Part shown: in pieces, positions 1 through 64,000 of the stretch
Position numbering within the stretch: position 1 is the stretch's first letter
How the letters are laid out: each line of letters opens with the position of its first letter
Source of the DNA: a virus
Taxonomy: Duplodnaviria; Caudoviricetes
DNA length: 64,000 nucleotides
IMG/VR virus record: IMGVR_UViG_2619619029_000002
Coordinates: 12,785-76,784 of that record
Direction: 5' to 3' (one strand)
Program-made: the position numbers and the translations under genes
Notes under the pieces: model-generated
What the model was told of the DNA's origin: nothing
Database searches by the model: none
What the model saw: only the letters and a program-made list of their open reading frames with translations

Positions 1-28
1 GCCCCCCTGCGCGGGAAGGCGGTGCGCC

Positions 29-508
29 GTGGGTAAGCGCACGTTCGCCGCCGGCACGACGGTGGCCGTTTCCAAGACGGAGGCCGAAATCAAGGACCTG
101 CTCCGCAGTCGCGGGGCCACGCGCACCGCCTTCGCCGAGGAAGAGGGCCGCGCGGTGGTGCTCTTCGACCTGCAGGACAGGCGCGTGAAGTTCACCATGC
201 CCCTGCCCCTCCCCGTCCACCGCAGCTTCACCCACGACAAGCGCGGGAAGCAGCGGACCCAGGCCGCCGCCACCCGCGCATGGCAGCAGGCCTGCCGCGA
301 GAAGTGGCGGGCCCTCCTCCTCACCATGAAGGCCAAGTTCGTCAGCGTGGACAACCAGGTCGAGACGTTCGAGGAGGCCTTCCTCGCGCACATCGTCACG
401 CCTAGTGGGAAGACGGTGGGGCAGCACGCCTTGCCCGCCGTTGCCGAGGCGTACCGCACGGGCACCATGCCCCCGCTTCTGCCATCCGGAGAGGTGCACC
501 GTGGCTGA
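29..508 (+). CDS. conserved phage hypothetical protein
   Basis: WRALLLTMKAKF..VETFEEAFLAHIVTPSG motif, common in phage proteins; coupled to the next gene. Confidence 0.7.
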   Translation: MGKRTFAAGTTVAVSKTEAEIKDLLRSRGATRTAFAEEEGRAVVLFDLQDRRVKFTMPLPLPVHRSFTHDKRGKQRTQAAATRAWQQACREKWRALLLTMKAKFVSVDNQVETFEEAFLAHIVTPSGKTVGQHALPAVAEAYRTGTMPPLLPSGEVHRG

Positions 509-1076
509 GCCGACCGTCTACCAATACCGGCTGCGCACCCCGAAGGGGCGTTGGATCGCAGACGTCGTCATGCTCAGCGACGGCTACTTCTCTGCCGTCT
601 CCAACTGCGGCGGCTATGCCTACCGGTGGGGAAGCCCGGGCAAGGAGTTCCGCGCCTTCGTCGCCGACCTGGAAGATGACGCGGACTACCTGTGCAGCAA
701 GCTGGGCCGGGCCACATGGTGGGATGGCGCCGCCACACTCAAGGGCATCCGCGAATACATCCTTGAGTCTCGGCGCAAGAGCGGCTGGACGAAGGCGCGG
801 GCCGCCCAGGAATGGCAGACGCTGGCCGATGCCCTCTCCCCCTACAGCGACAGCAGTCCGAGCGAGCACGACGAGATGGACGTCCACCAGTTCCACGACT
901 GGTACGGCGAGACGAAAATCGACGATGGCTACGAGTTCGCGACGTACGACTACGAGCCGCAGCTCCGCGCGTTCTGCCGCGAGGTGATGCCAGTCCTGGC
1001 CGCTGCCATCCGCGAGCAGCTCAAGGCCGAGGCCGCAGCAGCCCCTGCGACGGGAAGCGAGGTGGCCCATGGGTGA
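501..1076 (+). CDS. phage hypothetical protein
   Basis: GTG at 501 with upstream GAGG, overlapping the previous stop; high-GC3 codons. Confidence 0.7.
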   Translation: MAEPTVYQYRLRTPKGRWIADVVMLSDGYFSAVSNCGGYAYRWGSPGKEFRAFVADLEDDADYLCSKLGRATWWDGAATLKGIREYILESRRKSGWTKARAAQEWQTLADALSPYSDSSPSEHDEMDVHQFHDWYGETKIDDGYEFATYDYEPQLRAFCREVMPVLAAAIREQLKAEAAAAPATGSEVAHG

Positions 1077-1890
1077 GAGCACTTCCCCGTTCACCATCAA
1101 GAGCGCAGCGCCCAGAAAGACGCGCATCCGCGACCTCGTCAACGTCTACAGCAAGGCGTCATGCCGGGTGTGGCTCACGCTGGACCGTCGCACGTTGGAG
1201 TTGGTGGAGGCCGATTCGCTGGGCAAGCCGATGGACGTGGGCACCCCTCCTGAGTGGCTGACCTACGAGTTGGAGCAGGACGGCTGGGACAACCTGGTGG
1301 ACTACCCCTATCGCGAGGCGGAGCGCGTCGGGTGGGCACTGGCGTGCGGCATCGCGCCTGGCCAACCCTTCCTCGTCGAGGTGGACCCGCCTGTGCACAG
1401 CACGCACTGGACGGACTGTGGCTACGAGTACGACACGGACTACAGCTCCGAGCTCGTCCGCGTGACGCCGCTGCCACCGGAGGACGTGGCCCGGCGCTGG
1501 GAGGTGTGGCTGTGGTGGGCGGCGCTGGACTGCGACGCGCGCGAGCGCGCCGCCGCAGCCCAGAAGGCGACGACGGAGGCACAGCGCGCGCTCGCACTCG
1601 CGGACCCGTCCGCGCTCTTCATCACCTCTGACGTCTACTTCGGCCCCCGCGATTCCATCGACTACATGCCGAGCGGCCTTCGCATCTACCTCAACAGCGC
1701 CCACCTTGGCCGGGGTGGCGGCGTGCTCGTGTCCGGCGAGGACGACAGGGGCGACCCGGGCAAGGCATGGGCCATGTTGCTGGAGCGCGCGGCCACGGTG
1801 CTGCCCAGCGTGCGGCCCGACTATCTCCGTGCGCTGCCGTGGCACCGGCCGCATATCAACCGGGAGGAGGTGCGCAGTGGACTGGACTGA
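1069..1890 (+). CDS. phage hypothetical protein
   Basis: 273-aa ORF coupled to both neighbours. Confidence 0.7.
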   Translation: MGESTSPFTIKSAAPRKTRIRDLVNVYSKASCRVWLTLDRRTLELVEADSLGKPMDVGTPPEWLTYELEQDGWDNLVDYPYREAERVGWALACGIAPGQPFLVEVDPPVHSTHWTDCGYEYDTDYSSELVRVTPLPPEDVARRWEVWLWWAALDCDARERAAAAQKATTEAQRALALADPSALFITSDVYFGPRDSIDYMPSGLRIYLNSAHLGRGGGVLVSGEDDRGDPGKAWAMLLERAATVLPSVRPDYLRALPWHRPHINREEVRSGLD

Positions 1891-2251
1891 TGAGTCGCAC
1901 CGAAGCCCCTGCGCGAAGTGTCCGTACCGCAAGGACGCGCCCCTTCGCCTGTGGCACCGGGACCACTTCCGGAAGCTGCTGCGCGACGATGAGAACGAGG
2001 TCGGCGGCCCGCTCTACGGTTGCCACAACGACGGCAAACGCCCCCGGGAGGAGGTGCGCCCCTGCGTCGGCTGGCTGCTGGACCAGCGCCGCCGGGGCAC
2101 GCCTTCGATTCAACTCCGGCTCGCGCTCGTTCGGAACAAGGTGGCGCAGGACATGTATTCGCGAATCAGCAACGCGGGGCTCCGGCTGTACACATCCATC
2201 CAGGCGATGTGCCGTGCCAACGGAGTGCGACGCAACGGAGGTGCCAGGTGA
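1877..2251 (+). CDS. Cys/His-rich hypothetical protein (PCAKCPYRKD...GCH...PCVGW)
   Basis: GTG at 1877 after GGAGG; putative metal-binding motif. Confidence 0.6.
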   Translation: MDWTDESHRSPCAKCPYRKDAPLRLWHRDHFRKLLRDDENEVGGPLYGCHNDGKRPREEVRPCVGWLLDQRRRGTPSIQLRLALVRNKVAQDMYSRISNAGLRLYTSIQAMCRANGVRRNGGAR

Positions 2252-2469
2252 GCGCGCGCCCCATTGAGGTGACGGTGCTATCCCCCGCGGGCGAGCCCCT
2301 CGGCACGTGGACGGGTACGCCCACCAACGCCCTCTGGCGGGCCACGCGCCAGACGCCGCGACTCACCGTGTCTGGTGCCACGCGCCCGTGTGAGCGACAC
2401 GGCGAGGGCTGGGCGTTGCGCCTGCAAGAGGGAGAGCGCCCGCCCAAGAACAACGGGAGGGCCCGCTGA
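2248..2469 (+). CDS. small hypothetical protein
   Basis: GTGA overlap upstream, TGATG overlap downstream. Confidence 0.5.
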   Translation: MSARPIEVTVLSPAGEPLGTWTGTPTNALWRATRQTPRLTVSGATRPCERHGEGWALRLQEGERPPKNNGRAR

Positions 2470-3545
2470 TGAGCGCCCCCCTCGGAGGCTCGTACCGGTA
2501 CACGCGTGAGGGGCGCGGCGTGTTCCACTTTCCCCTCGCGCGGCCGTGGACATGGGCGCTCACCCATCACGGCATGTGGTCGGTGTTCGTGGCGGACGTC
2601 GAGCCCGCACGCCAAGGAGTCCCTGCCCGGCGCCACCCGCTGCACCCGCCCGCCGAGCTCATGGGTTGCTGGCTGGCCATCTACGCGACGCAGGAGTACG
2701 ACGCCGAAGCGGTCCGCTGGCTGCGCGAAGCCCATGGCTTGGAGGTGCCCGCCGGTGACGTGCTGCCGGCCGACAGCTACGTGGCCGTGGCCCGGCTCGC
2801 CGAGGTGTCCACGGTGGGCAATGACTACCGGGCATTCGGCCGCGACCCGTGGTGGGCGCCGCGCAACGCCCCGTTCTGTCGGGGCACCATCGCTTGGTGG
2901 CTGGAGGAGATTCAGTACGTGGAGCCGCTGCCGTCCGCGCCCGCGAAGCGCCTGGCGCCGGTGGACCCGGGGCTGGTGCCGGAGTTGCGCGAGCGGATGC
3001 GCTTGGCTCGGGACAAGCTGTGGCGCCCGGAGGTGTACGCAGTGCCGGCATCCCTTCCCACCCTCCCGGCACCGCCGCCGCGAGCCATCATCGACGACAG
3101 GCCGGTACCGCCCATGCTCGCCGTACCGGAGCAGCTCGGCCTGTTCGGCGAGGCGCCCCAGCGCGAGGAGTCCACCACCAGCACGCCCCTCATGCAGGAA
3201 GCCCCACCGGCAGAATCCCTGCCCGAGGCAGCCGTGCACGTGGACGTGTTGGACACCCTGCACCAACTCCAGCCGCCCTGCCGCACGCCGCCCGCGGTGC
3301 TGATGGAGGGTGCCAGGCGCGTCAGGGCGCTGCTCGCGGACGGCAAGCCGCACGAGTGGCGCGAGCTGTGGGCGGTGGCCACCATCGACCCGGCACGAGG
3401 CAGCCTCGCCTATCGGGTGACAGAGGCGCTCGCCGTGCACGGCCCGCTGCTCCCCTGGAGGGTGCGCACCACCGGCACCTGCAAGGGCGACGGCTATGCG
3501 TGGTTCACGCTCGCGGAGGACGTCTCGTGCTCCGCCACACCCTGA
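2469..3545 (+). CDS. ASCH/PUA-like domain protein with Pro-rich linker and C-terminal domain
   Basis: WLAIYA...VAVARL...DPWW...WWLEEIQYVEPLP pattern, similar to the ASCH ORF at 58481. Confidence 0.55.
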   Translation: MSAPLGGSYRYTREGRGVFHFPLARPWTWALTHHGMWSVFVADVEPARQGVPARRHPLHPPAELMGCWLAIYATQEYDAEAVRWLREAHGLEVPAGDVLPADSYVAVARLAEVSTVGNDYRAFGRDPWWAPRNAPFCRGTIAWWLEEIQYVEPLPSAPAKRLAPVDPGLVPELRERMRLARDKLWRPEVYAVPASLPTLPAPPPRAIIDDRPVPPMLAVPEQLGLFGEAPQREESTTSTPLMQEAPPAESLPEAAVHVDVLDTLHQLQPPCRTPPAVLMEGARRVRALLADGKPHEWRELWAVATIDPARGSLAYRVTEALAVHGPLLPWRVRTTGTCKGDGYAWFTLAEDVSCSATP

Positions 3546-3958
3546 CGCACGCGCTTGAGTCTCTACGCCACCGGGTGGCGGCGGGCTCGCCCAGCCTGAC
3601 GGCGGCGCTCCGCTACGTGCAGCTGTCGGACAGGGCCCGCGTCGAGTTGGACAAACTGCTCGACGCCACTCGCTTTGAGGTGCCGTGCGAGCAACTCGCG
3701 TCCCCCTTCGCCGGCCGCGAGGGCCAGGTGCCCACGCGCGCGCTCGTGAACTGGGTGGAGGCGAAGAAGGCCGTCTCCCACTGCGAGGGCCCACGCTCCG
3801 CTGGAGGACTCGGGCTCAGGGGCTGGGAGGACGTGGGCGGACTGACGCGCCTGGAGGCGGTGGGCCTGCTGACGATGGCCCTGGAGCGGCTGGAGCGCAC
3901 GCCCGAGGTGGGCGTGGGGCCGCTGTTCCCGGGGCTGAACGGTCCGGGGCTCCGTTGA
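3527..3958 (+). CDS. hypothetical protein
   Basis: GTG after GGAGGA; protein-like C-terminal part of ORF 2849..3958. Confidence 0.5.
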   Translation: MLRHTLTHALESLRHRVAAGSPSLTAALRYVQLSDRARVELDKLLDATRFEVPCEQLASPFAGREGQVPTRALVNWVEAKKAVSHCEGPRSAGGLGLRGWEDVGGLTRLEAVGLLTMALERLERTPEVGVGPLFPGLNGPGLR

Positions 3959-4100
3959 GCGCTACGTTTTGTGCACCTCGCGAACACCCTGAGTGACGCA
4001 ACCCTAATCGAACATGGGGCGGCCGAATCCTTGCCACAATCCCTTTCATAAATTACCGCAGACTGCACGCCCTATGCCATGGCGAGCACCGGATCTCGCG

Positions 4101-4129
4101 TTGACACACTGTATCTGCCCCCATAGTTT
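4101..4129 (+). promoter_or_regulatory. sigma70-type promoter upstream of the antirepressor
   Basis: TTGACA-17 bp-TAGTTT in an AT-richer intergenic region. Confidence 0.65.
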
Positions 4130-4273
4130 GTGGCTGGTTGATAACAGACCTACCCGCAATCGACGCAAGTGATTGTGGCAATCCCAGCCATCCGACAGCG
4201 TGTCGCCGTCTCAAGTCCACCCCGCGTCCGGTATCCGGTCGCGACCCACATTCTCGCCCCAGGAGAGTTGCGC

Positions 4274-5083
4274 ATGTCGTCGTGCAAGCCGAGCAGTCTC
4301 ACCATCAACGACGTGGTCGTGAATCAGGACTCCAACGGGCGCTATTGCCTCAACGACCTGCACCGGGCTGCGGTAGCCAGCGGCATCAACGCCCGGACGA
4401 AAGAACCGGGGAAGTTCCTTTCAAGCCCCCAGATTGTGGCCCTCGTCCATGAATTGACCGCCACGCTGGGCGATACCCAGATTCTGGGTATCGCACCTGT
4501 TGAGAGCATCCGCGGCGGTCCGAATCAGGGGACGTACGTCTGCCGAACCCTCGTCTTCCGGTACGCGGCGTGGGTGTCCGCAGCCTTTGAGTTGAAGGTC
4601 TACAAGGTCTTCGAGGATTACGTGGACGGGCGGCTCGTGCCCACAACCCCCTCCTTCCCTGTCCCAAAGTCCCTCGCCGAAGCGCTCCGGCTCGCCGCCG
4701 ACCTTGCCGACAAGGTGGAGGCGAAGGACCGGCAACTCGTCGCCCAGAAGCCTGCGGTGGAGTTCCTGGACCGCTTCGTGGAGGCGAAGTCCACCAAGGG
4801 GTTGCGCGAGGTGGCGAAGGTGCTCGGGCTCAAGGAGAAGGACTTCGTGGCCCGTCTCGTCGACGACGGCGTGATGTTCCGCCAGTCCGGGCGCCTGCTG
4901 CCCTCGGCGGAGTACCAGCACCGTGGCTACTTCGAAGTGAAGACGGGCGAAACCAGGGGCTACGTCTACGCTCAGGTACGCTTCACTCCCGCGGGCATCG
5001 CGTGGGCCGCGAAGCGCTACGCCATCCCCGCCGAGCCCGGAAGTCCCTCTTCGGCACACCGCTTGCCGATGGCCCCCTCCTGA
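4274..5083 (+). CDS. phage antirepressor, KilA-N + ANT/KilAC domains
   Basis: GRYCLNDLHRAA..GTYVCRTLVFRYAAWVSAAFELKV (KilA-N); PKSLAEALRLAAD..KPAVEF..REVAKVL..RFTPAG (KilAC); AGGAG RBS. Confidence 0.9.
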   Translation: MSSCKPSSLTINDVVVNQDSNGRYCLNDLHRAAVASGINARTKEPGKFLSSPQIVALVHELTATLGDTQILGIAPVESIRGGPNQGTYVCRTLVFRYAAWVSAAFELKVYKVFEDYVDGRLVPTTPSFPVPKSLAEALRLAADLADKVEAKDRQLVAQKPAVEFLDRFVEAKSTKGLREVAKVLGLKEKDFVARLVDDGVMFRQSGRLLPSAEYQHRGYFEVKTGETRGYVYAQVRFTPAGIAWAAKRYAIPAEPGSPSSAHRLPMAPS

Positions 5084-5098
5084 GTGCGCCCGCAGCGG

Positions 5099-5464
5099 CT
5101 ACCCGTCCACCACCAGCCAATCGCCGCGGCAGGTGGAGCACTCGCGCCTGGTGAGTCCTGGCACGGCCACCACTGTGGTGATGCGCGCCTCATAGGGCGA
5201 GCACTTCCCGCAGCCCTCCGCCATGGCGCGCACCGGAAGCGTGTGCTCGTGCGGAGGGAGGCGCAGCATCTTGAGCCACTCCTCCACCCAAGCCGCGCTC
5301 ACCTTGAGGTCCAGCGTGTGCTCCGGGCCCTCCACCACCAAGTTGTGCTGGAGCGCCAGCCAGTACAGCCGGAACAGGTCGGTGACGCCCTTGAGCGCCG
5401 GTCCTCGGGCTGCGGCCTCGCGGCCCAACTGCTCCAGGTGCCGTTTCAGCTCCTCGCGTGTCAC
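5099..5464 (-). CDS. hypothetical protein with C-terminal CxxC...CxxC zinc ribbon
   Basis: VTREELKRH...GCGKC...ECSTC; start uncertain. Confidence 0.5.
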   Translation of the reverse strand: MTREELKRHLEQLGREAAARGPALKGVTDLFRLYWLALQHNLVVEGPEHTLDLKVSAAWVEEWLKMLRLPPHEHTLPVRAMAEGCGKCSPYEARITTVVAVPGLTRRECSTCRGDWLVVDG

Positions 5465-5536
5465 GGGCGGAGAGTGCCACGGCCCGGCAGGTGGCGCGAG
5501 CAGACGGCCATGTCCACCTTCTCGGCAGGAGGCCCC

Positions 5537-5749
5537 ATGCCCTGCTCCCGCCTGCCCGTCGTCCGCCAGCACCTCACCGCCGCGGCCGTGTCCCTCTTCG
5601 CGGAGGCCGTCCAGGCTGACGGAGTGCCACCTGCCCGCATCCAGCGCGTTGCCCTCCTGGTGGATGAGGCCCTGGCCGAGCTCGATGCGCCAACGGCCCC
5701 GGCGGACGTGCGCGGACCGGTGCCCGAGGACTGGACAGGTGCGCATTGA
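5537..5749 (+). CDS. small hypothetical protein
   Basis: AGGAGG RBS, 70 aa, helical pattern. Confidence 0.45.
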   Translation: MPCSRLPVVRQHLTAAAVSLFAEAVQADGVPPARIQRVALLVDEALAELDAPTAPADVRGPVPEDWTGAH

Positions 5750-5787
5750 CGCGCGGAATAGCGCACATGGTATGCCTCACCGCTGCC

Positions 5788-6450
5788 ATGACTATTCCCT
5801 CACTGCTAAAGCTCCCCGTCCGCATCCTGCCTACGGGACTCTGCGCGCTGACATTCCTGGCGCCAGCCGCCTGCGGTTCCTCAGACCCCGCTGATGACAG
5901 GCCCGGTTCGACCCGGGGCACAATTTATGGGGATTACAACGACGAGTGGAGAGAACACTTTCCCCCTTCTTCCTCCGTCAATCTCGAAGGGCAATACGTT
6001 CCACCGGACGTACATCTTCTCCGATTCTGCGGCCACGCTGTAGGAACCCCCGAAAATATACCGGGGACCTCTGATTCGCTTTGCTACACCGTGCACCTCG
6101 AAAAGACTGTTTTGGGCACCGGCCCAACAACCTTGTCCATCGACGGACACATCGAGGTCTCTGTTGCAGGAAACGACAACCAGCCGCCGCCCACCTTCGT
6201 CCCCCGTGGGAGTCATTCGGCGAGTGTGAGGCGTGCCTGGGTCAAATCCAGCTGCGACGGTGAACACTATTTCGACAACCCCGTACGGCAGGAAGTGACT
6301 GGGACGTTGGAGCTCAGCGTGAACACGGCAAAGCGGGTGTCGGGCAGATTCAAGATTGAAACGTCCGGGCGAGCCGCAGGCCCATGTCCGACAAACAGAA
6401 CCCGTGCCGACCTTACGTTTGACAACTCCATACAGCCCTCCTTCGACTGA
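5788..6450 (+). CDS. putative lipoprotein (moron)
   Basis: Signal peptide ending LAPAAC-GSS (lipobox-like); visibly lower GC. Confidence 0.7.
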   Translation: MTIPSLLKLPVRILPTGLCALTFLAPAACGSSDPADDRPGSTRGTIYGDYNDEWREHFPPSSSVNLEGQYVPPDVHLLRFCGHAVGTPENIPGTSDSLCYTVHLEKTVLGTGPTTLSIDGHIEVSVAGNDNQPPPTFVPRGSHSASVRRAWVKSSCDGEHYFDNPVRQEVTGTLELSVNTAKRVSGRFKIETSGRAAGPCPTNRTRADLTFDNSIQPSFD

Positions 6451-6581
6451 GTTGCCACTCAATGAGCGTGCACGGAAGAGCGAAGCCTGCCATTCCATGC
6501 ACGGGCAGAACGCCATGCGAGCCGCTCGGTCTTCATAACGGTCGGCGAGGTAACAACCGCCGCGCCTCGCGTCCTACTGGC

Positions 6582-6794
6582 GTGAGCACTACCACCTACC
6601 GCTGCCCAGGCTGCGGCGCCCAACTCGAGCGCCGTGGCACCCTCCTCCTCTGCGTCAACGACGGAGCGCACCCGCAGGACCGCAGCACCCGCGCCTACCA
6701 CGCTGGCCGCCACGGGCGCCTCGTCCCGGCGTCCCAGGCAGCTGCGCCCGCTTGGCGCGCCGCCGTCGCCCGGCTGACGGGTGAGCCCGAGTAG
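6582..6794 (+). CDS. small zinc-ribbon protein
   Basis: YRCPGCGAQLERRGTLLLC. Confidence 0.45.
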   Translation: MSTTTYRCPGCGAQLERRGTLLLCVNDGAHPQDRSTRAYHAGRHGRLVPASQAAAPAWRAAVARLTGEPE

Positions 6795-6839
6795 GTGCGG
6801 ATGCCCTCACCCTGGGGAGGTATGTCACCCGCGCGGAGT

Positions 6840-6881
6840 TAGCGATACTGCTATTGACGCCAGTAACGATATCGCTATATT
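6840..6881 (+). promoter_or_regulatory. sigma70-type promoter with overlapping inverted-repeat operator
   Basis: TTGACG(6854)-16 bp-TATATT(6876); TAGCGATA(6840)/TATCGCTA(6870) inverted pair. Confidence 0.6.
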
Positions 6882-6928
6882 TCTTCCCACGACGGCGGCG
6901 TGACGCCGCGTCGAAAGCGGGGGGCGCC

Positions 6929-7570
6929 ATGGCGGAACGAATCGTAGAGGCCAACTACCCGGGGTTCTGCTCGGCGTGCCGGACGAAGTACCCCGCCGGC
7001 ACGCAGGTGAAGAAGGGCCCCTCGGGCAAGTGGGACCACGCCGAGTGTCCCGCGCCAGCCTCCTCGGCCCAGGACAGCACGGCCCGTGCGGCCCGGCACG
7101 ACGCCCTCTACAACGAGGGCCACGCCGGCGGGGGGTACAACCCGCACCAGCGCGCCGACAACGAGGTCCGCGCGGACGAGTTGGAGAGGGACGGTCGTGT
7201 CGTCGCAGCCGGTGGTGGCCACCGTGTGACGGTGCTGGGCCTTCGTGCGGATTGCCTCACCGGCTCCGCGGCCCAGGTGCAGTGGGGACGGGAGGTGCGG
7301 GCGAACGAGGTGCGCGGAGTCCTCAACAGCCTCGCCGAAAGGGCCCGTGGCCGTGCGCTGCCGGAGGCTGACGTGCTGGGGCTCGCAGGGGCGCTTCAGG
7401 CGGTGCTGGCGCTGCCGGAGACGCAGGCCGCCCAGTGGTGGATTGACCGCCGTCCGCAGCGAGGAGACGCCCTGGGGGCCGCGCTGCGCGACCAGGTCCG
7501 GCAGGTGTTCAATCCTGCCGCCGCGCCGCCGGAACACCTGCGTTGCACCATCGAGCCGCTCGGGCTCTAG
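6929..7570 (+). CDS. hypothetical protein with N-terminal CxxC motif
   Basis: ANYPGFCSACRTKY..KWDHAEC; first gene after the promoter. Confidence 0.65.
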   Translation: MAERIVEANYPGFCSACRTKYPAGTQVKKGPSGKWDHAECPAPASSAQDSTARAARHDALYNEGHAGGGYNPHQRADNEVRADELERDGRVVAAGGGHRVTVLGLRADCLTGSAAQVQWGREVRANEVRGVLNSLAERARGRALPEADVLGLAGALQAVLALPETQAAQWWIDRRPQRGDALGAALRDQVRQVFNPAAAPPEHLRCTIEPLGL

Positions 7571-7571
7571 G

Positions 7572-7841
7572 ATGGCGCGCGTGAGCGACACACCTACCAA
7601 GCGCAGCCGCACCACGAGAGGCACCATTGTCCGGCAACTGCCCGCCCGACTCACAGCGCGAGCTGACAGCGCCGTCCAGTTCCTCGCCGCGAAGCTGGGC
7701 GAGGAACCCAGGCACCCCGCCCTGGAAGCGTTGCTCGACGGGGAGGAGTACGCCGCCTCGGCGTCGGGAGCGCTGAACCTGGGGGTCGAGGTGGTGGCTA
7801 AAGCACTGGGGTGGACACCGCCGACCGAAAACGACACGTGA
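7572..7841 (+). CDS. small putative DNA-binding protein (ribbon-helix-helix-like)
   Basis: Basic N-terminus, beta-strand-like TIVRQL followed by helices; weak call. Confidence 0.45.
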   Translation: MARVSDTPTKRSRTTRGTIVRQLPARLTARADSAVQFLAAKLGEEPRHPALEALLDGEEYAASASGALNLGVEVVAKALGWTPPTENDT

Positions 7842-7877
7842 CTGGGCTCGCCAATCGCGGGCCCGAGTGGAGGCAAG

Positions 7878-8192
7878 ATGACGACGATGCAGTGGATGGC
7901 CGTGGCGGACAACGTGAAGCACGAATTCCAGGCGGCGGGCCTGTTGGCCGCGCTCTCCCACGCCGAGGGATGGCTGGGCGAAGCAGCCAACCGGACCACC
8001 ATCGAGGTATGGCCGCTCCACGACTGGGACGCGATGCAAGAACCCGAGGACCCGTACCGGTCGCCGGTCGCCAAGGTCGTTCGGGGCGCCGGGGAGAACT
8101 GGTGGCTCTCCAGTCACGAGGAGCCGCTGAAGCTCGTCGGCCAGCCGGCACTCACCGAGCTTGGCTCCGCCTACGCGTACGATTTGAGCTGA
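7878..8192 (+). CDS. hypothetical protein
   Basis: GGAGG RBS, 104 aa. Confidence 0.65.
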   Translation: MTTMQWMAVADNVKHEFQAAGLLAALSHAEGWLGEAANRTTIEVWPLHDWDAMQEPEDPYRSPVAKVVRGAGENWWLSSHEEPLKLVGQPALTELGSAYAYDLS

Positions 8193-8223
8193 TGCGCTGG
8201 ACGCCGCCCAAGGACTACGACCA

Positions 8224-9066
8224 GTGATTGGCCTTGCCGAGCTTGTAGCCGAAGCCCTGTCCGCGCTGCGCGTTGCGCCCGCCGAGTTGGACCTAGTGCC
8301 CTTTCGCCAGCGCGCCCTCCTCACCGCCCAGGCGACGTGGGACGAGGGGGCTCCGATGAGGGCGCCTCCCCTCGTCAACGTGGCCGGACTGGCGCTGGCG
8401 GGAGGCGCAGGCCTCGTCGCCCATCAGGTGCGGCCGGCCGCGGCACAGCATGTGGCCGCGACGGACCTGCACTCCCTGCCCGACTCCCCGCCCGAGTTCC
8501 TCCGCCGGCCGTGGCTGCTGGAGGTGCGGCGGCCCTCGGCAGGCGAGCGCCTTTTCGGCTCCACTTTCGCCCTTGGCGGGTACCAGCTTGAGGGCACCAC
8601 GTACCTGCTTGGCCTGACGGCGGCGGGCGCGGCCAACGTCGCCCCGTGGCGCCCGCAGTGGACGGGCGGCGACCTGGCCGAGGGCACTCGCCAGGACCGC
8701 TCACCGCTCATCGAGGACGTGGGCGAGCACCAGCAGTGGGCTCGCGACGCAGCCCGGTTTGCCGTCGTCTACGCCCTCCTCTGCGAGTCCGAGGGCTCGC
8801 CGTTGCGCGTGGACGAGGCGCGCAAGAGGGACGCCGTGGGCGGACTCCCGGTGCGCAACGTCTACCTGGACGGCGCGCTCGGCGCCTCCCCTGGCACCAC
8901 CTCGCCGTCCGCGTCGGCAGCAGAGCAGGGCCTCGACGCCGAGCTGCGACCCGTGCGCGGCCACCTCAAACGCCAGCGACACGGGCCTGGGCTTGCGCTG
9001 TCGAAGTGGATTTACGTCTCCGGCTACTCCGCGTGGCGCTGGGTGCTACCAGGAGGCACGTTGTGA
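8224..9066 (+). CDS. phage hypothetical protein with VRGHLKRQRHGPG..KWIYV motif
   Basis: C-terminal VRGHxxRQ..GPG..WI motif recurrent in phage proteins. Confidence 0.7.
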   Translation: MIGLAELVAEALSALRVAPAELDLVPFRQRALLTAQATWDEGAPMRAPPLVNVAGLALAGGAGLVAHQVRPAAAQHVAATDLHSLPDSPPEFLRRPWLLEVRRPSAGERLFGSTFALGGYQLEGTTYLLGLTAAGAANVAPWRPQWTGGDLAEGTRQDRSPLIEDVGEHQQWARDAARFAVVYALLCESEGSPLRVDEARKRDAVGGLPVRNVYLDGALGASPGTTSPSASAAEQGLDAELRPVRGHLKRQRHGPGLALSKWIYVSGYSAWRWVLPGGTL

Positions 9067-9494
9067 GGTGGCGCGTCTCCCGGGGCGACGCCGTCCTCTA
9101 CGAGGGTGGCAGTTGCGTGGAGGCCCACGCGCGCCTCGAGGGCAACGCCGAATTGCTCGTCCTCCTCCCCGGAGAGGATACTTGGCGTGCGGTGGACTCC
9201 TTCCTCTGGCTGGTGCTGGTGGAGGGCCCAGGCCTCCACCGGGAGCCTACGCTGGAGGAGGTGACGGCGCTGCTGCCCCAGGCCGGGTGGCGCGTGGAGA
9301 CGCCCGACGGCCCGCGCGTCCTCCGCGTCGAGCCGCAGCCCCTCCGCGAGGGGTGGCGCCTCCGCGTCTCCTGCGACGCCGGCACCGACTGGCAGCATTT
9401 CGGGCCACTCCGCTCCACCCGCCGCGAGGCTGAGTCCGACAGGCGCGCGTGGCTGGCCCAGGCGTGGCTGGCCGAGGTGGAGCCGCGGCACTGA
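9063..9494 (+). CDS. hypothetical protein
   Basis: GTGA overlap with the previous gene; high-GC3 codons. Confidence 0.6.
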   Translation: MRWRVSRGDAVLYEGGSCVEAHARLEGNAELLVLLPGEDTWRAVDSFLWLVLVEGPGLHREPTLEEVTALLPQAGWRVETPDGPRVLRVEPQPLREGWRLRVSCDAGTDWQHFGPLRSTRREAESDRRAWLAQAWLAEVEPRH

Positions 9495-9586
9495 GGCGCT
9501 GTGGGACTGCGGTGGCATCACCTTGCGGCCCCCCACGGACTGGCGTGACGCCCCCGCTGGTACGCCTCCTGCTCTGCACGGCGGGC

Positions 9587-9871
9587 ATGACCAGGAAACA
9601 GCGGGAGGCGCTCGCGCAGCGCCTGGGAGCGGCGGAGCGGGAGCTGCAGGCAGCAATGGCCGGGCTGGACGGGAGTCCGAAGGCAAGGACGCGATACGCC
9701 CACGCACGCGCGGAACACCAAGCAGCCGCCGCGCTGACCCTCCAGGAACTACAAGGCCCGGCGCCTCGATGGTTGCGCCGGGCCCGTGCAGTCACTCAAC
9801 GGACTCAGGCTGCATCGCGTTCGCCCTCTCGCGAGGCCTGCTCCAGTCGGCGTGCCGCTACCTCGCAGTAG
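9587..9871 (+). CDS. possible small helical protein
   Basis: N-terminal part looks coding; 3' end overlaps the MTase on the opposite strand. Confidence 0.3.
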   Translation: MTRKQREALAQRLGAAERELQAAMAGLDGSPKARTRYAHARAEHQAAAALTLQELQGPAPRWLRRARAVTQRTQAASRSPSREACSSRRAATSQ

Positions 9872-10614
9872 CGTTCCTCGAGATCGACGCCCACGGCGCG
9901 GCGTCCGAGTTGCTGCGCAGCGACGAGGGTGGCACCGGTGCCGGCGAACGGGTCCAGCACCAGGCCGCCCTCGGGGCACGCGCGGGACACCAGGAAGGCC
10001 ATCAATTCGACGGGCTTCTCGGTGGGGTGCGTCCGCCTATTCGGGGTGACGGGCGCGAAGGCCGGCAAGACTGCGCCGTGTCGCTTCCCCATCAGCGGGC
10101 GGCGCTTCGCCCCGCAGGCGTGAAGCACCACCTCGTAGTCGGGCGCGAAGCTTCCCGTGCAGTCACCGGTACCGCCACGGTTTTTCCACCAGATGAGCGC
10201 GCCCTTTGATTTCAGGTGCGGCGCCATCGCGTCGTGGAAATCCGGCCATGAGGCCCAGTGGCAGAAGACGAATGCATGCGCATCGTCGGCCAGCATGGGC
10301 GTCGCCGCGGTGAGAGCCTGGCGGAACACCCGCATCCCCTGGCGTGCGCCGTCAGCGCGGATGTTCGCTGCACCCTTTGTCTTGGGCTGCCATGCCATTC
10401 CGTAGGGCGGGTCGGTGAGGAGCAGGTCCGCGGACTGAGACGGGAGGTCCAGGAGCTGCTCCCGGCAATCGGCGTGGTACAGCTTGACGGTGTCGTTCTC
10501 GTAGTAGGGCTTCACGTTGTCGTGCTCGTTGCGCTGAGGGTAGGACTGCAACTTCAAGCGCAATGCACGTGCGGTGCCGCTCGTCAGTCGGTCTGACGCT
10601 TCGCTATCCTCCAT
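9805..10614 (-). CDS. DNA methyltransferase, N6-adenine/N4-cytosine (beta class); true start possibly GTG 10515
   Basis: LLLTDPPYG (motif IV), HPTEKPVELM, VLDPFAGTGATL (motif I). Confidence 0.92.
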   Translation of the reverse strand: MEDSEASDRLTSGTARALRLKLQSYPQRNEHDNVKPYYENDTVKLYHADCREQLLDLPSQSADLLLTDPPYGMAWQPKTKGAANIRADGARQGMRVFRQALTAATPMLADDAHAFVFCHWASWPDFHDAMAPHLKSKGALIWWKNRGGTGDCTGSFAPDYEVVLHACGAKRRPLMGKRHGAVLPAFAPVTPNRRTHPTEKPVELMAFLVSRACPEGGLVLDPFAGTGATLVAAQQLGRRAVGVDLEERYCEVAARRLEQASREGERDAA

Positions 10615-10634
10615 GGCCTCACTAACCCAGGGGG

Positions 10635-10865
10635 ATGTCCATGTCTGAGGAGCAAGACGAGAAGGAGCGGTTGCTCAAAGAGTACCGAGAGGCCCGTGCG
10701 GAGCTGGCGGCTGACCTGCAGGTGTTCACGGCCCTTGACGCGCTCTCAAACTCCAATCGCGCAGGCCTCGCAGGCTCTGCTCGGGACCTCGCGAAGAGTC
10801 GGCTTGAAAAGAGCCGAGGGAGGTATGAGCAGGCGGTCGGCGTACTTGACCAAAAGCGACTCTAG
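10635..10865 (+). CDS. small helical hypothetical protein
   Basis: 76-aa ORF antisense to its neighbours, protein-like composition. Confidence 0.5.
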   Translation: MSMSEEQDEKERLLKEYREARAELAADLQVFTALDALSNSNRAGLAGSARDLAKSRLEKSRGRYEQAVGVLDQKRL

Positions 10866-10913
10866 AGAGTGCCAGACGGCCCGCCCCGGTGCATTGGAGC
10901 GGGCCGTCTTTCC

Positions 10914-11126
10914 TCACCAGCCGAACGTGTAGCGGGCGCCGATGCCAGCCATCCGCTCGCGGGCGTTGGCCTCAGCAAACCCGAACAGGCCCAGGTTCGG
11001 CGTAAGCCTCGCGCCCAGCTCGCCGCGCGCGTAGGCGCCGGAGAGGCGGGACACGCCGGCCTGGGCCTCCAGGTAGCCGGTACGGACGGGGACGTGAGAC
11101 AACACCCCGTCCAGCCCCGCGGCCAC
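10914..11126 (-). CDS. small beta-strand-rich ORF at the end of the lysis cassette (start uncertain; possible frameshift extension)
   Basis: Strong GC3 bias in this frame; ends ...GIGARYTFGW. Confidence 0.55.
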   Translation of the reverse strand: MAAGLDGVLSHVPVRTGYLEAQAGVSRLSGAYARGELGARLTPNLGLFGFAEANARERMAGIGARYTFGW

Positions 11127-11143
11127 GGCTCGCCGCGGGGCAT

Positions 11144-11653
11144 CTAGGGGCCCGGCGCCACGACCTCCACGTTCAGCTTGCTCGAAGCAATGAGCGCCGC
11201 GGCGGCGGCGTTCGCCCGCGTCTTCTCCTCCGCCTTCTGCGCGCCGTGCATGGCGGAGAACTCCAACTTCGCGAGCGCCTGCTCGTGCGGTTTCAGCGGG
11301 CGCCAACCGTTGGCCTTCAGCCAGTCATCGGCCAGCTTCAGTCCCTTCGCCGCCTTGTCCGCGAAGTTCTCCTTCGGGTCCTCCGCCGCGACGTCCTCAA
11401 CGATGTTGTACGCATGGTGGAAGGCCAGGGCGATGCGGCGCTTGCGCGTGGCCGTCAGCCAGGTGCCGGCGCCGAAGAGTCCGACCGCTCCGACGAGGAC
11501 GCCCAGCGCGGTGCCGATGGCGGTGGGGGTGAGCAGCGAGTCGAGGATGGAGACGGACGTGCCCGGCTCCGCGGTGGTGGCCAGGGCAACGGCGGGCCCG
11601 GAAAGCACCATCGCCACCGAGGCGACGGCGAGCAGCTTCAGCTTCGTTTTCAT
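11144..11653 (-). CDS. membrane protein of the lysis cassette (holin/spanin-like)
   Basis: Signal-like N-terminus plus TM segment IGTALGVLVGAVGLFGAG; directly downstream of the endolysin. Confidence 0.6.
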   Translation of the reverse strand: MKTKLKLLAVASVAMVLSGPAVALATTAEPGTSVSILDSLLTPTAIGTALGVLVGAVGLFGAGTWLTATRKRRIALAFHHAYNIVEDVAAEDPKENFADKAAKGLKLADDWLKANGWRPLKPHEQALAKLEFSAMHGAQKAEEKTRANAAAAALIASSKLNVEVVAPGP

Positions 11654-11720
11654 GCGAGTACTCCTGGGACTGCGGGGATGCCCGGCACCGAGACGCCGGG
11701 CGGAACGAGTGCGCTGACGC

Positions 11721-12245
11721 TCAGGCGCCAGACGCAGCGGGTGTGGGCGCGGAGCCAGCGAAGCGCTCGCGCCGCGAGAGGACGTTGCTGGCGTAGTCCC
11801 GGCCGGTGGTGACGCCGTCCACGGCGGCCAGGCGCTGCGCGTCCGTGGCGTCCGGAGGCAGACGCGCCAGCGCGGAGCGCACCCGGCCCAGGCCCGCGTT
11901 GTAGGCGGCAAGAGCACCAGCCTCCCATCCATCCATGGAGTCGATGAGGCGGCGCAGGAGGCGGCAGCCGTACATCACGTTGACGGCCGGGTCCTGCCAC
12001 AGCGGCCGGCCCAGGTCGTCCACGGCGCCGGCGAAGCTCTTGTGGGCGCGGTCGTCAATCTGCATCAGCCCGCGCCCGTGGCCGTGGTCCCCAGTGCCGC
12101 TGGGCCCCTTGGGCGTGAGCGCGTCGCCGCCCAGGGACTCCCTGTCCATGACGGCGAACACCAGCAGCGGGTCCAGGTCGTACAGCGCGGCGATGGGCTC
12201 CACGGTGGGGAGCCAACGCGAGAGGCGAGAGGGAAGCTGGGGCAT
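11721..12245 (-). CDS. endolysin, soluble lytic transglycosylase (SLT)
   Basis: AVMDRES (catalytic Glu), GLMQI, ALAAYNAG motifs. Confidence 0.9.
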   Translation of the reverse strand: MPQLPSRLSRWLPTVEPIAALYDLDPLLVFAVMDRESLGGDALTPKGPSGTGDHGHGRGLMQIDDRAHKSFAGAVDDLGRPLWQDPAVNVMYGCRLLRRLIDSMDGWEAGALAAYNAGLGRVRSALARLPPDATDAQRLAAVDGVTTGRDYASNVLSRRERFAGSAPTPAASGA

Positions 12246-12285
12246 GGGGACTCCAGGGGGAAGAGGACGTCAGGGGCTCAGTGGG

Positions 12286-12618
12286 TCAGGATGCAGAGTC
12301 CTGCGCGGACGACGATTGCTGCGCCGCGCGGACGGCGCGAGCCTTCGCGAGCCACAGCTCTCCCTGCGCACCGCGCTCCCAGACGCCATCCGCCGTCAGC
12401 GGCTCGCCGGTGAGGTCGGCGCACGTGCGCATGTAATCGAAGGCGCGCTCGTAACCGAACGGATGGATGGAGTGGCGGAGGAGAATCCCGAGCGACTCGG
12501 GGTTGCCTCCGTTCTTCTCGAGCATCTCTTCCGCCTCGGCCCGGAACTGCTCAACGGTCACCGGCGTCGTGTCGGGCACGTAGTCGTCAACATCATGCTC
12601 GTCTGCGGGCTGGGACAT
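12286..12618 (-). CDS. hypothetical protein
   Basis: AGGAG RBS, 110 aa. Confidence 0.65.
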   Translation of the reverse strand: MSQPADEHDVDDYVPDTTPVTVEQFRAEAEEMLEKNGGNPESLGILLRHSIHPFGYERAFDYMRTCADLTGEPLTADGVWERGAQGELWLAKARAVRAAQQSSSAQDSAS

Positions 12619-12707
12619 GCGGTGCTCCTGGGGGGCTGCGAGTGAAAGGGAAGCGCGGTGCGCCACCACCGCGAACGTCGCGGCGAGCGCGCGCGGAGGT
12701 CGAAGGC

Positions 12708-13157
12708 TCACGGCTTGGACCTCGCCGCCTTCTGCGGATCCACGAGGTTGGCCGCGTGCTGGATACGGAGCGCGTTGTTGCGCTCGCCCATCAGCGTGTG
12801 CGAATCGTGGGCTGCGCGGGCGAGTTGCGGACGGGCCTCGGCCTGCCACGTCTCCAGTGCCTTGAGGCGCAGGTCCACCAGCCGCAGTGCGGACTCGTGC
12901 TCGCCCACCCGGCGCAGATCCGCCTTGATGTCCTTCACGTCTGCGGCAACGGCCCCCATTTGCTGGACGAGGATGGGCACCTGACCGGCGTCCAGCCGCT
13001 CCTGCTCCAACGCCTTGAGCCGCTGCTCATGTACGGGCACCTGCTCGACGGCCGCCTCGTGCTTGGCATGCCGGCGGGAAAGCAGCGCATTGAGCAACGG
13101 CGCAGCGATGTTGCTGGCCGCGAACATGGCGAATGCGGCCTCGGGGGTAAGCTCCAT
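12708..13157 (-). CDS. N-terminal hydrophobic + coiled-coil protein (holin/XhlA-like candidate)
   Basis: Hydrophobic N-terminus, heptad repeats, located upstream of the endolysin. Confidence 0.55.
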   Translation of the reverse strand: MELTPEAAFAMFAASNIAAPLLNALLSRRHAKHEAAVEQVPVHEQRLKALEQERLDAGQVPILVQQMGAVAADVKDIKADLRRVGEHESALRLVDLRLKALETWQAEARPQLARAAHDSHTLMGERNNALRIQHAANLVDPQKAARSKP

Positions 13158-13267
13158 GAAGCCGCATCGTCACGGGATGCGAGGACGCCGTCCGGTGAGC
13201 CCGGAGAATCGGCGGAACGCCGCTCTATCCGGTCTCGGCGTCGCGAACTGCGCTGCGGTGGCATTCG

Positions 13268-13846
13268 TCAGCGGAACGCCGACGAGTCTCCCCACTCCGT
13301 CACAGGGACGAAGCGCAGCCCTTCCGGCAGCGGCGACAGGGCGAGTACCCGCTCGACCACCGTCCGGTGAAATACGTGGACCACGGACTCGGCGAGGCGA
13401 AAGACCAGGCGCTCTTCGAGAGGAGTCTCGCCAAGCACCGCTTCATCCAGGAAGAGCTTGTCGAGGCTCAGCAGAGTCAATCCGCTCCGGGAGGTCTCAA
13501 AAATGGAGCGATTCCGGTCCATGCAGCGAATCGACCGCCACATGTGAACCAGCCAGTAGCGCAGCACAAAGTCCCCGACCTGAACGTCTGCGGGGACGAG
13601 CTGGACGCCGTGGAGGTCGACAGCCTCCAACGCCTCCTTCACCCTGGTGGAGACGACTGGCGCTGGCAGACTGTGGTGGTCCACCATGACCGGCCTGGGC
13701 GGAATGGGCTCCCCTAGCTTGAGCCTCACCGGCTCGTGGACCACAACGGGCGCGGGCTTGAGAAAGGGGAGGTACTCCTGGTCCCACGTCAGCAGCGGGT
13801 GCTGCTGGGACCGAGCGCGCATGAGGACGCAGTAGTCGTCTTGCAT
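13268..13846 (-). CDS. immunity protein, Imm11/DUF1629-like
   Basis: YWLVH..IRCMDRNRS..LFLDE..LVFRLAE..GLRFVPV pattern; directly after the AHH gene. Confidence 0.8.
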   Translation of the reverse strand: MQDDYCVLMRARSQQHPLLTWDQEYLPFLKPAPVVVHEPVRLKLGEPIPPRPVMVDHHSLPAPVVSTRVKEALEAVDLHGVQLVPADVQVGDFVLRYWLVHMWRSIRCMDRNRSIFETSRSGLTLLSLDKLFLDEAVLGETPLEERLVFRLAESVVHVFHRTVVERVLALSPLPEGLRFVPVTEWGDSSAFR

Positions 13847-13849
13847 GGC

Positions 13850-14590
13850 CTACTCCCCCACCTGGAGAGGACGCCGCGCCAGCGCGGCACCGGTGTCACC
13901 ATGACGTGTTCCATGCTTTCGGCCGCGCGGACACGCGCGTCGCGGCTTGTCCTGGATGCTCTCAACTCCAGCACAGCCGCTCCCCCCAGGTTGGTAGTCC
14001 AGCCCATCGGTCGTGAGCGTCCATTGGCCAGCAGCCACCTTCCGAAGAATCAATTGGCTCACATCGTCCAACTCAGCCGTCAGCCCGGCGGGGTTGGGGC
14101 AGAAGGCGCCACCAGCAGCCACCTGCGCAACGTGCGCAAGCAACCGCTTGACCGCTTCCGGATAGGCCAAGTCCATGTCGAAGGCCCACCCACCCGAGTG
14201 GGGACCGATGTGGATGGGGACATGGAGCTCGCACGCCACAGTCATGACCATGGGCAGCATGACGCCATTCTCGCGCCGGTTGATGTCGTAGCCGAAGTCA
14301 CGGCAGAAGCGTGCCCACTGTTCGTCATCCGCCATGGCCTCCGAGCAGATGAGGTGGTGAGCCGCGATGGACCAGCGCCCTGTATACCAGGGGTGCTCCT
14401 TCGATTTGCGGCCCGCGAGGATGTTCCCACGTAACTCGGTGGGGTTCCCCAGGTGGTCGCCCCATCGCCTTGCGAGCGTGTGCCACGGCCCCCCGCAGTA
14501 CTCGCAAGGTGGCAAGTCCAAATGCTGCGGCCATTCCTTGGGCTCGGAACCGAACGGCCGAAGAGGTACGCAACGAGAGATGGCGGGCAT
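13850..14590 (-). CDS. AHH-family (HNH/EndoVII fold) nuclease toxin
   Basis: IAAHHLI..GYDINRRENGVMLP..HIGPH; alternative start GTG 14632. Confidence 0.85.
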   Translation of the reverse strand: MPAISRCVPLRPFGSEPKEWPQHLDLPPCEYCGGPWHTLARRWGDHLGNPTELRGNILAGRKSKEHPWYTGRWSIAAHHLICSEAMADDEQWARFCRDFGYDINRRENGVMLPMVMTVACELHVPIHIGPHSGGWAFDMDLAYPEAVKRLLAHVAQVAAGGAFCPNPAGLTAELDDVSQLILRKVAAGQWTLTTDGLDYQPGGSGCAGVESIQDKPRRACPRGRKHGTRHGDTGAALARRPLQVGE

Positions 14591-14675
14591 GCCCGGAAGC
14601 ACACACCCAGCGCGCCGACTATTGAATGGCACGCGAGCGCAGGCGAACGCGCACTTTCCTACAGGACACCGCAGC

Positions 14676-15086
14676 TCACGTACCGGCGCCGATGCTCTCG
14701 CGCTGCCTCACCGCGCGGAGGAACTGCAAGAGAGGAGTCGGCGCCCCCAGCACCTCGAGGATTTCCTCCCGAGTGGCGAAGCCGCGCAGGTGGATGCCGT
14801 TGAGGCACCCGTCGCAGATGAAGTCAGCGTCCGTGGCGAGCCCCCACGCCGCGCGTGTCGCCGGCGGCACCATGGACACGTCCGCCATCATGTCCGCCTG
14901 CTGCCGCCGCCCGCATGGGCATGGCCGCAATGGGTTCTCCGGCTCCTCCACCTCCGTGGGCCGCAGAATCTCACCGGCTGGCCCGCGCGCTGGCTCGCCC
15001 GTCATGGCGCGGATAGACGCGGGCGCCGAGCGGGTACGCCGAGCGTCGAGGTGGTCCTTCAGCGTCTTCAGCTTCCACAGTGTCAT
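14676..15086 (-). CDS. small tail-fibre-associated protein (CxC..CxxC)
   Basis: ATGA-coupled to the fibre gene. Confidence 0.6.
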   Translation of the reverse strand: MTLWKLKTLKDHLDARRTRSAPASIRAMTGEPARGPAGEILRPTEVEEPENPLRPCPCGRRQQADMMADVSMVPPATRAAWGLATDADFICDGCLNGIHLRGFATREEILEVLGAPTPLLQFLRAVRQRESIGAGT

Positions 15087-16987
15087 GCGTCCAGGGCCTC
15101 CCAATAGAGCATGTCGCCCACGTCCGGCGTCTTCGAGGCGTATTGGTCCGTCGAGGTGCTGTAGGTGACGCCCGCCCCAGCATCCACGCTGGAGTGCCAG
15201 ACGTGCGCGGTGGGATGGTTACTTCCCGGCGGCACGGACACGGACTTGATGCGCAGGCGCAGCCGGTCCGCTGCGCCCAGGCCCGGAGCCGCCGCCGTCA
15301 GTACCTCGCCGATGTGCGTGTTCACGGACTGCACCCAGTTGACGGTGTTGTTGTTGGAGTTGGCCCACAGGGTGGTTGTCGCGCGTTCCACCCAGGACTG
15401 CCCCACGTCCAGGCTGTCCAGCGCCACGACGATGCTTCCCTGGGCGGAGCCCGGCTCCCAGCTCCCGCCCGCCCCCATCTCGCCTGTGCGCGGGGGCGTC
15501 AGCAGGTAGATGGTGGCAGTGAAACGGAGCGCGTACTGGTCGTTCGTCGCCGGGGCGTTGCTGAGCACCACCTCCACCGTGGAGCCGATGCCGGTGGCGA
15601 GGTTGGCCGAGCTGGCGGGGTTGTTCGTCCGGGCCGTGACGATGCCGCCGCGCTGGCGCAGCCGAGCGCGCAGCGTGAAGCCACTGCCCCCATTCATGAT
15701 TGCCTGGGTGTCATCGTACGTCGGCAGCGCCGCGTTGTAGGTCCCCGTCTCGCTGCCGCTGCCCGTCGCCCCCCACTTCGCCCGCGGCTCGTGCGTCAGG
15801 CCGCCGCGCAACAACACCATGGGCGTGTTTTGAAACGGGGGGTTGAAGGCCACATAGGCCCCGTGCGCGGCGAGCTGCGCTTGGCGCCCCTTGGCGATGG
15901 TACGCGGCGCCCCACTCCCATCGGAGATGCCCACGTTGTAGCTGATGCTCCCGTCCGGGTTGAGAGCCGTGTACACGCGCGGGGTTGCGGACTCATCGAA
16001 GACGTCCACCACTGCGGAGTCGAAATCCGTCACGCCGTTGCCCGCGTCCAGGTTGGCGATGAGCACCAGGGACACGTACCGCGTGGCCTGGTGCATGGGC
16101 CGGGGGTTGCGCGGGTCCTGCGAGGGCCAGTTCTCCGTGACGTTGGCGGACAGCCCCTTCACCCAGCCCGCGAATTCGCTGTACCCGGTGGACGCCGGCA
16201 GCACCGCCCCGGAGATGCAGTAGTAGTGCTGGCTGCCCAAGTCATTGAGGCCGGCCGCGTTCACCATGGTGACGCCGTCCGCCGCCCACCCGACGAGGCC
16301 GCAGTACACCGCCTTCCCGCCGGACGTGGGCTCCTGAAACTGCCGCACGCGGCAGCGCAGGCGGTACAGCTTCGACGGGTCGTACGGCAGCTTCACCGTG
16401 GAGTAAATCCACACCGCGTTGGTGCACCGCAGGGCGTTGCCACCGGAATAGCCCTGGCCGGAAACGAGGGACGCTGCCGGCGGCGGCAGGAGGGGGTTGC
16501 GCTCCCAGTTGCCCAAGTCGAAGGGCGAGCGCTCGAAGGACTCGGTGAATGCGCCCACGGCATTCCGGGAGGCCTCCTGTGCGGCCGCAGCGGGGACATT
16601 CTTCAAGTTCGCGGTGGCCAACTTCACCATGTCGGGGTCCGCCACCACCGCGCCCCCGAGGACGCGCCAGTCGCTCTGCGTGCCGTTGGAGTACAGGGCC
16701 TGGACGGCGCACTTCACCTCCACCGTGGAGGCCAGGCGCAGCGACACCACCGCGCGGCGCTCAGAGGGGCCCACGCGCACCGGCTCCAGGAGGTAGGTGT
16801 CCGTATTGTTGGGGTCGTCCCCCTCGTAGACGGCCACGCTGAAGCCCAGCAGGAGGTGCGCGGGCAGCGTCTCCACGTGCTCCCAGCGAATGTCAAAGTG
16901 CCGCGGCCGAAGCACGCGCGGGTTCGGCTCGCCCGGCGTGACGTCCACGTCGATGCCGCCCTGCAACTCTTTTTCGCGTGAGCGCAT
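15083..16987 (-). CDS. tail fibre / receptor-binding protein
   Basis: Directly after J; beta-rich, with FN3-like and carbohydrate-binding-like segments. Confidence 0.7.
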   Translation of the reverse strand: MRSREKELQGGIDVDVTPGEPNPRVLRPRHFDIRWEHVETLPAHLLLGFSVAVYEGDDPNNTDTYLLEPVRVGPSERRAVVSLRLASTVEVKCAVQALYSNGTQSDWRVLGGAVVADPDMVKLATANLKNVPAAAAQEASRNAVGAFTESFERSPFDLGNWERNPLLPPPAASLVSGQGYSGGNALRCTNAVWIYSTVKLPYDPSKLYRLRCRVRQFQEPTSGGKAVYCGLVGWAADGVTMVNAAGLNDLGSQHYYCISGAVLPASTGYSEFAGWVKGLSANVTENWPSQDPRNPRPMHQATRYVSLVLIANLDAGNGVTDFDSAVVDVFDESATPRVYTALNPDGSISYNVGISDGSGAPRTIAKGRQAQLAAHGAYVAFNPPFQNTPMVLLRGGLTHEPRAKWGATGSGSETGTYNAALPTYDDTQAIMNGGSGFTLRARLRQRGGIVTARTNNPASSANLATGIGSTVEVVLSNAPATNDQYALRFTATIYLLTPPRTGEMGAGGSWEPGSAQGSIVVALDSLDVGQSWVERATTTLWANSNNNTVNWVQSVNTHIGEVLTAAAPGLGAADRLRLRIKSVSVPPGSNHPTAHVWHSSVDAGAGVTYSTSTDQYASKTPDVGDMLYWEALDA

Positions 16988-16996
16988 GCTTTGTCT

Positions 16997-19513
16997 CTAC
17001 GGTGGAGGGGTGGAGGAAACCGTCATGGTGACGGACGCGGGGGTGGTGGGCGCCGCGCGCACGGTGACGGTGGTGTCGTTGGTGGAGTAGTTGCCCGTGG
17101 TGTCGATGGCCTTTACCCGCACCACGTGGTCTGCAGGCCCAGGCACGGGCCACTCGTGCGCGGTGGCGCGTACCTTGGAGATGAAGGTGGCCGAGGCCCA
17201 ATCCGCCCCGCCGTAGCGCAACTCGTAGGTGTCGCGGTCCAGGTCCGGAATCTCGCTCCACCGCAGCGTGGCCGTGTTGCCGTTGAGGGTGTAGCCGAGT
17301 CCCTGCACGTCCGAGGGCGGCGCCAGCTTGCCTTGCACGTTGAGCGAGGCCTCGGCGTAGGCGGTAACGAAGCCGTTGAGGACAGCCGCCACCTGTACGG
17401 AGTACGCGCCCGGGTTGATGTCGCGTAGCTCCCAGAAGTGCGTCTGCACCCCCGTCACCGTCGTCCAATTACCCCCGTCCACGCGCCAGCGCACCACGTA
17501 CTCGGTGGCGCTGGGGCGCTGCGCCCAGCGGGCGTTGAGGGACACCTTCACCCCGCCATTCGTCGTCTTGTAGAGGCTCTCCCCCAGCACGAGGTCCGCG
17601 GGTGGCGCCGAGGAAGGCAGCACGGAGGTGGGCACCGGCTGCAACTTCACGCCGAGCTCCACCTCGTCGTACTTCCCCGGGTGGTGGCGCAGCGCCGTGA
17701 CTTCGTAGAGGTGCGGCTCGACTTCGGCCACGCTGAGAATCCGCCACGTCGTGGGCGCCAAGTCGGACGCCGCGAGCACCCAGACGGCATTCCGGGCGGG
17801 CGCCACGGGGAACGGCGTGGCGACGGTGAGGGCCCGGTACGGCGCCGGCGCCGCGGGCGCCAGCTCGCGCTCCACCGCCGTCCCGTCCGGCATCACCACA
17901 GAGAGGGAGTACGTCTTCCCCGCCTCCAGGGTGACGTCCGCGTCCAGCTCTACCTGGGTGGCAGTGGCGGCCACCACGCGGCCGCCCCAGCGGCGCCCGG
18001 CCCGGTACGGGTCCTGAAGCTTCACCACCGCGCCGGGGTTGCGCAGGGCGCCCTCGAGTCCCGTCCGGAACACCACCGTCTCCGTCTCCAGCCTTTCGGT
18101 GAAGAGGAGCCACCGGCCCACCCGCTGCGCCTGGCCGCGCGAGGTGCACCCCAGCGCCACCACCTCGGTGGGGTTGTAGCCGTACTCGAGCAGGCCTTCC
18201 TCGTCCGTCACGTACTCCTTCGCCGACTTGTAGTGGTTGGCCGGGTCGTTCCACGTCACCAACGCGACGGTGTGCCGCGCGCGCCGGCCGCTGCTGGAGT
18301 ACGTGAAGAGTCCGTCCACCACGTTGGCCGGGGTGAAGAGGTACTCGGCGTCCCGGGGTGCGTCCTGGGCCACGTACACCGCCCCGCTGGCCCAGTACGT
18401 CAGGCTGCGGAAGACGGAGGCGAGGTTGTTCACCACCTGGTACGCGTCCGCCTGCGACTGGAGGTAGAGGTTGCAGCGGAAGCGCGGCTCCTGGCCGCCC
18501 TTCCCGTCCGGCACCAACTCGTCGCAGTAGCGGCCGATGGTGTACAGCCCCCACTTGTCGACGTGGGACTCGTTGAGGAAGCGCCCCAAGCCGTAGCGCT
18601 TCGTCGTCAGCAAGTCGTAGAAGCACCACGCAGGGTTGTCCGTCCACTCCACCTTGAAGGTGCCGTCCCAGGTGCCCGAGTACTCCCGCGTCAGCGGGTT
18701 GTAGTTGCTGGGCACCCGCACCTTCAGCCCCCGAATCCGGTACGAGCGCGTGGGCACCGTCTGAAACTGGTGCGCGGACACCTGGAGGGCGACCAGCGCG
18801 CTGTTGGGGTAGCTGAGCTTCTCGTCGATGAGGGTGGCGTAGGACTTCCACAGCGTCTTGTCCTGCAGGTTGGCCTGCGTGCTGTCCGCGGTGAGGCGCC
18901 GCACGCGGATGTCCCACGGCGCGCTGCCGGTGAGCTCCACGCGGTACGTCCGCTCGTAGGGGCTGGTGCACTTGCCGGCGATGACTCCCGCCCCCTCGAG
19001 GTCCTGCTCAACGTAGCCGCCGCCGTTGCTCTGCACGTCGATGGCGATGTGCACCAAGGACGGCATCAGGTCGCCGGTGAGCGCACTCTGGAAGGTGAGC
19101 TGCGGCACCTGCACGGTGATGCGCACCGCGTCCACGTTGGCGTCGCTGACGGTGCGGACGACGGGCGCGTTGCGCTTCACCTCGGTGTTGACGGAGAACT
19201 CCGCCTCCGCCGACGGAAAGCCGGGGATGTACTCCTGCCCCTGCGTCCCCTGCACGTCGTAGAGGGTGACGTCACGGAAGTTGTAGGTGTCGTTGGGATT
19301 CTGGACGACGACGCCGTCCAGGTAGACGGACTTCAGCTTGTCCACGAGCCCGACGATTTCCCCCTCGCAAAGCAAGTCCAGCACGCGGGCGTAGTTGGTG
19401 GACTTCAGCGTGTCCGGGAGCTCCACGGGCGTGCGCTGCGCGCCGCCACCGCCCTTGCCCCCATTCGCCCCGCCGTAGCCGATGAGGGGGGCCAGCTCAG
19501 ATTTCGACTTCAT
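16997..19513 (-). CDS. central tail tip / host-specificity protein (lambda gpJ-like)
   Basis: DLLCEGEIVGL, VPSNYNP..W.GTFK..WTDNPAWC.YDLL, GCTSRGQA.R.G.W.L, FN3 repeats. Confidence 0.95.
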   Translation of the reverse strand: MKSKSELAPLIGYGGANGGKGGGGAQRTPVELPDTLKSTNYARVLDLLCEGEIVGLVDKLKSVYLDGVVVQNPNDTYNFRDVTLYDVQGTQGQEYIPGFPSAEAEFSVNTEVKRNAPVVRTVSDANVDAVRITVQVPQLTFQSALTGDLMPSLVHIAIDVQSNGGGYVEQDLEGAGVIAGKCTSPYERTYRVELTGSAPWDIRVRRLTADSTQANLQDKTLWKSYATLIDEKLSYPNSALVALQVSAHQFQTVPTRSYRIRGLKVRVPSNYNPLTREYSGTWDGTFKVEWTDNPAWCFYDLLTTKRYGLGRFLNESHVDKWGLYTIGRYCDELVPDGKGGQEPRFRCNLYLQSQADAYQVVNNLASVFRSLTYWASGAVYVAQDAPRDAEYLFTPANVVDGLFTYSSSGRRARHTVALVTWNDPANHYKSAKEYVTDEEGLLEYGYNPTEVVALGCTSRGQAQRVGRWLLFTERLETETVVFRTGLEGALRNPGAVVKLQDPYRAGRRWGGRVVAATATQVELDADVTLEAGKTYSLSVVMPDGTAVERELAPAAPAPYRALTVATPFPVAPARNAVWVLAASDLAPTTWRILSVAEVEPHLYEVTALRHHPGKYDEVELGVKLQPVPTSVLPSSAPPADLVLGESLYKTTNGGVKVSLNARWAQRPSATEYVVRWRVDGGNWTTVTGVQTHFWELRDINPGAYSVQVAAVLNGFVTAYAEASLNVQGKLAPPSDVQGLGYTLNGNTATLRWSEIPDLDRDTYELRYGGADWASATFISKVRATAHEWPVPGPADHVVRVKAIDTTGNYSTNDTTVTVRAAPTTPASVTMTVSSTPPP

Positions 19514-20570
19514 GCGGTGCCTCCGGGTCTGCGCGCTTGGCGTTGTGCGAGAGGAAGCTCAGCGTCTGGTACGTGTGCGCGCCGTCCACGGTGATGCGCA
19601 CCACGGGCCCGCGTCCGCACGCCGCCACCTCCCGCACCACGCCGGGCTGGGCACCCAGCAGCAGCGCGCCGGGCACCAGGTGCCGCAACTCCACCCAGTC
19701 CGCCTCGGTGCGCACGCGGTGGTTGTACGTGCCCACGAAGGCGCGCCCGTCCTCCAGCTCCAACCGCCAGCACTCCGCCTCCAAGAGGGCCACGTCCGTG
19801 ACGGGGTACGCGCCCCACCGCAGCGTCGTCTCCTGCTGGGTGAGGACGCGCATGCCCACCTCCACCTCGCCGGCGGGCACCTCCCGCCCGTCGGCCAGGA
19901 GAATGGGCACCCACGGCGCCGGGCACCCGCCGCCCGAGGGCCCCTGCCCGCCCGGCCCCGTCTGCCCGCTGCCGTACTTCCCGCCGAAGCCGCCGCCCTC
20001 GCTCCACTCGGTGACGATGCCTGCGGAGATGACGCAGGAGCCCACCTCCAGCTCGCCGTAGCAGATGGGCACCGGGTGGCCCTGGGCCAGCGTGTTGACG
20101 GGCCCGTTGAAGGCGTAGTTGGGCTTGTTCTTCGGCTCCTCGTCTGGCGCCGCGGGCACAGGCGGGGCGAAGAGCATCTGCGAGACGCCGCCCACCACCA
20201 GGGAGGCGCCCATGGTGATGAGGGGCGTGCCGGCGCCGAAGCCGTAGGCCGAGAGGGCCGCGCCGCCCGCGATGAGGACGGCGCCCAGCACCACCTGGAA
20301 GACGCCCTGCTTCGCCCCGGCCAGCGCCGGCATGACGGTAATGACGGGCGCGTCGGCGGGGCGCGTCAGCTCGTCCTGGCCCACGTCGCGCTTGCCGACA
20401 AAGACGTGGAAGCCCGGCTCGCTGTGCGTCACCAGGTAGCGCGCGAAGCCCTCGCACACCGCAGAGAGAGCGCGCACGGCCTCCGCGGGCGAGGGCACGC
20501 TCAAGTCCAACCGCCAGACGCGGCCGAAGCGCCGGCCCAGCGGACCTCCGAGTACCACCGTCGTCAGCAT
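19497..20570 (-). CDS. tail assembly protein I (lambda gpI-like) fused to a C-terminal Hint/BIL domain
   Basis: LGGPLGRRFGR..EAVRAL..QGHPVPICYG (gpI); C-PAPWVPILLADG..TYNH..HTY...SHN (Hint). Confidence 0.88.
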   Translation of the reverse strand: MLTTVVLGGPLGRRFGRVWRLDLSVPSPAEAVRALSAVCEGFARYLVTHSEPGFHVFVGKRDVGQDELTRPADAPVITVMPALAGAKQGVFQVVLGAVLIAGGAALSAYGFGAGTPLITMGASLVVGGVSQMLFAPPVPAAPDEEPKNKPNYAFNGPVNTLAQGHPVPICYGELEVGSCVISAGIVTEWSEGGGFGGKYGSGQTGPGGQGPSGGGCPAPWVPILLADGREVPAGEVEVGMRVLTQQETTLRWGAYPVTDVALLEAECWRLELEDGRAFVGTYNHRVRTEADWVELRHLVPGALLLGAQPGVVREVAACGRGPVVRITVDGAHTYQTLSFLSHNAKRADPEAPHEVEI

Positions 20571-21295
20571 AGGGCGCGGTGTCGGACTACTTTCCGGGTG
20601 ATTCGCTCCCAGAAGCCCGAGTACGTCTCCCTTCCAGAGAGGCGATTCTGGAGGTGGTGGAGGACGACGTCCGCCCCCAAGTAGACGCCCGCGTGGTTGG
20701 GCACCGGGGCGCGCAATTGCATGAGGAGGACGTCATGCTCGCGCAGCGCCTGGCCGGTGACGTCCACGAAGCCCGCCTGGGCGTACCCCTCCAGGTAGAG
20801 GTTGCCGCCCTTGTCCCACCAGCCGTTCGGCCGGTGGAAGTCGGGCAGCTCAAGGCCCAGCCGCTCCTGGAAGTAGTCGCGGATGAGGGAGAAACAGTCC
20901 AGGACGCCGTGGCTGAAGGGGCGGCCCACCAGCGGCGGCCGGTACCCGGTGGGGTGCCACACCCGCCAGTGGCCCACGGGCACGTTGACGATGAGCCAGG
21001 GCAGGCCCCAGCGCTCCATGCTGACGCGGTCCGCCTCGCTCGGCTCCGGGGCGGCGTTGGGGTGAGAGTGCACCACCGCCACCACCTCCCCTTCCTCCTC
21101 CGCTCGTGCGTAGTCCTCCGGGTGGAGGATGAAGTGGGCTTGCCCCTCGGCCTGGTTACGGCAGGGCACGTACCGCTGCTCCCCGGCGACGGACACCACG
21201 AGGCCGCAGGACTCGCGGGGGAACTCGGTTCGCGCATGGCGCAGCGCTGCTTCGACGACAGCGCCTGAGAGGGAAAGCACGGCTAGAGCGCTCAT
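20564..21295 (-). CDS. tail assembly protein K (JAB/MPN + NlpC/P60)
   Basis: ESCG..HSHP....PSEAD; DCFSLIRDYF..NHAGVYLG..LHH. Confidence 0.93.
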   Translation of the reverse strand: MSALAVLSLSGAVVEAALRHARTEFPRESCGLVVSVAGEQRYVPCRNQAEGQAHFILHPEDYARAEEEGEVVAVVHSHPNAAPEPSEADRVSMERWGLPWLIVNVPVGHWRVWHPTGYRPPLVGRPFSHGVLDCFSLIRDYFQERLGLELPDFHRPNGWWDKGGNLYLEGYAQAGFVDVTGQALREHDVLLMQLRAPVPNHAGVYLGADVVLHHLQNRLSGRETYSGFWERITRKVVRHRALC

Positions 21296-21351
21296 CCTCC
21301 CATGCTGTTTTCCGGCGGAGGACGCCTTCCGCGTCGGAGCGCAGAAACCAC

Positions 21352-22695
21352 TCAGCTACTCCTTGTTTTCTGCAACGACTCGATTCCTTTCCGGTCAAAA
21401 CGAATAGACCCACCAGTCGGCAGAGGGAGCGACACTTCTGCAGACGCCCCAAGAATGGCGGAGGCCAAGCGCTCCGAAGCATCAAGCGGCTCCTCTGATG
21501 CCGTATCTGAGCCAAAGAGCCCTGAACTGAGCCGATCAATCAGAATCGTCGGCGGTTCTGTCCCCTTCTCGGTCTTCCACTCCAGCGCTGTTTCCACTAG
21601 CCAACTCGCGCGGTCGAGATCCAAGCCGAGCCGCTTCAGACGGAACTCCTCAGAGGCATGCTGCTCAAGCCAGCGATTATTCCACTTAATATAAAACACA
21701 AGAGCGCTCACAAACCCCGCCGTCAGCGCAGCCTGCTTCACACCCCAAAACACCCATGCAGCAACAGATATTGGAACACCAGTAACAATCAAGTACACAT
21801 TCACAACCGATGACACGACGGTCAAAACCAGGAGACTACCCGCAAGCCACAAGCTCGCATTCTTGACTGGATTCCTAAGCTCTTTCGTCCCCTCGGTCAG
21901 ACTGAATTTCTCAGCACTGGCCTGCAGCTCCCTTTTCTGGTCCTTCCGAATCTCACGGCGAACGTGGCGAGTGTCGCGGTCATCAATCTCTGCCATCCTT
22001 CGCGTGATTTCCTTTTCTCGCGCTTCCAGGCTGGCCTCGCGCTCCTGAAGCATCGACGCAATTCGATTTCGTTCAACCACATTTGCAACATCAAGTTCAT
22101 GCCGACGAGCAACATACTCTTCTTCAAGCCGTGCGCGCGTCGCAGCAATTCCATCTGCAAGCTTCGCCGCCATCGAGCGCCCAAGCTCTTCCACCTTAAG
22201 CAACTCAACTTCACGGCGCTCCAAGAATTGCTTAGTCTCCCCCAAGCGCCCAAGTTGGCCAACAATGCCATCTCGGGCATCAAGGGCGCGCACTGCCCTC
22301 TTAAATGCAGCAACAAACGAAACCACTGCGGCAACCACAGCCGGGGACTCCCCAATGTGATTAAACTCGCTCAGACTAACGGTCACGTTATCCAATGCAG
22401 TGCCGGCTGCTCGTTGGATTTGCACCGAAAACTGGCGGTTCCCGTACGCCATGCCGACAGCAAGACTCGTAATTGCCATCGACTCGCTCGGGAGCGAATC
22501 CAGAATCAGACGACATGTCTTCACAGACTCATCACGCGCTGACAAAGCGGGCCCTATATCCAGCGTCGCGTCGACACTGATGATTCTGAATCCAGACTTC
22601 ACCACATCAGCTTCCGAAAATACTCCAAGAATCGCCGACAACAGCCCTTGGTCTGTCTGTCGCACCGCTTGGAACGAGAAGTTTGACCACCCCAT
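21352..22695 (-). CDS. lower-GC coiled-coil + 2-TM membrane protein (moron)
   Basis: Inserted between L and K; long heptad region, then two hydrophobic helices. Confidence 0.8.
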   Translation of the reverse strand: MGWSNFSFQAVRQTDQGLLSAILGVFSEADVVKSGFRIISVDATLDIGPALSARDESVKTCRLILDSLPSESMAITSLAVGMAYGNRQFSVQIQRAAGTALDNVTVSLSEFNHIGESPAVVAAVVSFVAAFKRAVRALDARDGIVGQLGRLGETKQFLERREVELLKVEELGRSMAAKLADGIAATRARLEEEYVARRHELDVANVVERNRIASMLQEREASLEAREKEITRRMAEIDDRDTRHVRREIRKDQKRELQASAEKFSLTEGTKELRNPVKNASLWLAGSLLVLTVVSSVVNVYLIVTGVPISVAAWVFWGVKQAALTAGFVSALVFYIKWNNRWLEQHASEEFRLKRLGLDLDRASWLVETALEWKTEKGTEPPTILIDRLSSGLFGSDTASEEPLDASERLASAILGASAEVSLPLPTGGSIRFDRKGIESLQKTRSS

Positions 22696-22743
22696 TAGAC
22701 AACCCCCTTGTCGAGTCAACTAGCCAGCCGAGCCGACACTATC

Positions 22744-23439
22744 TCATCGGAGAAGGCCGACGCCGGGAAAGCCTCCGAAGGGAAGCACGGAGGTTTCCCC
22801 GTAGCGCAGCTTGCAGCTCCCCAGGCGCTTCCCGCACCGGTCCTCCTCTGGTGACGTCGTCGGGCTGTCGTCCACCTTCGCCACGGGCGGGCCCACGTAG
22901 CCGCAGCCCTCCTTCCGGTACTCCCACCCGCACATCTGCGTGATGACGCGCAGCGGGATGCGGATGCCGTCCAGGTCGCACCGCGCCGCGAGCGCGAACT
23001 CGATGAAGTGCTTCGACTCGGACGTCTTCTGGTCCACCACGAACTCGTCATCGGGGAATGCCTCCACCGGGCTGGCGGTGGGGTTGACGCCGCCAGGGAA
23101 GTTCACCGCGTCGAGGTAGCGCACGAAGGTGCGCTTGCGGAGGACGCGCGCGCCCAGCAAGTCGTTGAAGTCCCGGGCCAGCGCGCCAATGGTGCCCGCC
23201 ACGTTGGCCATGGTGAGCGTGGGCCGCGGTAGTCGCCCCGTGCCCGACTTCTCGAAGCCCCGCGCCTCCACGGGCCAAGGCTGGTACTCCGCGCCCTGCC
23301 ACACCACCGGCCCACCCAGCCCGTTGGTGCCCGCGTGGAAGTAGCTGATGCCTCCGCCAGCCAGTGACGTGGCGTCCAGGACGAAGAGCTCCACGAGGGC
23401 GCCCGGCTCCAGCTTCTGAATGTCCTCGGCGATGCTCAC
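22744..23439 (-). CDS. minor tail protein L (lambda gpL-like)
   Basis: VELFVLD..PTLTMAN..RKRTFVRYLDAVNF; Cys cluster C..YR...C.Y...C.KRL..C..R; GTGA coupling. Confidence 0.93.
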   Translation of the reverse strand: MSIAEDIQKLEPGALVELFVLDATSLAGGGISYFHAGTNGLGGPVVWQGAEYQPWPVEARGFEKSGTGRLPRPTLTMANVAGTIGALARDFNDLLGARVLRKRTFVRYLDAVNFPGGVNPTASPVEAFPDDEFVVDQKTSESKHFIEFALAARCDLDGIRIPLRVITQMCGWEYRKEGCGYVGPPVAKVDDSPTTSPEEDRCGKRLGSCKLRYGETSVLPFGGFPGVGLLR

Positions 23440-24026
23440 CCTGCTTCCTCCTGGAACTCGGCGGAGACGTCGTAGGCGTTGAAGCCCTTCAGCGTGCTCG
23501 TCCACCGCTCGCAGACGACGCGCAGCACTTGGGCGCCGGCCGCGGTGAAGGTGAGCTGGGCGCCTGCGGGCGGCGCTGCCGAGAAGGTGACGAGCCCGGA
23601 AGGGGCGAGGGAGTAGTCGGACCCCTCCGCCAGCAGCACCCCGGCGCGGTACACGAGCGGCGCAGCCTCCCAGCCCACGGCGGGCACCAGCTCGTCCACC
23701 GTCGCGTCCGGAGCCAAGGGGCGCTGCAAGAGGAACTGCGTCCTGGCCCCGTCCCCGATGCCGAACGCCTGGCCAGTGACGCCCCAGGCGCTGTCCGGTG
23801 CCACGAACTCGAAGGCGGCCACTCCGCGGTGCGCGCGGAGGAAGGCGTCCACCGCGTCTGCCTCTTCCTTTCGGCGGGCAGTGAACTGGAGGGACCAGCG
23901 CTGGAGGAGGCCCCGGGCACCGTCCTCCGAGCGCTGGGAGTAGCCGTCGCCGAACTGGGCCTTGCGCACGCGCGGCTGGCTCTCAAGCTGGGCGCCCCAA
24001 CTCGGCGTGAAGGGGAAGCGTTCCAT
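23436..24026 (-). CDS. minor tail protein M (lambda gpM-like) with an inserted ~85-aa domain
   Basis: VRKAQFGDGYSQR..W.L.F...FL..H.G..AF.F and C-terminal V.CE.W....SAEFQE. Confidence 0.85.
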   Translation of the reverse strand: MERFPFTPSWGAQLESQPRVRKAQFGDGYSQRSEDGARGLLQRWSLQFTARRKEEADAVDAFLRAHRGVAAFEFVAPDSAWGVTGQAFGIGDGARTQFLLQRPLAPDATVDELVPAVGWEAAPLVYRAGVLLAEGSDYSLAPSGLVTFSAAPPAGAQLTFTAAGAQVLRVVCERWTSTLKGFNAYDVSAEFQEEAG

Positions 24027-24333
24027 GGCGCCATGTTCGCGGCATGGGTGGACCGCGTCCCGCGCCAAACCCGAGGCGTATGTCGTCGCGGCAGTCCAGC
24101 AGTCTAAACGTGTCTACCAAAGTGCGTCATCCCCCTGCAGAGGTACATTCTTCTCTGCCGCATGCCGCTAGGCTTCTACTCCCGATGACGGCGGCATCGC
24201 GCCTCCTCATCCCAGGAAGCACACTCGATGGAGTCCGGGGTAGTTAGTGACTCACCTCTAGCTGCTTGCTTTTGCGCTCCAGTAGATCGCACTCTCCGCC
24301 GCAATTTCAGGCCCACATCAGAGGAAGCCAAGG

Positions 24334-25236
24334 ATGGCGAAGTCTCGTCGGATGACGGTTCATTTCTATCGCGTGAACATGCCCCAAGGGCACGAGTTCC
24401 AGACCCTCCTTAACACCGTGTTCGGATTCTCAGCCGCCGAGAGATCTATCGAAGTCGGTGGGGTCCCCTATCGTTTGGAGTCCCTCACGATGGACAGCAG
24501 ATACTGCGAAGGAGAAATGGTTCGACTGCGCGAAGACTACCACCCCGGCAAGTACCGCATGGATGCACAAGGGGCGACCGACCTTGGATTGGCGGAAGAT
24601 GAGCTCATTGGTGAAGAAACGGCTTTCATCTATGACACCAGCCTGAACATTTTGGGACTTCAAAAGGTTCATGGCGGCGTTGCGGCCGGTGCCTTTGCTG
24701 GCTACTTCCGCCGGTTCATCCCGACCGCAGCAGACGCATTTGGACTGGAGGTCGTGCTGAGTGCGGACCCGGTTCGCCAGATGACACAGTTGCGCGAAGT
24801 GAAAACGTTCGAGGTAGAAGTCGCAGCTGTGCCAACGGACGTGTTTCACGGGATGGACACGATGAAGGCCCTCGCGAGAACGCAGGCTGAGTCAGGCGCT
24901 ACCCGCGTTACCCTGTCACTGGGGATGGGGAGAACGCGTGGAGGCGCCATCGAACGCAATTTTGTGGACGGCCTTCTCAGTAATCTCCTGCGGGTCTTTG
25001 CCGAGGAAGAACATGGGAAGAACGCCATCAAGAAGCTCAAGGTAGGCGGCCCTACTGGAGAAGACCTTGAGGTGCCGATTATCGACCTGCTTTCCCATCG
25101 GCTGGTCCACTACCAACGGTATGAATGGGATGACAGATACGTCCCTTATACTATGCGGCGCCCCCTAGTTAAGTGGGCGTACGAGGCTAGGGAGAACGAA
25201 CTCCGAACCGCATATGGCCCCAGGGCAAATTTATGA
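24334..25236 (+). CDS. DUF6731/DUF4747-like protein, first gene of a lower-GC two-gene moron
   Basis: MTVHFYRV..EETAFIYD..LGLQ..IDLLSHRL pattern; family call tentative. Confidence 0.6.
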   Translation: MAKSRRMTVHFYRVNMPQGHEFQTLLNTVFGFSAAERSIEVGGVPYRLESLTMDSRYCEGEMVRLREDYHPGKYRMDAQGATDLGLAEDELIGEETAFIYDTSLNILGLQKVHGGVAAGAFAGYFRRFIPTAADAFGLEVVLSADPVRQMTQLREVKTFEVEVAAVPTDVFHGMDTMKALARTQAESGATRVTLSLGMGRTRGGAIERNFVDGLLSNLLRVFAEEEHGKNAIKKLKVGGPTGEDLEVPIIDLLSHRLVHYQRYEWDDRYVPYTMRRPLVKWAYEARENELRTAYGPRANL

Positions 25237-25829
25237 CGACTCAGAGTCCTTCAACTTCAACACTATCCAGGAAGAAGAAGGTCGCCATCATCTGGGAACG
25301 GGTGTACCCCAGCACTGTTGGAGTGATTGTGACTGCTGCGGCTGCGGGCGCTCGCTGGAAGTTTCCCGAGTGGAAGCTTCCCAGCGACCTGGGGCAACTT
25401 TTCTCGTCCACCCTGGACCTTGGAGCCATCGCTATCGGATTCTTGGCGACCGCCAAGGCTGTCTTGCTCTCGATCCAAGGGAGCCCTGCCGTTACGAAGA
25501 TGCGAGGAACCGGCCTGTATGAAGGACTACTCAGATTCATTCTGAGAGCTATTCAAGCAACCTTCACTCTGGCGGCGTATAGCCTCGTAGCTATTTTCCT
25601 TGAGAAGGCTTTCGATCATTCGACGCTAAAATGGCAACTTGTCGTGCTCATATGGATTTTCTTGGTCGTTACAGCAGGACTCGCTTGCTACCGCGTTATT
25701 GACGTCTTCTTCACGATCCTCAGCCCTCGCGACATTTCGACACTTGCTCCTAAGGAGCAGAGTAGTTCTGCTACACCTCTCACTATCCTTCCTCCTTCGC
25801 GGAAGGAACCGATGCAAGGTGATAACTGA
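25233..25829 (+). CDS. multi-pass (about 4 TM) membrane protein
   Basis: Four hydrophobic segments; ATGA-coupled to the previous gene. Confidence 0.8.
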   Translation: MTTQSPSTSTLSRKKKVAIIWERVYPSTVGVIVTAAAAGARWKFPEWKLPSDLGQLFSSTLDLGAIAIGFLATAKAVLLSIQGSPAVTKMRGTGLYEGLLRFILRAIQATFTLAAYSLVAIFLEKAFDHSTLKWQLVVLIWIFLVVTAGLACYRVIDVFFTILSPRDISTLAPKEQSSSATPLTILPPSRKEPMQGDN

Positions 25830-25849
25830 AACGCCCCTCCGTACTCGCT

Positions 25850-25976
25850 GCGGTGAGCCCCCTGAGCCATCCCCTCATTTGAAGATTCCCCTTGGAGAAC
25901 GCATGGGCAGCCGAGCGAGCAAGCTCAGAGGGGAAATCGAGAATGAGGGGATGCTTCAGGTGATCCCCCTCACCGC
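25850..25976. repeat. long imperfect inverted repeat (about 125-nt hairpin)
   Basis: 25861-25880 vs 25941-25960 17/20 complementary; GCGGTGAG/CTCACCGC outer pair; GATTCCCC/GGGGAAATC inner pair. Confidence 0.8.
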
Positions 25977-26138
25977 TTCCGGTTGACGAATCCTCCGGGC
26001 CGCATCTCCTCCAGCATGACCCGGCGGACAGCTCCACCCAGGTGCTGCCCAGGCGCCGCGACTCCTCCGTCGTGCCAAGCGTCTGGACGTCCGCGCTCAC
26101 CGAGCCGTCCTGGTGCACGTTGAGGGGCGGCACGGAGC
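25970..26138 (-). pseudogene. degenerate duplicate of the tape-measure gene 3' end
   Basis: Encodes VPPLNVHQDGSVSADVQ..GTTEESRRLG, a 1-nt deletion, then RRVMLEEMRPGGFVNRKR*; matches 29700-29890. Confidence 0.92.
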
Positions 26139-26147
26139 CAGCGTCCC

Positions 26148-26603
26148 CTACTCCCCCAACCAGAAAGAGCGACCGCCGCTCTTCAGCGCTCGAGCGAGGA
26201 ACTCCTCGAATGACGGTGCAATCGGGTCCACCTTCGGGAATGTCTCATGGAAGGCGTCGAACAGAGGGTACCTTGGGGACTTCGGCTCCACGTCGACGAC
26301 GACGTAGTTGGTGTCCTGCATGTCGACCAGGGCATACAGCGACGGTGAGCCGTAGGCGTCTTCGTCGCGGCCGAAGATTGCGACGCGCGCACGTCGAATC
26401 TCCGCCAGCGGGAGAATCCGATAGTCCGCGTCAGGGACAGGCTCGAAGAGCGCCGCTCCATCGCAGTGGAGGTAGAAGGCTCGCAAGTCAGCATCAAGCT
26501 TCCAGCCCACGCGAGCCTCGAATGCCGCGATTTGGGCAGGCGTCGCGGGAGCGTTGGGGAAGTGGTGTCGCGAGACTTCGGCGAGCAGGGAGTCGATGGG
26601 CAT
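26148..26603 (-). CDS. SMI1/KNR4 (SUKH) immunity protein
   Basis: PATPAQIAAFEARVGWKLDADLRAFYLHCDG..IAPSFEEFL. Confidence 0.9.
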   Translation of the reverse strand: MPIDSLLAEVSRHHFPNAPATPAQIAAFEARVGWKLDADLRAFYLHCDGAALFEPVPDADYRILPLAEIRRARVAIFGRDEDAYGSPSLYALVDMQDTNYVVVDVEPKSPRYPLFDAFHETFPKVDPIAPSFEEFLARALKSGGRSFWLGE

Positions 26604-26610
26604 GGCCGCC

Positions 26611-27252
26611 TCAGTCCACGTAGGGCCGCTCCGGCCCCACGGCTCGCCACTTGCCAGCAGCGTCGTAACAAGCCGGGTAGGCGCTGTTGATGACGTGATG
26701 CACGCCGGGCGGCACAGGAATCACATTGTCGGGAGCCAAGGGAGCGCCCCCATGCGCCAAGTCGAAGATGTGGTGGCCAGGCCAATGCGCCGTCTCCGTC
26801 TTCGGCCAGTCCCCGAACTCCGAGCTCCACTGCCTGCGGAACGTCTTCCGCGCGTCCTCCCACGTCTCGCGTCGATGCTTGAGGTCCGACACCTTGGGGT
26901 AGTCGCAGCAGCAGTGGGTGACGGCCAAGCGCCCGCCCGCAGCGGCCGGAAGCGCCATGAAGCGCCCCTGCCAGTCGCCCTTGATGTCCGCGAGCCAGAT
27001 GCAGCCGAGCAGCGGGACGTGCCCCTCGGCCACGCACCGCCGCTCACAGCGCGCCATGAGCGCGGCACTGCACAGCCAGGGTCCGTAGTAGATGGTCGTC
27101 TGCACCGTCCCACCTGCCGGGCTCGGGATGCTCGGGCCCACCCACTTCGCCGAGGGCTTCGCGCCCACGGCGCTGACGGTGGCCGAGCCGCAGCCGCCAA
27201 GGGCGAGCAGCAGGGACACTCTCACGAAGTGCTGGCAGCGCCATGGCTTCAC
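26611..27252 (-). CDS. lipoprotein HNH/colicin-DNase-like toxin (SitA-like)
   Basis: Lipobox LLLALGGC; Cys-rich middle domain; GHHIFDLAHGG...N......HH nuclease motif; SUKH gene follows. Confidence 0.8.
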   Translation of the reverse strand: MKPWRCQHFVRVSLLLALGGCGSATVSAVGAKPSAKWVGPSIPSPAGGTVQTTIYYGPWLCSAALMARCERRCVAEGHVPLLGCIWLADIKGDWQGRFMALPAAAGGRLAVTHCCCDYPKVSDLKHRRETWEDARKTFRRQWSSEFGDWPKTETAHWPGHHIFDLAHGGAPLAPDNVIPVPPGVHHVINSAYPACYDAAGKWRAVGPERPYVD

Positions 27253-27539
27253 GCAAAACGTGATAGCGCAGACAAAGCAGACGCATAAGTCACCGACTCC
27301 ACGGCTGCCGTGGTGGGTAGGGACCAGTGGCAGACGCTGTCCCTACAGCGCCCGGCCGCGGCATCGGACGCGGGGTGCGGTCCATGTCCGCCCTGCTCGC
27401 CACGACTACACCTACTGCACGTGCATTCAGGCACACCCGGAATGTCAGGCCCGCATGTCAGAAGGGCCGATGGCGCCACAACCCAGGCGGTCGCCGCAGG
27501 ACTCGCCAGGAGTGGAGCCTTTCCTTGGAGGGGACACGC

Positions 27540-28373
27540 ATGCCGCACTGCAGGCCCAACGCACTTCAGCCATTCATGTTCGACAACACCCCGGTCCGGA
27601 CCGTCATCGGGCCGGACGGAGAGCCGTGGCTGATGGCCACCGACGTCTGCGCGATCCTTGGTCTTTCCAACCCGCGCGACGCAGTGGGCCGCCTTGACGA
27701 CGATGAAAAGGCGACCGTCGGTAATGCCGACGGTCAGCCTGGACGCGGGGCACAGACGTTCAACATCATCAGCGAGTCCGGTGTCTGGGCGCTCACGATG
27801 CGGAGCCGAAAGCCCGAGGCGAAGCGCTTCCGGAAGTGGGTGACGAAGGAGGTCATCCCGTCCATCCGGAAGACGGGGGCCTACAACCCTTCCATGGCGA
27901 CGGTCCGCCAAGCCGTAGCGGAGCGTTTCCTCCGCGTCGGCCTGGCGCCCTGGATGAAGCGCTTCCCGGACGCATTCTACGAGGAGATTTTCCGACTGCG
28001 AGGCTGGCCGTGGCAGGGGCCAGGCACTCCACGCCCGGGTGTCATTGCCTACTACACCAACGACCTCATCTACGAGAGGCTGGCGCCAGACCTTCTGCGG
28101 ATGCTCCGCGAGCGCAATCCGGTGGATGCCCACACCAAGAAGCGTCCCTCGAAGCACCACCAACACCTGAGCGATGACGTCGGCCATCCGGGCTTGGAAC
28201 GGCACCTGTACTCCGTCATCTGCATCATGCGTAGTTCGTCCACATGGGATGACTTCATGATTCAGATGGACCGCATCCACCCGCGTTGGGGGAACAGCCT
28301 CCTTCTTCCTCTCATGAACGAACTGCTGCTGCCGCAGCCCCAATCGCCCGCCCCCGCGGTCTTTCCATCCTGA
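27540..28373 (+). CDS. BRO-N + P63C domain antirepressor-like protein
   Basis: F.FDNTPVRTV..GEPW..DVC.ILG.SNPRDA..RKPEAKRFRKWVTKEVIPSIRKTG; W.KRFPD.FY.EIFRL..KHHQHL. Confidence 0.9.
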   Translation: MPHCRPNALQPFMFDNTPVRTVIGPDGEPWLMATDVCAILGLSNPRDAVGRLDDDEKATVGNADGQPGRGAQTFNIISESGVWALTMRSRKPEAKRFRKWVTKEVIPSIRKTGAYNPSMATVRQAVAERFLRVGLAPWMKRFPDAFYEEIFRLRGWPWQGPGTPRPGVIAYYTNDLIYERLAPDLLRMLRERNPVDAHTKKRPSKHHQHLSDDVGHPGLERHLYSVICIMRSSSTWDDFMIQMDRIHPRWGNSLLLPLMNELLLPQPQSPAPAVFPS

Positions 28374-28447
28374 GAAATTCTGGCATGGTGGCTCCAGTCC
28401 CCCGACAAGGAGCCACCGTGGCTAGCAATTCCAGGCAGCGGCACAGA

Positions 28448-28954
28448 ATGGACTTCCTTTGGCGCGTTCGCGAGGCGCTGGCACTGCCCTACTCACTCGT
28501 GGTGCGAGGCGGGGTCCTCGTGTGGCGCCGTGACTCGTACATCAGCACCATGCAGTTCACCGACTACGGTGGGCCAAAAGAAATCGACCGGGTCGACGCA
28601 AACGGGACGTGCTTCTCGCCATCAAGGCAGATGCTCCGGCGCCTGGGGTTCGACTCGCGGGTCTCCTATGTCTCTAGAGACCCTCTACAGCGACGCCTTC
28701 AACTCACAGCCACAGTCGAGGAGTTTCCCGCCCTCGCTCCGTGGCTCGCAGACGAGCTCGGCGCCCGGCTCAGCGGCCTGAACCTCCCTCCATGCCCTGT
28801 TCCGCTCAGCGGCATCAGGGGAGACCACAACATCTGGACCAACTCAGCCAGGGCTGACTATGCCGCATGGGCGAAAGAGGAACAGCTCAAGCGCGACCAG
28901 CAGCGCCAACGCCGCCAGACGGCCTTGATGCACTTTGCCCCCGCGACGCATTGA
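28448..28954 (+). CDS. hypothetical protein
   Basis: 168-aa ORF downstream of the BRO gene. Confidence 0.6.
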   Translation: MDFLWRVREALALPYSLVVRGGVLVWRRDSYISTMQFTDYGGPKEIDRVDANGTCFSPSRQMLRRLGFDSRVSYVSRDPLQRRLQLTATVEEFPALAPWLADELGARLSGLNLPPCPVPLSGIRGDHNIWTNSARADYAAWAKEEQLKRDQQRQRRQTALMHFAPATH

Positions 28955-28960
28955 GCCCAC

Positions 28961-28985
28961 TCACCTCGGCCGGTTGACGAAGTCG
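28961..28985 (-). repeat. 25-bp copy of the last codons of the tape-measure gene
   Basis: TCACCTCGGCCGGTTGACGAAGTCG vs TCACCTCCGCCGGTTGACGAAGTCG at 29700-29724 (24/25). Confidence 0.9.
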
Positions 28986-29011
28986 CACCCCAAGCCAGCC
29001 GCATAGGGAAT

Positions 29012-29040
29012 CGGCCCGCCCCAGAACCTCGGGCGGGCCG
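29012..29040. terminator. GC-rich hairpin between convergent genes
   Basis: CGGCCCGCCC-9 nt-GGGCGGGCCG perfect 10-bp stem. Confidence 0.55.
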
Positions 29041-29100
29041 CCGCACGAGAACAGCCTCCGACTCAAGAACTTGAATCGGTCTCGCGCCTCTCAAAACCAC

Positions 29101-29511
29101 TCACAAAGAAACCGAAATAGGCAGCGTATCTCCCCCATCAGGGGACGTGCCGCGCGATTCCCATACGCCCGGGATATAACCAGAGCGGTCTTCGACCGTG
29201 CATGACGACACACCGTAACATGTTTTGCCATTCGACGACCACAGCGGGCCTGCTGGGAAAGCCAACCTGGCTTGCAAATTAATAACAGGCTGAACCGAAT
29301 CACACACAACGGTAGCTGTTGCCCCCACGCTAATGGGACCAGAGGGGCCGGAAATAACATACGGAGGGGTAACGCTCGTTGAGCACCCCGGAACGACCGA
29401 CTGCTCCTGCGCCACATGGCCTTCACCCATCTCCTCAGGCATGTCCGGCCCGCAACCAGCAGCAACAAGCATCGCACTTGCACTCAAAATCAGAACCACT
29501 GGCCTCTTCAT
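29101..29511 (-). CDS. small Cys-containing lipoprotein (moron)
   Basis: AGGAG RBS; MKRPVVLILSASAMLVAAG-C lipobox; lower GC. Confidence 0.75.
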   Translation of the reverse strand: MKRPVVLILSASAMLVAAGCGPDMPEEMGEGHVAQEQSVVPGCSTSVTPPYVISGPSGPISVGATATVVCDSVQPVINLQARLAFPAGPLWSSNGKTCYGVSSCTVEDRSGYIPGVWESRGTSPDGGDTLPISVSL

Positions 29512-29699
29512 GGAGTCTCTCCTTGGTGATCGGGTTGAGGCGTCCAGCATAGACAGCTTACCTGGGGATACCAAAGGCAATGCGATGTCGGAGCAATCGT
29601 TGCGAAATGACCGCCAATTGCCGAGCATCTTCAGCTTGACATTCTAAGCGCCGCGCATGCTCCCATCCGCTAATGAGAAGCTAGAGCGGCTCTCACTCT

Positions 29700-32600
29700 T
29701 CACCTCCGCCGGTTGACGAAGTCGTAGACGAAGCCTCCGGGCCGCATTTCCTCCAGCATTACCCGGCGGACAGCCCCACCCAGGTGCTGGCCCAGGCGCC
29801 GCGACTCCTCCGTCGTGCCAGGCGCTTGGACGTCCGCACTCACCGAGCCGTCCTGATGCACGTGCACGTTCACGTTGATGGGCGGCACGGCGCCGGCCGG
29901 GAACGTGTCGGTGCTCGCCGGCGCGCTCGGCACCACCAGCTTCGCCGCGCCGTCCGCATAGGGCGCGCCGCTCTTCATCACGGCGGGCGCGGACATGTCG
30001 AACGCGGACTTGCCCGCCGCGACGCCTGCTCCTGCAGTGGCTCCTCCCGCGCTGAAGCTCGCCCCCGTTATGCCGCCCAGGAGGGCCGTGGTGCCGATGT
30101 CCACCAGGGCCACGAATGCCTTGTGGGCCAGGAGCCGCGACAGGTCCTTGAGCATTCCGTCAATCATGCCGCGCCAGGTGAACTGCGTGGAGGTGGCGAA
30201 GGTGGTGATGGCGTCTTCCATGTGCTGGGCAGCGAAGCCCACTGCGTCCTGGGCAATGGAGAAACCGTCGCTCATCTGCCGGTGCAGGCGCACCAGTTCC
30301 TTCTGGTACGTCTCCATGCTGATGCGCTCGTCCTGCAACAGCTTGTTCAGCATCTCGACGCGCTTCCGCACCTCCTCCAGTGGGTTGAGCTGCTTCTGGA
30401 GCAGCTCCAGGTCCTTCACCAGTTGAGCCTCCTCCTTCCCCTCCTTCGTCCAGAGGGAGCGGGCCTTCGCGAGCTTTGCTCCATACTCCTCCGCCTTAAT
30501 GGTGCCCGCAGCCAAGCCGGCGTTCAGTGCCTCCACGGCCTTGGCCATTCGGTCCGCGTCAGCGTCCCCGAGTTGCTGATTCAGTTGCTCAAGGGCGCGC
30601 GCGTGCTCCTCCGCCTTTTTCTTGGCTTCCTCGTCGGCCTTCTTCTTCGCCTCAAACGCTGCAATTTTCTCAAGTGCAGCGTCTGCTACTAGCCGCTGCG
30701 CGTAGTTCAGAGATTTGTACTCAGCCGTGAGCTTCTCGGCCCCCTCTCGCGCGAGCCCCAGCGTAGCCGCCTCTTCCTCGAGCTTTGCCAGATACCTCGC
30801 GGCGGACTTCGCCAGTTCCGCCCTGGCCTTTTCCTCGTTCTGGAGGCGCTCCGCCTCCTGTTCACGGGCACGCGCCGTGGCGGCAGCCGCGTCAGCCTCA
30901 CGCTGGTGGGCGCCGGGGTCATAGGCCACAGCCTCCCTAACGCGCGCGAGTGCCTTCTCCAACTCCGCCGAGTCCTGAGTAGCCGACTGCAAGTCCTTGC
31001 GAAGTTCCTTGACGCTTTTGGGCAGGTATCGCGGTTCGAAGTCCTTCACGATCTTGTCGGCGCGAGGGTCCTCGTCATCAACCAGGACGCGATTCAGCAC
31101 GCGGGTCCGGAATTCCGCCTCCTCGGCTTGGAGCCGCTCCTTGATGCTCTTCACACGAGCCTGGTTGAGCTCCGTTTCATGCTTGGCCACCTTCTCGAAG
31201 ACGGCCAGCGCCTGCTCCGCCGTCTTGACCTCATCGGTCATCATGGTCTGGTAGTCGCCACCAAGCGCCGCCAGTTCCTTCCGTGCGATGGACAGCACCT
31301 GAGCAGCCTTCGCTGCATCTGTCGTCGCGCGGGTCTGTTGGAGCAGGTCGGACACAATCGAGGCGCTCTTCCCGACGCTGGTAGCAGCAGCTGTTCCAAG
31401 TTCTCGGGCCTTCACAGCGGCATCCTCTGCCCTGGAGATGTAGGCGGAGATTCCCGCCGTCAGGAGGCCAATCGCGGTGATGGCGACGCCGATGGGCCCA
31501 CCGAGCGCGGCCATAGCCCCCTGGAGCACGCGACCGGCCCCCGCAGCTCCGTACATCGCTTGCGCGGCGCGCACCTGCGCCAGCGCGTTGTCATTCGCGG
31601 CAATCGCGGCCTGGGCATGCGCGGCCCGCATGAAGGGCGCCGTCTGCTGGAGGGACGACTGGCGAGCCTCAAGCTGGACGGCCGCGTTCCGCAATGCAGC
31701 CCGGGAGCTCTCGTTGACTGCCTTGACGTAGCCCGCTTCTGCGAGCGCCGCATTCGTTGTCGCCTGCCGGCTCTGGACCAGTGCCGATGCCTTCGCGGCG
31801 GCGCTCTTCACCCATTCAGCCGCCCATGCGCCGCCTCTGGCTGCCAGGAGAATCCCCACGGCCTGGGCCGTCGCGCCAGCTGAACTCGACAGCGTGGTGA
31901 AGTTGCTGGAGAGCATCTCGATGCCGGGCATCAACTGCGCCAGGAGCCCCTGCCCCACCGCGATTTCGAGGTCGTCGAACTTCGCTTTCAGTTGGTCCAG
32001 GGCGAACTGAGGCGTCTGGGCCATCTTGCTGAAGGCGACCTCGGTGCGTCCTGCTGCCGACTCCATGTTCTTCAACGACGTGGCGAAGTCGCCAGCGCTG
32101 GACCCGGTCAGCGTCATTGCGGGAAGCAGCGCCTCCACACCACCTACAAGCTTGGCCAGCAACTCCGTGCTACCACCCGTTTGGACCTTGAGGTGGTCCA
32201 GGAACCCTGCGAGCCCCCGCGCCTTCAGCCCTGCCGTGTTGAATTCGATGCCGAGGGCACGCGCCAGGTCCCGGGCCTCGTTCGACGGCTTGGCAACCTG
32301 GGCAAGGATGGCTCGCATCCCTTCCATCGCCGTCTCCGTCTTGATGCCGGCCTTCGTGAGTGCAGCGGTCGCGGCAAGCAACTCCTGGAGCGACACGCCC
32401 GTCTGCGAGGCGATGGGCGCCAGCTTGCCGATGTGCCTCGCAATCTGCTCAATGGACGTCTTGCCATCCGCAGCGGAGACGAACATCGCATCGGAGGCCT
32501 CCGTGGCGTCCCGGAGTTGAGAGCCGTAGCTGGCCATGATGGATGTGAGTCCGTCAGCAGCAACCCCCACCTCCGTGACGCCACCAATGGCCAGCTTGTT

Positions 32601-33410
32601 TGAGACGCGAAGCAACTCCGTTGCCTGAGAAGCATCGCTCGCACCGGCGCTCATGACTTCGTAGAGCGCCTTCACCTGCTCCGTAGGGGCTCGTCCAAAC
32701 TCCACCCCCAATTCGCGGGCGCGGTCGGCGAGGGCCCCCATCATGTTGACCTGGTCGCCCTCCAGCAGGGTGCTCACCTGGGCCATGGCCGTATCGAAGG
32801 CAAGCGCCTCTGATGCGGCACTCGTGAGCGAGGCGATTACCGTGGCGATGACAGCGGCAAGCCCGAGGAACGACTTCACTAGGCCGCCGAGCTCCTGCGA
32901 GAGCCGATTGACCGGTTTCTCGACTCCTTCAACTGAGCGTTTGACGTCCTGCACAGACGTCGCGGCTTGGGTGGACTCGACCTGCATCCGTGAGAGATTG
33001 GTGCTGGCCTTCCCCAACTCCCCCATAAAGCGGCTTACAGCAGAGGTGTCCGCGAAGGACGCGTGGAGTTTGACCGCGGCGGCATCCAGTGCCCCGATCC
33101 GCGTCTTGAAGCCGTCCAGACCAGAGGCGTCCTTCAACGCGCCCTGGAACGCGGTCGCTGCGGCCCCCATCGCCTCCATGTCCTTGATGGAGGTCCTCAT
33201 TCGGGCCAGCGCCTGGTTCGTTTCGTTCGCCTCCTTGACCATCCGCGCCAAGCTCTTCGAGTACTGCTCGGTCGCGGTCTCGGTTTTCTTGGTGGCCGTC
33301 TCCGTCTTCTCGGCCGCCGCGCTAAATTTCGTCAGCTCGACGGATCCCGCCTTCGCGTCGGACGTGTCGATACGGACTGAAAGCGTTGCGAGGTCCGTCC
33401 CACCAGACAT
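29700..33410 (-). CDS. tape measure protein (TP901-family core)
   Basis: 1236 aa, Ala-rich helical; ALYEVMSAG..LA.GG.T..A...L..AT.AL.K.G core; follows the G/GT chaperones. Confidence 0.95.
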   Translation of the reverse strand: MSGGTDLATLSVRIDTSDAKAGSVELTKFSAAAEKTETATKKTETATEQYSKSLARMVKEANETNQALARMRTSIKDMEAMGAAATAFQGALKDASGLDGFKTRIGALDAAAVKLHASFADTSAVSRFMGELGKASTNLSRMQVESTQAATSVQDVKRSVEGVEKPVNRLSQELGGLVKSFLGLAAVIATVIASLTSAASEALAFDTAMAQVSTLLEGDQVNMMGALADRARELGVEFGRAPTEQVKALYEVMSAGASDASQATELLRVSNKLAIGGVTEVGVAADGLTSIMASYGSQLRDATEASDAMFVSAADGKTSIEQIARHIGKLAPIASQTGVSLQELLAATAALTKAGIKTETAMEGMRAILAQVAKPSNEARDLARALGIEFNTAGLKARGLAGFLDHLKVQTGGSTELLAKLVGGVEALLPAMTLTGSSAGDFATSLKNMESAAGRTEVAFSKMAQTPQFALDQLKAKFDDLEIAVGQGLLAQLMPGIEMLSSNFTTLSSSAGATAQAVGILLAARGGAWAAEWVKSAAAKASALVQSRQATTNAALAEAGYVKAVNESSRAALRNAAVQLEARQSSLQQTAPFMRAAHAQAAIAANDNALAQVRAAQAMYGAAGAGRVLQGAMAALGGPIGVAITAIGLLTAGISAYISRAEDAAVKARELGTAAATSVGKSASIVSDLLQQTRATTDAAKAAQVLSIARKELAALGGDYQTMMTDEVKTAEQALAVFEKVAKHETELNQARVKSIKERLQAEEAEFRTRVLNRVLVDDEDPRADKIVKDFEPRYLPKSVKELRKDLQSATQDSAELEKALARVREAVAYDPGAHQREADAAAATARAREQEAERLQNEEKARAELAKSAARYLAKLEEEAATLGLAREGAEKLTAEYKSLNYAQRLVADAALEKIAAFEAKKKADEEAKKKAEEHARALEQLNQQLGDADADRMAKAVEALNAGLAAGTIKAEEYGAKLAKARSLWTKEGKEEAQLVKDLELLQKQLNPLEEVRKRVEMLNKLLQDERISMETYQKELVRLHRQMSDGFSIAQDAVGFAAQHMEDAITTFATSTQFTWRGMIDGMLKDLSRLLAHKAFVALVDIGTTALLGGITGASFSAGGATAGAGVAAGKSAFDMSAPAVMKSGAPYADGAAKLVVPSAPASTDTFPAGAVPPINVNVHVHQDGSVSADVQAPGTTEESRRLGQHLGGAVRRVMLEEMRPGGFVYDFVNRRR

Positions 33411-33515
33411 AGGGGTTCCTCTTCACCACCACGTGGTGGCGTAGTACGGCGCTGTAACAGCCTGAACTAACGAGTAGTGGCAGGTCATGGCCTAGATGTG
33501 CTGGCCTGCGGGGCC

Positions 33516-34253
33516 ATGCGTATGCTGCTCGCCATGATGGCCACCGTCGCAAGTACGACCTCCCTCGGCGCTGACTACCGCCCCCTGGCGGCGCTTGCAG
33601 GAGTAGAGGGAGTTGCGGTCTACGTCAGCCTTCCAAGTGCCTTCGCCGAGAAGGGTGAAGCGTCGTTGATGTGGAAGGAGCGCACCGAGAAGCTTCTCGA
33701 ATCGCGTGACGTCCCGCTCGTGCACCCCCGTGAGGGAGTTGACGATCCACCTGTTCTCAACGTTGTCGTTAATGCTGAACCCACCCTCGACGACACCGTG
33801 GTGTCGCTTAATCTCTCGCTGACCCGGCTCATCCCACTCAAGAGCGCAGGCGCCACAGTTCGCATGGAGGCGTGGCGGCAGCATCTGTTGTTTCGCGTGC
33901 CAACGGCGAGGTCTGGCGAAGCAACGTGGGAAACAACCAGTCTATGGGTCCATAAATTTATCACCGACCTCCACGAAGCTCGGAAATTGGCTGATACATT
34001 CGACCCGAAACGCACCTCACGCGAAGGAAGGGCTGTGAGTGACAGTAAAGTGAAAGCCAAGCCAGCGACAGCCCAGAACCAACCGGAGAGCACTGATGAG
34101 CCTCCTATCAAGTACAAGAAGGCGTTTCTAAATGGATGTTCCACGGCAATAGGGATCACTTGCTGCTCCTACCTTGGAGAGAGCTGTGCGTACACGCTGT
34201 GCCAGGACAAGCCGAGACAGGATTGGCGCCAGCAAAGCTGGTCCTGCATGTAG
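33516..34253 (+). CDS. secreted hypothetical protein with Cys-rich C-terminus (moron)
   Basis: Signal-like MRMLLAMMATVASTTSLGA; antisense to the tail operon. Confidence 0.7.
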   Translation: MRMLLAMMATVASTTSLGADYRPLAALAGVEGVAVYVSLPSAFAEKGEASLMWKERTEKLLESRDVPLVHPREGVDDPPVLNVVVNAEPTLDDTVVSLNLSLTRLIPLKSAGATVRMEAWRQHLLFRVPTARSGEATWETTSLWVHKFITDLHEARKLADTFDPKRTSREGRAVSDSKVKAKPATAQNQPESTDEPPIKYKKAFLNGCSTAIGITCCSYLGESCAYTLCQDKPRQDWRQQSWSCM

Positions 34254-34282
34254 CCTTCGACGTACCACCCGTTCGGCCTCCC

Positions 34283-34651
34283 TCACTTCTTCGGCTTCGG
34301 GGTCATCTCCAGGCGGAACGCATCATCGAGTTGCCGGAGAAGGCCCACCTCGACAGACGTGGGCTGTGCCCCGGTGAGGCGCGCCCACGCCTCAATGTCC
34401 TGGTAGCTGATGGGCGCCAGAGAGAAGGCCCCGGGCGCCCGCGAGTTACTCAACTCGCAGAACCACTCCCAGACGTGGGCGAGTGCTTCAGGTAGCTCGT
34501 GCTCCCCCACCAGCTCGGCCGGCACCTCGCCGGTGGACTTGGCCACCTGCTCCAGGTGCGCCCGGAGCGACACCCCGGACGCGTCTTGTTGGCTCAGTCG
34601 GAACTGGTGCTGGGCGAAGCCGAGGAGCTGCTCGGCGACTTCCCGAAAAAA
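34283..34651 (-). CDS. tail assembly chaperone GT extension (gpT-like, -1 frame)
   Basis: FFREVAEQLL..W.WF.ELS..R..APISYQDI.AW..LTG; no start codon of its own needed. Confidence 0.8.
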   Translation of the reverse strand, partial: FFREVAEQLLGFAQHQFRLSQQDASGVSLRAHLEQVAKSTGEVPAELVGEHELPEALAHVWEWFCELSNSRAPGAFSLAPISYQDIEAWARLTGAQPTSVEVGLLRQLDDAFRLEMTPKPKK

Positions 34652-35049
34652 CTGGCGGCGTCCGTGACAGCCTCGTCCACCTGACGGCGCAGCCAGCGGT
34701 GCTCCTCGTACACCCTGCGCGCGTTGTCCTTGGTGAAGGGCAGCGGCTGGCCGTTCTCCATGAAGCCCTCCCACGAGGCCGTGCAGCGCACCAGCAGCTC
34801 CAGCCCGTCCGCGTCGGTGCCCTCCGCGGTGATTTTCGTATTGCGGCCGGAGTGCTGCAGCTTGTGGAGGCGGCGGTTGCGCAGCGCCCGGTCCGCCTCG
34901 CGGTAGGTGGGCGAGTCCACGCCGTGCACCACCACCTTCATGCCCGTCGCGTCGCCGGAGACGGGGTGGAGAATCTCCACGGTGGTGGTGTCGCTGCGCT
35001 GGAGGCTGCCGAGGTCGAGTGCGAGGGAAGTAAGGGACATCGTGCTCAT
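34594..35049 (-). CDS. tail assembly chaperone (gpG-like)
   Basis: Between tube and TMP; VEILHPVSG..GMKVVV.G.DS..Y. Confidence 0.85.
   Translation of the reverse strand: MSTMSLTSLALDLGSLQRSDTTTVEILHPVSGDATGMKVVVHGVDSPTYREADRALRNRRLHKLQHSGRNTKITAEGTDADGLELLVRCTASWEGFMENGQPLPFTKDNARRVYEEHRWLRRQVDEAVTDAASFFGKSPSSSSASPSTSSD
34645..34651 (-). promoter_or_regulatory. programmed -1 ribosomal frameshift site T TTT TTC
   Basis: X XXY YYZ heptamer in frame near the end of the G gene, entering the T frame. Confidence 0.85.
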
Positions 35050-35097
35050 GGCGGTGCTGCTCCTTCTGGGAAGCGGGTGGAGGCGCGGGAGCGCCGG

Positions 35098-36237
35098 TTA
35101 CGGGTTGCTGCGCTGGTAGAGGATGGTGGCGCCGGACGTCGCATCCAGCAGCGCGGTGAAGGGCATGCTGACGGTGACGGGGCCCGAGTTCGGGTTGTCG
35201 ACGTCGCCGCCCGTGTACTTGATGCGTGGCAGGTAAATGCGGTGGAAGTCCGTCCCGTTGACGTCCTCCAGGAGCAGCTCCAGGCTGGACTCCTCCTCGT
35301 TGATGAAGCGGTTCAGGAGGACGGCATCCTTGAAGTAGGCGGAGATGCTGCCGGTGACGACGAAGGCGCCCTCGTGAACCTCCTGGGGGCTCTTGTGGCC
35401 GACGACGCCCTGGACGCTGCGCCCGTTGGCGATTTCCAGCTCCACGGCCGTCACGTTGGCCACCCGTTGCCCGCCCTCGTACAGCGCCCCGGTGAAGGCG
35501 TCGAAGGGGCTGCCGGTGCCAGCCGGAGTCAGCGTCACCGCGTGGGTGGCCGTGGCCTGCACCATGTCCTTGCCGAGGAAGGACATGCTGCACGTGACGA
35601 TTTCGCCGGGCGTCACGGAGAGAGACAGGCTGTCCACCGCACAGCCCCGGTACAGCATGAACTGGCTGATGTCGGTGAAGGCCCGCTCCAGCCCGAAGCT
35701 GACAAGCTCGGTGCCGTTGGCCAGGCGCTGGCCCACCAGGGCCACGGTGCGCCCCGCCGCGGCCACATCCACGGTGAGGGCCCTGTCCACCTCCAGGCGC
35801 AGCGCGGACACGGCCACCACCTTCGCCCGGCCGTTGTTCCCCGCCTCGGCGAAGCCGGAGGCCATCACCATGTCCCCCGGGAGGAAGCCATCCTCGAGGA
35901 AGCTGCCCGAGTCACGGACGAAGGCGTCCGCTTCCGCCTCCAGCGAGGCCGCGCCCGTCGTCACCGCGCGCCATGTGCCGCTGAGGGCGGCGGCCAGGAG
36001 GACGTCGAAGGTGCCGCGGGAGAGCTCGAAGGAGAAGTCGCCGCCCACGCTGCGCATGCCGTGGCGCAAGTCCGCCGTCTGCCTGTCGTCCCGAACCTCG
36101 TTGGACTGGTACGTCTCCTTCGCGAGGTTGAGGCTGGTGTCGGTGAAGCGGAGCACCGAGTAAGCCGTGCTGGGCACGCCGTACTCAGTCTCCGGTGCGA
36201 AGCGCAGCGCGGTCCGCTGCCCAGAAGCTGAAGCCAT
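35098..36237 (-). CDS. major tail (tube) protein
   Basis: ETEYGVP..LRFT..SL...Y.SNEVR.DRQ..SVGGDFSFEL; AGGAG RBS. Confidence 0.88.
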   Translation of the reverse strand: MASASGQRTALRFAPETEYGVPSTAYSVLRFTDTSLNLAKETYQSNEVRDDRQTADLRHGMRSVGGDFSFELSRGTFDVLLAAALSGTWRAVTTGAASLEAEADAFVRDSGSFLEDGFLPGDMVMASGFAEAGNNGRAKVVAVSALRLEVDRALTVDVAAAGRTVALVGQRLANGTELVSFGLERAFTDISQFMLYRGCAVDSLSLSVTPGEIVTCSMSFLGKDMVQATATHAVTLTPAGTGSPFDAFTGALYEGGQRVANVTAVELEIANGRSVQGVVGHKSPQEVHEGAFVVTGSISAYFKDAVLLNRFINEEESSLELLLEDVNGTDFHRIYLPRIKYTGGDVDNPNSGPVTVSMPFTALLDATSGATILYQRSNP

Positions 36238-36269
36238 GTCTCTTCTCCTGCCGCCCACACACGGGCAGC

Positions 36270-36695
36270 TCAGTCCAACGAGTGCACCAACCAGGAAATG
36301 CTGACGGGCGTGGCCCACCACGGCTCGTCACGCAGCGCGGGGCCCACAGAGGCGGAGTGGATGCTCACCACCGTGTCGTTGCGCCCCAACCGCGTCCCCC
36401 GCTTGAAGGCGTCACACAGCGCCTGGGCCACGGTGAGGCTCGCCGCCGTGCCCTCGCCAATGGGGTGAAAGAGCAGCACCTGGAAGACTCCCGGGCGCCG
36501 CGTGTGCGAGTCCACCCCGACGCCGGCGGGTGACGTCCGCGCGGGGAGGCAGTCCAGCCGGGCCCAGGGCACGCCCGGCGTGGGGGTGAAGACGACGTTG
36601 GAGTAGGCGAGGTTGGCCTCGCCCAGCAGCGGCGCCAGCACCTCGCGCGCGCGCAGCTCCAGCGCCTGGGGGATGTCGAGGAGGGGCGGACTCAC
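36270..36695 (-). CDS. tail terminator protein (DUF4128-like)
   Basis: AYSNVVFTP..PW.R...GVFQV.LF.P.G.G; position in the operon. Confidence 0.75.
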   Translation of the reverse strand: MSPPLLDIPQALELRAREVLAPLLGEANLAYSNVVFTPTPGVPWARLDCLPARTSPAGVGVDSHTRRPGVFQVLLFHPIGEGTAASLTVAQALCDAFKRGTRLGRNDTVVSIHSASVGPALRDEPWWATPVSISWLVHSLD

Positions 36696-37156
36696 AGCGT
36701 GCCGTCCCCCTTCCCTGCCTCTTGCTTCGCCTCGCCCACGGCCTCCCCGAGAATCTCAGGCAGGTTGGCCAGGGTGACGCGCACCATTCCGCTGGGCGCC
36801 TGCTGGCTGTGGCCGAATTCCAGCCGGCGCGCGTACGGCAGGTTGTTGGCGACGTACACCGTGTCGCCCAGCTTCGCGGCGTCCAGCGCCTCCTTCGCCG
36901 CGGTAATGGTGGCGCCCCCGTCCTTGTCCGTGGCTTCCAGAGTGCCGTCGGGCCGAGCGCCCACGCCCGCGCGCCAGTTGCCCCGGAAGTGCCCGGTGTC
37001 CACGGGCGAGGCGGTGACGACGTTGGCCAGGATGCCCAGCGCCGTCTTCCGCACCACCTCGTTGGCGCGCTCCTCCGTCACCTTCACGAAGGACTGCACC
37101 TGCCGCGTGAAGCTGGCACCACGCCGTACGCGCGCGTCCGTCTTCTTCAGCGTCAT
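36692..37156 (-). CDS. tail completion protein (HK97 gp10-like)
   Basis: SPVDTGHFRGNW..NNLPYARRLEFGHSQQAPSGMVR. Confidence 0.88.
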   Translation of the reverse strand: MTLKKTDARVRRGASFTRQVQSFVKVTEERANEVVRKTALGILANVVTASPVDTGHFRGNWRAGVGARPDGTLEATDKDGGATITAAKEALDAAKLGDTVYVANNLPYARRLEFGHSQQAPSGMVRVTLANLPEILGEAVGEAKQEAGKGDGTL

Positions 37157-37527
37157 GCGGCCACCCGAAGTACGTAGAGGACGGGAGTGCCCTGCAACTG
37201 CACCGGCGGGTCCGTCCGAAGCACCCGCCAGGTGCACCCTTCCAGCGGACCCACTTCGTCACCAGGGCCCGGCGTCACCGGCAGCCCGGCCGCGGCCACC
37301 AGCAGCTTGCGCCTGCCCACCTTCACCGTGCCGGCGGGCACCAACTCCTGGTACCCGTTGTCGGCCTGCACCAGCACCTGCACCGCGTGCGTGGTGACGG
37401 TTGCCGGCGCCGTGGAGAGGGCCGGGTCGTACGCCCCCGTCGTCCGCCGCGTGAGGGTGGCGCCCTGCCCGAAGCGCTTCAGCAGCTCGAGAGCCTTTCG
37501 GGCCAGTCTGTCCGCCTGGGCGCTCAT
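37153..37527 (-). CDS. head closure / stopper protein
   Basis: ALELLKRFGQ..TL.R....YDP; position in the operon. Confidence 0.75.
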   Translation of the reverse strand: MSAQADRLARKALELLKRFGQGATLTRRTTGAYDPALSTAPATVTTHAVQVLVQADNGYQELVPAGTVKVGRRKLLVAAAGLPVTPGPGDEVGPLEGCTWRVLRTDPPVQLQGTPVLYVLRVAA

Positions 37528-38018
37528 CCTCGGAGAAGCCCCACGGTGCCGATGCCGCCCACGCGGGCGCCACGCAGGAAGGGCCGCACCAGCGTGGCCA
37601 CCTGCTCCGGAATCGGCACGTGCCGCTCCGGAGACGTCTCCAGCGGCCCCACCTTCACCCCCTCGTCCACCACGGGTCCGAGGCCGGCCGTCCAGTCCTC
37701 CCCCATGAGGCGGAAGGCGAACTCCGCCGTCGCCCCGCGCACGCGCAGCGGCACCGCGGTGGCTGGCAGCGTCACCCCGTCCAGCACCACGCCGCGCCGG
37801 GGCCAGGCCAGGGACTGTTCCGCCTCGGCCCGGCTGCCCACGTAGCCGAAGTGGGTGTCCAGCAGGCTGGTGGCCCACATGAGGTGGCGCTCCTTCGCCT
37901 CCTGCGTGGCGGACTCCCACGCGGCGTTGTGGCCGCGCGCGGAGTGGTAGGCGTCCGCCTCCACCACCGTGCAGTACGAGTTCGCGGCCGGGCCGCTGGG
38001 GGTAGCGTCGAAGGGCAT
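37524..38018 (-). CDS. head-tail adaptor protein
   Basis: ANSY.TV.EADAY...QSLAWPR..VP..V..A..E.A. Confidence 0.8.
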   Translation of the reverse strand: MPFDATPSGPAANSYCTVVEADAYHSARGHNAAWESATQEAKERHLMWATSLLDTHFGYVGSRAEAEQSLAWPRRGVVLDGVTLPATAVPLRVRGATAEFAFRLMGEDWTAGLGPVVDEGVKVGPLETSPERHVPIPEQVATLVRPFLRGARVGGIGTVGLLRG

Positions 38019-38042
38019 GGGGCTGTCTCCAGGGACTGCCGG

Positions 38043-38507
38043 CTACTCCGCCTTCGCCTTGGCCCTGCCCTTCGGAACGGGCGACTCCTCAGCGGGGGCA
38101 GGCACAGGCGCCGGAGGCGACGTGGGGGCCGGGGTCACAACCGTCGCGTCGCGCAGCTGCGCCTGCGCGGTGCGCAGCTCGGCCTTCACCCGCTCCAGCT
38201 CCGACATGCCCTCGTCGAGGGCATGCCGCAGCTCGCGGACCTGGCCGTCCGCCTCCGGCTGCGTGGTGCCCACCCCGGGGAGCGCGGCACTGGCGCCGCC
38301 CCACCGCGCCCACTCATAGGCGTCCTTCGCCTTCCGCCCCTCGACGCTGCCCTCCGGGTACGCGCTGTAGTACCGCGAGAGGAGTCGCTGCGCGGGCCCG
38401 CTGCTGCGCGCCGGCAGCACCAGCGCGCCGCCCTTGAAGGTGAAACCCCCGAGGGTGATGTCCTTGCCCTCGTTGGGGCCCACCAGAACCATACGAATGC
38501 CGTCCAT
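38043..38507 (-). CDS. virion-associated hypothetical protein
   Basis: Directly after the capsid gene; coiled coil plus Pro/Ala/Lys tail. Confidence 0.7.
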   Translation of the reverse strand: MDGIRMVLVGPNEGKDITLGGFTFKGGALVLPARSSGPAQRLLSRYYSAYPEGSVEGRKAKDAYEWARWGGASAALPGVGTTQPEADGQVRELRHALDEGMSELERVKAELRTAQAQLRDATVVTPAPTSPPAPVPAPAEESPVPKGRAKAKAE

Positions 38508-38577
38508 GCTTGCTCCTGCTGTGGAAAGAGGGAGCGGAGAGGCATGGCGCCTCTCCGCGAAACGTGAGGGGCGCGGC

Positions 38578-39513
38578 TCAGGGGGCCAGCGGAGCGGTGC
38601 GGATGCCCTTCACCGTGGCGAGCGCGTAGTCGTTGAAGACGGCCGTCCCGCAGTACCAGACGACACGGGTGATTCGCTCATCCTTCTCCTGGTGCTCGCC
38701 CACCTCCTTGATGTGGATGCCCGCCGACGCGCCCGGCGCCGTCAGTCCGGCGATGCCCACGCTGCGGCTTCCATCGTCGAAGCAGCCCGCGATGATGCTG
38801 GTGCAGTCCGTCGCCGTCCCCTCCGTCTGGTTGGTGGGGATGTAGTCATTCACGAAGATGGGGATGCCGCGGTACGCAGGCACCGTCTTCCCGCTCGGCA
38901 GGGTGATGACCTCGGAGATGCTCGCGCCGCCCAGCTTGCGCAGGTACGCGTAGTGCCGGTTCAGCATCACCTCCGCCATGGTGATGAAGTCCACCTCGCC
39001 GTCCTTGGCCTTCACCTTGGAGATGAGCTCGTCCAGGAAAGCGACGTCGTAGAGGGCACCATTCGTCCCAGCCACCAGCGTCTGCCCGGCGGCCACCTGC
39101 GCCAGCAGTCCGGGGAACTCGTTGCTGAGCCCCGTGCCGTTGATGAACATGCTCCGGAACTTGCGCCCGGCAGACTTGGCCTTGGAGACAATCTGGTAGC
39201 CCTCCTGGTCATTGACGTTGGAGCGCGTGGCCTGGATGAGTCCGTCCACCTCGGCGTCGCCGATGATGCGCGTCAGCGTCGCGGTGTCCTGCTCGACGGT
39301 GGCCGGGTTCTTCGCGGTGATGGTGCCGCCGACGCCCAGCACCTCAACGTCGCCCATCACCGACTCGCGGTTGAAGGTGAAGGAGTTGCCCTCCAACTCA
39401 TCGAAGGGCAGCCGCTCGAAGAGGCGGTCCGTGGTGACGATGGTTTCGATGACGCCGGAGACAAGCTCGTCGCGGGACAGCTTCGCGGATTCAGCCAGGG
39501 TGATTGAAGCCAT
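38578..39513 (-). CDS. major capsid protein
   Basis: MASITLAESAKL..GVIETI..LPF..EGNS..FNRE; follows the scaffold gene. Confidence 0.9.
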   Translation of the reverse strand: MASITLAESAKLSRDELVSGVIETIVTTDRLFERLPFDELEGNSFTFNRESVMGDVEVLGVGGTITAKNPATVEQDTATLTRIIGDAEVDGLIQATRSNVNDQEGYQIVSKAKSAGRKFRSMFINGTGLSNEFPGLLAQVAAGQTLVAGTNGALYDVAFLDELISKVKAKDGEVDFITMAEVMLNRHYAYLRKLGGASISEVITLPSGKTVPAYRGIPIFVNDYIPTNQTEGTATDCTSIIAGCFDDGSRSVGIAGLTAPGASAGIHIKEVGEHQEKDERITRVVWYCGTAVFNDYALATVKGIRTAPLAP

Positions 39514-39680
39514 GGGGTGTCGCTCCTCCTCGGTGAGAGGGAGACTGAGAGGGATTGCAGACGCGCCAAGGGCGGGAGGCGACTCGGGCCCTGGAGCGCA
39601 CGTGTAGTGTGGAGTCGAGAGAGGACAGCGGCCGAGCATCCCGCTCGGATTGCCTCCGGCCGCGTCCCGCGCACCGAGGG

Positions 39681-40439
39681 CTAGTCCTGCTTACGCCGAG
39701 CTGCCAGGGCCGCCGCGATGCGCTGCGGAGCGCTGAGCTGCTCGGTACCGCCGGGCTTCCCGCCCGTTTTGCCCCCCGTAGGCGTCCCGCCACCGGAGGA
39801 ACCCGAAGCCTCGAAGGCCCGAGCGAAGTTGGTGTCCTTCTTGAGCTCCGTGACGAACTCCCGAATCGTCATGAAGCCGCCCTTGCCGTTGCCGCGAGGA
39901 TCCCCCTCTGCGTCAACAACCCGAGCCAAGAAGTTGCCACCTTCCTCAATCACTTTCACATGCTTCTGGACGTGAGGCAAGAGGAGCACTGCACTCCCTT
40001 TCAGCTCGGCGATAGCAGCCGTCGCCTCCGCCTCCACCAGGTGCTTGTGGAGGCTGCCCCGCATGCGCTCGACGACGGTGTCACGCTCCTTGAGCGCGTT
40101 CGCGTGCCCCGCCTCGAGGTCGGCCTTCAGCTTCTCGAAGTTGGCCGCGCCGTCCTTCCCCTCCTGCGCCTTGGCGAGTGCAGCCTTCAGCTCTCCGAGT
40201 GACTTCTCCACCTCCTCGGGGGCCTTGCCCAGCTTCGTCCAGGCCTTCTGCGCCTCCGCGAGCACCTTGTTGTTCTTCCGCTCCTTCTCCAGGGCGGTGT
40301 TCAGCCCCGTGGTGTCCATGCGCTTCGCCACGTCGGAGTCGAGGGCGAACTTCCCGCTCTCCCCCTTCGCGTACAGCCCGCGGTACTTCTCGGGGACGAT
40401 GTTCAGCTCATCCAGTTCCGGCTGCCACTCGAATTCCAT
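39681..40439 (-). CDS. capsid scaffolding protein
   Basis: Coiled coil, Gly-rich C-terminal tail, upstream of the capsid gene. Confidence 0.8.
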   Translation of the reverse strand: MEFEWQPELDELNIVPEKYRGLYAKGESGKFALDSDVAKRMDTTGLNTALEKERKNNKVLAEAQKAWTKLGKAPEEVEKSLGELKAALAKAQEGKDGAANFEKLKADLEAGHANALKERDTVVERMRGSLHKHLVEAEATAAIAELKGSAVLLLPHVQKHVKVIEEGGNFLARVVDAEGDPRGNGKGGFMTIREFVTELKKDTNFARAFEASGSSGGGTPTGGKTGGKPGGTEQLSAPQRIAAALAARRKQD

Positions 40440-40469
40440 GTCGCTTCCCTTCTCGGCCCAGTGGGCCGG

Positions 40470-41687
40470 TTACAACTTCGCCTTCTTGAAAGCCTCGGAC
40501 TCCGCCTCGCGGAGCGCCTCCAGCGTCAACGTCCTGCCGCTCGCGTCGGTGAAGCGGTCCACGCTCAGCCCGCCGTTGCGGAAGAGCTGCCCGCGCGTGG
40601 GGCCCAGCACCTCGTCCTGGAAGCTGGCCGACTGACGGCGCAGCCAGTCCTCGTAGGACAGCCCCTTGGGCACCTGGCCGATGTTCTCCCGCGCCCACTT
40701 CTCGCGGATGCGGGCGATGGCGGCGCGCCGCTCCTTCTCGGACATGTCCGACCAGGCCGCGCCCGCCTTCGCCTTCGCCTCAGCGCGGAAGTCGATTTCC
40801 CGCTGGCGCCGGGTGCGCGCGTCGGTGACGGCCGGCCTGTCGCCCACCAGCTTCACCCCGTTGATGACGGGCACGGTCGTGGTGCGACACCCCGGGTGGA
40901 ACGGTGGGCGCTTCCCCTCCCTCACCGGGAACACCTTCCCATCGAGGGCCATACAACCCAGCGTGGTGCGGCCGTCGAGCGTTGCCACCAGCCGCACCTC
41001 TTCGATGATGTCCTCGTTGGCCCGGTACACCTCTTCCCGGGCCTGGGTGGAGGCGTGGTTGAGGGAGGTGCGCACCAGCGTCTCCGCGCTGCGCCGGGAC
41101 ATCTCCACCACGCCGTCCGTGTACGAGGCACCGCGGGTGCCCACCACGCTCCGGACAATCTCCTGCGTCGTCTGCCCCTCGACGATGCCCACCTGCACGG
41201 CCCGGGAGATGCGCTCCAGGTCGGCAGGCTGAAGCGCCTCCACCCAGTGCTCGAAGACGGCGCCGCTGAAGGGGCGCTCGAAGACGGCCGCGCGCAGCAC
41301 CTCCGCGGACGGAGCCACCACGCCCAACTCGACGATGAGCGTCTCCTGGAGGACGGCTGCCTGCCACTGCGCCTCATAGGCCGCGAAGACGGACAGCTCC
41401 TCCCGGAGGAAGCCGGCCGCCGCGGCGTATGCCTCGGCGCGCACGCCGCCCACCACCTTCAGCAGCTCCTGCAGGCGTTCGGTGGTTTCCGGCCCGGCGT
41501 CGAAGCCACCCGCCGCAACGATGCGCTCCACGCGGACGGCGAGTTGCTCTTCGAGCTTCTCTTCCGTGGCGTTGAGCAGTTCCACCACCCGGCGGACGGT
41601 GCCCGCCTTGTAGCGCTCCACCTGCACGGAGTGCGCGATGGTTTGTTCGAGGATTTCCTCGTTGGCCGTGCGGCGGGTGGTGGCCAC
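40470..41687 (-). CDS. minor head protein (SPP1 gp7 / Mu gpF-like)
   Basis: LVRT...HA..ATLDGRTTLGC..LDG..PPFHPGCR.T..YEDWL..Q. Confidence 0.88.
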   Translation of the reverse strand: MATTRRTANEEILEQTIAHSVQVERYKAGTVRRVVELLNATEEKLEEQLAVRVERIVAAGGFDAGPETTERLQELLKVVGGVRAEAYAAAAGFLREELSVFAAYEAQWQAAVLQETLIVELGVVAPSAEVLRAAVFERPFSGAVFEHWVEALQPADLERISRAVQVGIVEGQTTQEIVRSVVGTRGASYTDGVVEMSRRSAETLVRTSLNHASTQAREEVYRANEDIIEEVRLVATLDGRTTLGCMALDGKVFPVREGKRPPFHPGCRTTTVPVINGVKLVGDRPAVTDARTRRQREIDFRAEAKAKAGAAWSDMSEKERRAAIARIREKWARENIGQVPKGLSYEDWLRRQSASFQDEVLGPTRGQLFRNGGLSVDRFTDASGRTLTLEALREAESEAFKKAKL

Positions 41688-42050
41688 CTATGCCCCTCCC
41701 CGCTCGCGGCGGCGCACTTCGTCCACCAGGTGGTGCACCGCGCGCAGCGCCAGCTCGGCGCCCCGGACTCGCCAGGACTTGGGCTTCGGCTCCTCCGCCT
41801 GGCCCGTCACGTCCACGCTGGCCACACGCGCCCCGTCCGAGAGGGCCTTCTCGATGACGGTGTCCCGCTGCTCGCGGATGGCCGCCCAGATGTCCCGGCC
41901 CAGGGGCTCGGCCAGGGTGATGGAGGTGCGCGCGAAGCGTCCGCCATCCGGCTCTTCGCCGTAGCGGAAGTTCTCGTCCAAGACGAGGACGACGCGCCCC
42001 TCTGCGTTGCGGTGCACCTCCCAGCTCCTGTCGAGGCGGACGGGCGTCAC
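41688..42050 (-). CDS. hypothetical protein
   Basis: GTGA-coupled between the portal and minor head genes. Confidence 0.65.
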   Translation of the reverse strand: MTPVRLDRSWEVHRNAEGRVVLVLDENFRYGEEPDGGRFARTSITLAEPLGRDIWAAIREQRDTVIEKALSDGARVASVDVTGQAEEPKPKSWRVRGAELALRAVHHLVDEVRRRERGGA

Positions 42051-43525
42051 GCGGCACCTCCTGAAGCGGGAGCGGCGGCTGGCGCGCGCCCACCGCCCAG
42101 CGCCGAGGGGGCGGGCCGGAAGGTGCCCAGGGCCGGGCCCTCGGACATCAGCCGGTCAGCGTCCAGGGCCGCATCAAAGTCCGGCGCAAGGACGCCCCGG
42201 CGCTTGAGCTCGGCGAGGAAGGCCTCGCGCGAAATGTCGCCCTTCGCTCGCGCCTTGAAGAGGACGTCCAGGTCCTGCTTGTCCTGCTCCGTCAGCCCGA
42301 AGTCGGTGTGCACCTGCACCTTCAGCGAGGCGTCATCCACCTGGAGTTGCATCCACCGCGCCGCGAAGTGGAGGCCCAACTCGAGGGCGTCCCCGAAGCT
42401 CTCCGCCATGGCCTGAAGCTCGCTCTGGCTCTTCGCCTCGTTGATGGACTTCTCGGTGGCCGTGGCCGTGCCGGAGCGCTTGACGAGCAACTCGATGCCG
42501 AGCGCCGCCATCTCGTCCTTCAGGTCCTCCAGGTCCTGCCGGCCCGCGGAGATGGCGGCCCCGCCGTGCTCGACGTAGTAGAATTTCCCCTGCGGATTCT
42601 CCGTGGTGAGCAGCGCATGCGGGCTGACGGTGAGCTTGCCGCCGTCCTCGCTCTGGCCTTCGCCGCCCGCCTCCTCGCGGACGCCAGACGCCGCGAGCAT
42701 CGGGAAGCGCGCCACGGTGAGGACGTTTCGCTGGTCGCTGGCAGACTGCCAGTGCTCCACGTTCTTGAAGGCCAGGTCCAGCAGCGGCGGCCGGGCCTGC
42801 ATGAGCGCCTTGCGCTCGCCGGCGTACCAGGTGACGAGGGGAATGAAGCCCAACTGGTTTTCCCCGCTCTCCACCTTCTTCCAGCCACCGTTGCCGACGC
42901 GCTCGTGGACCTCCCACTGCGTGGGCTCCAGAACGCGGATGCGCTCCACCACCACCTCGGCGTAGCCCGCCATCCGCACCTCAGTCTCCCGGAAGCGCAC
43001 GTGGGTGAGGCGCTCCACCCCGTCCACCACTTCGGAGTACGCGGCAATGAGGGCTTCGGCGGGGATGTGGACGAAGTAGGGACGGGCGCCCACGCGCTGC
43101 TCGTCTTCCAGCGTCTTCACCTTCTCCGGGTCCACCACGGGGAAGTCGACGAGGAAGTGGGTGAAGGCCTTCGCCAAGCCGTCCGCGAAGACGGGGCGGG
43201 CCCACGCCGTGAGGTCATGGCCCTGCCGGTCCACGTCATCCACCAGGGCCTGCAGTTCTTCTGGCGCAGCGTCGCCCAGCCGCACGGGCTTCGCGAAGGG
43301 CTTGGCGGCAAGGCTCCCCAGCACCTTGGTGAAGTAGTTGAAGAGGAAGGTGCGGTTGAGTCGCGCCCGGTACGCTTTCAGCGTCTCACGGGGGTGGCGG
43401 GGCAGGTGCCGCTCCCCTGCCTCGCGCATGGCCCGAGTGCCCCCCATCAAGTCGAGCACCAGCTGCCAGTCCGGCAGCATCCCCTTGTACGCGCTGCTCT
43501 GCGCGTTCACGTCGCTCTTCGCCAC
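42047..43525 (-). CDS. portal protein (DUF4055-like)
   Basis: GGTRAMREAG..LP..E...Y..RL....FN; PPLLDLA..N..H.Q..SD; TATE. Confidence 0.9.
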   Translation of the reverse strand: MAKSDVNAQSSAYKGMLPDWQLVLDLMGGTRAMREAGERHLPRHPRETLKAYRARLNRTFLFNYFTKVLGSLAAKPFAKPVRLGDAAPEELQALVDDVDRQGHDLTAWARPVFADGLAKAFTHFLVDFPVVDPEKVKTLEDEQRVGARPYFVHIPAEALIAAYSEVVDGVERLTHVRFRETEVRMAGYAEVVVERIRVLEPTQWEVHERVGNGGWKKVESGENQLGFIPLVTWYAGERKALMQARPPLLDLAFKNVEHWQSASDQRNVLTVARFPMLAASGVREEAGGEGQSEDGGKLTVSPHALLTTENPQGKFYYVEHGGAAISAGRQDLEDLKDEMAALGIELLVKRSGTATATEKSINEAKSQSELQAMAESFGDALELGLHFAARWMQLQVDDASLKVQVHTDFGLTEQDKQDLDVLFKARAKGDISREAFLAELKRRGVLAPDFDAALDADRLMSEGPALGTFRPAPSALGGGRAPAAAPASGGAA

Positions 43526-43526
43526 G

Positions 43527-43739
43527 TCAGGCCCTCCCCTCTTCCGCGTTGCCCTGGCGCCGCAGGTGGACGTAGGCCCAGGTGTCCGAGGCCAAGCGCG
43601 TCAGTCGGCGACGGTGCGGGTCCTCCAGGTGCGCGGAGAAGCGCACCACCACCCAGACGGAATCGCGCCGGGCCACCCGAGGCAGGCCTCGGCCGCGCAG
43701 GCGCCGGCCAGTCCCTGGGCGATGACGGGCGGCCTTCAC
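43527..43739 (-). CDS. small basic hypothetical protein
   Basis: GGAGG RBS and GTGA overlap with the JAB gene. Confidence 0.4.
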   Translation of the reverse strand: MKAARHRPGTGRRLRGRGLPRVARRDSVWVVVRFSAHLEDPHRRRLTRLASDTWAYVHLRRQGNAEEGRA

Positions 43740-44236
43740 TGGCCACCTCCCGTCATGCGCAGCGGGGCGTCCTCGCCTCGAACCATGGTGAAGAGGGCCA
43801 CCTCAACGGACTCCATGCCCGGCGGTCCCGCCAGCAGCAGCTCCAGCACCGCGGGCATGTCCGGCGTCAGCGTCTCGCGAATGGAGGCGAGGTCCATGGC
43901 GGACAGCACGGGACGGCCGCCCGGGTGCGTGTGCCAGTCGCCCAGGTAGCGCAGGCGCGGCCACACGCGGTGCACCAGCCGGTTGTCGCGGGCCCTGTCC
44001 GCCTCGAAGGTGTAGCGGGCAAGGCGCACATTCCGCCCCGGGCCCGTCACCGCGACGACGTGGGCCTCGCCGTCCACCACGTGCCCCAGCAGCATGCCGC
44101 CCGTCTCCATCGGCGCGGCGGCGCGCGCCAGGCGGGCCGCCTTCGCCAGGGCGGACTGGGACAGCCAAGCCCGGTACCCGTCCGCCACGTACAGAGCGGC
44201 TGCACTCCCCGTGGGCTTCGCGCACGCGGCCGGCAT
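43736..44236 (-). CDS. stand-alone JAB/MPN+ metallo-isopeptidase
   Basis: METGGMLLG..VTGPG..YLGDWHTHP....S.MD; TGATG-coupled to terL. Confidence 0.88.
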   Translation of the reverse strand: MPAACAKPTGSAAALYVADGYRAWLSQSALAKAARLARAAAPMETGGMLLGHVVDGEAHVVAVTGPGRNVRLARYTFEADRARDNRLVHRVWPRLRYLGDWHTHPGGRPVLSAMDLASIRETLTPDMPAVLELLLAGPPGMESVEVALFTMVRGEDAPLRMTGGGQ

Positions 44237-45624
44237 CAGTAGTAGCTCCCCACCCGCATGGTGCTGGAGGGGGCGGACGCCACCGCCATGCCGCCGGCGA
44301 CCGCGTCCAGCCCGTCGTCGTGGACGCCTGGGTTCGGAGCGGCGACGGCTTCTTCCACCCACCAGTTGTTCCATGCACCGCGCAGCAGGTGGACATTGCC
44401 CGCCTGGGCCTGGGAGCTGACCGGCCCCCACATCTCCACCTTGCTTCCCGTCTTCCGGTGCCCACGGACGGTGAAGCCGAAAAGGACGCGCGCGGTGTAG
44501 TTGTAGGTCGTGTTCTTCCCGCTGCTGCCGCCCTCCTCCTCAAGCCAAATCGGGACGGCCCGCCCATCCTCCTCAGCCGTTGCGCGGATGAAGGCTTCCA
44601 CCTCGCGGGGCGTGCCGCGGATGCGGCGCACGTCGCGTATCCACAACTCGTGCGCGCCGCCCTCCAGCTTCCGCACCGCCACCTTGGCGCCTGCCGTCCA
44701 GTCCGGGTCGTTCTTGGGCTTGCCCCTCGCCCCCACACGCTCCTCGGTGGCGGCCAGGTCCCAGTAGCGCAGCCACCGCAGTCCGGCCGGCACTTCATCC
44801 ACGAAGTGGAACCACTCGCGGCGGAACAGCTTGCCTGCCGGGCGGACGTTCCAGTCGCCATGGCGGAGTTGCATCCGCAGGACAGGGTCTGCGATGGCGG
44901 CGAGGCTTTTCTCGTACTCCGCCTTGTTGAGGCTGGGGTTGTCCTCCAGCTTCGAGGGCACGAAGGCAACCTCGCTGCTGGGCGGGACGTCGATGAACTT
45001 CGCCTTCACCCATTCATGGCCAATGCCGCCTGGGTTGGCACTCCCTCGCATGCGCAGCGGCACATCCATGGACTCCGGCTTGCGCAGGCGCCCATGAAGG
45101 TAGTCGTACATGGGCTGGGTGAACTGCGTCGCCTCGTCGAAGCCGATGAACTGGTACGCCGCGCCCTGGTAGTTGTAGACGTCGTCCGCGTGCTGAAGGT
45201 ACGCGAACTTCAGCACGCTCCCCGCGGGGAAGCTCCACTGGTGAAGCTCCTTGTCCCAGTGGGCATCCGTCCCCATCAACCACGCCTTGCTGCGGGGAAT
45301 CAGCGCGTCAGGCTGGTTCAGGTCCTGGTACGTGCGCCGAAAGAGGACGGCGGCGTACCCCGGCACATCGACGTACTGAAGCGCCGCCATGAGGAGCGCA
45401 TCGGACTTGCCGCCGCCTGCGGCCCCACCGAAGAGCACCTCGCGCACCGCGCCCAGCAGGAGGAATGCCGCCTGGGTGGCGTGCGGCCGGTGCGGCACGT
45501 ACTTAGTCATGCGCGGCTCCATCAGCCGCGCGAGCTGGCTCTGTGCTTCCGGGGGCAGGGAGCGCACCCATTCGGGCGAGAATCCCTGCGATGGCTGCAA
45601 TCCGCTCGGGGTCGGGCTCGACAT
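44236..45624 (-). CDS. terL: terminase large subunit (start 45624 or 45510)
   Basis: FGGAAGGGKS (Walker A), FIGFDEATQF (Walker B), ANPGG.GH.WVK, WDLA, HDD..DA. Confidence 0.95.
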   Translation of the reverse strand: MSSPTPSGLQPSQGFSPEWVRSLPPEAQSQLARLMEPRMTKYVPHRPHATQAAFLLLGAVREVLFGGAAGGGKSDALLMAALQYVDVPGYAAVLFRRTYQDLNQPDALIPRSKAWLMGTDAHWDKELHQWSFPAGSVLKFAYLQHADDVYNYQGAAYQFIGFDEATQFTQPMYDYLHGRLRKPESMDVPLRMRGSANPGGIGHEWVKAKFIDVPPSSEVAFVPSKLEDNPSLNKAEYEKSLAAIADPVLRMQLRHGDWNVRPAGKLFRREWFHFVDEVPAGLRWLRYWDLAATEERVGARGKPKNDPDWTAGAKVAVRKLEGGAHELWIRDVRRIRGTPREVEAFIRATAEEDGRAVPIWLEEEGGSSGKNTTYNYTARVLFGFTVRGHRKTGSKVEMWGPVSSQAQAGNVHLLRGAWNNWWVEEAVAAPNPGVHDDGLDAVAGGMAVASAPSSTMRVGSYY

Positions 45625-46105
45625 GCTTCACCTCGGCCTTCACGTCGGCCTTCACCTCCGCCTGGACGGGACCGCCGCCCTTGCCGGCCATCTCCACCCG
45701 CTCAAGGAAGTCCCCCTGGCTCTTGCCCAGGAGTTCCGACGCCTTGAGGCGAGCCAACGTCGCCTCGTCTTCGTCCCCCATCACCTCAGTCCAGAATGCC
45801 TGTCGCTGCTCCCGCGTGGCGATTCGGGGGCCGACCTGCTTCCCTTCGCGCGCGTCGATGAGTTTGCGAATGTGAGGATTTCTGAGGAGCCCCCGGGCAG
45901 TCTGCGCCAGGACGTTGTCACTGCCTGAGTACCCGGCTTGGCGCGCGGCCTCCGTGCCGTTGCCGTCGTACAACTCGGCGAACCGGCGCTGCTTCGCCGT
46001 CAGCGCCCGCGAGGACTCAGCGGGGGCCTTCGGGCCAGGGCTGGATCTGGACTGCCTGCGACGCTTGCTTGCCACGAGGAGGAGTCTCCCGGGCAGCGTG
46101 GACAC
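45503..46105 (-). CDS. terS: terminase small subunit
   Basis: LTAKQRRFAELYDGNGTEAARQAGYS..A..LL.NP.I HTH motif. Confidence 0.88.
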   Translation of the reverse strand: MSTLPGRLLLVASKRRRQSRSSPGPKAPAESSRALTAKQRRFAELYDGNGTEAARQAGYSGSDNVLAQTARGLLRNPHIRKLIDAREGKQVGPRIATREQRQAFWTEVMGDEDEATLARLKASELLGKSQGDFLERVEMAGKGGGPVQAEVKADVKAEVKHVEPDPERIAAIAGILARMGALPAPGSTEPARAADGAAHD

Positions 46106-46182
46106 CGTCCGCTGGCCAGAAACTCACCCACCTGCCTGAAGGAGGTATCTTCCCGCGTTCCTCTTGAAGAAGGAGTACACGG

Positions 46183-46467
46183 ATGTTCGTCGACAAGACT
46201 GGTGCGCACACGGCCCCGACGTTGAGCCTCAAGCGCAAGACGCTCGTGTTCGACCAGCGGGTGAATAAGCAGGTCGCGTGGCTCGACGGGGTTGTCGTCC
46301 CTCCAATCGGTTCAAAAATCGAGCTGGCCGAACCGAACGTCACGGGATTCGTGACGGGCATCCGCCTGATGCTGGGTCAACCAGGCGGAGACACACACTC
46401 GGAGATTCCATCGAACGTGTGCATCGATGTCGAAATCCCCGAGGAGTGGTGGAAACACAACTCCTAG
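46183..46467 (+). CDS. small hypothetical protein (moron)
   Basis: AGGAG RBS, lower GC, antisense to its neighbours. Confidence 0.6.
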   Translation: MFVDKTGAHTAPTLSLKRKTLVFDQRVNKQVAWLDGVVVPPIGSKIELAEPNVTGFVTGIRLMLGQPGGDTHSEIPSNVCIDVEIPEEWWKHNS

Positions 46468-46841
46468 TTGCCGCGTCGCCCGTCGTCGCATCCCCAGAGG
46501 TCAAGCTGCGCAGCAGCAGGCACCTTCCGTCCCAGGGGATGCGGCTTCGGAACATGCGGAACCGGCTGCGCGGGCTCAGCGCCTGCATAGGCCAGGGCGG
46601 CCTTGCGCAACCTGTCTCGCGCCTTCGCGAACTCCTCCTCATCGTCGCTGGCGTCGGCGTAGGCCAGAGCCGCAGCCGTGAGGCGCTCCCAGGGGGACTC
46701 GTATGCCGGCGCCAGGGGCGTGGACATCGACTGGCCCCGCGTCACCCGCTTGAGGTGCGCCCAGCACCGCTTGTGCCGGGGCGCGGCCGCGTTGCGGCAG
46801 TCGGCCTCGGAGCACTGGGCAGGCTGGGAGCAGGAGGGCAT
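46464..46841 (-). CDS. hypothetical protein with N-terminal C..C...C..H motif
   Basis: GGAG RBS; high-GC3 codons. Confidence 0.55.
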   Translation of the reverse strand: MPSCSQPAQCSEADCRNAAAPRHKRCWAHLKRVTRGQSMSTPLAPAYESPWERLTAAALAYADASDDEEEFAKARDRLRKAALAYAGAEPAQPVPHVPKPHPLGRKVPAAAQLDLWGCDDGRRGN

Positions 46842-47051
46842 CGCGACTCCAGTATCACCCACCCGAGGTATTCTCCACGAGAGGCATACTGGGCCAGGAT
46901 GCAGTCAGTCGCGACCCTCGTGAAGCCCGCCTCCAAACCTCCTATCCTGCCGCGCGCGACTACCCACAGTGACAGCAATGGTCCGCTCCGTGCAGCCAAA
47001 CCACTGACACCCGCAGTTCAGGACACAAAGCGCATTCAAGAGCACCAAATC

Positions 47052-47951
47052 ATGCCACAGCACACACCCAATCTCGTCGAACTCTCCAGCGCAGAGGCAA
47101 AGCTAAAAATCAGACAATTCATCGAAGACGAACCACTGTTCAGCCCAATAAAGATTCAAATTAAAGATCCAATAAAATCAAACATAAAAGGCATACATCA
47201 ATTGATGCCAGAAACAATACATCTCTACTGCGCAAGTGGAAATTGCAGCCACCTAGCATCAACCACCTGGGAGGCAGTAAACGCATCGGGCTCCCTGCAC
47301 GCATACATTTGCGCCAGCTGCAAAGAAAGCAAGGCACAATACTGGTTTGACGTAAAGCTGATTGAAAAGCAGACAACAGGACTGGTCAATATGTCACCAG
47401 TCGAAGTCATCAAGAGCTTCGAAATATCAAAGCTTGGCCAACGACCTCACTGGGCACCGAAGATTCCAAATCGACTCCTGAAAAACCTCGGCCCGAGTGC
47501 GCAACTGTTTCGCCGCGGCGTAGCATGCCTCCAGGAAGGACTCGGCATAGGAGCCTCCGCTTATTTTCGAAGAGTAATTGAAGAGGAAGTGAAAGCACTT
47601 CTGGATCTAATGGAGAAGGCAGCCAATCTCGACGGCGACCAAGCCGCTCTCGAAAATCTCAAAACAGCAAGAGAGAGCCAAGTAGCTTCCGAGCGACTCA
47701 AGATTGCAGTCCAAAAGGTCCCCATATCGCTTAGACCCGGGAATGCCAATCCACTCGCCGTGCTGTATGGGGCACTCAGCGGAGCCGTTCATCAGGAGCC
47801 AGAAGAGGTCGCAATCGGAACAGCAAAACGGATTCTAAAGACGTTCATATTTCTTTTCGAAGAACTCAAAGAACGAATGGATTCGGCGGAGGCCTATGCA
47901 GCTGAAATCCAGCAAATCCGCGACGAGACGAAAAAATCAAGCAATCACTAA
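47052..47951 (+). CDS. low-GC protein: zinc-finger motifs + DUF4145/HEPN-like helical domain
   Basis: C.SGNC, CASC; GIGASAYFRRVIEE..LYGALSGAVH; family call tentative. Confidence 0.6.
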   Translation: MPQHTPNLVELSSAEAKLKIRQFIEDEPLFSPIKIQIKDPIKSNIKGIHQLMPETIHLYCASGNCSHLASTTWEAVNASGSLHAYICASCKESKAQYWFDVKLIEKQTTGLVNMSPVEVIKSFEISKLGQRPHWAPKIPNRLLKNLGPSAQLFRRGVACLQEGLGIGASAYFRRVIEEEVKALLDLMEKAANLDGDQAALENLKTARESQVASERLKIAVQKVPISLRPGNANPLAVLYGALSGAVHQEPEEVAIGTAKRILKTFIFLFEELKERMDSAEAYAAEIQQIRDETKKSSNH

Positions 47952-47968
47952 CCGCATCCCGTTCTCCA

Positions 47969-48001
47969 GAAGCGTCATTCAGCCAAAGTGAATGACGCTT
48001 C
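47969..48001. terminator. perfect 13-bp hairpin between convergent genes
   Basis: GAAGCGTCATTCA-gccaaag-TGAATGACGCTTC. Confidence 0.65.
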
Positions 48002-48071
48002 GTCGCCTCGGGGCTGCGCCACGTAGACGACCAGGGACGCTCAACCTGAGCTAGGGCACAGCGCGCCATCG

Positions 48072-48749
48072 CTACCCCTCCGATTCCGCGCATACCTCGG
48101 CGGCCCAAGCGTCAAAGGCAGGCTGGGTTCGCAGCACGATTTGCCGGACAGCTTCGCGTGTGGTGAGCCCGGACTCGGACGCGAGCATCTCCAGCGTCAC
48201 ACCCTCGAAGCGGTAACGAAGGAAGAGGGCGACGTCCCTCCGGACACGTGCCCGCTGGGTGCTTGTCGGCCTATCGCTCAGATCCGCGAGGCGGAGACGC
48301 ATCAGCGCCTCGGCAGCCCGGGCCATGAGACGTTCGCTGTCCCATGCATCCAGGCCGTCTTCCCCCAGTGTGTGGGTGAACAGGTCCAACCGCGTGGAGT
48401 CCGCCTCCTCGTCCTCCACCGCTGATGACGGCTGGTCGAGGCTCCACTCTCGCGGCGGCACCCACTCACCCGCCGGGAGCGGCACGACACGGGAGCCGCG
48501 CCTGTCGTACTTGCCGAGGAAGCTCCGCACCCACCAGAGGACGTAGGTGCAGAACTTCCCCAACTCCGGATTCCACGTCTGGGCCGCCCTCACCACGGCG
48601 AGCCTCGCCTCCTGCAAAACGTCCTCGTCCTGCCGCCGGAGGTGTCTGGCCCGCGCGAGGTGCCGGTGGGCCAGCATGAGGGCATACCCCTCCCACTGGA
48701 GGCACAGCGCCCGCTGCTCGTCGGTGAGGGGCTTTGCTGCGCACGTCAC
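48072..48749 (-). CDS. sigma70-like factor, putative late-gene activator
   Basis: Region 2 EDVLQEARLAVVRAAQTWNPELGKFCTYVLWWVR; region 4 HTH TLEMLASESGLTTREAVRQI. Confidence 0.85.
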   Translation of the reverse strand: MTCAAKPLTDEQRALCLQWEGYALMLAHRHLARARHLRRQDEDVLQEARLAVVRAAQTWNPELGKFCTYVLWWVRSFLGKYDRRGSRVVPLPAGEWVPPREWSLDQPSSAVEDEEADSTRLDLFTHTLGEDGLDAWDSERLMARAAEALMRLRLADLSDRPTSTQRARVRRDVALFLRYRFEGVTLEMLASESGLTTREAVRQIVLRTQPAFDAWAAEVCAESEG

Positions 48750-49240
48750 GAGCCGTCCCCTTCCCTCCCGCCAGGGGTGGCGTCACGGGGCAGCGTCTCC
48801 AGCACGCGGCCCACATTCGGCGGCACCCATCCAGCCGGCTTCATCACCTTCCCGTCGTCCCGGATCTCCGCCTTGCCTCCCGGAGCCTTGCGGAGGTTGG
48901 CTTGGGCCACCTCGTCGAAGCACTCCCGGGCCGGGGCACCCATGGTGACGAGCGTGCCGAGCGTCAGGTAGAGTGCGTCCGTCGCCTCGTGGGCCATGCG
49001 CGTCAGGTCGGGCTCCATCCACGGTACCGCTCGCACATCCAGGTCGCTCACATCGGCGATGTCGCATCCCATTGCCGACACCTCGACGCCGCTCGCCGCC
49101 GCGTACTCCAACACCTCCTCGAGCATGAGCCGAACCCTGAGAACCCGCGTCACCGCGTCCGGCATGGTGGGCCTGTCGGGGCACGGCTGGCCCGTCACGC
49201 GGTGAAACTCCCTCACCTGCTCCTGGTACGTGTCTTTCAC
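48746..49240 (-). CDS. MazG/PRA-PH-like NTP pyrophosphohydrolase
   Basis: VREFH..EEVLEY..EATDALY..FDEV.QANL.K..RDDGKVMKP.GW.PP. Confidence 0.85.
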   Translation of the reverse strand: MKDTYQEQVREFHRVTGQPCPDRPTMPDAVTRVLRVRLMLEEVLEYAAASGVEVSAMGCDIADVSDLDVRAVPWMEPDLTRMAHEATDALYLTLGTLVTMGAPARECFDEVAQANLRKAPGGKAEIRDDGKVMKPAGWVPPNVGRVLETLPRDATPGGREGDGS

Positions 49241-49271
49241 TGGAGAACCCCCTTCAGCTTGAGCCTCGATG

Positions 49272-49715
49272 TTACCCATGGTTGGCCTCGCAGTGGTCGC
49301 GGAGCGCCTCGGCGTCCGCCAGCGCGTTGTGCGGCATCCGGCTGGTGCTCGCCGTGTTGAAGCCCGGCAGGCGCTGAAACTTCATGTCGAAGTCTGGCAC
49401 AGGCTGCATGCGCCCCGGACCGGTGATGAGCAACGCCAAGAGGTGCTCGAAGTCCGTCGGCCAGTCGGCCACGATGACCATGTGGCCCACCGCCCGCTCC
49501 CGCATGAACGTCGCCAGCTTCAGCGACGCAAGCTCGCGCGAGACGAAGTCGCTGCCGAGGTGGGGGACGACGTGCGTCTCCACCCATGGGTCGGTCGGCC
49601 CCGCCCACTCGACCGCGACGTAGAACGACTCCAAGGCGGGGTCGGCCGGCACGAGGGCGAGGGACATCAGCTCGCCGCCGAAGCAGGTGTACTCGGCGTC
49701 CAGGTAATAGCGCAT
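49272..49715 (-). CDS. DEDDh 3'-5' exonuclease (DUF5051/RNase AS-like)
   Basis: YYLDAEY..LMSLALV..DF..HNALADA. Confidence 0.8.
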   Translation of the reverse strand: MRYYLDAEYTCFGGELMSLALVPADPALESFYVAVEWAGPTDPWVETHVVPHLGSDFVSRELASLKLATFMRERAVGHMVIVADWPTDFEHLLALLITGPGRMQPVPDFDMKFQRLPGFNTASTSRMPHNALADAEALRDHCEANHG

Positions 49716-50281
49716 CACGGTTTCCTCGTGTTGGTGCTTCGATAACTCGCGGAGGTGGCCAGCGCAGCGAGCTCCTTCACCACCTTCGCCTTGGCGGGGC
49801 GCCGCGGCTCAACGTCGACGGCAGCGAGCGTTGCACGGGCTTGCGGCAGGTGATCCTGGGCGGAGCGCTGAAGCGTCGGGAACTCCGGAATCAACTCCAA
49901 TGCCTCCAAGGTGTGGACGTCGCGGGCGGCCTTGGCCAGCGGACCGTCACCCCAGCCCACCTCCACGGTGACGAGCGGCTCGGGCCCCTTGGCCTGGGCG
50001 TACAGCCAGCCCACGAGAGGCGACCTGTCGTCCACGCGCAACCAGGTGGCGACCGCGTCGCGCACCGACTTCAGTGCCCCGCGGAGGTTGTCGTCGTCCA
50101 GCGCGCGCGGGGCCACTCGAGTCAAGCGGACGAAGAGCAGCGGGCCGGCCTTCCATTCCGGGCACCGGCGCCGCGTCGCAGCCTTCTGTGCGTCGGTGCG
50201 CTTGTGCTTGGCCGCCCAGTGCTCCCGCAGGTTGCTGGTGGACTGCGCTTTGATGGGTACCTCGAAGCGTATGCACGTCAC
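49715..50281 (-). CDS. RusA-like Holliday junction resolvase
   Basis: LDDDNL..ALK...DAVA..L..DD. Confidence 0.7.
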   Translation of the reverse strand: MTCIRFEVPIKAQSTSNLREHWAAKHKRTDAQKAATRRRCPEWKAGPLLFVRLTRVAPRALDDDNLRGALKSVRDAVATWLRVDDRSPLVGWLYAQAKGPEPLVTVEVGWGDGPLAKAARDVHTLEALELIPEFPTLQRSAQDHLPQARATLAAVDVEPRRPAKAKVVKELAALATSASYRSTNTRKP

Positions 50282-50769
50282 CGGAGCACCTCCAGCACCA
50301 CGCGCACCGCCCATTTCCCCGACGCGCCCCGGTGCCCAGCGATGATTTCCGTCAGCACCTGCGCCTTCCACACCTCGGACGGCAGCCACCCGCCCGCGCT
50401 CCCCGCATTGCAGTCGTACACGTGCAGCTCTCCTCTTTCTCTGTACAGGCCCACCCAGTGCGTGTGCCGGTACTGGGCGCGCTCCGGCGCCGAGTCCCAT
50501 CTGCCCCGGAGTTGGATGAAGGCCACTCCGTGCACGTCCCCCTGGGGCATGCCCTGGATGACGCGGTGCTGGACGCCCTGGGCAGCGAGCGCTGCCGCCA
50601 TCGAGGTGGGCGTCGTCCAGGGCTTCGCCGGGAAGCCAGTGAAGGCCCTGCGCACCGCAGCGAGCGGCACGCCCAGCACCGCGGCGAGCGCTGACGGACC
50701 GCAATTCGCCTTCCAGCCGTCGTTCGCGTCCCAGAGGTCCTGCGGCGTGTAGAGCCCAGGGCACGTCAC
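50278..50769 (-). CDS. papain-like (C39-type) cysteine peptidase
   Basis: ANCGPSALA..THWV..HVYDCN candidate Cys-His-Asp triad. Confidence 0.6.
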   Translation of the reverse strand: MTCPGLYTPQDLWDANDGWKANCGPSALAAVLGVPLAAVRRAFTGFPAKPWTTPTSMAAALAAQGVQHRVIQGMPQGDVHGVAFIQLRGRWDSAPERAQYRHTHWVGLYRERGELHVYDCNAGSAGGWLPSEVWKAQVLTEIIAGHRGASGKWAVRVVLEVLR

Positions 50770-50831
50770 TGGAGGCTCCTGTAGAATGCGGTCGTGGGCG
50801 CTCCAGCCCACGGGCAGGGGGGAACACCGCC

Positions 50832-51017
50832 ATGGCCGACAGCAGCGACAGCGCCGAGGGGACTGACTGGACGAAGGTGCTGCTCAAGTGCCCGGAGTGC
50901 GGGAAGGAGAAGCTGGTGGTTCCCGACTTCGGACTCATGACGCTGGGCGGGCATCCGCCATCCCCTCAGTCCAGGTGCAACGTGTGCCGAATCGCCATCG
51001 TGACCAGCCACCTCTGA
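50832..51017 (+). CDS. small zinc-ribbon protein
   Basis: CPECG...CNVC; antisense to its neighbours. Confidence 0.55.
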   Translation: MADSSDSAEGTDWTKVLLKCPECGKEKLVVPDFGLMTLGGHPPSPQSRCNVCRIAIVTSHL

Positions 51018-51019
51018 CG

Positions 51020-51232
51020 TCATGGCTTCAGCCCTCCGTCCCGGATGCGCTCGTGCAGCAGGCATGTGCAGGCGCACCGGCCGTTGGTGCGCGAGAAGCG
51101 GCAGCCACGCTCGTGGCGCCCGTACCTGTCCAGAGCCGTGGCCACCTTGAGCAGCCTCGCCTCCAACTCGGCGACGCGCTCACGCGCAAGGCGCAGCGAC
51201 TCCTCCAGTTCGGGGTGCTTGCGGCACGTCAT
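51020..51232 (-). CDS. small Cys/His-rich protein
   Basis: ATGA-coupled; coiled coil + HERGC..CAC. Confidence 0.55.
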   Translation of the reverse strand: MTCRKHPELEESLRLARERVAELEARLLKVATALDRYGRHERGCRFSRTNGRCACTCLLHERIRDGGLKP

Positions 51233-51714
51233 GAAACGGCCTCCTCGGACACCACCTGTCCATCATGAGAGAGAATCAGGACGCGGCCCTTCCACCCCTC
51301 GGCGCGACACATGCGCACCATCCCGGCCGTGCCCTTGCCCAGGCCCGTGTCCGTGTGCGCGGCCACCCAGCGCACCGTCCACCCGCACCGGGCGTACCCG
51401 CGCGCGGCCTCGCGCATCACCTCGTTGCGCAGTGGGCCTGCTATGGGCCCCTGCGTCTTCCAATGCGCGGGGAAGCGGTCCACCTCATCCACCTGGAAGT
51501 CGGGCCACTCCACCGAGCACGCCACCTCCCACAGACGGTCCGCCCCCATGGCCGCCACTGGGTCGTCCCTGCGCCTGTCACCCGCACCGTGGATGAGACG
51601 CGCGCCCCGGATTCCCGCGAAGCGGCGCACGTAGGCGCGGAGCGCTGGCAGGTGCGCCACCGTGAGTCCGCTGCTGCCGCACGCGAGGAGGGCCAGCCGG
51701 GCACAGGCCGTCAT
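51229..51714 (-). CDS. SLOG-family (DUF2493/YspA-like) protein
   Basis: LIHGAG..GAD.L..FPAHW...G..AGPLRN..M..GT..M. Confidence 0.8.
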   Translation of the reverse strand: MTACARLALLACGSSGLTVAHLPALRAYVRRFAGIRGARLIHGAGDRRRDDPVAAMGADRLWEVACSVEWPDFQVDEVDRFPAHWKTQGPIAGPLRNEVMREAARGYARCGWTVRWVAAHTDTGLGKGTAGMVRMCRAEGWKGRVLILSHDGQVVSEEAVS

Positions 51715-53699
51715 TGGAGACCTCCGGCGTCAGCAGGCTGGCCAGCGAGGGTGACGCGTAGCTCCAGGCCCAGGGCACGGGCCGCGTTGTCGAGGGCGGG
51801 CTGGGCAAAGAGCTCCAGCCCATTCAGCGCGTACTGGTCCTTGGCTTCCACCACGAGGCAGGGGCCCTCCAGAGCCACCGGGAGCCCACGCCCAGCGGCA
51901 TGCCCAGCGACGTATGACTGCCCGGCCGCGCGCAGCTCCTCGAGGAGTTGCTCCCACGCCCTGCCCGCAGGCGTGTCCGGCACCTCCAGCGCAGGCGGGT
52001 ACTCGCCGCGCCCCACGTCAACGTCCGCCCGGCGCCGAGTCTCCGCGGGCGGACTGGTGTCCGGGCGGTACTCCGGGGTGGCGTTGGCCTCCCACCGGCG
52101 CACCAGGTCCGCAAGGGTGTCGCAGCGCTGCCTGTACCGCGCCTCCACGCCGTGCCCCCAGCGGCGCAACACCTCCGGCACGCCCCCGGTGCCCGCCAGG
52201 GCCAGCAGGCGGCGAGCAGCGGGGTCATCCCGGTACGGCTGCCACGTGTACGAACACCCCCGCGCCGCGAAGAAGACGCGCTCCACGCCGTCCGGGAGGG
52301 ACTCCGCGGCGGGCGCAATGGAGGGGGGCGGCTCGAAGGGAAGCGTCTCGACAGGTTCCGCCGGCGCGACGGGGGGCGAGTACTCTTCCTCCTGCTCCTG
52401 GACGACGAAGCGCAGCCCGGCCAGGCCCGTGCGGTGGGCGTAGCCGTTCACCAGCCCCCGACAGGTGTCCTGCATCCAGTCCAGGGAGAACTGGTCCGGC
52501 GCGGCCACCTCAAGGCCAGCGTCGTCCAGGGCCACCGCGCGGAAGCACTCCAACCCTTCGCAGGCGCGGTGCTTGCCGTCTGCGCGCAGGGCGGCCAGCA
52601 CCCGCGCCCAGGCCCGTGCAGCCTCGGTGCCCATGGGGACGTCCTCAAGGCACACCGCCGCCCCGGGCTCCTCATGCGGCGGCGCCTCGGGGCGCTCCGG
52701 GTCCAGACTCCAAGCGCCGCTGAGCAACTGCTCGGCCACCTCAAGGCCAGCGCGGGTCCAGGTCAGCACCCACACGACGTTGGCGCGCAGCCGGTTGGAG
52801 AGCTCGCCGCGGCAGGCCGGAGAACGCGGGACGAGGGCGAAGACGCGGAGCCACTCCTCCAGCGGGCGGCGACGCAGGGCCCCCAGGGCATCCTCCGCCA
52901 TGCGCCGGGAAGTGCGTTCCCCCCAGGCCGGGAAGCCATGGGCCAGCGCCATGGCATTCCACCCCTCGCGCAGCGCGCGGATGTCGGGAGGCAGGGCGTC
53001 CGGCTTGCGGTACTCGCGTGCAGCCTCGCGGACGTCACGCACAGCGCGCGCATCCTGCGTGACAGCCACCAGCGCCCCCCTCGTTTTCGAGGCAGAGGGA
53101 GGGGGGAGAGGGGGTGTCACGCTACCTGTCACGCTGGCCTTCTGCCTGTCACGCTGGCGCTTGAGCTGCTGTCTCAACGTCGCAGGCTTCGGAATTCTCT
53201 TGGGGTTTTCCTCCCCCCCTCCCCCCTCCACAGCCGACGTCACGCTGACGGGGGCGGTGTCACGCTGATTGTCACGCTGGGACTGCGTGACAGCCGCCTT
53301 CGGCTGCGTGACATGGCCGAAGCTGGACGGCGGAGGGGGCATCACCTCCGGGGTGGTTGCAGGGCGCAGGCCCAGCACACTGGGCGCCAGCAGAGACACG
53401 GCCTGGCGCCAACCGTGGTCGACACCGGCCGCGTAGCTCTCCGCGCGAAGCCGGGCGTCGCGCTCCGCCAGAACCTGCGCGCGCAGCTCGGCGACCTGCT
53501 GCTGGGCGCAGGGGCACGCCTCCGTGAAGAAGTCCGGGGGGATGCCCGGGTCCTCGCCACGGGCATGGCGCGCGCGGTCCCCTCTTGGCGGGGGCAGTAC
53601 CTGGGCGAGTTCCTCTGCAGAGGCAGGCTCCACAAGCGGCAGGTGCTCCGCGTCCTGCGACAGCTCTTCATCGGCCGGGCGCTGGGTGCAGGCGGGCAT
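51711..53699 (-). CDS. replication initiator-like protein with two DnaA N-terminal-like domains
   Basis: W.RVL..L..L.V.APDQFSLDWM and W.QLL.EL..LVVEA.DQY; internal iteron-like cluster. Confidence 0.65.
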   Translation of the reverse strand: MPACTQRPADEELSQDAEHLPLVEPASAEELAQVLPPPRGDRARHARGEDPGIPPDFFTEACPCAQQQVAELRAQVLAERDARLRAESYAAGVDHGWRQAVSLLAPSVLGLRPATTPEVMPPPPSSFGHVTQPKAAVTQSQRDNQRDTAPVSVTSAVEGGGGEENPKRIPKPATLRQQLKRQRDRQKASVTGSVTPPLPPPSASKTRGALVAVTQDARAVRDVREAAREYRKPDALPPDIRALREGWNAMALAHGFPAWGERTSRRMAEDALGALRRRPLEEWLRVFALVPRSPACRGELSNRLRANVVWVLTWTRAGLEVAEQLLSGAWSLDPERPEAPPHEEPGAAVCLEDVPMGTEAARAWARVLAALRADGKHRACEGLECFRAVALDDAGLEVAAPDQFSLDWMQDTCRGLVNGYAHRTGLAGLRFVVQEQEEEYSPPVAPAEPVETLPFEPPPSIAPAAESLPDGVERVFFAARGCSYTWQPYRDDPAARRLLALAGTGGVPEVLRRWGHGVEARYRQRCDTLADLVRRWEANATPEYRPDTSPPAETRRRADVDVGRGEYPPALEVPDTPAGRAWEQLLEELRAAGQSYVAGHAAGRGLPVALEGPCLVVEAKDQYALNGLELFAQPALDNAARALGLELRVTLAGQPADAGGLQ
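53034..53313. repeat. iteron-like cluster, about 10 copies of (T)GTCACGC in both orientations (putative origin)
   Basis: Copies at 53034, 53057(rc), 53115, 53127, 53147, 53238, 53258, 53270, 53285(rc), 53306(rc). Confidence 0.8.
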
Positions 53700-53701
53700 G
53701 G

Positions 53702-53989
53702 CTACGATTCCTCGGTGGAGACGGGCACGGTGGAGAGAAGGGGCGGCGGCACCAGCACGCAGGGCGGGCGCATGCAGCAGGTGGGCGGGACGGGCTGGCT
53801 GCGGCACCCGGCACGCCAGGGGTGGCCGTGGCGGCAGGTGGGCCACGGGCCCGGGTAAGCAGCCTGGACGGCAGCGCCTGCGGCCGTGGCCCCGTGCGGC
53901 GCCAGCTGGCCGGCCTCGGTGAGGCTGGTGCCCAGCCGGACGGCACCGCACACGTGGCAGGTGGTGGCGCGGAGGCGGAGGCAGCTCAA
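53702..53989 (-). CDS. small Cys-rich hypothetical protein
   Basis: TTG start after AGGAGG, TTGA overlap. Confidence 0.45.
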   Translation of the reverse strand: MSCLRLRATTCHVCGAVRLGTSLTEAGQLAPHGATAAGAAVQAAYPGPWPTCRHGHPWRAGCRSQPVPPTCCMRPPCVLVPPPLLSTVPVSTEES

Positions 53990-54636
53990 GGGTGGGCCTC
54001 CTGGTGGCAAGCGTGGGGCCCGCAGTCCGGGTTGAGGCAGCGGAATGCCTTGCACGAGGGGCACGGCGTCATGGCCCGGCGGCAGCTGCACAGGCGCAGC
54101 AGCTTGTCCTTCAGCGTCGGCGCGGGCTCGCGTTCCAGGGCCTTCGCCGAGCGGGCGCTGAAGTCGTCCCAGAGCGCCTTCGCCGCATCCCGGGCGGCCT
54201 TGTAGCCGGCGCGCACCGCAGCACGGACGTCCTCGGGGAGTTCCCAGCACTGCGCCACTGGGCCGGGCTCAACGGGCACCAGCTCAGGCAGGCGGATGAC
54301 ATCGGCCAGCCACAGCCCCACCGGCCCCACGTACCAGCGAGACTCGCGGGGGACGTCCGGCCACTGGGACACGGCCGCCACCCGCGCCACCGCGAGCACC
54401 GTGCCGGTGTGGATGTCCTCTGGAGCGAAAGGCCGAATCCCCCCGTGGACGTCCATCCAGTGGGCGATGCCTTCGTCGTACTCGCCCGCGCATACCGCGA
54501 CGTAGCCGCCCAGGGCCTCCGGCGGAGGGGCCACGGACAGGTTCACCACGGGCGCCGTGCCCAGCTCCACGCTTCGCGCGAGGGGCTGGGGCACGGTGAC
54601 GGCGAGCAGTGGCTTGCGCGTGGTGCAGGTGCTCAT
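53986..54636 (-). CDS. ASCH-like domain protein with C-terminal zinc finger
   Basis: VTVPQP.A..GTVLAVARV..WYVGPVGLWLADV..WELP; CSC..C.SC..C..C. Confidence 0.65.
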   Translation of the reverse strand: MSTCTTRKPLLAVTVPQPLARSVELGTAPVVNLSVAPPPEALGGYVAVCAGEYDEGIAHWMDVHGGIRPFAPEDIHTGTVLAVARVAAVSQWPDVPRESRWYVGPVGLWLADVIRLPELVPVEPGPVAQCWELPEDVRAAVRAGYKAARDAAKALWDDFSARSAKALEREPAPTLKDKLLRLCSCRRAMTPCPSCKAFRCLNPDCGPHACHQEAHP

Positions 54637-55850
54637 CGAGGACCTCCGGAAACGCGAGCCAGCGGAAGCCCGTGGAGCGGGTCCTCCGCCGGGGCCAGGC
54701 AGCCAGGGCTGAGCCAGATGCGCTCGCGCAGGGCGTTCTCGTGGTTCCCCCGCGCGGCCGCGTACCCGCCCGGCGCCTTCCACGCGACGCAGCGCCAGGA
54801 CGCGGGCATCTCGTGCGCGCCCTCGTAACCACACAGGGCGATGCGCAGGCGCGGGTTGTCCCCGTTCGCCACTGCCCACTCGCGCACGCGGTGGGCCACC
54901 TGCAGGTACTCTTCGGCGTAGATGCTGGGGTCGCGCCCCGCGGCGTCGGAGTACGGCGGGTCCAGCAGCACGCCCGTCACGCCGATGCGCTCCGTGACGT
55001 TGGGCGAGAGGATGCGGCTCCAGTCTCCACAGCAGACGCGCACGTAGCGCAGCCGGTCCGCTAGGGCCTGCATCCACGTATGGAGCCCGCCCTGCTTCCC
55101 GGTGGCGTGGATGCCCATGCCCGACGCGCCACCGTCGCCCCTCACCAGGGGCATCTGGTTCGACAGGCCATGCACGCCCCGCCCACCGCGGCCCAGGCTC
55201 GGGCGCTTGCCCCACTCCGACGCGCGCCCCAGGTCACGCAGGCGCTGCGCGTGCACTCCGATGCCGTCCGTCAGGTGTGGGCGCTGCTCGTGCTCGGACG
55301 TGGCCTTTCCGCGCACGGCAAGCTGGTGGACGCCCCGGCCCGGCTTGTCGAGCATCGGCCGCTTCGAGTACTCGGACGTGGCGATGCCGCACGTCTTCTC
55401 GGAGCCGGCGGCGTCCTGTGCCTCCCAGGAGGGCTGGGCGCACCAGCCGCTGCCAATCCACTGGCAGAGCCCCCATACCCACCACCCGGCGACGCGCGCG
55501 TCGAAGTACTCGGCGTCCTGCCGCATGCGCTGGCGGAACTCCACCTGCGCCACCAGCCACCGGTGCCGGGCGTGCAGGTCCGCCTCGTTGACGGGCCAGT
55601 CCGCGTGGTGAGCTACCTCGTCCGGTGCCGCCGCGAGCGCCCGCCAGAAGTTGGCGAGGTAGCAGTCCAGGTCGTTGACGGTCTCCACGCCCGGCGCGGT
55701 GGGCCGGGCCAGCAGGACGGCGAGGCTTCCGGCGAAAGGCTCCACGTAGTTGGCCACGTCGCCGAAGGCGGCCCACACGAGGTGGGCCGCGCGGCTCTTC
55801 CCGCCAAACCAGGGGAAGGGAGCTCGGAGCGGAACGCAGGGTGTGGTCAT
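54633..55850 (-). CDS. Dam-like (D12/alpha class) N6-adenine DNA methyltransferase
   Basis: PFPWFGGKS, YVEPFAGS, VNDLD, VLLDPPY. Confidence 0.9.
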   Translation of the reverse strand: MTTPCVPLRAPFPWFGGKSRAAHLVWAAFGDVANYVEPFAGSLAVLLARPTAPGVETVNDLDCYLANFWRALAAAPDEVAHHADWPVNEADLHARHRWLVAQVEFRQRMRQDAEYFDARVAGWWVWGLCQWIGSGWCAQPSWEAQDAAGSEKTCGIATSEYSKRPMLDKPGRGVHQLAVRGKATSEHEQRPHLTDGIGVHAQRLRDLGRASEWGKRPSLGRGGRGVHGLSNQMPLVRGDGGASGMGIHATGKQGGLHTWMQALADRLRYVRVCCGDWSRILSPNVTERIGVTGVLLDPPYSDAAGRDPSIYAEEYLQVAHRVREWAVANGDNPRLRIALCGYEGAHEMPASWRCVAWKAPGGYAAARGNHENALRERIWLSPGCLAPAEDPLHGLPLARVSGGPR

Positions 55851-57808
55851 GCCGCGTACCCCTCGTTCGGTACGGGCGCGTCGAACCAGTAGTCCCCGCG
55901 CAACGCCCAGCCCTCCCCGAGTTCGGAGCGCAGCAGGGACTCCAGCAGCACCCTGCCCCAGGCCAGCGCACCACCCACGGGGATGGCGTTGCCGATGTGC
56001 TCCCTCCACACGCTGTCGCTGTTGCCCGCCAGCACCAGGGGCGCGCCCCGGTGGACGTGCGGCAGTCCCTGGAGGACGGCCAACTCCAGCGTGGTGAGGG
56101 GCCGGTGCCAGCAGCCCGACAGCGGAGAGAGGATGGCCGGCGCCAGCGTCCCCTTCAGTGGCTCCCAGCCCTCGGCCAGGAGTTGGAGCGCCAAGCGGAT
56201 GTCGATGGCCACGCGCGGGTGGGGCAGACGCGGGTCCGCCACCGAGCACGAGCCGTTGTCGAGTTGCATGCTCCCGGTGATGGTGCCGGCGGTGGTGTCC
56301 CAGCCGATGACGCCGTAGAAGCCGTTGCGCCCGTGGCATCCCAGGCCCAGGCGCTCCACACGCTCGTCGGCCACCGAGGCCTGCGCGTTGCCCCCGCTCA
56401 CCGTGGCCTTGCCCGTCACCGTCGGGCTCGGCGCCCGCCAGTCCCCGACACCGAACAGGCCCGGACGGCCGGCGTAGCTTCCAGCTCCGTCCGCCGTCTG
56501 CCCCAGGCCGAGCAACTCAAGCGCGCGCGGGTCGGCCACAGACACCGGAGAACTGCCCCCGGACACCCAGGACGTGGCGATGACGGTGGCCGAGGGCCGG
56601 GTCCAGTGCAGCACCCCGGCGGCGCCTGGTCGGGCGTCCTTGCGCATCGCCAGGGCTTCCAGCGGGCGAGGGTCAGCCGCGGAAGGCGCACCAGCCGTCA
56701 TCGACGTCACACCGGTGACGCAGTGGGCGGGGTCCGCCCAGTCGCCCACGCGGTACTGGTTCGTGAAGCGACCGTCCTTCCCGTAGCCCAGTGCCTCCAG
56801 GGGGCGCGGGTCCTCGACGGCGCACAGGCCCGCGCCGCCCGGCCCGGACACGGTGGGCGACGGCGCCGCCCATGCCTGGACGGGGTGTCGGCGGTGGACC
56901 TCCCGCCGCTTCTGCGAGGCCTCGACGGGATTGCCGAGCTGTTCCTCCACCATCGCGCGGAAGGCAGCCGTGTCCATGCCCGTCGGCCACAGTCCGCGCT
57001 GCTGGAGCGTCTCCACCACGTGCCCGCGCTTGGGCAAGTCCCGCCAGTCGCCGCCCGGGGGGATGAGCGCCAGGCGCACCGCGTTCAGCCACGAGACACG
57101 AGGCAGGCGGTGCATACGGCCTGCGCGCGGGTCATCCGGCCACGGCAGCGGGGCCAGGACCTCGCCCACGCCGCGAAGTCCCTGGTAGGGAGGCAGCGCC
57201 ACCTGCACTGGGCAGCGGCGCGAGTCCCGGGCAGACAGGGTGAAGCGCTCACGCGACTGCGCCAGCCCACCCTCCTGGCCGAGGTCGTGCGTGGTGACGT
57301 TCACCTCGTAACCTGCCGCGCGCAGGAGGCGAATCGTCTTTCCCAGCACGTCCCGGCAGCGCGTGCGGAAGCTGGGCACGTTCTCCACGACGATGAGCCG
57401 CGGACGGTTGTCCCGCTCCGGGTACGCCGCGAGCACCAGCTTCGCCGCGTGGAACATGAGCTGGTTCATGTCCTGGTACTTCGCGCTGGCGGCCATCTCC
57501 GCCGGCAGCAGCTTCGAGGCGCCCTTGCACGGTGGGCTCCACTTCGTCATGTCCGGCGCGTCGGAGCCCCAGAAGGCCCGCAGTTCCTCCGGCGTCAGAG
57601 TCGCGATGTCCGCGCAGAGGGACGGCGCGCCCGTCAGGTACGTGAAGTCCTCGCAGCACTTCGCGTCGAAGTCGACGCCGCCCAGGTTGCGCCAGGAGGC
57701 GGTGCGGCCCGCCACTTCGACGGTGGCCATGTCGTGGCCCATCGACCCGGGCCCAGAGCCACAGAAGAGGTAGCCGACGGTGAACTCGTGGTGGGTGGCG
57801 CAGCTCAT
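55847..57808 (-). CDS. C5-cytosine DNA methyltransferase with expanded repeat region
   Basis: LFCGSG (I), SPPC (IV), VENV (VI), QSRER (VIII), RPLTTLE..LQG (IX), IGNAIP (X). Confidence 0.92.
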   Translation of the reverse strand: MSCATHHEFTVGYLFCGSGPGSMGHDMATVEVAGRTASWRNLGGVDFDAKCCEDFTYLTGAPSLCADIATLTPEELRAFWGSDAPDMTKWSPPCKGASKLLPAEMAASAKYQDMNQLMFHAAKLVLAAYPERDNRPRLIVVENVPSFRTRCRDVLGKTIRLLRAAGYEVNVTTHDLGQEGGLAQSRERFTLSARDSRRCPVQVALPPYQGLRGVGEVLAPLPWPDDPRAGRMHRLPRVSWLNAVRLALIPPGGDWRDLPKRGHVVETLQQRGLWPTGMDTAAFRAMVEEQLGNPVEASQKRREVHRRHPVQAWAAPSPTVSGPGGAGLCAVEDPRPLEALGYGKDGRFTNQYRVGDWADPAHCVTGVTSMTAGAPSAADPRPLEALAMRKDARPGAAGVLHWTRPSATVIATSWVSGGSSPVSVADPRALELLGLGQTADGAGSYAGRPGLFGVGDWRAPSPTVTGKATVSGGNAQASVADERVERLGLGCHGRNGFYGVIGWDTTAGTITGSMQLDNGSCSVADPRLPHPRVAIDIRLALQLLAEGWEPLKGTLAPAILSPLSGCWHRPLTTLELAVLQGLPHVHRGAPLVLAGNSDSVWREHIGNAIPVGGALAWGRVLLESLLRSELGEGWALRGDYWFDAPVPNEGYAA

Positions 57809-57978
57809 GGACGGCTCCCAATGCAGTGGGCGGCGATGACGGTGAGGACGACGGCACAGCCCGCCGCGCAGAAGGCGGTCTGGATCTGCTGCTCGCTCAG
57901 CCAGGGCAGCACGAGCCCGGCGGCGGTGGAGCCCACGGCGAGGAAGCCGAGGGCGAAGGTGGTGGCGCGCAGGCTCAA
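57805..57978 (-). CDS. small 2-TM membrane protein
   Basis: TTG start overlapping the upstream stop; two hydrophobic segments. Confidence 0.5.
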   Translation of the reverse strand: MSLRATTFALGFLAVGSTAAGLVLPWLSEQQIQTAFCAAGCAVVLTVIAAHCIGSRP

Positions 57979-58484
57979 GAGAGGGACTCCATCCACGGCA
58001 CCGGCGTGAGGTGACCGGGCAGGTAGAGCGGGTGCTTCGGGTCCCCTCCCCTGGTGAGCCCCAGCGCGTGGACAGCGTGGCGCTGCCGCAGTGCCGAGAG
58101 CACGGCCGGGGCACGGTGGGTGGTGCCGCGGAAGGCGCCCCACGCGGCGACCACCAGGTGAGCATCCGACGAGGCACGGACCAGGGCGGCATCGTTCTCC
58201 GGGCCGACGCGGTCCACGCCGCGCACCAGCAGCTCTCCAGGGTCCGTGGCGCGGAAGGCGAACAGGTTGCAGACGGTGAGCGCGCCGAAGCCCCAGGACT
58301 GGGCGAAGCCCACGCAGCGGCGCAGCGTCGGGTCATCCTGGGTGCCATTCGCGGTGCTCGGATTGAGCATGACGAAGAGCACGCGGCGCACGTCCGAGCC
58401 CTCCGCCCAGGTGCGCCAGAGGCGGTAGCGATACAGGCCGCACGCGCTGATGTCGGCGCCAGCATCCAGGTAGCGGCAGCTCAT
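57975..58484 (-). CDS. DUF1643 family protein
   Basis: YRYRLWR.W..VMLNPSTA....DDPTLRRC..NLFAFRATDP..AWG..PKHPLY. Confidence 0.9.
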   Translation of the reverse strand: MSCRYLDAGADISACGLYRYRLWRTWAEGSDVRRVLFVMLNPSTANGTQDDPTLRRCVGFAQSWGFGALTVCNLFAFRATDPGELLVRGVDRVGPENDAALVRASSDAHLVVAAWGAFRGTTHRAPAVLSALRQRHAVHALGLTRGGDPKHPLYLPGHLTPVPWMESLS

Positions 58485-58915
58485 GGACGGGCCCCCCGAG
58501 CAGCAGCCCACCCGGCGTGCACGCGCTCCAGGATGGGCTCCGGCAGCGTCCACAGCCCCTGGGCGCCGCGGCAAGCCACGGGCGTCGGGAGCTGGACGAC
58601 TTGGTCCAGCGTCCAGCCCACTGGCCCGCCGAACCAGGGTGACTCGCTGTCGCGCACCACCCCCGCGAGACGGGCCACGGCGATGATGACGCCGGAGGGC
58701 TGCTCACTCTCGCCGGGCACCTGGACACCGAAGGTGTCAGCGATGGAGTCCGCCGCGTCCTGGTCCCACTTCTTGCCGGCGTGGATGGCGAGCCAGCCGC
58801 CCACCATCGCGCGCGGGGGCTCCCAGGTTCGGTTCTCCACGTCCTTGCCCGCGCAGGCGATGGCCCAGGCCCAGGGGCGGATGAGCGTCAGGCCGCGGAT
58901 GCGCTCGGTGCTCAC
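58481..58915 (-). CDS. ASCH domain protein
   Basis: LTLIRPWAWAI...KDVENRTW..WLAIHAG..WFGGPVGW..CRGAQGLW. Confidence 0.9.
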   Translation of the reverse strand: MSTERIRGLTLIRPWAWAIACAGKDVENRTWEPPRAMVGGWLAIHAGKKWDQDAADSIADTFGVQVPGESEQPSGVIIAVARLAGVVRDSESPWFGGPVGWTLDQVVQLPTPVACRGAQGLWTLPEPILERVHAGWAAARGARP

Positions 58916-59178
58916 GCGTCCTCCCGGGGCTTCCGCGCGGCGCTCACCTCGAAGATGGTGGCCTGCCTGTCCCGGTACTCGCCCTTCTGGCGGATCACCT
59001 TGGACAGCCTGCGGGCCTTGGCGGAGAGGTCGCCCTCCGTCTTCTTGAAGTCCTTCATGGCCGCGGCCTTTTCCTCGCGGACCTCATCAATCTTCTCGAG
59101 GACGCCGGCCAGTTCGTTGGACTTCTCCAGCAGCTGCTCGCGGCTGTACGGCACGAACTCCTGGGTGGACTCGCTCAC
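58912..59178 (-). CDS. small coiled-coil protein
   Basis: Coupled on both sides; AGGAG RBS. Confidence 0.7.
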   Translation of the reverse strand: MSESTQEFVPYSREQLLEKSNELAGVLEKIDEVREEKAAAMKDFKKTEGDLSAKARRLSKVIRQKGEYRDRQATIFEVSAARKPREDA

Positions 59179-59525
59179 GGCGTGGCTCCTTCCTCGACAT
59201 CGGTGGTGGCGGTGTCGCGCAGGTACTTCTCCGCGGCCTCGGTGCCAGACGCGGTGAGCAGCAGAGAGCGCGCCGCCTTCGACTCGCGGGTGAGGCGGCG
59301 CTTGCGCTCCAGCGCCGTCAGCAAGTCATTGACGCCGTTGGTGGAGGCGACGCCCAGACGGGCGGCCAGCTCGCGCACCGTGGGCGGGAAGCCGCGCTCC
59401 TTCGTCATGACGAGGATGAGGGCCGCCACTTCCTTCTGCCGTGGAGTCAGCGGCTCGATGGAGACATTGCCGCGCTCAAGTTCCGGGCGGCGGCGACGCG
59501 GACGAGGGTCTGGACATGGAGTCAT
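59175..59525 (-). CDS. LexA-type winged-helix DNA-binding protein lacking the peptidase domain
   Basis: LTPRQKEV..GFPPTVRELAARLGVASTNGV..L.ALERK..L.R...ARSL. Confidence 0.85.
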   Translation of the reverse strand: MTPCPDPRPRRRRPELERGNVSIEPLTPRQKEVAALILVMTKERGFPPTVRELAARLGVASTNGVNDLLTALERKRRLTRESKAARSLLLTASGTEAAEKYLRDTATTDVEEGATP

Positions 59526-61141
59526 GCGGCACCTGCCTTTCGGGTGTGACGGCGGTCCTCACGGCTCCGGCAACGCTCGCGGTAGAGCGTCGTCAGGTGC
59601 TGGGTGAGCAGCCGCACGTCGTTGGGGGTGTTCTGAATGCCCTTCCACTCGCGCCGACCGGTGGGCGCCGGGAAGTCCCAGGCCCCCTTCGCCCACGCAC
59701 AATCCGCCGCCACCAGGGCGAGCTCGCGGCGGAACAACTCTTCGGTGAGTTCCTCGCCGCAGCGGCGCAGCTCATCCACCGCGCCATCCATGAGCAGGCC
59801 CAGGGCCGTCACGCCCGCGCCATGGAAGAGTCGCGACTCGCTGGGGTGCTTGCCCCACGCCTCCGGCCAGGTGGCGCGCACGGCGGACCACCACGCACTC
59901 ACCAGCCGCACCATTGCGTCCACGTCCTGCGGCTCGCGGCTGTAGAGCGCCCCGTCGGAGAGGCTGTACTCCAGGGACTTGAGGAGGCTGGTGTCCTTGA
60001 GGAGGGCCGTCCGGCCACGCCACGCCGCAGGCGTGCGGCCGGTGCGCAGGGGGTTGGTGACGGTGACGACGAGTCCTCGCAGCGGACTGGCCGCATCCTG
60101 GTTGAGGCGCTCCACCAGCGCGGCGGGGAGCCGCTTCGTCTCCAGCGCGGCGGGAAGTGCGCCGTGCGTCGTGGGCAGCAACTCGTGGATGAGCCCGGCG
60201 GGGAGTGGCCGCGTCCGGTTGACGAGAATGAACTGCTCGGCCTGCTCGCCGGAGCTGTCGGTGATGAACGCGACGCACGCGAGGCGGAAGGCCGCCACCA
60301 ACGCGTCGCGCACGGCGGCCAGGCGCTGCTGGCCATCCACGATGAAGCCGGGTGCGCGCTCCTCCCCCTCCAAGGGGATGACGAGGTGCCCATGCTCCGC
60401 TCCTGGCGCGAGTTCCTCGAAGCGGACGCGCGAGTCGAAGGCCAGCACCACGGCGTTGGGCACCAGCGGCGACGCGCTCTCCAGGTACTCGCGGATAGCC
60501 GCGATGTGGCTCAGCACCTCGGGCCGTTGGTAGCCGGTGAGTTGTCCGTCGGCCCGGCGAACGCGGGACACCGTCGCGAACTCGGGCACCCTCTTGCCGT
60601 CTACCGAGAACAGGTAGAGGTGCCGCCCAGGGGACTGCTCCACGCGAAGCGCCGCGACGCGCAGAACCTTGGCCGGCGGCGCAGCCCGAGTTGCCTCGCG
60701 GGCGCGGCGAGCCTCAGACAGCACGCGCAGCCGTGCGCCCTGGGTAGCGCCCTTGAGAGGCTCCACCAGCGTCCAGCCCTCGCGGGGTGACTCTTCCAGG
60801 GCAGCACGGAGCGGCGCCACGTAGGCGGCCCCGGCGTAGACGTGCAACTCCACGGAGTCGGCCGGGTAGATGCGAGCCAGCGCCTCCACCACTCGCCTGC
60901 CCCAGGCATCACGCTCGGAGCGGGCCATGCTGGCCAGAGTGACGTCGTAGGGCTCTACCTGGGCGGCATGCGCCACCAGCCCGTGGAGCGCCGACACGAC
61001 GAAGACGTGCTGGCATGACGCCTCCGCCTCCGCGAGGTGAGCGCGGAACAGGGTCCCGGTGTAGAGGTCGCGGGCGGGCGCGGCATGCGCACGCTTCGCC
61101 TTGCCACACCCCACGAGCGCGATGCGAAGGGCCGTGCTCAT
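59522..61141 (-). CDS. fusion of a DUF6884-like domain and a DGQHR/DpdB-like (DndB/ParB superfamily) domain
   Basis: IALVGCGKAK..PARDLYTG.LF..SALHGL..PYD.TL; GYQRPEVLSHI..PNAVVLAF..IVDGQQR..FILVN.T.PLP.GLIHELLP. Confidence 0.85.
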   Translation of the reverse strand: MSTALRIALVGCGKAKRAHAAPARDLYTGTLFRAHLAEAEASCQHVFVVSALHGLVAHAAQVEPYDVTLASMARSERDAWGRRVVEALARIYPADSVELHVYAGAAYVAPLRAALEESPREGWTLVEPLKGATQGARLRVLSEARRAREATRAAPPAKVLRVAALRVEQSPGRHLYLFSVDGKRVPEFATVSRVRRADGQLTGYQRPEVLSHIAAIREYLESASPLVPNAVVLAFDSRVRFEELAPGAEHGHLVIPLEGEERAPGFIVDGQQRLAAVRDALVAAFRLACVAFITDSSGEQAEQFILVNRTRPLPAGLIHELLPTTHGALPAALETKRLPAALVERLNQDAASPLRGLVVTVTNPLRTGRTPAAWRGRTALLKDTSLLKSLEYSLSDGALYSREPQDVDAMVRLVSAWWSAVRATWPEAWGKHPSESRLFHGAGVTALGLLMDGAVDELRRCGEELTEELFRRELALVAADCAWAKGAWDFPAPTGRREWKGIQNTPNDVRLLTQHLTTLYRERCRSREDRRHTRKAGAA

Positions 61142-61389
61142 TGAGCGCCCTCCGCGTCGTCGTCGACGACGTAGATGTCGAAGTCCTCGATGTCGAGCGG
61201 CTTGCCCTGGGCCTCGGACGCGTCAACCAGCCGCTGCAGGCTGGCGTACGCGAGCGTTTTCGCCTCGTCGGAGTTGCGGCCGTCCTCCTTCACTTCCGGA
61301 AGGCCTTCGGCGCGGATGGTGGTGCGCCAGCCCAGAGGACCACCGGGAGTGCTTTTGAAGAAGAGCTGCGGGCGCCGGGTGCAGTTCAT
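61138..61389 (-). CDS. small hypothetical protein
   Basis: Coupled on both sides. Confidence 0.6.
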   Translation of the reverse strand: MNCTRRPQLFFKSTPGGPLGWRTTIRAEGLPEVKEDGRNSDEAKTLAYASLQRLVDASEAQGKPLDIEDFDIYVVDDDAEGAQ

Positions 61390-61658
61390 GACGCGCGCCC
61401 TCGCAGGAAGGGCACCCCGTCCGGGTGCTTGCAGTTGATGGACGCCAGCTTCGCGGCCGAGCGCTCCACCACGTGCCGCGCCTCGGACACGGAGGAGTCC
61501 CAGACGGACACAACAGGGTCGCCGCTCGCGTCGCGAGCAGTCACGCGGTAGCCGCTCCCGCTGCGCACCTCGGTGCGCGAGACGATGGCTGGCGCCGTCG
61601 CCTTCTGGGGCTCCGCGCACACGGGCGGGGCCAGGACGATGAGGTGGAGGACGCTCAC
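61386..61658 (-). CDS. small hypothetical protein
   Basis: GTGA overlap with the PP2C stop; GGAGG RBS. Confidence 0.5.
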   Translation of the reverse strand: MSVLHLIVLAPPVCAEPQKATAPAIVSRTEVRSGSGYRVTARDASGDPVVSVWDSSVSEARHVVERSAAKLASINCKHPDGVPFLRGRAS

Positions 61659-62344
61659 GCTCCACCTCCCACCCGCACCACCAGGGCCGTGCAGTTGTCC
61701 CGGCTCTCCTTGGCCAGCGCGAGGCGCACCAGCTCCTCGGCGGCCCACCGCGCGTCACGCGTGGGTAGCTCGCGAAGGATGGCGCGAATCTCAGGGTGGC
61801 CCAGGGTGTCCGAGACGCCGTCGGTAGCCAGCACCCAGACGTCGCCTGGCTCCGTTTCCAGGACACGCACGTCCGGCTCCGAGGAGCAGTCCGGACTCGT
61901 GGCCCCCAGGCACCGGTTGAGGACGTGCCGGTACTCGCGGTGGTCCTGGGTGAGCTGCTCAAGAACTCCGCAGCGCATCCGGTACACGCGGCTGTCGCCA
62001 ACGTGCGCCACCACTGCGGACGAGCCCGCCAGCATCAGCATGGCCAGGGTGGTGCTGCCTCCGGAGGCCAGGACGGACACCTCCGCCTTGGCCACGGTGC
62101 TGCGCGCGAGCGCGTCCGTCAGCGGGCCCGCGGACTGGGCCGCGAAGAGCACCGAGTCCACCGCGGCGCGGCTGGCCAGGTCCCCGTTGGGGTGCCCGCC
62201 CAGCCCGTCCGCCACGGCGAACACGGACATGGCGCCCACGTCGTGGCCGACCGCGTCCTCCTGGTAGGACCGCAGGCCGCGCTCCGTGCAGGCCCCGACG
62301 TCGTAGGCCAGGGGCTGGCCCTGGGTGGCAACGGCGGCGCTCAT
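61655..62344 (-). CDS. PP2C/PPM-family Ser/Thr protein phosphatase
   Basis: RSYQED, VADGLGGH, GSTT, HVGDSRVY, LTQDH, LATDG, DNCT. Confidence 0.93.
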   Translation of the reverse strand: MSAAVATQGQPLAYDVGACTERGLRSYQEDAVGHDVGAMSVFAVADGLGGHPNGDLASRAAVDSVLFAAQSAGPLTDALARSTVAKAEVSVLASGGSTTLAMLMLAGSSAVVAHVGDSRVYRMRCGVLEQLTQDHREYRHVLNRCLGATSPDCSSEPDVRVLETEPGDVWVLATDGVSDTLGHPEIRAILRELPTRDARWAAEELVRLALAKESRDNCTALVVRVGGGA

Positions 62345-62613
62345 CGCCCACCGCCCTTGCCCTTGCGGGCGTCCGGCGTGGTGGACGGCTGTCCGGCGGT
62401 GTGACGACGGGCTACCTCGGCCAGGACAGCGGCGTGCGCCTCCTGGTACCCGAAGGGGCCGGTGCACACAGCGGCGTAGCCCGGGATGCTCGCGCGCCAG
62501 CCGTCGCCCACCTGCTCGAATTCGAGGGCGAAGCGGGCTGGGAGGCGACGGACGGGCGGCGATGGGGGGACGACGGTCGACGGACGAGTGGCGTTGTTGT
62601 CAGGACGAGACAT
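62341..62613 (-). CDS. small hypothetical protein
   Basis: Coupled to PP2C; FALEFEQVGDGWRASIPG. Confidence 0.55.
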   Translation of the reverse strand: MSRPDNNATRPSTVVPPSPPVRRLPARFALEFEQVGDGWRASIPGYAAVCTGPFGYQEAHAAVLAEVARRHTAGQPSTTPDARKGKGGGR

Positions 62614-62701
62614 AGGAATTCCCTGGCTGTGAATGGCGGCGCGAACGCCATCCGCGACATGCGCGCCCTAGTGACTGACCACCGAAGAAGTTGGCAGACG
62701 G

Positions 62702-62857
62702 CTAGGAGCCGAGCGCCCGAAGAACGGCAAGCGCATGTGCCAACGCGTGGGGGTAGCACGCGAGGTCCGCACACTCGCGACAGCCAGGGATGGGCGGCAC
62801 CTTGGCGCGATAGGCATCAGCGAGCTGCGTGTCTGCCACGTGCTCAACTGCGCTCAT
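62702..62857 (-). CDS. possible small Cys-motif protein
   Basis: MSAVEH..GCRECADLAC; short ORF. Confidence 0.35.
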   Translation of the reverse strand: MSAVEHVADTQLADAYRAKVPPIPGCRECADLACYPHALAHALAVLRALGS

Positions 62858-63102
62858 CGCGCGACCACTCAACGTCACTCGTGCAACTGGAGCAGCATCG
62901 GAAGTGCGCGTACTTCCACCAGAATCAACAGGCGCCAACTCCCGCAACTCGTCGGATTTCTCTAAAAAAATGAAGGCCTTGGGCTTGCGCCGCGGACAGA
63001 GCGAATCCTGACTGCCTGACAGTCATTACCGCCACGCAATTCCAGACGCGCGAAAGCGAACGTGTGCCGCTCCAGCCGGGCGGCTCCCACACTGCGGGCG
63101 CA

Positions 63103-63139
63103 GGCCCGGAGCCTCGGCGTCTCCGCCGCGCTCCGGGCC
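63103..63139. terminator. GC-rich hairpin downstream of the pesticin-like gene
   Basis: GGCCCGGAGC / GCTCCGGGCC 10-bp inverted repeat. Confidence 0.45.
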
Positions 63140-63157
63140 GTGTTCGACGCAGCGGGC

Positions 63158-64000
63158 TCAGCTCAGGGTCGCGATGCCCTCGCCCAGCAGATCCGCCTCG
63201 CGGCCACGGCGCGACGGATAGCGGTCACCGAAGTCCTCCAGGTTGGCCTTCGCGTCGTCCCACCGCTGCTCCGTCACCTGCGCGAAGAAGTTGGGCGTGG
63301 CCGTCTTCAGCGAGCCGTACTGGAAGCCCACGGAGGCAATCACCGTCTGCATCTCCCGCGGCAGCTCCGCGAACTTCGGCCGGCTGCCACCGTCCGCGGC
63401 GTTCAGGCGCTCGACCTCGGTGTTGTACTCGTTGACGACGTTGTCCAGCGCCTCGCCCTTCACGGCCCGGTCCAGCTCCTTGACCTCTTCCGCCGTCAGG
63501 TTCAGCGGGTTCTCCGCCAGGAAGTCCGCGGCGTCCTGGCCCTTCTTGCCCAGGTAGGGCTCCAGCTTCGTCTTCAGCGCGTCCGACAGCCCCAGCCGGT
63601 CCAAATCGTTCATGTCCCGGGCGCCCAGGTCCACGCCCGTGCCCACCGTGACACCGCTCTTGCTCCCCGTGGCGTCCGGGACATAGCCATCCTGTACCGC
63701 CCGGCCCTCCTGCTCGGCGATGAAGTCCCAGTCGACGTCCGGCTCCGTCGCGGCGGCAACTCCGCCCTCCGGAGCCACGGCCTGGGCCTCGACCGCCGGT
63801 TGCGACTGCTTCGCCGCGTGGGCGGGCCGCGAGTCCCAGCCGTCCTTCACCGAATAGCCCTTGGCCTTGTTCTGCTCGGGCTGCCGCGCGTCCTCGCGCC
63901 GGTTCGTCTCATTCCGGAGGCCGCGGGCGGAGTCCCCTCCCGACACCCGCGATTCCCGCTGGGAGCTTCTTGAAGACGAAGAGCGATCGATTCCAGTCAT
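63158..64000 (-). CDS. pesticin C-terminal-like muramidase
   Basis: DWDFIAEQEG...GYVP..SKSGVTVGTGVDLG..PYLGKKG..QTVIASVGFQYG..RRGREA; ATG lies at the window edge. Confidence 0.88.
   Translation of the reverse strand: MTGIDRSSSSRSSQRESRVSGGDSARGLRNETNRREDARQPEQNKAKGYSVKDGWDSRPAHAAKQSQPAVEAQAVAPEGGVAAATEPDVDWDFIAEQEGRAVQDGYVPDATGSKSGVTVGTGVDLGARDMNDLDRLGLSDALKTKLEPYLGKKGQDAADFLAENPLNLTAEEVKELDRAVKGEALDNVVNEYNTEVERLNAADGGSRPKFAELPREMQTVIASVGFQYGSLKTATPNFFAQVTEQRWDDAKANLEDFGDRYPSRRGREADLLGEGIATLS

Follow-up and report, generated by a model that had tools for sequence, protein, structure and literature searches.

The tail assembly protein gpI encoded in the window, by which we mean the whole stretch of 64,000 nucleotides that was analysed, appears to end in a self-processing domain: we put at roughly 60% the probability that in its final 142 residues it has a type-A BIL-like Hint domain, catalytically intact, which detaches as a removable maturation or assembly handle. 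Judged from sequence and by analogy, gpI most likely cuts off its own Hint domain in tail maturation, either by cleavage or by ligating the tail in BIL fashion. Hint domains have been described in inteins, Hedgehog proteins, polymorphic toxins and BUBL loci. In the literature that we searched no paper places them at the ends of structural phage tail proteins, and the family found here on the C-terminal ends of such proteins is apparently both large and undescribed. The gene, its parts and its two neighbours are as follows.

19497..20570, minus strand: gpI (tail assembly/insertion protein I) with its C-terminal Hint domain, whole gene; the reading frame is open and gives 357 aa plus stop (translation)
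20307..20570, minus strand: ubiquitin-like (beta-grasp) N-terminal domain (Ubl), residues 1-88 (Pfam Lambda_tail_I, AF2, PMC1779556)
20172..20306, minus strand: two hydrophobic helices, residues 89-133, counterparts of H1/H2 of lambda gpI (AF2, PMC11101478)
20001..20171, minus strand: TAPI-C, the plug and beta-strand region, residues 134-190 (alignments to 25vf_9 and to the L014 gpI)
19926..20000, minus strand: Gly-rich linker, residues 191-215, 25 aa, ending GPSGGG just before Cys1 (sequence)
19542..19925, minus strand: Hint domain C216-N343, 128 aa, with Cys1, block B T281-x-x-H284, block F ...VVRITVDGAHTY and block G H342-N343
19500..19541, minus strand: 14-aa tail A344 K345 RADPEAPHEVEI (sequence)
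20564..21295, minus strand: gpK, JAB and NlpC/P60 peptidase, overlapping the start of gpI (Pfam, phrog_30)
16997..19513, minus strand: gpJ, central tail fibre/tip protein of 838 aa, directly downstream and overlapping the gpI tail

Residues 2-188 match phrog_32 'tail assembly protein' (E 1.6e-54) and residues 5-86 match Pfam Lambda_tail_I (E 1.4e-5, 25.8 bits, cutoff 23.8). Besides these HMM matches the protein has the Ubl, linker and TAPI-C architecture of a gpI and occupies the slot between gpK and gpJ; with a family profile the solved tail assembly protein 25vf_9 was matched at 9.9e-13. Orthologues over the full gpI length, 69-92% identical, are found in Myxococcus sp. Y35, Pyxidicoccus caerfyrddinensis, Corallococcus carmarthensis and Myxococcus eversor. 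In the AF2 model residues 1-88 have a pLDDT of 89-95 and their strands and helices are beta-grasp-like, the N-terminus of TAPI having been assigned as Ubl (PMC1779556). Two helices follow (89-108 and 114-133), with H1/H2 of lambda gpI (PMC11101478) as their counterparts. Residues 134-190 have low pLDDT in the AF2 monomer; in lambda the corresponding part occupies the lumen of the tip and is paired with gpJ (PMC10721106), and the C-terminal part of lambda gpI is built into the tip to its last residue (PMC10721106, PMC11101478). A canonical gpI reaches no further than the start of the linker: the profile alignment to 25vf_9 stops at ...ISAGI..E, and the Hint-less gpI of a close relative, L014, aligns with residues 1-187 only (53% identity).

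The gene order around gpI is L-(insert)-K-I-J, with gpL and gpM also nearby, and the myxobacterial prophage looks intact (terminase, portal, scaffold, capsid, tape measure, M, L, K, I, J). The gpK translation contains the JAMM motif HSHP...S..D and matches Prok-JAB (5.2e-18), NLPC_P60 (1.2e-12) and phrog_30 (1.2e-114), and gpJ matches FNIII-A_GpJ (1.8e-40), Phage-tail_3 (3.7e-24) and phrog_31 (1e-289). The final codons of the gpI tail overlap the gpJ ribosome-binding site GGAGG (19524-19520) and the gpJ start codon (19513-19511).

An earlier note on this DNA had described the reading frame as gpI with a C-terminal BIL-type Hint domain after a Gly-Gly, and on this point sequence, profile, AF2 and Foldseek all agree, the residues before the cysteine being Gly-Gly-Gly. 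The 128-aa domain can be read directly, from the Cys1 codon TGC at 19925-19923 to the His-Asn codons CAC AAC at 19547-19542 with TYNH (T281-H284) inside. The HMM search for Hint that the note had proposed depended on the query. The gpI protein alone gave no Hint match in Pfam, PT-HINT being absent even at E<=10, and only weak matches to intein segments in NCBIfam (2e-5). A family profile built from 74 relatives, searched against solved structures, gave matches of 2e-11 to 5e-9 to mini-inteins and one BIL: the Npu DnaB mini-intein (2.2e-11), the DnaX mini-intein (4.8e-11), gp41-1 (3.9e-9) and the Clostridium thermocellum BIL (PDB 2lwy, 4.8e-9). PT-HINT (at E<=1e-3) is matched by 42 of 121 relatives and Intein_splicing by 23 of 121 in Pfam; at the sequence level the tie of the gpI Hint to PT-HINT (PF07591) is transitive only, running through its relatives.

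The failure to predict a Hint fold, which the note had named as fatal to its proposal, did not occur. AF2 modelled residues 220-340 with a pLDDT of about 97, and Foldseek searches with this model returned Hint folds only (E 5e-12 to 1e-6, TM by target 0.76-0.87), the best match being BIL2 of the Tetrahymena BUBL locus (E 4.6e-12). The structure neighbours in the Atlas are PT-HINT clusters (TM 0.85-0.88) and the feature neighbours are viral Hint clusters. Taking profile and predicted model together, the Hint assignment is far above chance.

The predicted domain has the horseshoe beta fold of the Hint superfamily with the N-terminal nucleophile C216 and the block-B residues T281-Y-N-H284. It ends in H342-N343, has at +1 Ala344, which is no nucleophile, and lies in a variable region past the canonical gpI end; at 128 aa it is too short to hold a homing endonuclease. 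By the published definition (PMC4031507) a domain with Cys1, block-B His, C-terminal His-Asn and no +1 nucleophile is a type-A BIL, and the gpI Hint, as judged from its residues, is one. The alanine at +1 means that canonical splicing is not expected, which the earlier note had correctly concluded. Other assignments were rejected: a class 1 intein (Ala344 instead of Cys, Ser or Thr at +1, and no insertion within a conserved site, as past residue 187 the L014 gpI has its own unrelated short tail), a PT-HINT pre-toxin layout (just 14 residues after the Hint and no toxin domain), and a Ubl-Hint unit of the BUBL type (Ubl at residues 1-88, Hint from 216, helices and TAPI-C in between).

An exhaustive search for relatives gave a family of 587 representative clusters, and residue conservation was counted over 149 complete Hint copies. 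Cys1, the block-B His and the C-terminal His and Asn (C216, H284, H342 and N343 in gpI) are each present in 149/149. Ser or Thr occupies the position of T281 in 131/149 (88%), Lys is found at +1 or +2 in 144/149 (97%; K345 of gpI is +2), Gly at -2 and -3 in about 63%, and Cys, Ser or Thr at +1 in 8/149 (5%). The family signature reads poly-Gly | C-P-A-P-[WED] ... [ST]xxH[RK] ... AHTY ... SHN | x-K. Three tblastn queries against 50,697 cultured phage records found no member of the family. It could be supposed that the Hint stays on the virion outside the tail tip as a non-catalytic decoration with a binding or structural role; a long flexible linker would permit its retention and the carriers are surface-exposed tail proteins. 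The complete conservation of four catalytic positions in 149 diverged copies is, however, unexpected in a purely structural domain, and we consider such a decoration very improbable.

The survey of gpI-Hint fusions that had also been proposed showed that the domain is not confined to gpI. It is carried by at least seven gpI clusters, gpJ/Phage-tail_3 proteins, the PB4 spike, Mtd_N and Rcc01698_C proteins and fibres, and the carrier genes stand in complete tail modules. In L014 it is borne by a close homologue of gpJ (E 4e-296). The earlier note had tied the Hint to the Ubl of gpI and the JAB domain of gpK, and this tie is not borne out: helices and TAPI-C separate the end of the beta-grasp at about residue 86 from the Hint, whose first residue is 216, so the exposed Gly-Gly would not be the C-terminus of the Ubl; and gpJ-like proteins and fibres without a Ubl bear the GGG|C...HN|xK signature as well. 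The presence of the Hint on gpI, gpJ-like proteins and fibres, and in L014 on gpJ and not on gpI, argues that it is a generic module of tail-tip proteins, independent of the gpI Ubl or the gpK JAB.

The same distribution could be produced by a selfish or neutral passenger, a degenerate mini-intein-like element that spreads among fast-recombining tail genes without benefit to the phage and whose catalytic residues are kept since failed self-removal would harm the carrier. Tail-fibre genes are mosaics, close relatives bear the Hint on different genes, the conserved flanks (poly-Gly, xK) accompany it on unrelated carriers, and in a weakly supported Hint tree the copies borne by gpI are not monophyletic. 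We nevertheless regard a passenger as quite improbable. The element has no homing endonuclease and no conserved insertion site, and the strong bias to the extreme C-terminus of virion proteins (no more than 20 residues after the HN in 96 of the 149 copies, 64%) is not what one would expect of a parasite. In myxobacterial prophages from four genera the Hint is kept at a dN/dS well below 1 (0.15-0.53, close to the gpI body), which together with the complete conservation of the catalytic residues speaks for selection on them. The family counts 587 representative clusters, and its tandem Hint copies and the forms with a conserved C-terminal domain after the Hint suggest a processing device.

For such a device we propose that, once gpI is folded, Cys216 would attack the carbonyl of Gly215 in an N-to-S acyl shift aided by the block-B His284, giving a thioester. 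Asn343 would cyclise with the help of His342 and the Asn343-Ala344 bond would be cut. The thioester could then be resolved by water, leaving a gpI that ends ...GGG-COOH, or alternatively be attacked by the amine of the freed Lys-bearing tail peptide, as in type-A BILs, which mostly cleave and for which ligation via a freed amine is possible (PMC4031507, PMC5874633). By both routes the 128-aa Hint would be detached, and of gpI only the segment with a structural role in lambda would remain in the mature protein: its helices, its plug and the beta-strands pairing with gpJ. The Hint would function outside the Ubl/JAB system of gpI and gpK, much like the intramolecular chaperone domains that cleave themselves from the C-terminus of tail fibres; its role as an assembly handle is drawn from analogy with the Peptidase_S74-type chaperone domains and implies no homology (PMC12403621). 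The 25-residue Gly-rich linker could also hold the Hint harmlessly outside the tip, and removal need not be a structural must.

Plain hydrolytic removal would require neither the near-invariant Lys at +1/+2 nor the poly-Gly, and their presence hints at a more specific reaction. The purpose of the Hint might be the capture of the Gly215 thioester by a lysine, forming an isopeptide bond as BIL2 of the BUBL locus does with ubiquitin-like domains. The acceptor could be Lys345 of its own tail (an 'isopeptide splice') or a lysine of gpJ, gpL or gpH, by which the gpI C-terminus would be stapled into the tip without ATP. BIL2, the nearest structure, makes K(epsilon-NH2)-C-terminus isopeptides and is able to pass its N-extein to several substrates (PMC8616854); K345 is unchanged in all 11 close homologues of gpI; the flexible poly-Gly before Cys1 would bring the thioester to a distant amine; and a covalent staple would be tolerable, for the C-terminal strands of lambda gpI remain on gpJ in the open state (PMC11101478). 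We still think this purpose rather unlikely. The lead of BIL2 over the mini-inteins is marginal (E 5e-12 versus 1e-11, at about 20% identity) and the Hint is not adjacent to the Ubl domain. The invariant His-Asn would cut the Lys tail from the Hint, and therefore a reaction in cis would only add a 14-aa peptide cap to gpI, which has no obvious use. A Lys beside the scissile Asn could instead tune the cyclisation of Asn or finish the last strand. That the phage tail Hint family (poly-Gly | CPAP... HN | x-Lys) as a whole is an ATP-independent ligase giving isopeptide-capped or cross-linked tail-tip and fibre proteins is in our view unlikely; it would be a viral counterpart, in virion assembly, of the BUBL 'ubiquitination by protein splicing'.

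The family to which gpI belongs has several hundred representative clusters and a signature that is sharp and testable. If the Hint simply removes itself, tail proteins would have a second, chemically distinct autoproteolytic maturation handle beside the S74 type, and gpI would be made as a precursor that loses both its ends, the JAB cutting after the Ubl and the Hint removing the C-terminal part. Should the Lys act as acceptor, viruses would have a new natural isopeptide-forming system. Either way the Hint is a compact candidate tool for the generation of C-terminal thioesters or for protein ligation (128 aa, with no +1 Cys, Ser or Thr nucleophile downstream).

Compared with known systems, residues 1-190 are a bona fide lambda gpI/TAPI, with Ubl, hydrophobic helices and TAPI-C, between gpK and gpJ (PMC1779556, PMC10721106), whereas in a canonical gpI of about 200-225 aa nothing follows TAPI-C, and the gpI described here adds linker, Hint and tail, 167 aa in all. 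Peptidase_S74-type domains likewise sit C-terminally on phage tail fibres and tailspikes and are released by autoproteolysis after aiding assembly (PMC12403621). This is a functional analogy only: fold and chemistry are unrelated, a Ser-Lys dyad against a Cys thioester plus Asn cyclisation, and a chaperone role of the Hint is putative. The Hog domain of Hedgehog, which cleaves and modifies the N-terminal product, is also a C-terminal Hint with a Gly|Cys junction (structural match 1at0, E 4e-8), but it lacks the C-terminal His-Asn, which is invariant in the gpI family, and has a sterol-recognition region, while the gpI family has no region for recruiting an adduct. Class 1 mini-inteins (Npu/Ssp DnaB, gp41-1, DnaX) have the fold and the four catalytic motifs in common with the gpI Hint (TM by target 0.8-0.87) and gave the best profile matches (2e-11 to 4e-9); the gpI Hint differs from them by Ala at +1, by a position that is not a conserved housekeeping site and by a Hint-less homologue without a contiguous extein junction.

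Type-A BILs and the PT-HINT domains (PF07591; 2lwy, pre-toxin Hint of polymorphic toxins) share with the gpI Hint Cys1, the block-B His, the His-Asn and the missing +1 nucleophile, and they too occur in variable non-housekeeping proteins without an endonuclease; the chemistry expected of a type-A BIL is cleavage of both junctions with occasional ligation (PMC4031507). The gpI protein falls below the Pfam reporting limit for PT-HINT, and its family has its own signature; the phage domains usually stand at the very end of the protein with just 4-20 residues after them, and therefore release no toxin domain. The nearest Foldseek match, BIL2 of the Tetrahymena thermophila BUBL polyubiquitin-like locus (PDB 6y75/6tmm, TM by target about 0.8), equally lacks the usual +1 nucleophile and has an N-extein ending in Gly. 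It forms its isopeptide via a downstream Lys (PMC8616854), and a Lys at +1/+2 is 97% conserved in the phage family. The two are, however, only about 20% identical, and BIL2 lies directly between ubiquitin-like domains, whereas in gpI the Ubl is 130 residues upstream of the Hint and a 14-aa tail follows it.

A direct reading of the sequence confirmed all details which the earlier note had described for a Hint domain at the C-terminus of the tail protein gpI. The Cys216 codon TGC is found at 19925-19923 directly after the sequence ...GQGPSGGG, T281-Y-N-H284 is present, and the His342-Asn343 codons CAC AAC at 19547-19542 are followed by Ala-Lys and then twelve further residues. The gpI-Hint gene is surrounded by a lambda-like tail module, which in the order of the minus strand comprises:

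23436-24068, minus strand, gpM
22744-23505, minus strand, gpL
21352-22719, minus strand, inserted ORF of 455 aa
20564-21295, minus strand, gpK with Prok-JAB and NlpC/P60 domains
19497-20570, minus strand, gpI-Hint, open reading frame of 357 aa
16997-19513, minus strand, gpJ, 838 aa

Since the genes for the tape measure, the major head protein, the scaffold, a head morphogenesis protein, the portal and the large terminase lie upstream of this module, the prophage looks complete. The host genome is myxobacterial (9.24 Mb) and contains this single Hint copy; no further copy was found in it. The nearest named orthologue of gpI-Hint is from Myxococcus sp. Y35 (92% identity).

Several other features of the region were recorded. 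The inserted ORF between gpL and gpK has a GC content of about 0.59 vs 0.70, is without a PHROG match at 1e-5 and is likely a moron or cargo gene. The plus-strand, lower-GC ORFs that form a block at 24070-29700, between gpM and the tape-measure gene, run antisense to the tail operon and resemble a cargo hotspot. The sharp fall of the GC content to 0.49 at 47001-48000, right past the terminase end of the prophage, may mark the prophage boundary or attachment region. The gpJ gene stops at a TAG codon (16985-16999, minus strand), and a tail-fibre ORF of 634 aa (15083-16987) begins three codons on in the same frame. P0058, a close homologue of gpJ, is one protein of 1380 aa matching the first 834 residues of gpJ with an E-value of 4e-296. 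The arrangement in the window could reflect readthrough, a nonsense mutation or a module junction.

The anatomy of the gpI body agrees with that of lambda gpI and the published TAPI proteins. It has been reported that gpI consists of a ubiquitin-like (Ubl) domain, a Gly-rich linker and a TAPI-C domain (Iyer et al., PMC1779556), and that in the lambda tail tip, where gpI is resolved through to its last residue, it has two hydrophobic helices, a plug and C-terminal beta-strands augmenting the gpJ sheets (PMC10721106, PMC11101478). In gpI-Hint the match to phrog_32 'tail assembly protein' (E 1.6e-54) covers residues 2-188, and that to the Pfam family Lambda_tail_I covers residues 5-86. AF2 predicts with confidence (pLDDT about 90-95) a beta-grasp-like domain at the N-terminus, then helices at 89-108 and 114-133, a poorly modelled part (139-202) and an all-beta domain of very high confidence at residues 216-345 (pLDDT about 97). 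Canonical gpI ends with the motif ...ISAGI.TE at about residue 188. The alignment with 25vf_9, a solved tail assembly protein of 200 aa, extends to this motif, and the alignment with the Hint-less gpI of a related phage (53% identity) covers residues 1-187 only. We therefore conclude from these alignments that residues 191-357 are an add-on consisting of a 25-aa Gly-rich linker, a 128-aa domain and a 14-aa tail.

A Pfam scan of the C-terminal 158 aa gave no family even at E<=10, NCBIfam matched gpI-Hint at just 2e-5, in the intein segment of a radical-SAM family, and the best hit of a single-sequence PDB search, the DnaX mini-intein, reached just 0.2. The sequence alone being too divergent for Pfam, the fold had to be assigned through its relatives. 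When 1.84 billion representatives were searched exhaustively with HMMER, 587 clusters were returned at E<=1e-3, 288 of them reaching E<=1e-10. Among 121 relatives scanned, 42 match PT-HINT, 23 match Intein_splicing and others match Hint_2, Hom_end_hint or Hint. A profile of 74 sequences finds the Npu DnaB mini-intein (2.2e-11), the Spl DnaX mini-intein (4.8e-11), gp41-1 (3.9e-9) and the C. thermocellum BIL domain 2lwy (4.8e-9). With the gpI-Hint model Foldseek retrieves Hint folds only (TM by target 0.76-0.87), led by the Tetrahymena Hint domain BUBL BIL2 (E 4.6e-12) and followed by DnaB, gp41-1, BIL, RecA and Hedgehog. In the ESM Atlas its neighbours are viral Hint clusters when features are compared and PT-HINT clusters when structures are compared (TM 0.85-0.88). 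It is through the relatives that the add-on is established as a Hint domain.

The conserved positions were counted in 149 complete copies of the domain from 142 proteins, taken from the 150 best representatives and close homologues:

Cys1: all 149 copies
Block-B His: all 149 copies, with Ser or Thr three residues earlier in 131
C-terminal His-Asn: all 149 copies
C-P-A-P at the start of the domain: family-specific, conserved 91-95%
T244, E247, W292 and A-H-T-Y ahead of the last strand: family-specific, 83-96%
Cys, Ser or Thr at +1: 8 of 149 copies
Lys at +1 or +2: 144 of 149 copies
Gly at -2 and -3: about 63% of copies
Residues after His-Asn: at most 20 in 96 copies, more than 100 in 37

Bacterial intein-like domains of type A are defined by a C-terminal His-Asn and the lack of a +1 nucleophile; cleavage dominates, and ligation is possible via the amine freed on Asn cyclisation (PMC4031507, PMC5874633). 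Because the gpI-Hint domain has the former and lacks the latter, its sequence places it among the type-A BILs by the published definition.

Tandem copies separated by short linkers occur in the relatives P0014, P0017, P0031, P0037, P0048, P0066, P0092, P0105 and P0110, one protein of this group containing parts of three copies. An internal Hint domain often precedes a spacer rich in Pro or Gly and then, at the C-terminus, a conserved module of about 70 aa reading ...QPARLADGEFV[IV]PARIVSELGNGSTEAGARKLYAMMDRIQ... (P0019, P0022, P0025-P0027, P0029, P0033, P0034, P0039, P0041, P0045, P0047, P0123, P0134, P0142 and similar proteins).

A misassembly or frameshift fusion was rejected, since four further named genomes and a number of metagenomic clusters share the architecture, with dN/dS values below 1. 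Compared with four orthologues (69-92% identity) the dN/dS of the Hint segment is 0.15-0.53, within the range of the gpI body (Ubl 0.16-0.42, TM/TAPI-C 0.08-0.65), the values being rough in this DNA of 70% GC. Judged from this equal range, the Hint domain is clearly not decaying. The ATG of gpJ lies within the gpI tail codons in the +1 frame. Nothing points to a true intein bridging gpI and gpJ by frameshift, and the 150 best relatives contain no I-Hint-J fusion. The codons of the tail motif D-P-E-A-P, seen in the myxobacterial orthologues, overlap both the Shine-Dalgarno sequence (GGAGG, 19524-19520) and the start codon (19513-19511) of gpJ, and D-P-E-x-P is not conserved beyond the myxobacterial set. 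A protein function was therefore dismissed for this motif; a constraint at the nucleotide level probably explains its conservation. By contrast, family members keep the Lys at +2 whatever gene lies downstream.

In local phmmer comparisons of the window proteins with the 150 best relatives, the gpI body was found in at least seven representative clusters and the gpJ body in five Hint-bearing clusters (E 4e-296 for one), and the downstream fibre ORF resembles the N-terminal parts of seven other Hint carriers. Pfam detects Phage-tail_3 in 11 carriers and, furthermore, FNIII-A_GpJ, Rcc01698_C, PB4 spike, Phage_Tail_Tip, Mtd_N, collagen and carbohydrate-binding modules. The contexts of the carriers are tail modules, for example:

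L013: tube-TAC-TMP-M-L-K-[gpI-Hint]-J-fibre
L014: TMP-M-L-K-I (227 aa, no Hint)-[gpJ-Hint, 1380 aa]-lysozyme
L022 (Sphingomonas): TMP-DUF6950-[Phage-tail_3 protein with terminal Hint]

Named carriers include four myxobacterial genomes, which have the module on gpI, four Sphingomonas genomes and two MAGs, one of Gemmatimonadaceae and one of Pseudomonadota. Only two of the 151 species genomes of the window's family carry gpI-Hint; in five more the Hint is borne by different proteins, most of them about 1,080 aa long. Such Hint-ending Myxococcus proteins are found at L011 (8693-11926, minus strand) and likewise at L005, L007, L009 and L010. A scan of the one at L011 (G096) gave no Pfam domain; DUF2381 and a Ser/Thr kinase are among its neighbours, and a phage context is not obvious. 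Three tblastn queries detected no member of the Hint family among 50,697 cultured phage records; the matches were classical inteins of terminase and RecA/UvsX genes and one unannotated faecal phage contig (33% identity). In the Hint tree the gpI-borne copies are scattered, with support (0.43 for the myxobacterial clade) too weak for any count of fusion events.

All residues for an N-S acyl shift and Asn cyclisation are found in the Hint fold and kept across a large family, a +1 nucleophile is missing, and the domain lies beyond the canonical gpI end. Our reading, to which we assign a probability of about 0.6, is that the domain removes itself from gpI. Cys216 would form a thioester with Gly215 and Asn343 would cyclise, freeing the 128-aa domain; gpI would be left ending in its Gly-rich linker, either free or rejoined to the 14-aa tail as in type-A BILs. 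We consider it rather unlikely that the reactive Gly thioester serves conjugation, even though BUBL BIL2, the best structural match, forms Lys isopeptides and its N-extein can be transferred to other proteins (PMC8616854), and plain hydrolysis does not explain the near-invariant Lys after His-Asn and the poly-Gly. The link to the Ubl domain and the gpK JAB domain put forward in the earlier note did not hold: the Hint domain is 130 residues distant from the beta-grasp, the same module also occurs on proteins that lack a Ubl domain, and one close relative has it on gpJ, not on gpI.

The domain type is already known (type-A BIL/PT-HINT-like). The searched full-text literature contained no description of the gpI-Hint fusion, of the large family of Hint terminal modules on tail-tip and fibre proteins or of the signature poly-Gly + C...HN + x-Lys, which as far as these searches show are new.

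A JAB cut after the gpI Ubl domain was predicted by Iyer et al. (PMC1779556), and in the translated gpK the JAB motif H-x-H...S..D is intact. If gpK cuts at this site and the Hint domain removes itself, gpI would be shortened from either end, and the mature protein would roughly correspond to the part ordered in the lambda tip. By analogy with the self-cleaving intramolecular chaperone domains of fibres (PMC12403621) the Hint domain might act as an assembly handle on gpI.

Follow-up and report, generated by a model that had tools for sequence, protein, structure and literature searches.

In the 64,000-nucleotide stretch of Myxococcus prophage DNA analyzed here (the window), two partial, probably non-functional copies of the 3′ end of the tape-measure (TMP) gene lie between TMP and gpM, the gene for minor tail protein M, exactly at the boundaries between layers of cargo genes. 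The best reading makes these scars by-products of exchange between related phages, with swapping of TMP alleles as well. In each of them, probably, the end of an earlier TMP allele was displaced and stayed behind when additive recombination brought in a TMP together with new cargo.

Copies of the Tape-Measure Gene End

The intact TMP gene (29700–33410, minus strand; 1,236 aa; GC3 0.80) matches Pfam PhageMin_Tail (3.7e-27) and Tape_meas_lam_C, and its stop reads TCA on the plus strand at 29700–29702. The last ∼200 nt of this gene served as the reference copy of the repeat. A preliminary description of this DNA had placed the TMP 3′ end at three sites (29700, 28961–28985, and ∼25970), and all three were recovered there, in one orientation and sharing CCGGTTGACGAA as described; the partial copies are real TMP 3′ ends. 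Scar 2 (28961–28996, minus strand) covers the final 36 nt of a TMP gene, stop included, and its translation reads …CDFVNRPR*. The 25-bp core noted earlier (28961–28985) is indeed 24/25 identical to the TMP end, and the similarity runs on to 36 nt at 86% identity (E 1.4e-4 against the whole genome). With up to three mismatches allowed, the 25-mer occurs at only two places in the window, the TMP end and scar 2, where 100 shuffles gave an expectation of zero. Scar 3 (25966–26142, minus strand; stop at 25970–25972), the frameshifted copy previously given as ∼170 bp, comprises ∼177 nt of the TMP 3′ end at 89.7% identity overall, with two blocks at 91–93% (E 1e-51, whole-genome search). Three deletions mark it: 12 nt close to the stop, 1 nt that accounts for the frameshift, and a further 12 nt. 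The whole 9.24-Mb genome held no further copies, bar one weak and unrelated 54-nt match.

Cargo Between TMP and gpM

Proceeding from TMP, the order is layer A, scar 2, layer B, scar 3, layer C, and gpM (23436–24026, minus strand; Pfam Phage_min_tail, 8.8e-23), which forms the right-hand border; the gene content of the three layers agrees with the preliminary description. GC content is 0.50–0.66 over 24.1–29.7 kb vs. 0.69–0.73 in gpM and gpL. Homology with relatives restarts ∼30–40 nt upstream of the gpM start codon, and no repeat lies between layer C and gpM.

Layer A carries a lipoprotein gene of lower GC (29101–29511, minus strand; MKRPVVLILSASAMLVAAGC…) encoding 136 aa, not the 175 first reported, with a signal peptide, a VAAGC lipobox, and a hydrophobic N-terminus. 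It has no Pfam or PADLOC match and no homologs in 150 other Myxococcaceae genomes (151 searched, its own genome being the sole match). The GC-rich hairpin 3′ of this gene (29013–29039, minus strand; 9-bp stem GGCCCGCCC/GGGCGGGCC; −34.3 kcal/mol, z −2.0 in folding vs. shuffles) is likely the terminator closing layer A; a second hairpin, proposed beside scar 3, folds no better than shuffled sequence (z −0.46).

Layer B is a composite of independently shuffled modules. A doubtful 222-aa open reading frame (28286–28954, plus strand; from the ORF list, no Pfam match) is convergent with scar 2, their two stops lying 7 nt apart, and the closest relative, L193, has a TMP and a convergent ORF in matching geometry. 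Next to it is a BRO-N and P63C DNA-binding protein (27327–28373, probable start 27540, plus strand; Pfam P63C 2.5e-28, Bro-N 1.7e-23), relatives of which also occupy the TMP–gpM gap of loci L099 and L101, in the opposite orientation in L099. The layer ends in a toxin–immunity module (26144–27321, minus strand), a discrete unit whose ends coincide in four contexts: the window, the Myxococcus hansupus chromosome (L190, 89%), L193 (95.8%), and soil contig L199. It comprises a lipoprotein with a GHH-type motif (26611–27252, minus strand; 213 aa by translation; LLLALGGC lipobox and GHH…HH motif) and, immediately downstream, a SUKH/SMI1_KNR4 immunity protein (26148–26603, minus strand; Pfam). Scar 3 starts 2–5 nt past the natural end of this module. 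A possible terminal inverted repeat at the module ends matched over only ∼5–8 nt and was taken as chance. In Myxococcaceae, 56 of 151 genomes carry members of the toxin–SUKH family, which is multi-copy, and near-identical pairs occur in M. xanthus, in Myxococcus sp. MxC21-1, and on three further contigs; L190, L192, and L193 all carry the module without TMP ends.

SitA/SitI lipoprotein toxin systems sit on Mx-alpha prophages of Myxococcus (PMC5562445), and the window pair resembles them as a lipoprotein toxin with a nuclease-type motif and a SUKH-family immunity gene on a myxobacterial prophage, with lipobox, toxin motif, and downstream immunity gene all present. It differs in having no sitB-like ORF upstream and in its short toxin, conserved over the whole length.

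Layer C encodes a DUF6731 protein (24334–25236, plus strand; Pfam, 1.8e-16) and a multi-pass membrane protein (25233–25829, plus strand), which together form a module spanning 24259–25830. This two-gene module recurs in a Pyxidicoccus trucidator island (L177; 74.6% over 24259–25744). Both it and toxin–SUKH are also found at chromosomal sites outside phages, where no TMP end accompanies them. PADLOC returned no match for any cargo protein, and scans of the cargo ORFs with Pfam and PADLOC recognized no integrase, transposase, or resolvase, in line with the earlier claim that the cassettes encode no recombinase.

A Cargo Hot Spot in Related Prophages

In nine related prophage loci of myxobacteria, TMP and gpM are conserved as flanks, and the cargo in between differs from locus to locus (1.7–6.5 kb where measurable). 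TMP and gpM abut in 113 of 123 other lambda-like loci (median gap 6 nt over the 123), and gaps exceeding 400 nt were confined to myxobacterial loci, with a single exception of 555 nt. Within the lambda-like prophages, a cargo hot spot between TMP and gpM is thus a peculiarity of this myxobacterial clade. Defence-like cargo elsewhere in the hot spot includes Kiwa KwaB (L199), a caspase-like protein (M. eversor), and Mrr_cat (L097).

Scars were present in three of the nine loci, a small sample: the window (two), M. eversor L031 (one, ∼280 nt), and soil contig L199 (two, r1 and r2). The expectation that relatives would carry variable cassettes bounded by TMP-end repeats thus held for the variable cargo and for the two other scarred loci; the remaining six have equally rich cargo and no scars. 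When eight prophages were compared with themselves, the scars were the only dispersed repeats in the ∼20-kb tail module. The M. eversor scar locus is present in two collections, and a contig joining SUKH to a TMP stump was also found in a soil metagenome run.

The backbone of L193 is 94–95% identical to that of the window on both flanks. Its TMP matches at ∼75% at the 5′ end, not at all in the middle, and at ∼87% over the last 750 nt; the last 250 nt are ∼69% identical. Because the flanks are so similar and TMP so strongly diverged, TMP alleles are exchanged together with the hot spot. L193 has neither scars nor layer A, and in place of scar 3 and layer C it carries a 29–38% identical DUF6731 and membrane pair in the other orientation. 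The six scar-free loci, L193 with its toxin–SUKH module among them, argue against the TMP end as the route by which cassettes enter.

Shape and Divergence of the Scars

Every scar (n = 5) runs to the stop-codon end of TMP, with cargo of its own behind it, frequently starting with a convergent ORF. The 5′ cuts all differ, giving lengths of ∼36, 75, 177–180, 235, and 280 nt, and no joint showed clear microhomology. The L031 scar keeps ∼72 in-frame codons ending in the conserved motif QPGGxxYNF..RR, and L199 r1 keeps 61; some scars show frameshifts, deletions, or a lost or shifted stop. Live TMP alleles of the group to which scar 3 belongs are 84.6–88% identical to each other, vs. 89.7% between scar 3 and the resident gene. 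Values of pN/pS between scar and TMP were 0.10–0.55 (∼0.3 for scar 3, ∼0.5 for the L031 scar), and those between live alleles 0.03–0.60. Identity along the L031 scar is mosaic: 92% in the first 124 nt, ∼67% in the remainder. By these measures the scars look like other alleles rather than decayed self-copies. As scar–TMP differences lean synonymous and neutral decay predicts a pN/pS of ∼1, decay after duplication is disfavored.

Scar 3 is nearest to the resident TMP (∼90%), a closeness that could also stem from in-situ duplication long ago or from gene conversion. In both the window and L199, SUKH is followed by a TMP stump, with stump alleles that differ and joints displaced by ∼50 nt; this sharing would need two events, or later conversion and deletion. 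Scar 3 and L199 r2 have in common a 12-nt deletion and the sequence CGGAAG. A hybrid origin of scar 3 from L199 r1 (5′ part) and r2 (3′ part) was considered and rejected, since by segment identity scar 3 lies nearest the resident TMP over its whole length, with nothing but that deletion and CGGAAG linking it to r2. What looked like a duplicated gpM start in L199 is in fact a ∼180-nt MITE-like insertion bearing inverted ends. Remnants of the gpM 5′ end, which a symmetric off-register model predicts, were absent from all cargo regions.

Proposed Origin of the Scars

From the layout of scars and cargo we infer the following mechanism and order of events. Two related phages or prophages with different cargo would recombine out of register, the left crossover being homologous and lying in or upstream of TMP, and the right joint being illegitimate or formed over very short homology just inside the 3′ end of the other genome's TMP. 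The product would have one whole TMP and newly gained cargo, with all the old cargo kept behind the old TMP stump; a scar would then represent the 3′ end of a displaced TMP allele, earlier or foreign, with its native cargo still behind it. Repeats of this additive event would build layers, the youngest adjoining TMP. Addictive toxin–immunity pairs may favor adding cargo over replacing it, and the prophage's own ERF-family annealing protein (C25:101328–101777) may play a role; Rad52-like phage annealing recombinases drive relaxed homologous recombination and mosaicism (PMC3945230). Because no parent phage with a TMP directly before layer C or layer B was found, the donors are deduced; DUF6731 homologs were located (the P. 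trucidator island and a short Logan contig), neither adjoining a TMP. Five TMP-3′ scars and zero gpM-5′ scars are not what a random off-register model predicts, so selection or bias must be added to it.

A bolder reading, which we regard as improbable, would make the TMP 3′ end a preferred directional landing zone at which an ERF-type protein or a factor in trans repeatedly joins TMP-plus-cargo segments. If so, cargo would stack by order of arrival, as an integron-like array without an integrase, addictive toxin–immunity pairs would force additions rather than replacements, and cassettes could later be lost, and the TMP C-terminus switched, with the stumps as handles.

Also improbable is duplication of the local TMP end in situ, by an insertion through a transposition-like event, replication slippage, or template switching, followed by decay of the downstream copy. 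Scars 2 and 3 are indeed closest to the resident TMP allele group, and scar 3 shows marks of decay, being frameshifted and having lost 12 nt twice between short repeats in the manner of slippage. Against this stand the synonymous bias and the mosaic L031 scar described above, as well as the ∼10% difference between scar 3 and TMP, which exceeds the ∼5% backbone divergence from L193, itself without scar 3. Lengths of 36–280 nt are far above known target-site duplications, and unequal sister exchange would have duplicated the intervening cargo too, which was not seen.

We give about the same low credence to the idea that stumps are kept for a function, either as RecA/ERF homology handles for loss or swapping of cassettes and TMP C-termini or as signals for transcribing or translating the cargo downstream. 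Direct repeats of 177 nt at ∼90% identity can recombine; the deletion and CGGAAG that scar 3 shares with L199 r2, next to a 5′ part like the resident TMP, hint at past exchange; and orphan Rhs modules are known to be reactivated by such recombination (PMC3967940). The damaged reading frames and stops, the variable lengths, the lack of stumps in most relatives, and the non-significant hairpin at scar 3 all speak against a retained function, as does the absence of a deletion junction in contigs of the source strain, although contigs cannot show rare variants.

Site-specific integration, in which a recombinase acting in trans would insert circular cassettes at an att-like core in the TMP 3′ end, regenerating TMP and leaving a partial repeat, is very improbable. 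In its favor, direct repeats that contain the 3′ terminus of the gene and have CCGGTTGACGAA in common lie on either side of cargo layers; only TMP-3′ and never gpM-5′ scars occur; and the prophage does encode a tyrosine integrase (C25:96381–96884, at the prophage end outside the window). Yet five scar lengths have no common 5′ edge and no constant core, and the scars are diverged and allele-like rather than copies of the resident end. Nor does this reading sit well with cassettes free of recombinase genes, a layer C–gpM boundary free of repeats, six loci with cargo alone, or toxin–SUKH and DUF6731 modules residing elsewhere without TMP ends.

Chance similarity or assembly artefact can be dismissed: although this is a draft genome, and the repeats interrupt Logan contigs of the source run, such breaks are a k-mer effect and no evidence of rearrangement, zero matches are expected at random, and equivalent scars occur in independent assemblies (M. 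eversor and L199) and in the soil metagenome contig.

Comparison With Known Systems

As in tandem islands at tRNA 3′ ends, to which the array had been likened, a gene's 3′ end is directly repeated between stacked elements with the intact gene at one end. The analogy fails in that the window cassettes lack both an integrase and an invariant core, and that the repeats, diverged alleles, vary in length and have only the stop-codon end in common.

The parallel drawn with orphan modules of polymorphic toxins holds in part. Orphan toxin/immunity modules follow rhs and cdiA genes, with orphan Rhs of Salmonella as an example (PMC3967940). There, as in the additive recombination proposed for TMP, a new 3′ part and its companions displace the old, which is kept downstream behind a fragment of the conserved gene; successive events yield an ordered array, and fragments can recombine with the main gene. 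A TMP fragment likewise heads the displaced module at scars 2 and 3, the L031 scar, and L199 r1 and r2. What is missing is an in-frame fusion to a toxic C-terminal domain: the conserved gene here is a phage structural gene, scar lengths are arbitrary, and scars end at the TMP stop, with cargo genes separate and often on the other strand. Because these genes are independent of the fragment, the fragment does not make a displaced module re-expressible.

The stacked TMP-end scars are a variant of known phage mosaicism. The hot spot shares with moron accretion and the mosaic joints of lambdoid and temperate phages its lower-GC, self-contained, variable genes between conserved late genes, and with relaxed-recombination mosaicism the exchange between phages and defective prophages and an encoded ERF-family annealing protein (PMC3945230). 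Unlike the usual, traceless mosaic joints, gene-end stumps here record additive events, and they do so at what is normally a tight junction. The site between core genes, the variable content, and the deviant base composition are features of moron or accessory-gene hot spots. Prophage and satellite hot spots of anti-phage systems in P2/P4 (PMC9122126) similarly hold interchangeable defence-like cargo at a fixed locus between core genes; the TMP–gpM hot spot belongs to another phage family and position, also carries lipoprotein toxin–immunity pairs, and has layers marked by scars.

Significance

As a rule, end products that bear no trace of their making are all there is to infer phage mosaicism and moron gain from. 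The TMP stumps would instead put successive additions to a single hot spot on record, in order and datable, and because they record additions in order, the route by which prophages accumulate toxin–immunity and defence genes becomes testable. Tape-measure alleles are swapped between prophages that are otherwise 95% identical. The hot spot between TMP and gpM is also a source of candidate defence systems (the DUF6731 and membrane pair, Kiwa, caspase-like, and Mrr-like) and of lipoprotein toxin–immunity pairs relevant to kin discrimination in Myxococcus.

Cargo Between the Tape-Measure Gene and gpM

The window, which has a GC content of 68% and derives from a genome of the Myxococcus/Pyxidicoccus group, carries a lambda-like prophage tail module on its minus strand. 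The tape-measure gene (TMP; 29700-33410, −; PhageMin_Tail, Tape_meas_lam_C) is followed by gpM (23436-24026, −; Phage_min_tail) and gpL (22744-23505, −; Phage_tail_L), with 5.67 kb between the TMP stop and gpM. GC in this interval is 0.50-0.66, vs. 0.69-0.73 in the tail genes. Three cargo layers occupy it. Layer A, next to TMP, is a 136-aa lipoprotein gene (29101-29511) with a strong hairpin after it; layer B comprises a doubtful ORF, a BRO-N/P63C protein, and what is called below the toxin-SUKH pair, a lipoprotein of 213 aa bearing a GHH-type motif together with a SUKH immunity protein; and layer C, on the strand opposite to the tail genes, encodes a DUF6731 protein and a membrane protein. 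This gene content agrees with the preliminary description, as does the lack of any recombinase match among the cargo proteins, none of which matched a PADLOC defence model either (Pfam and PADLOC searches). The GHH-type lipoprotein (26611-27252, −) is one of a large family of paralogues, with conservation along almost the entire protein, matches in 56 of 151 Myxococcaceae genomes, and up to 9 copies per genome.

A second lower-GC insertion (21352-22719, −) lies between gpL and gpK and consists of a 455-aa ORF with two hydrophobic segments and no match in Pfam. The same slot holds a different ORF (193 aa) in L193, the closest relative, and three other loci (L029, L031, and L192) have insertions at gpM-gpL instead. 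Two genes on the left side, outside the window, encode a tyrosine integrase (G000:C25:96381-96884; 12 kb before the window start) and an ERF-family single-strand annealing protein (G000:C25:101328-101777; 7 kb before it), and are probably the lysogeny and recombination genes of the prophage.

Partial TMP Ends in the Window

Two partial copies of the TMP 3′ end separate the layers. Copy 3, between layers B and C (25966-26142), matches the terminal ∼200 nt of TMP as two blocks at 91-93% identity, with one deletion of 1 nt and two of 12 nt. Copy 2, between layers A and B (28961-28996), corresponds to the last 36 nt, with a core identity of 24/25; allowing as many as three mismatches, the 25-mer of this core occurred nowhere else in the window and was absent from 100 shuffles. 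Searching the TMP end against the whole 9.24-Mb genome returned only these copies and one weak, unrelated 54-nt match. Both copies include the stop codon and share the orientation of TMP, copy 2 translating as ...CDFVNRPR* and copy 3, across its frameshift, as ...VPPLNVHQDGSVSADVQTLGTTEESRRLG/QHLGGAVRRVMLEEMRPGGFVNRKR*. On identity, shuffles, and whole-genome search, the repeated TMP ends noted earlier are thus real.

A Hot Spot Specific to the Myxobacterial Clade

Relatives gathered by gpM-anchored searches gave a small sample of nine loci, the window included: Myxococcus sp. Y35 (L029), Pyxidicoccus caerfyrddinensis (L030), M. eversor (L031), three IMG/VR prophages (L097, L099, and L101), a Logan contig from another isolate (L193), and a soil metagenome contig (L199). 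In eight of the nine (window counted), 1.7-6.5 kb of mutually unrelated cargo lies between TMP and gpM; L199 lacks an intact TMP, so its gap length is not measurable. The relatives' cargo includes a caspase-like protein (Peptidase_C14; L031:6776-7633, −), an Mrr-type nuclease (Mrr_cat; L097:8808-9962, +), and a transglutaminase-like protein (transglutaminase-core; L101:8791-9384, +), all three candidates for defence functions, as well as Kiwa KwaB and BRO/P63C proteins. In the 123 lambda-like loci that contain a TMP-like ORF (within L029-L176, gpM-anchored, from genome and viral collections), the median TMP-gpM gap was 6 nt. Only myxobacterial loci and one 555-nt case (L096) exceeded 400 nt, so the hot spot is specific to the myxobacterial clade.

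In L199, a Kiwa-type pair (L199:8456-9951), made up of a 181-aa protein and KwaB (Pfam 6.6e-20), lies behind a TMP stump and immediately upstream of gpM. This gpM is itself split by a MITE-like insertion of ∼180 nt (L199:10124-10307) whose terminal inverted repeats read TTCTCGAACGG / CCGTTCGAGAA. Mu-type baseplate genes occur in the upstream portion of the contig, which marks L199 as a chimeric or degraded prophage remnant.

Stumps Recur With Variable Cuts and Resemble Other TMP Alleles

Stumps were also found in M. eversor (one of ∼280 nt, 2.1 kb downstream of its TMP) and in L199, where r1 directly follows a toxin-SUKH pair with 97-99% protein identity to that of the window and r2 lies 0.8 kb past r1, ahead of the Kiwa genes. 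A short soil-metagenome contig likewise joins the SUKH end to an L199-type stump, showing that this arrangement exists outside the isolate, although the soil sample may be related to the source of L199. In self-comparisons of eight prophages (∼20 kb of tail module each), TMP stumps were the only dispersed repeats, and no gpM 5′ fragment occurred in any cargo region searched.

TMP-end repeats recur in relatives, but their shape does not suggest a dedicated site. All stumps reach the TMP stop codon, followed by their own cargo; their 5′ cuts fall at about −36, −75, −180, −235, and −280 nt. Five differing cuts leave no constant core, which counts against an att-type site.

Decay of self-copies is also at odds with the alleles involved. 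Copy 3 shares 89.7% identity with the resident TMP end, and pairwise identity among live alleles of its group (window, Y35, and L097) is 84.6-88%. For stumps vs. TMPs, pN/pS was 0.10-0.55, inside the spread between live alleles (0.03-0.60) and far under the neutral value of 1. About 72 in-frame codons are kept in the M. eversor stump, which ends in the conserved QPGGxxYNF..RR motif, and 61 in r1. The former matches its resident TMP at 92% over the first 124 nt and at about 67% over the remainder, a mosaic pattern. From these comparisons, the stumps look like other TMP alleles rather than decayed self-copies.

The Closest Relative and the Movement of Cargo

L193, the most informative relative, matches the window at 94-95% identity on either flank. 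Its TMP (L193:2052-5741) shares about 75% identity with that of the window at the 5′ end, is unalignable in the middle, and recovers to about 87% across the final 750 nt, although its last 250 nt match at only about 69%. Different alleles on near-identical backbones indicate that TMP alleles are exchanged between such prophages. Its hot spot reads TMP, a convergent ORF plus BRO-N/ANT, toxin-SUKH, a DUF6731-like plus membrane pair, and gpM, and contains neither a stump nor layer A. The toxin-SUKH pair is 95.8% identical to that of the window and ends alike at 27321 and 26147; the DUF6731-like pair (L193:8556-9907) is 29-38% identical, in opposite orientation, in the same gpM-adjoining slot. The L193 DUF6731 reading frame, called at 142 aa, is apparently interrupted.

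The 9 nt that follow the stop of the intact L193 TMP (GAGGGCTCA) resemble those after copies 2 (GTGGGCTCA) and 3 (GGGGGATCA), and are unlike those after the intact TMP of the window. In L193, and likewise at copy 2, a convergent ORF ends 7 nt away from the TMP stop. Given these shared features, each stump with the cargo behind it appears to be what was once a native TMP-cargo junction.

Cargo modules also occur away from TMP ends. Toxin-SUKH is present in the M. hansupus chromosome at 89% identity with the same boundaries and zero phage genes within 10 kb, and lies 0.87 kb from gpM in the degraded prophage L192 of another genome. The DUF6731-membrane pair recurs in a P. trucidator island, and the BRO/P63C gene in the L099 hot spot in opposite orientation. 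The modules thus move independently of TMP ends. What L192 (G020:C28:1-19560) retains is part of gpL together with gpM and a toxin-SUKH pair at 77% identity; the place expected for TMP is taken by ankyrin, ABC-ATPase, and Usp genes.

Copy 3 begins 2-5 nt past the point where the toxin-SUKH module naturally ends. The corresponding joint in L199 retains about 55 nt more, so the window joint was probably trimmed.

Additive Recombination as the Probable Source of the Stumps

The stumps most likely arose when related phages or prophages that differed in cargo recombined out of register. One crossover would be homologous, in or upstream of TMP, and the other joint, illegitimate or of very short homology, would fall slightly within the 3′ end of the partner's TMP; the product would carry one intact TMP, new cargo, the stump of the other TMP, and old cargo. 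An additive event sparing the downstream cargo would have to break upstream of it, and, with a native TMP-cargo spacer of only about 10 nt, usually inside the TMP 3′ region. Phage annealing recombinases are known to favour relaxed recombination in which defective prophages take part (PMC3945230), and the ERF-family protein and integrase encoded by the prophage just left of the window suggest that an annealing recombinase may have a role. The model does not explain the stump asymmetry (five TMP 3′ ends vs. zero gpM 5′ ends), nor why the window and L199 share the same SUKH end with different stump alleles behind it, and no parent phages were identified among the loci compared.

The preliminary interpretation is partly supported: the stumps would be scars left where phages recombined additively at a hot spot of this clade, rather than traces of a dedicated insertion system. 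In its workings the arrangement resembles the formation of orphan modules at rhs and cdiA (PMC3967940), but with stumps and cargo unfused it falls outside that class. It is a variant of known phage mosaicism and of orphan-module formation.
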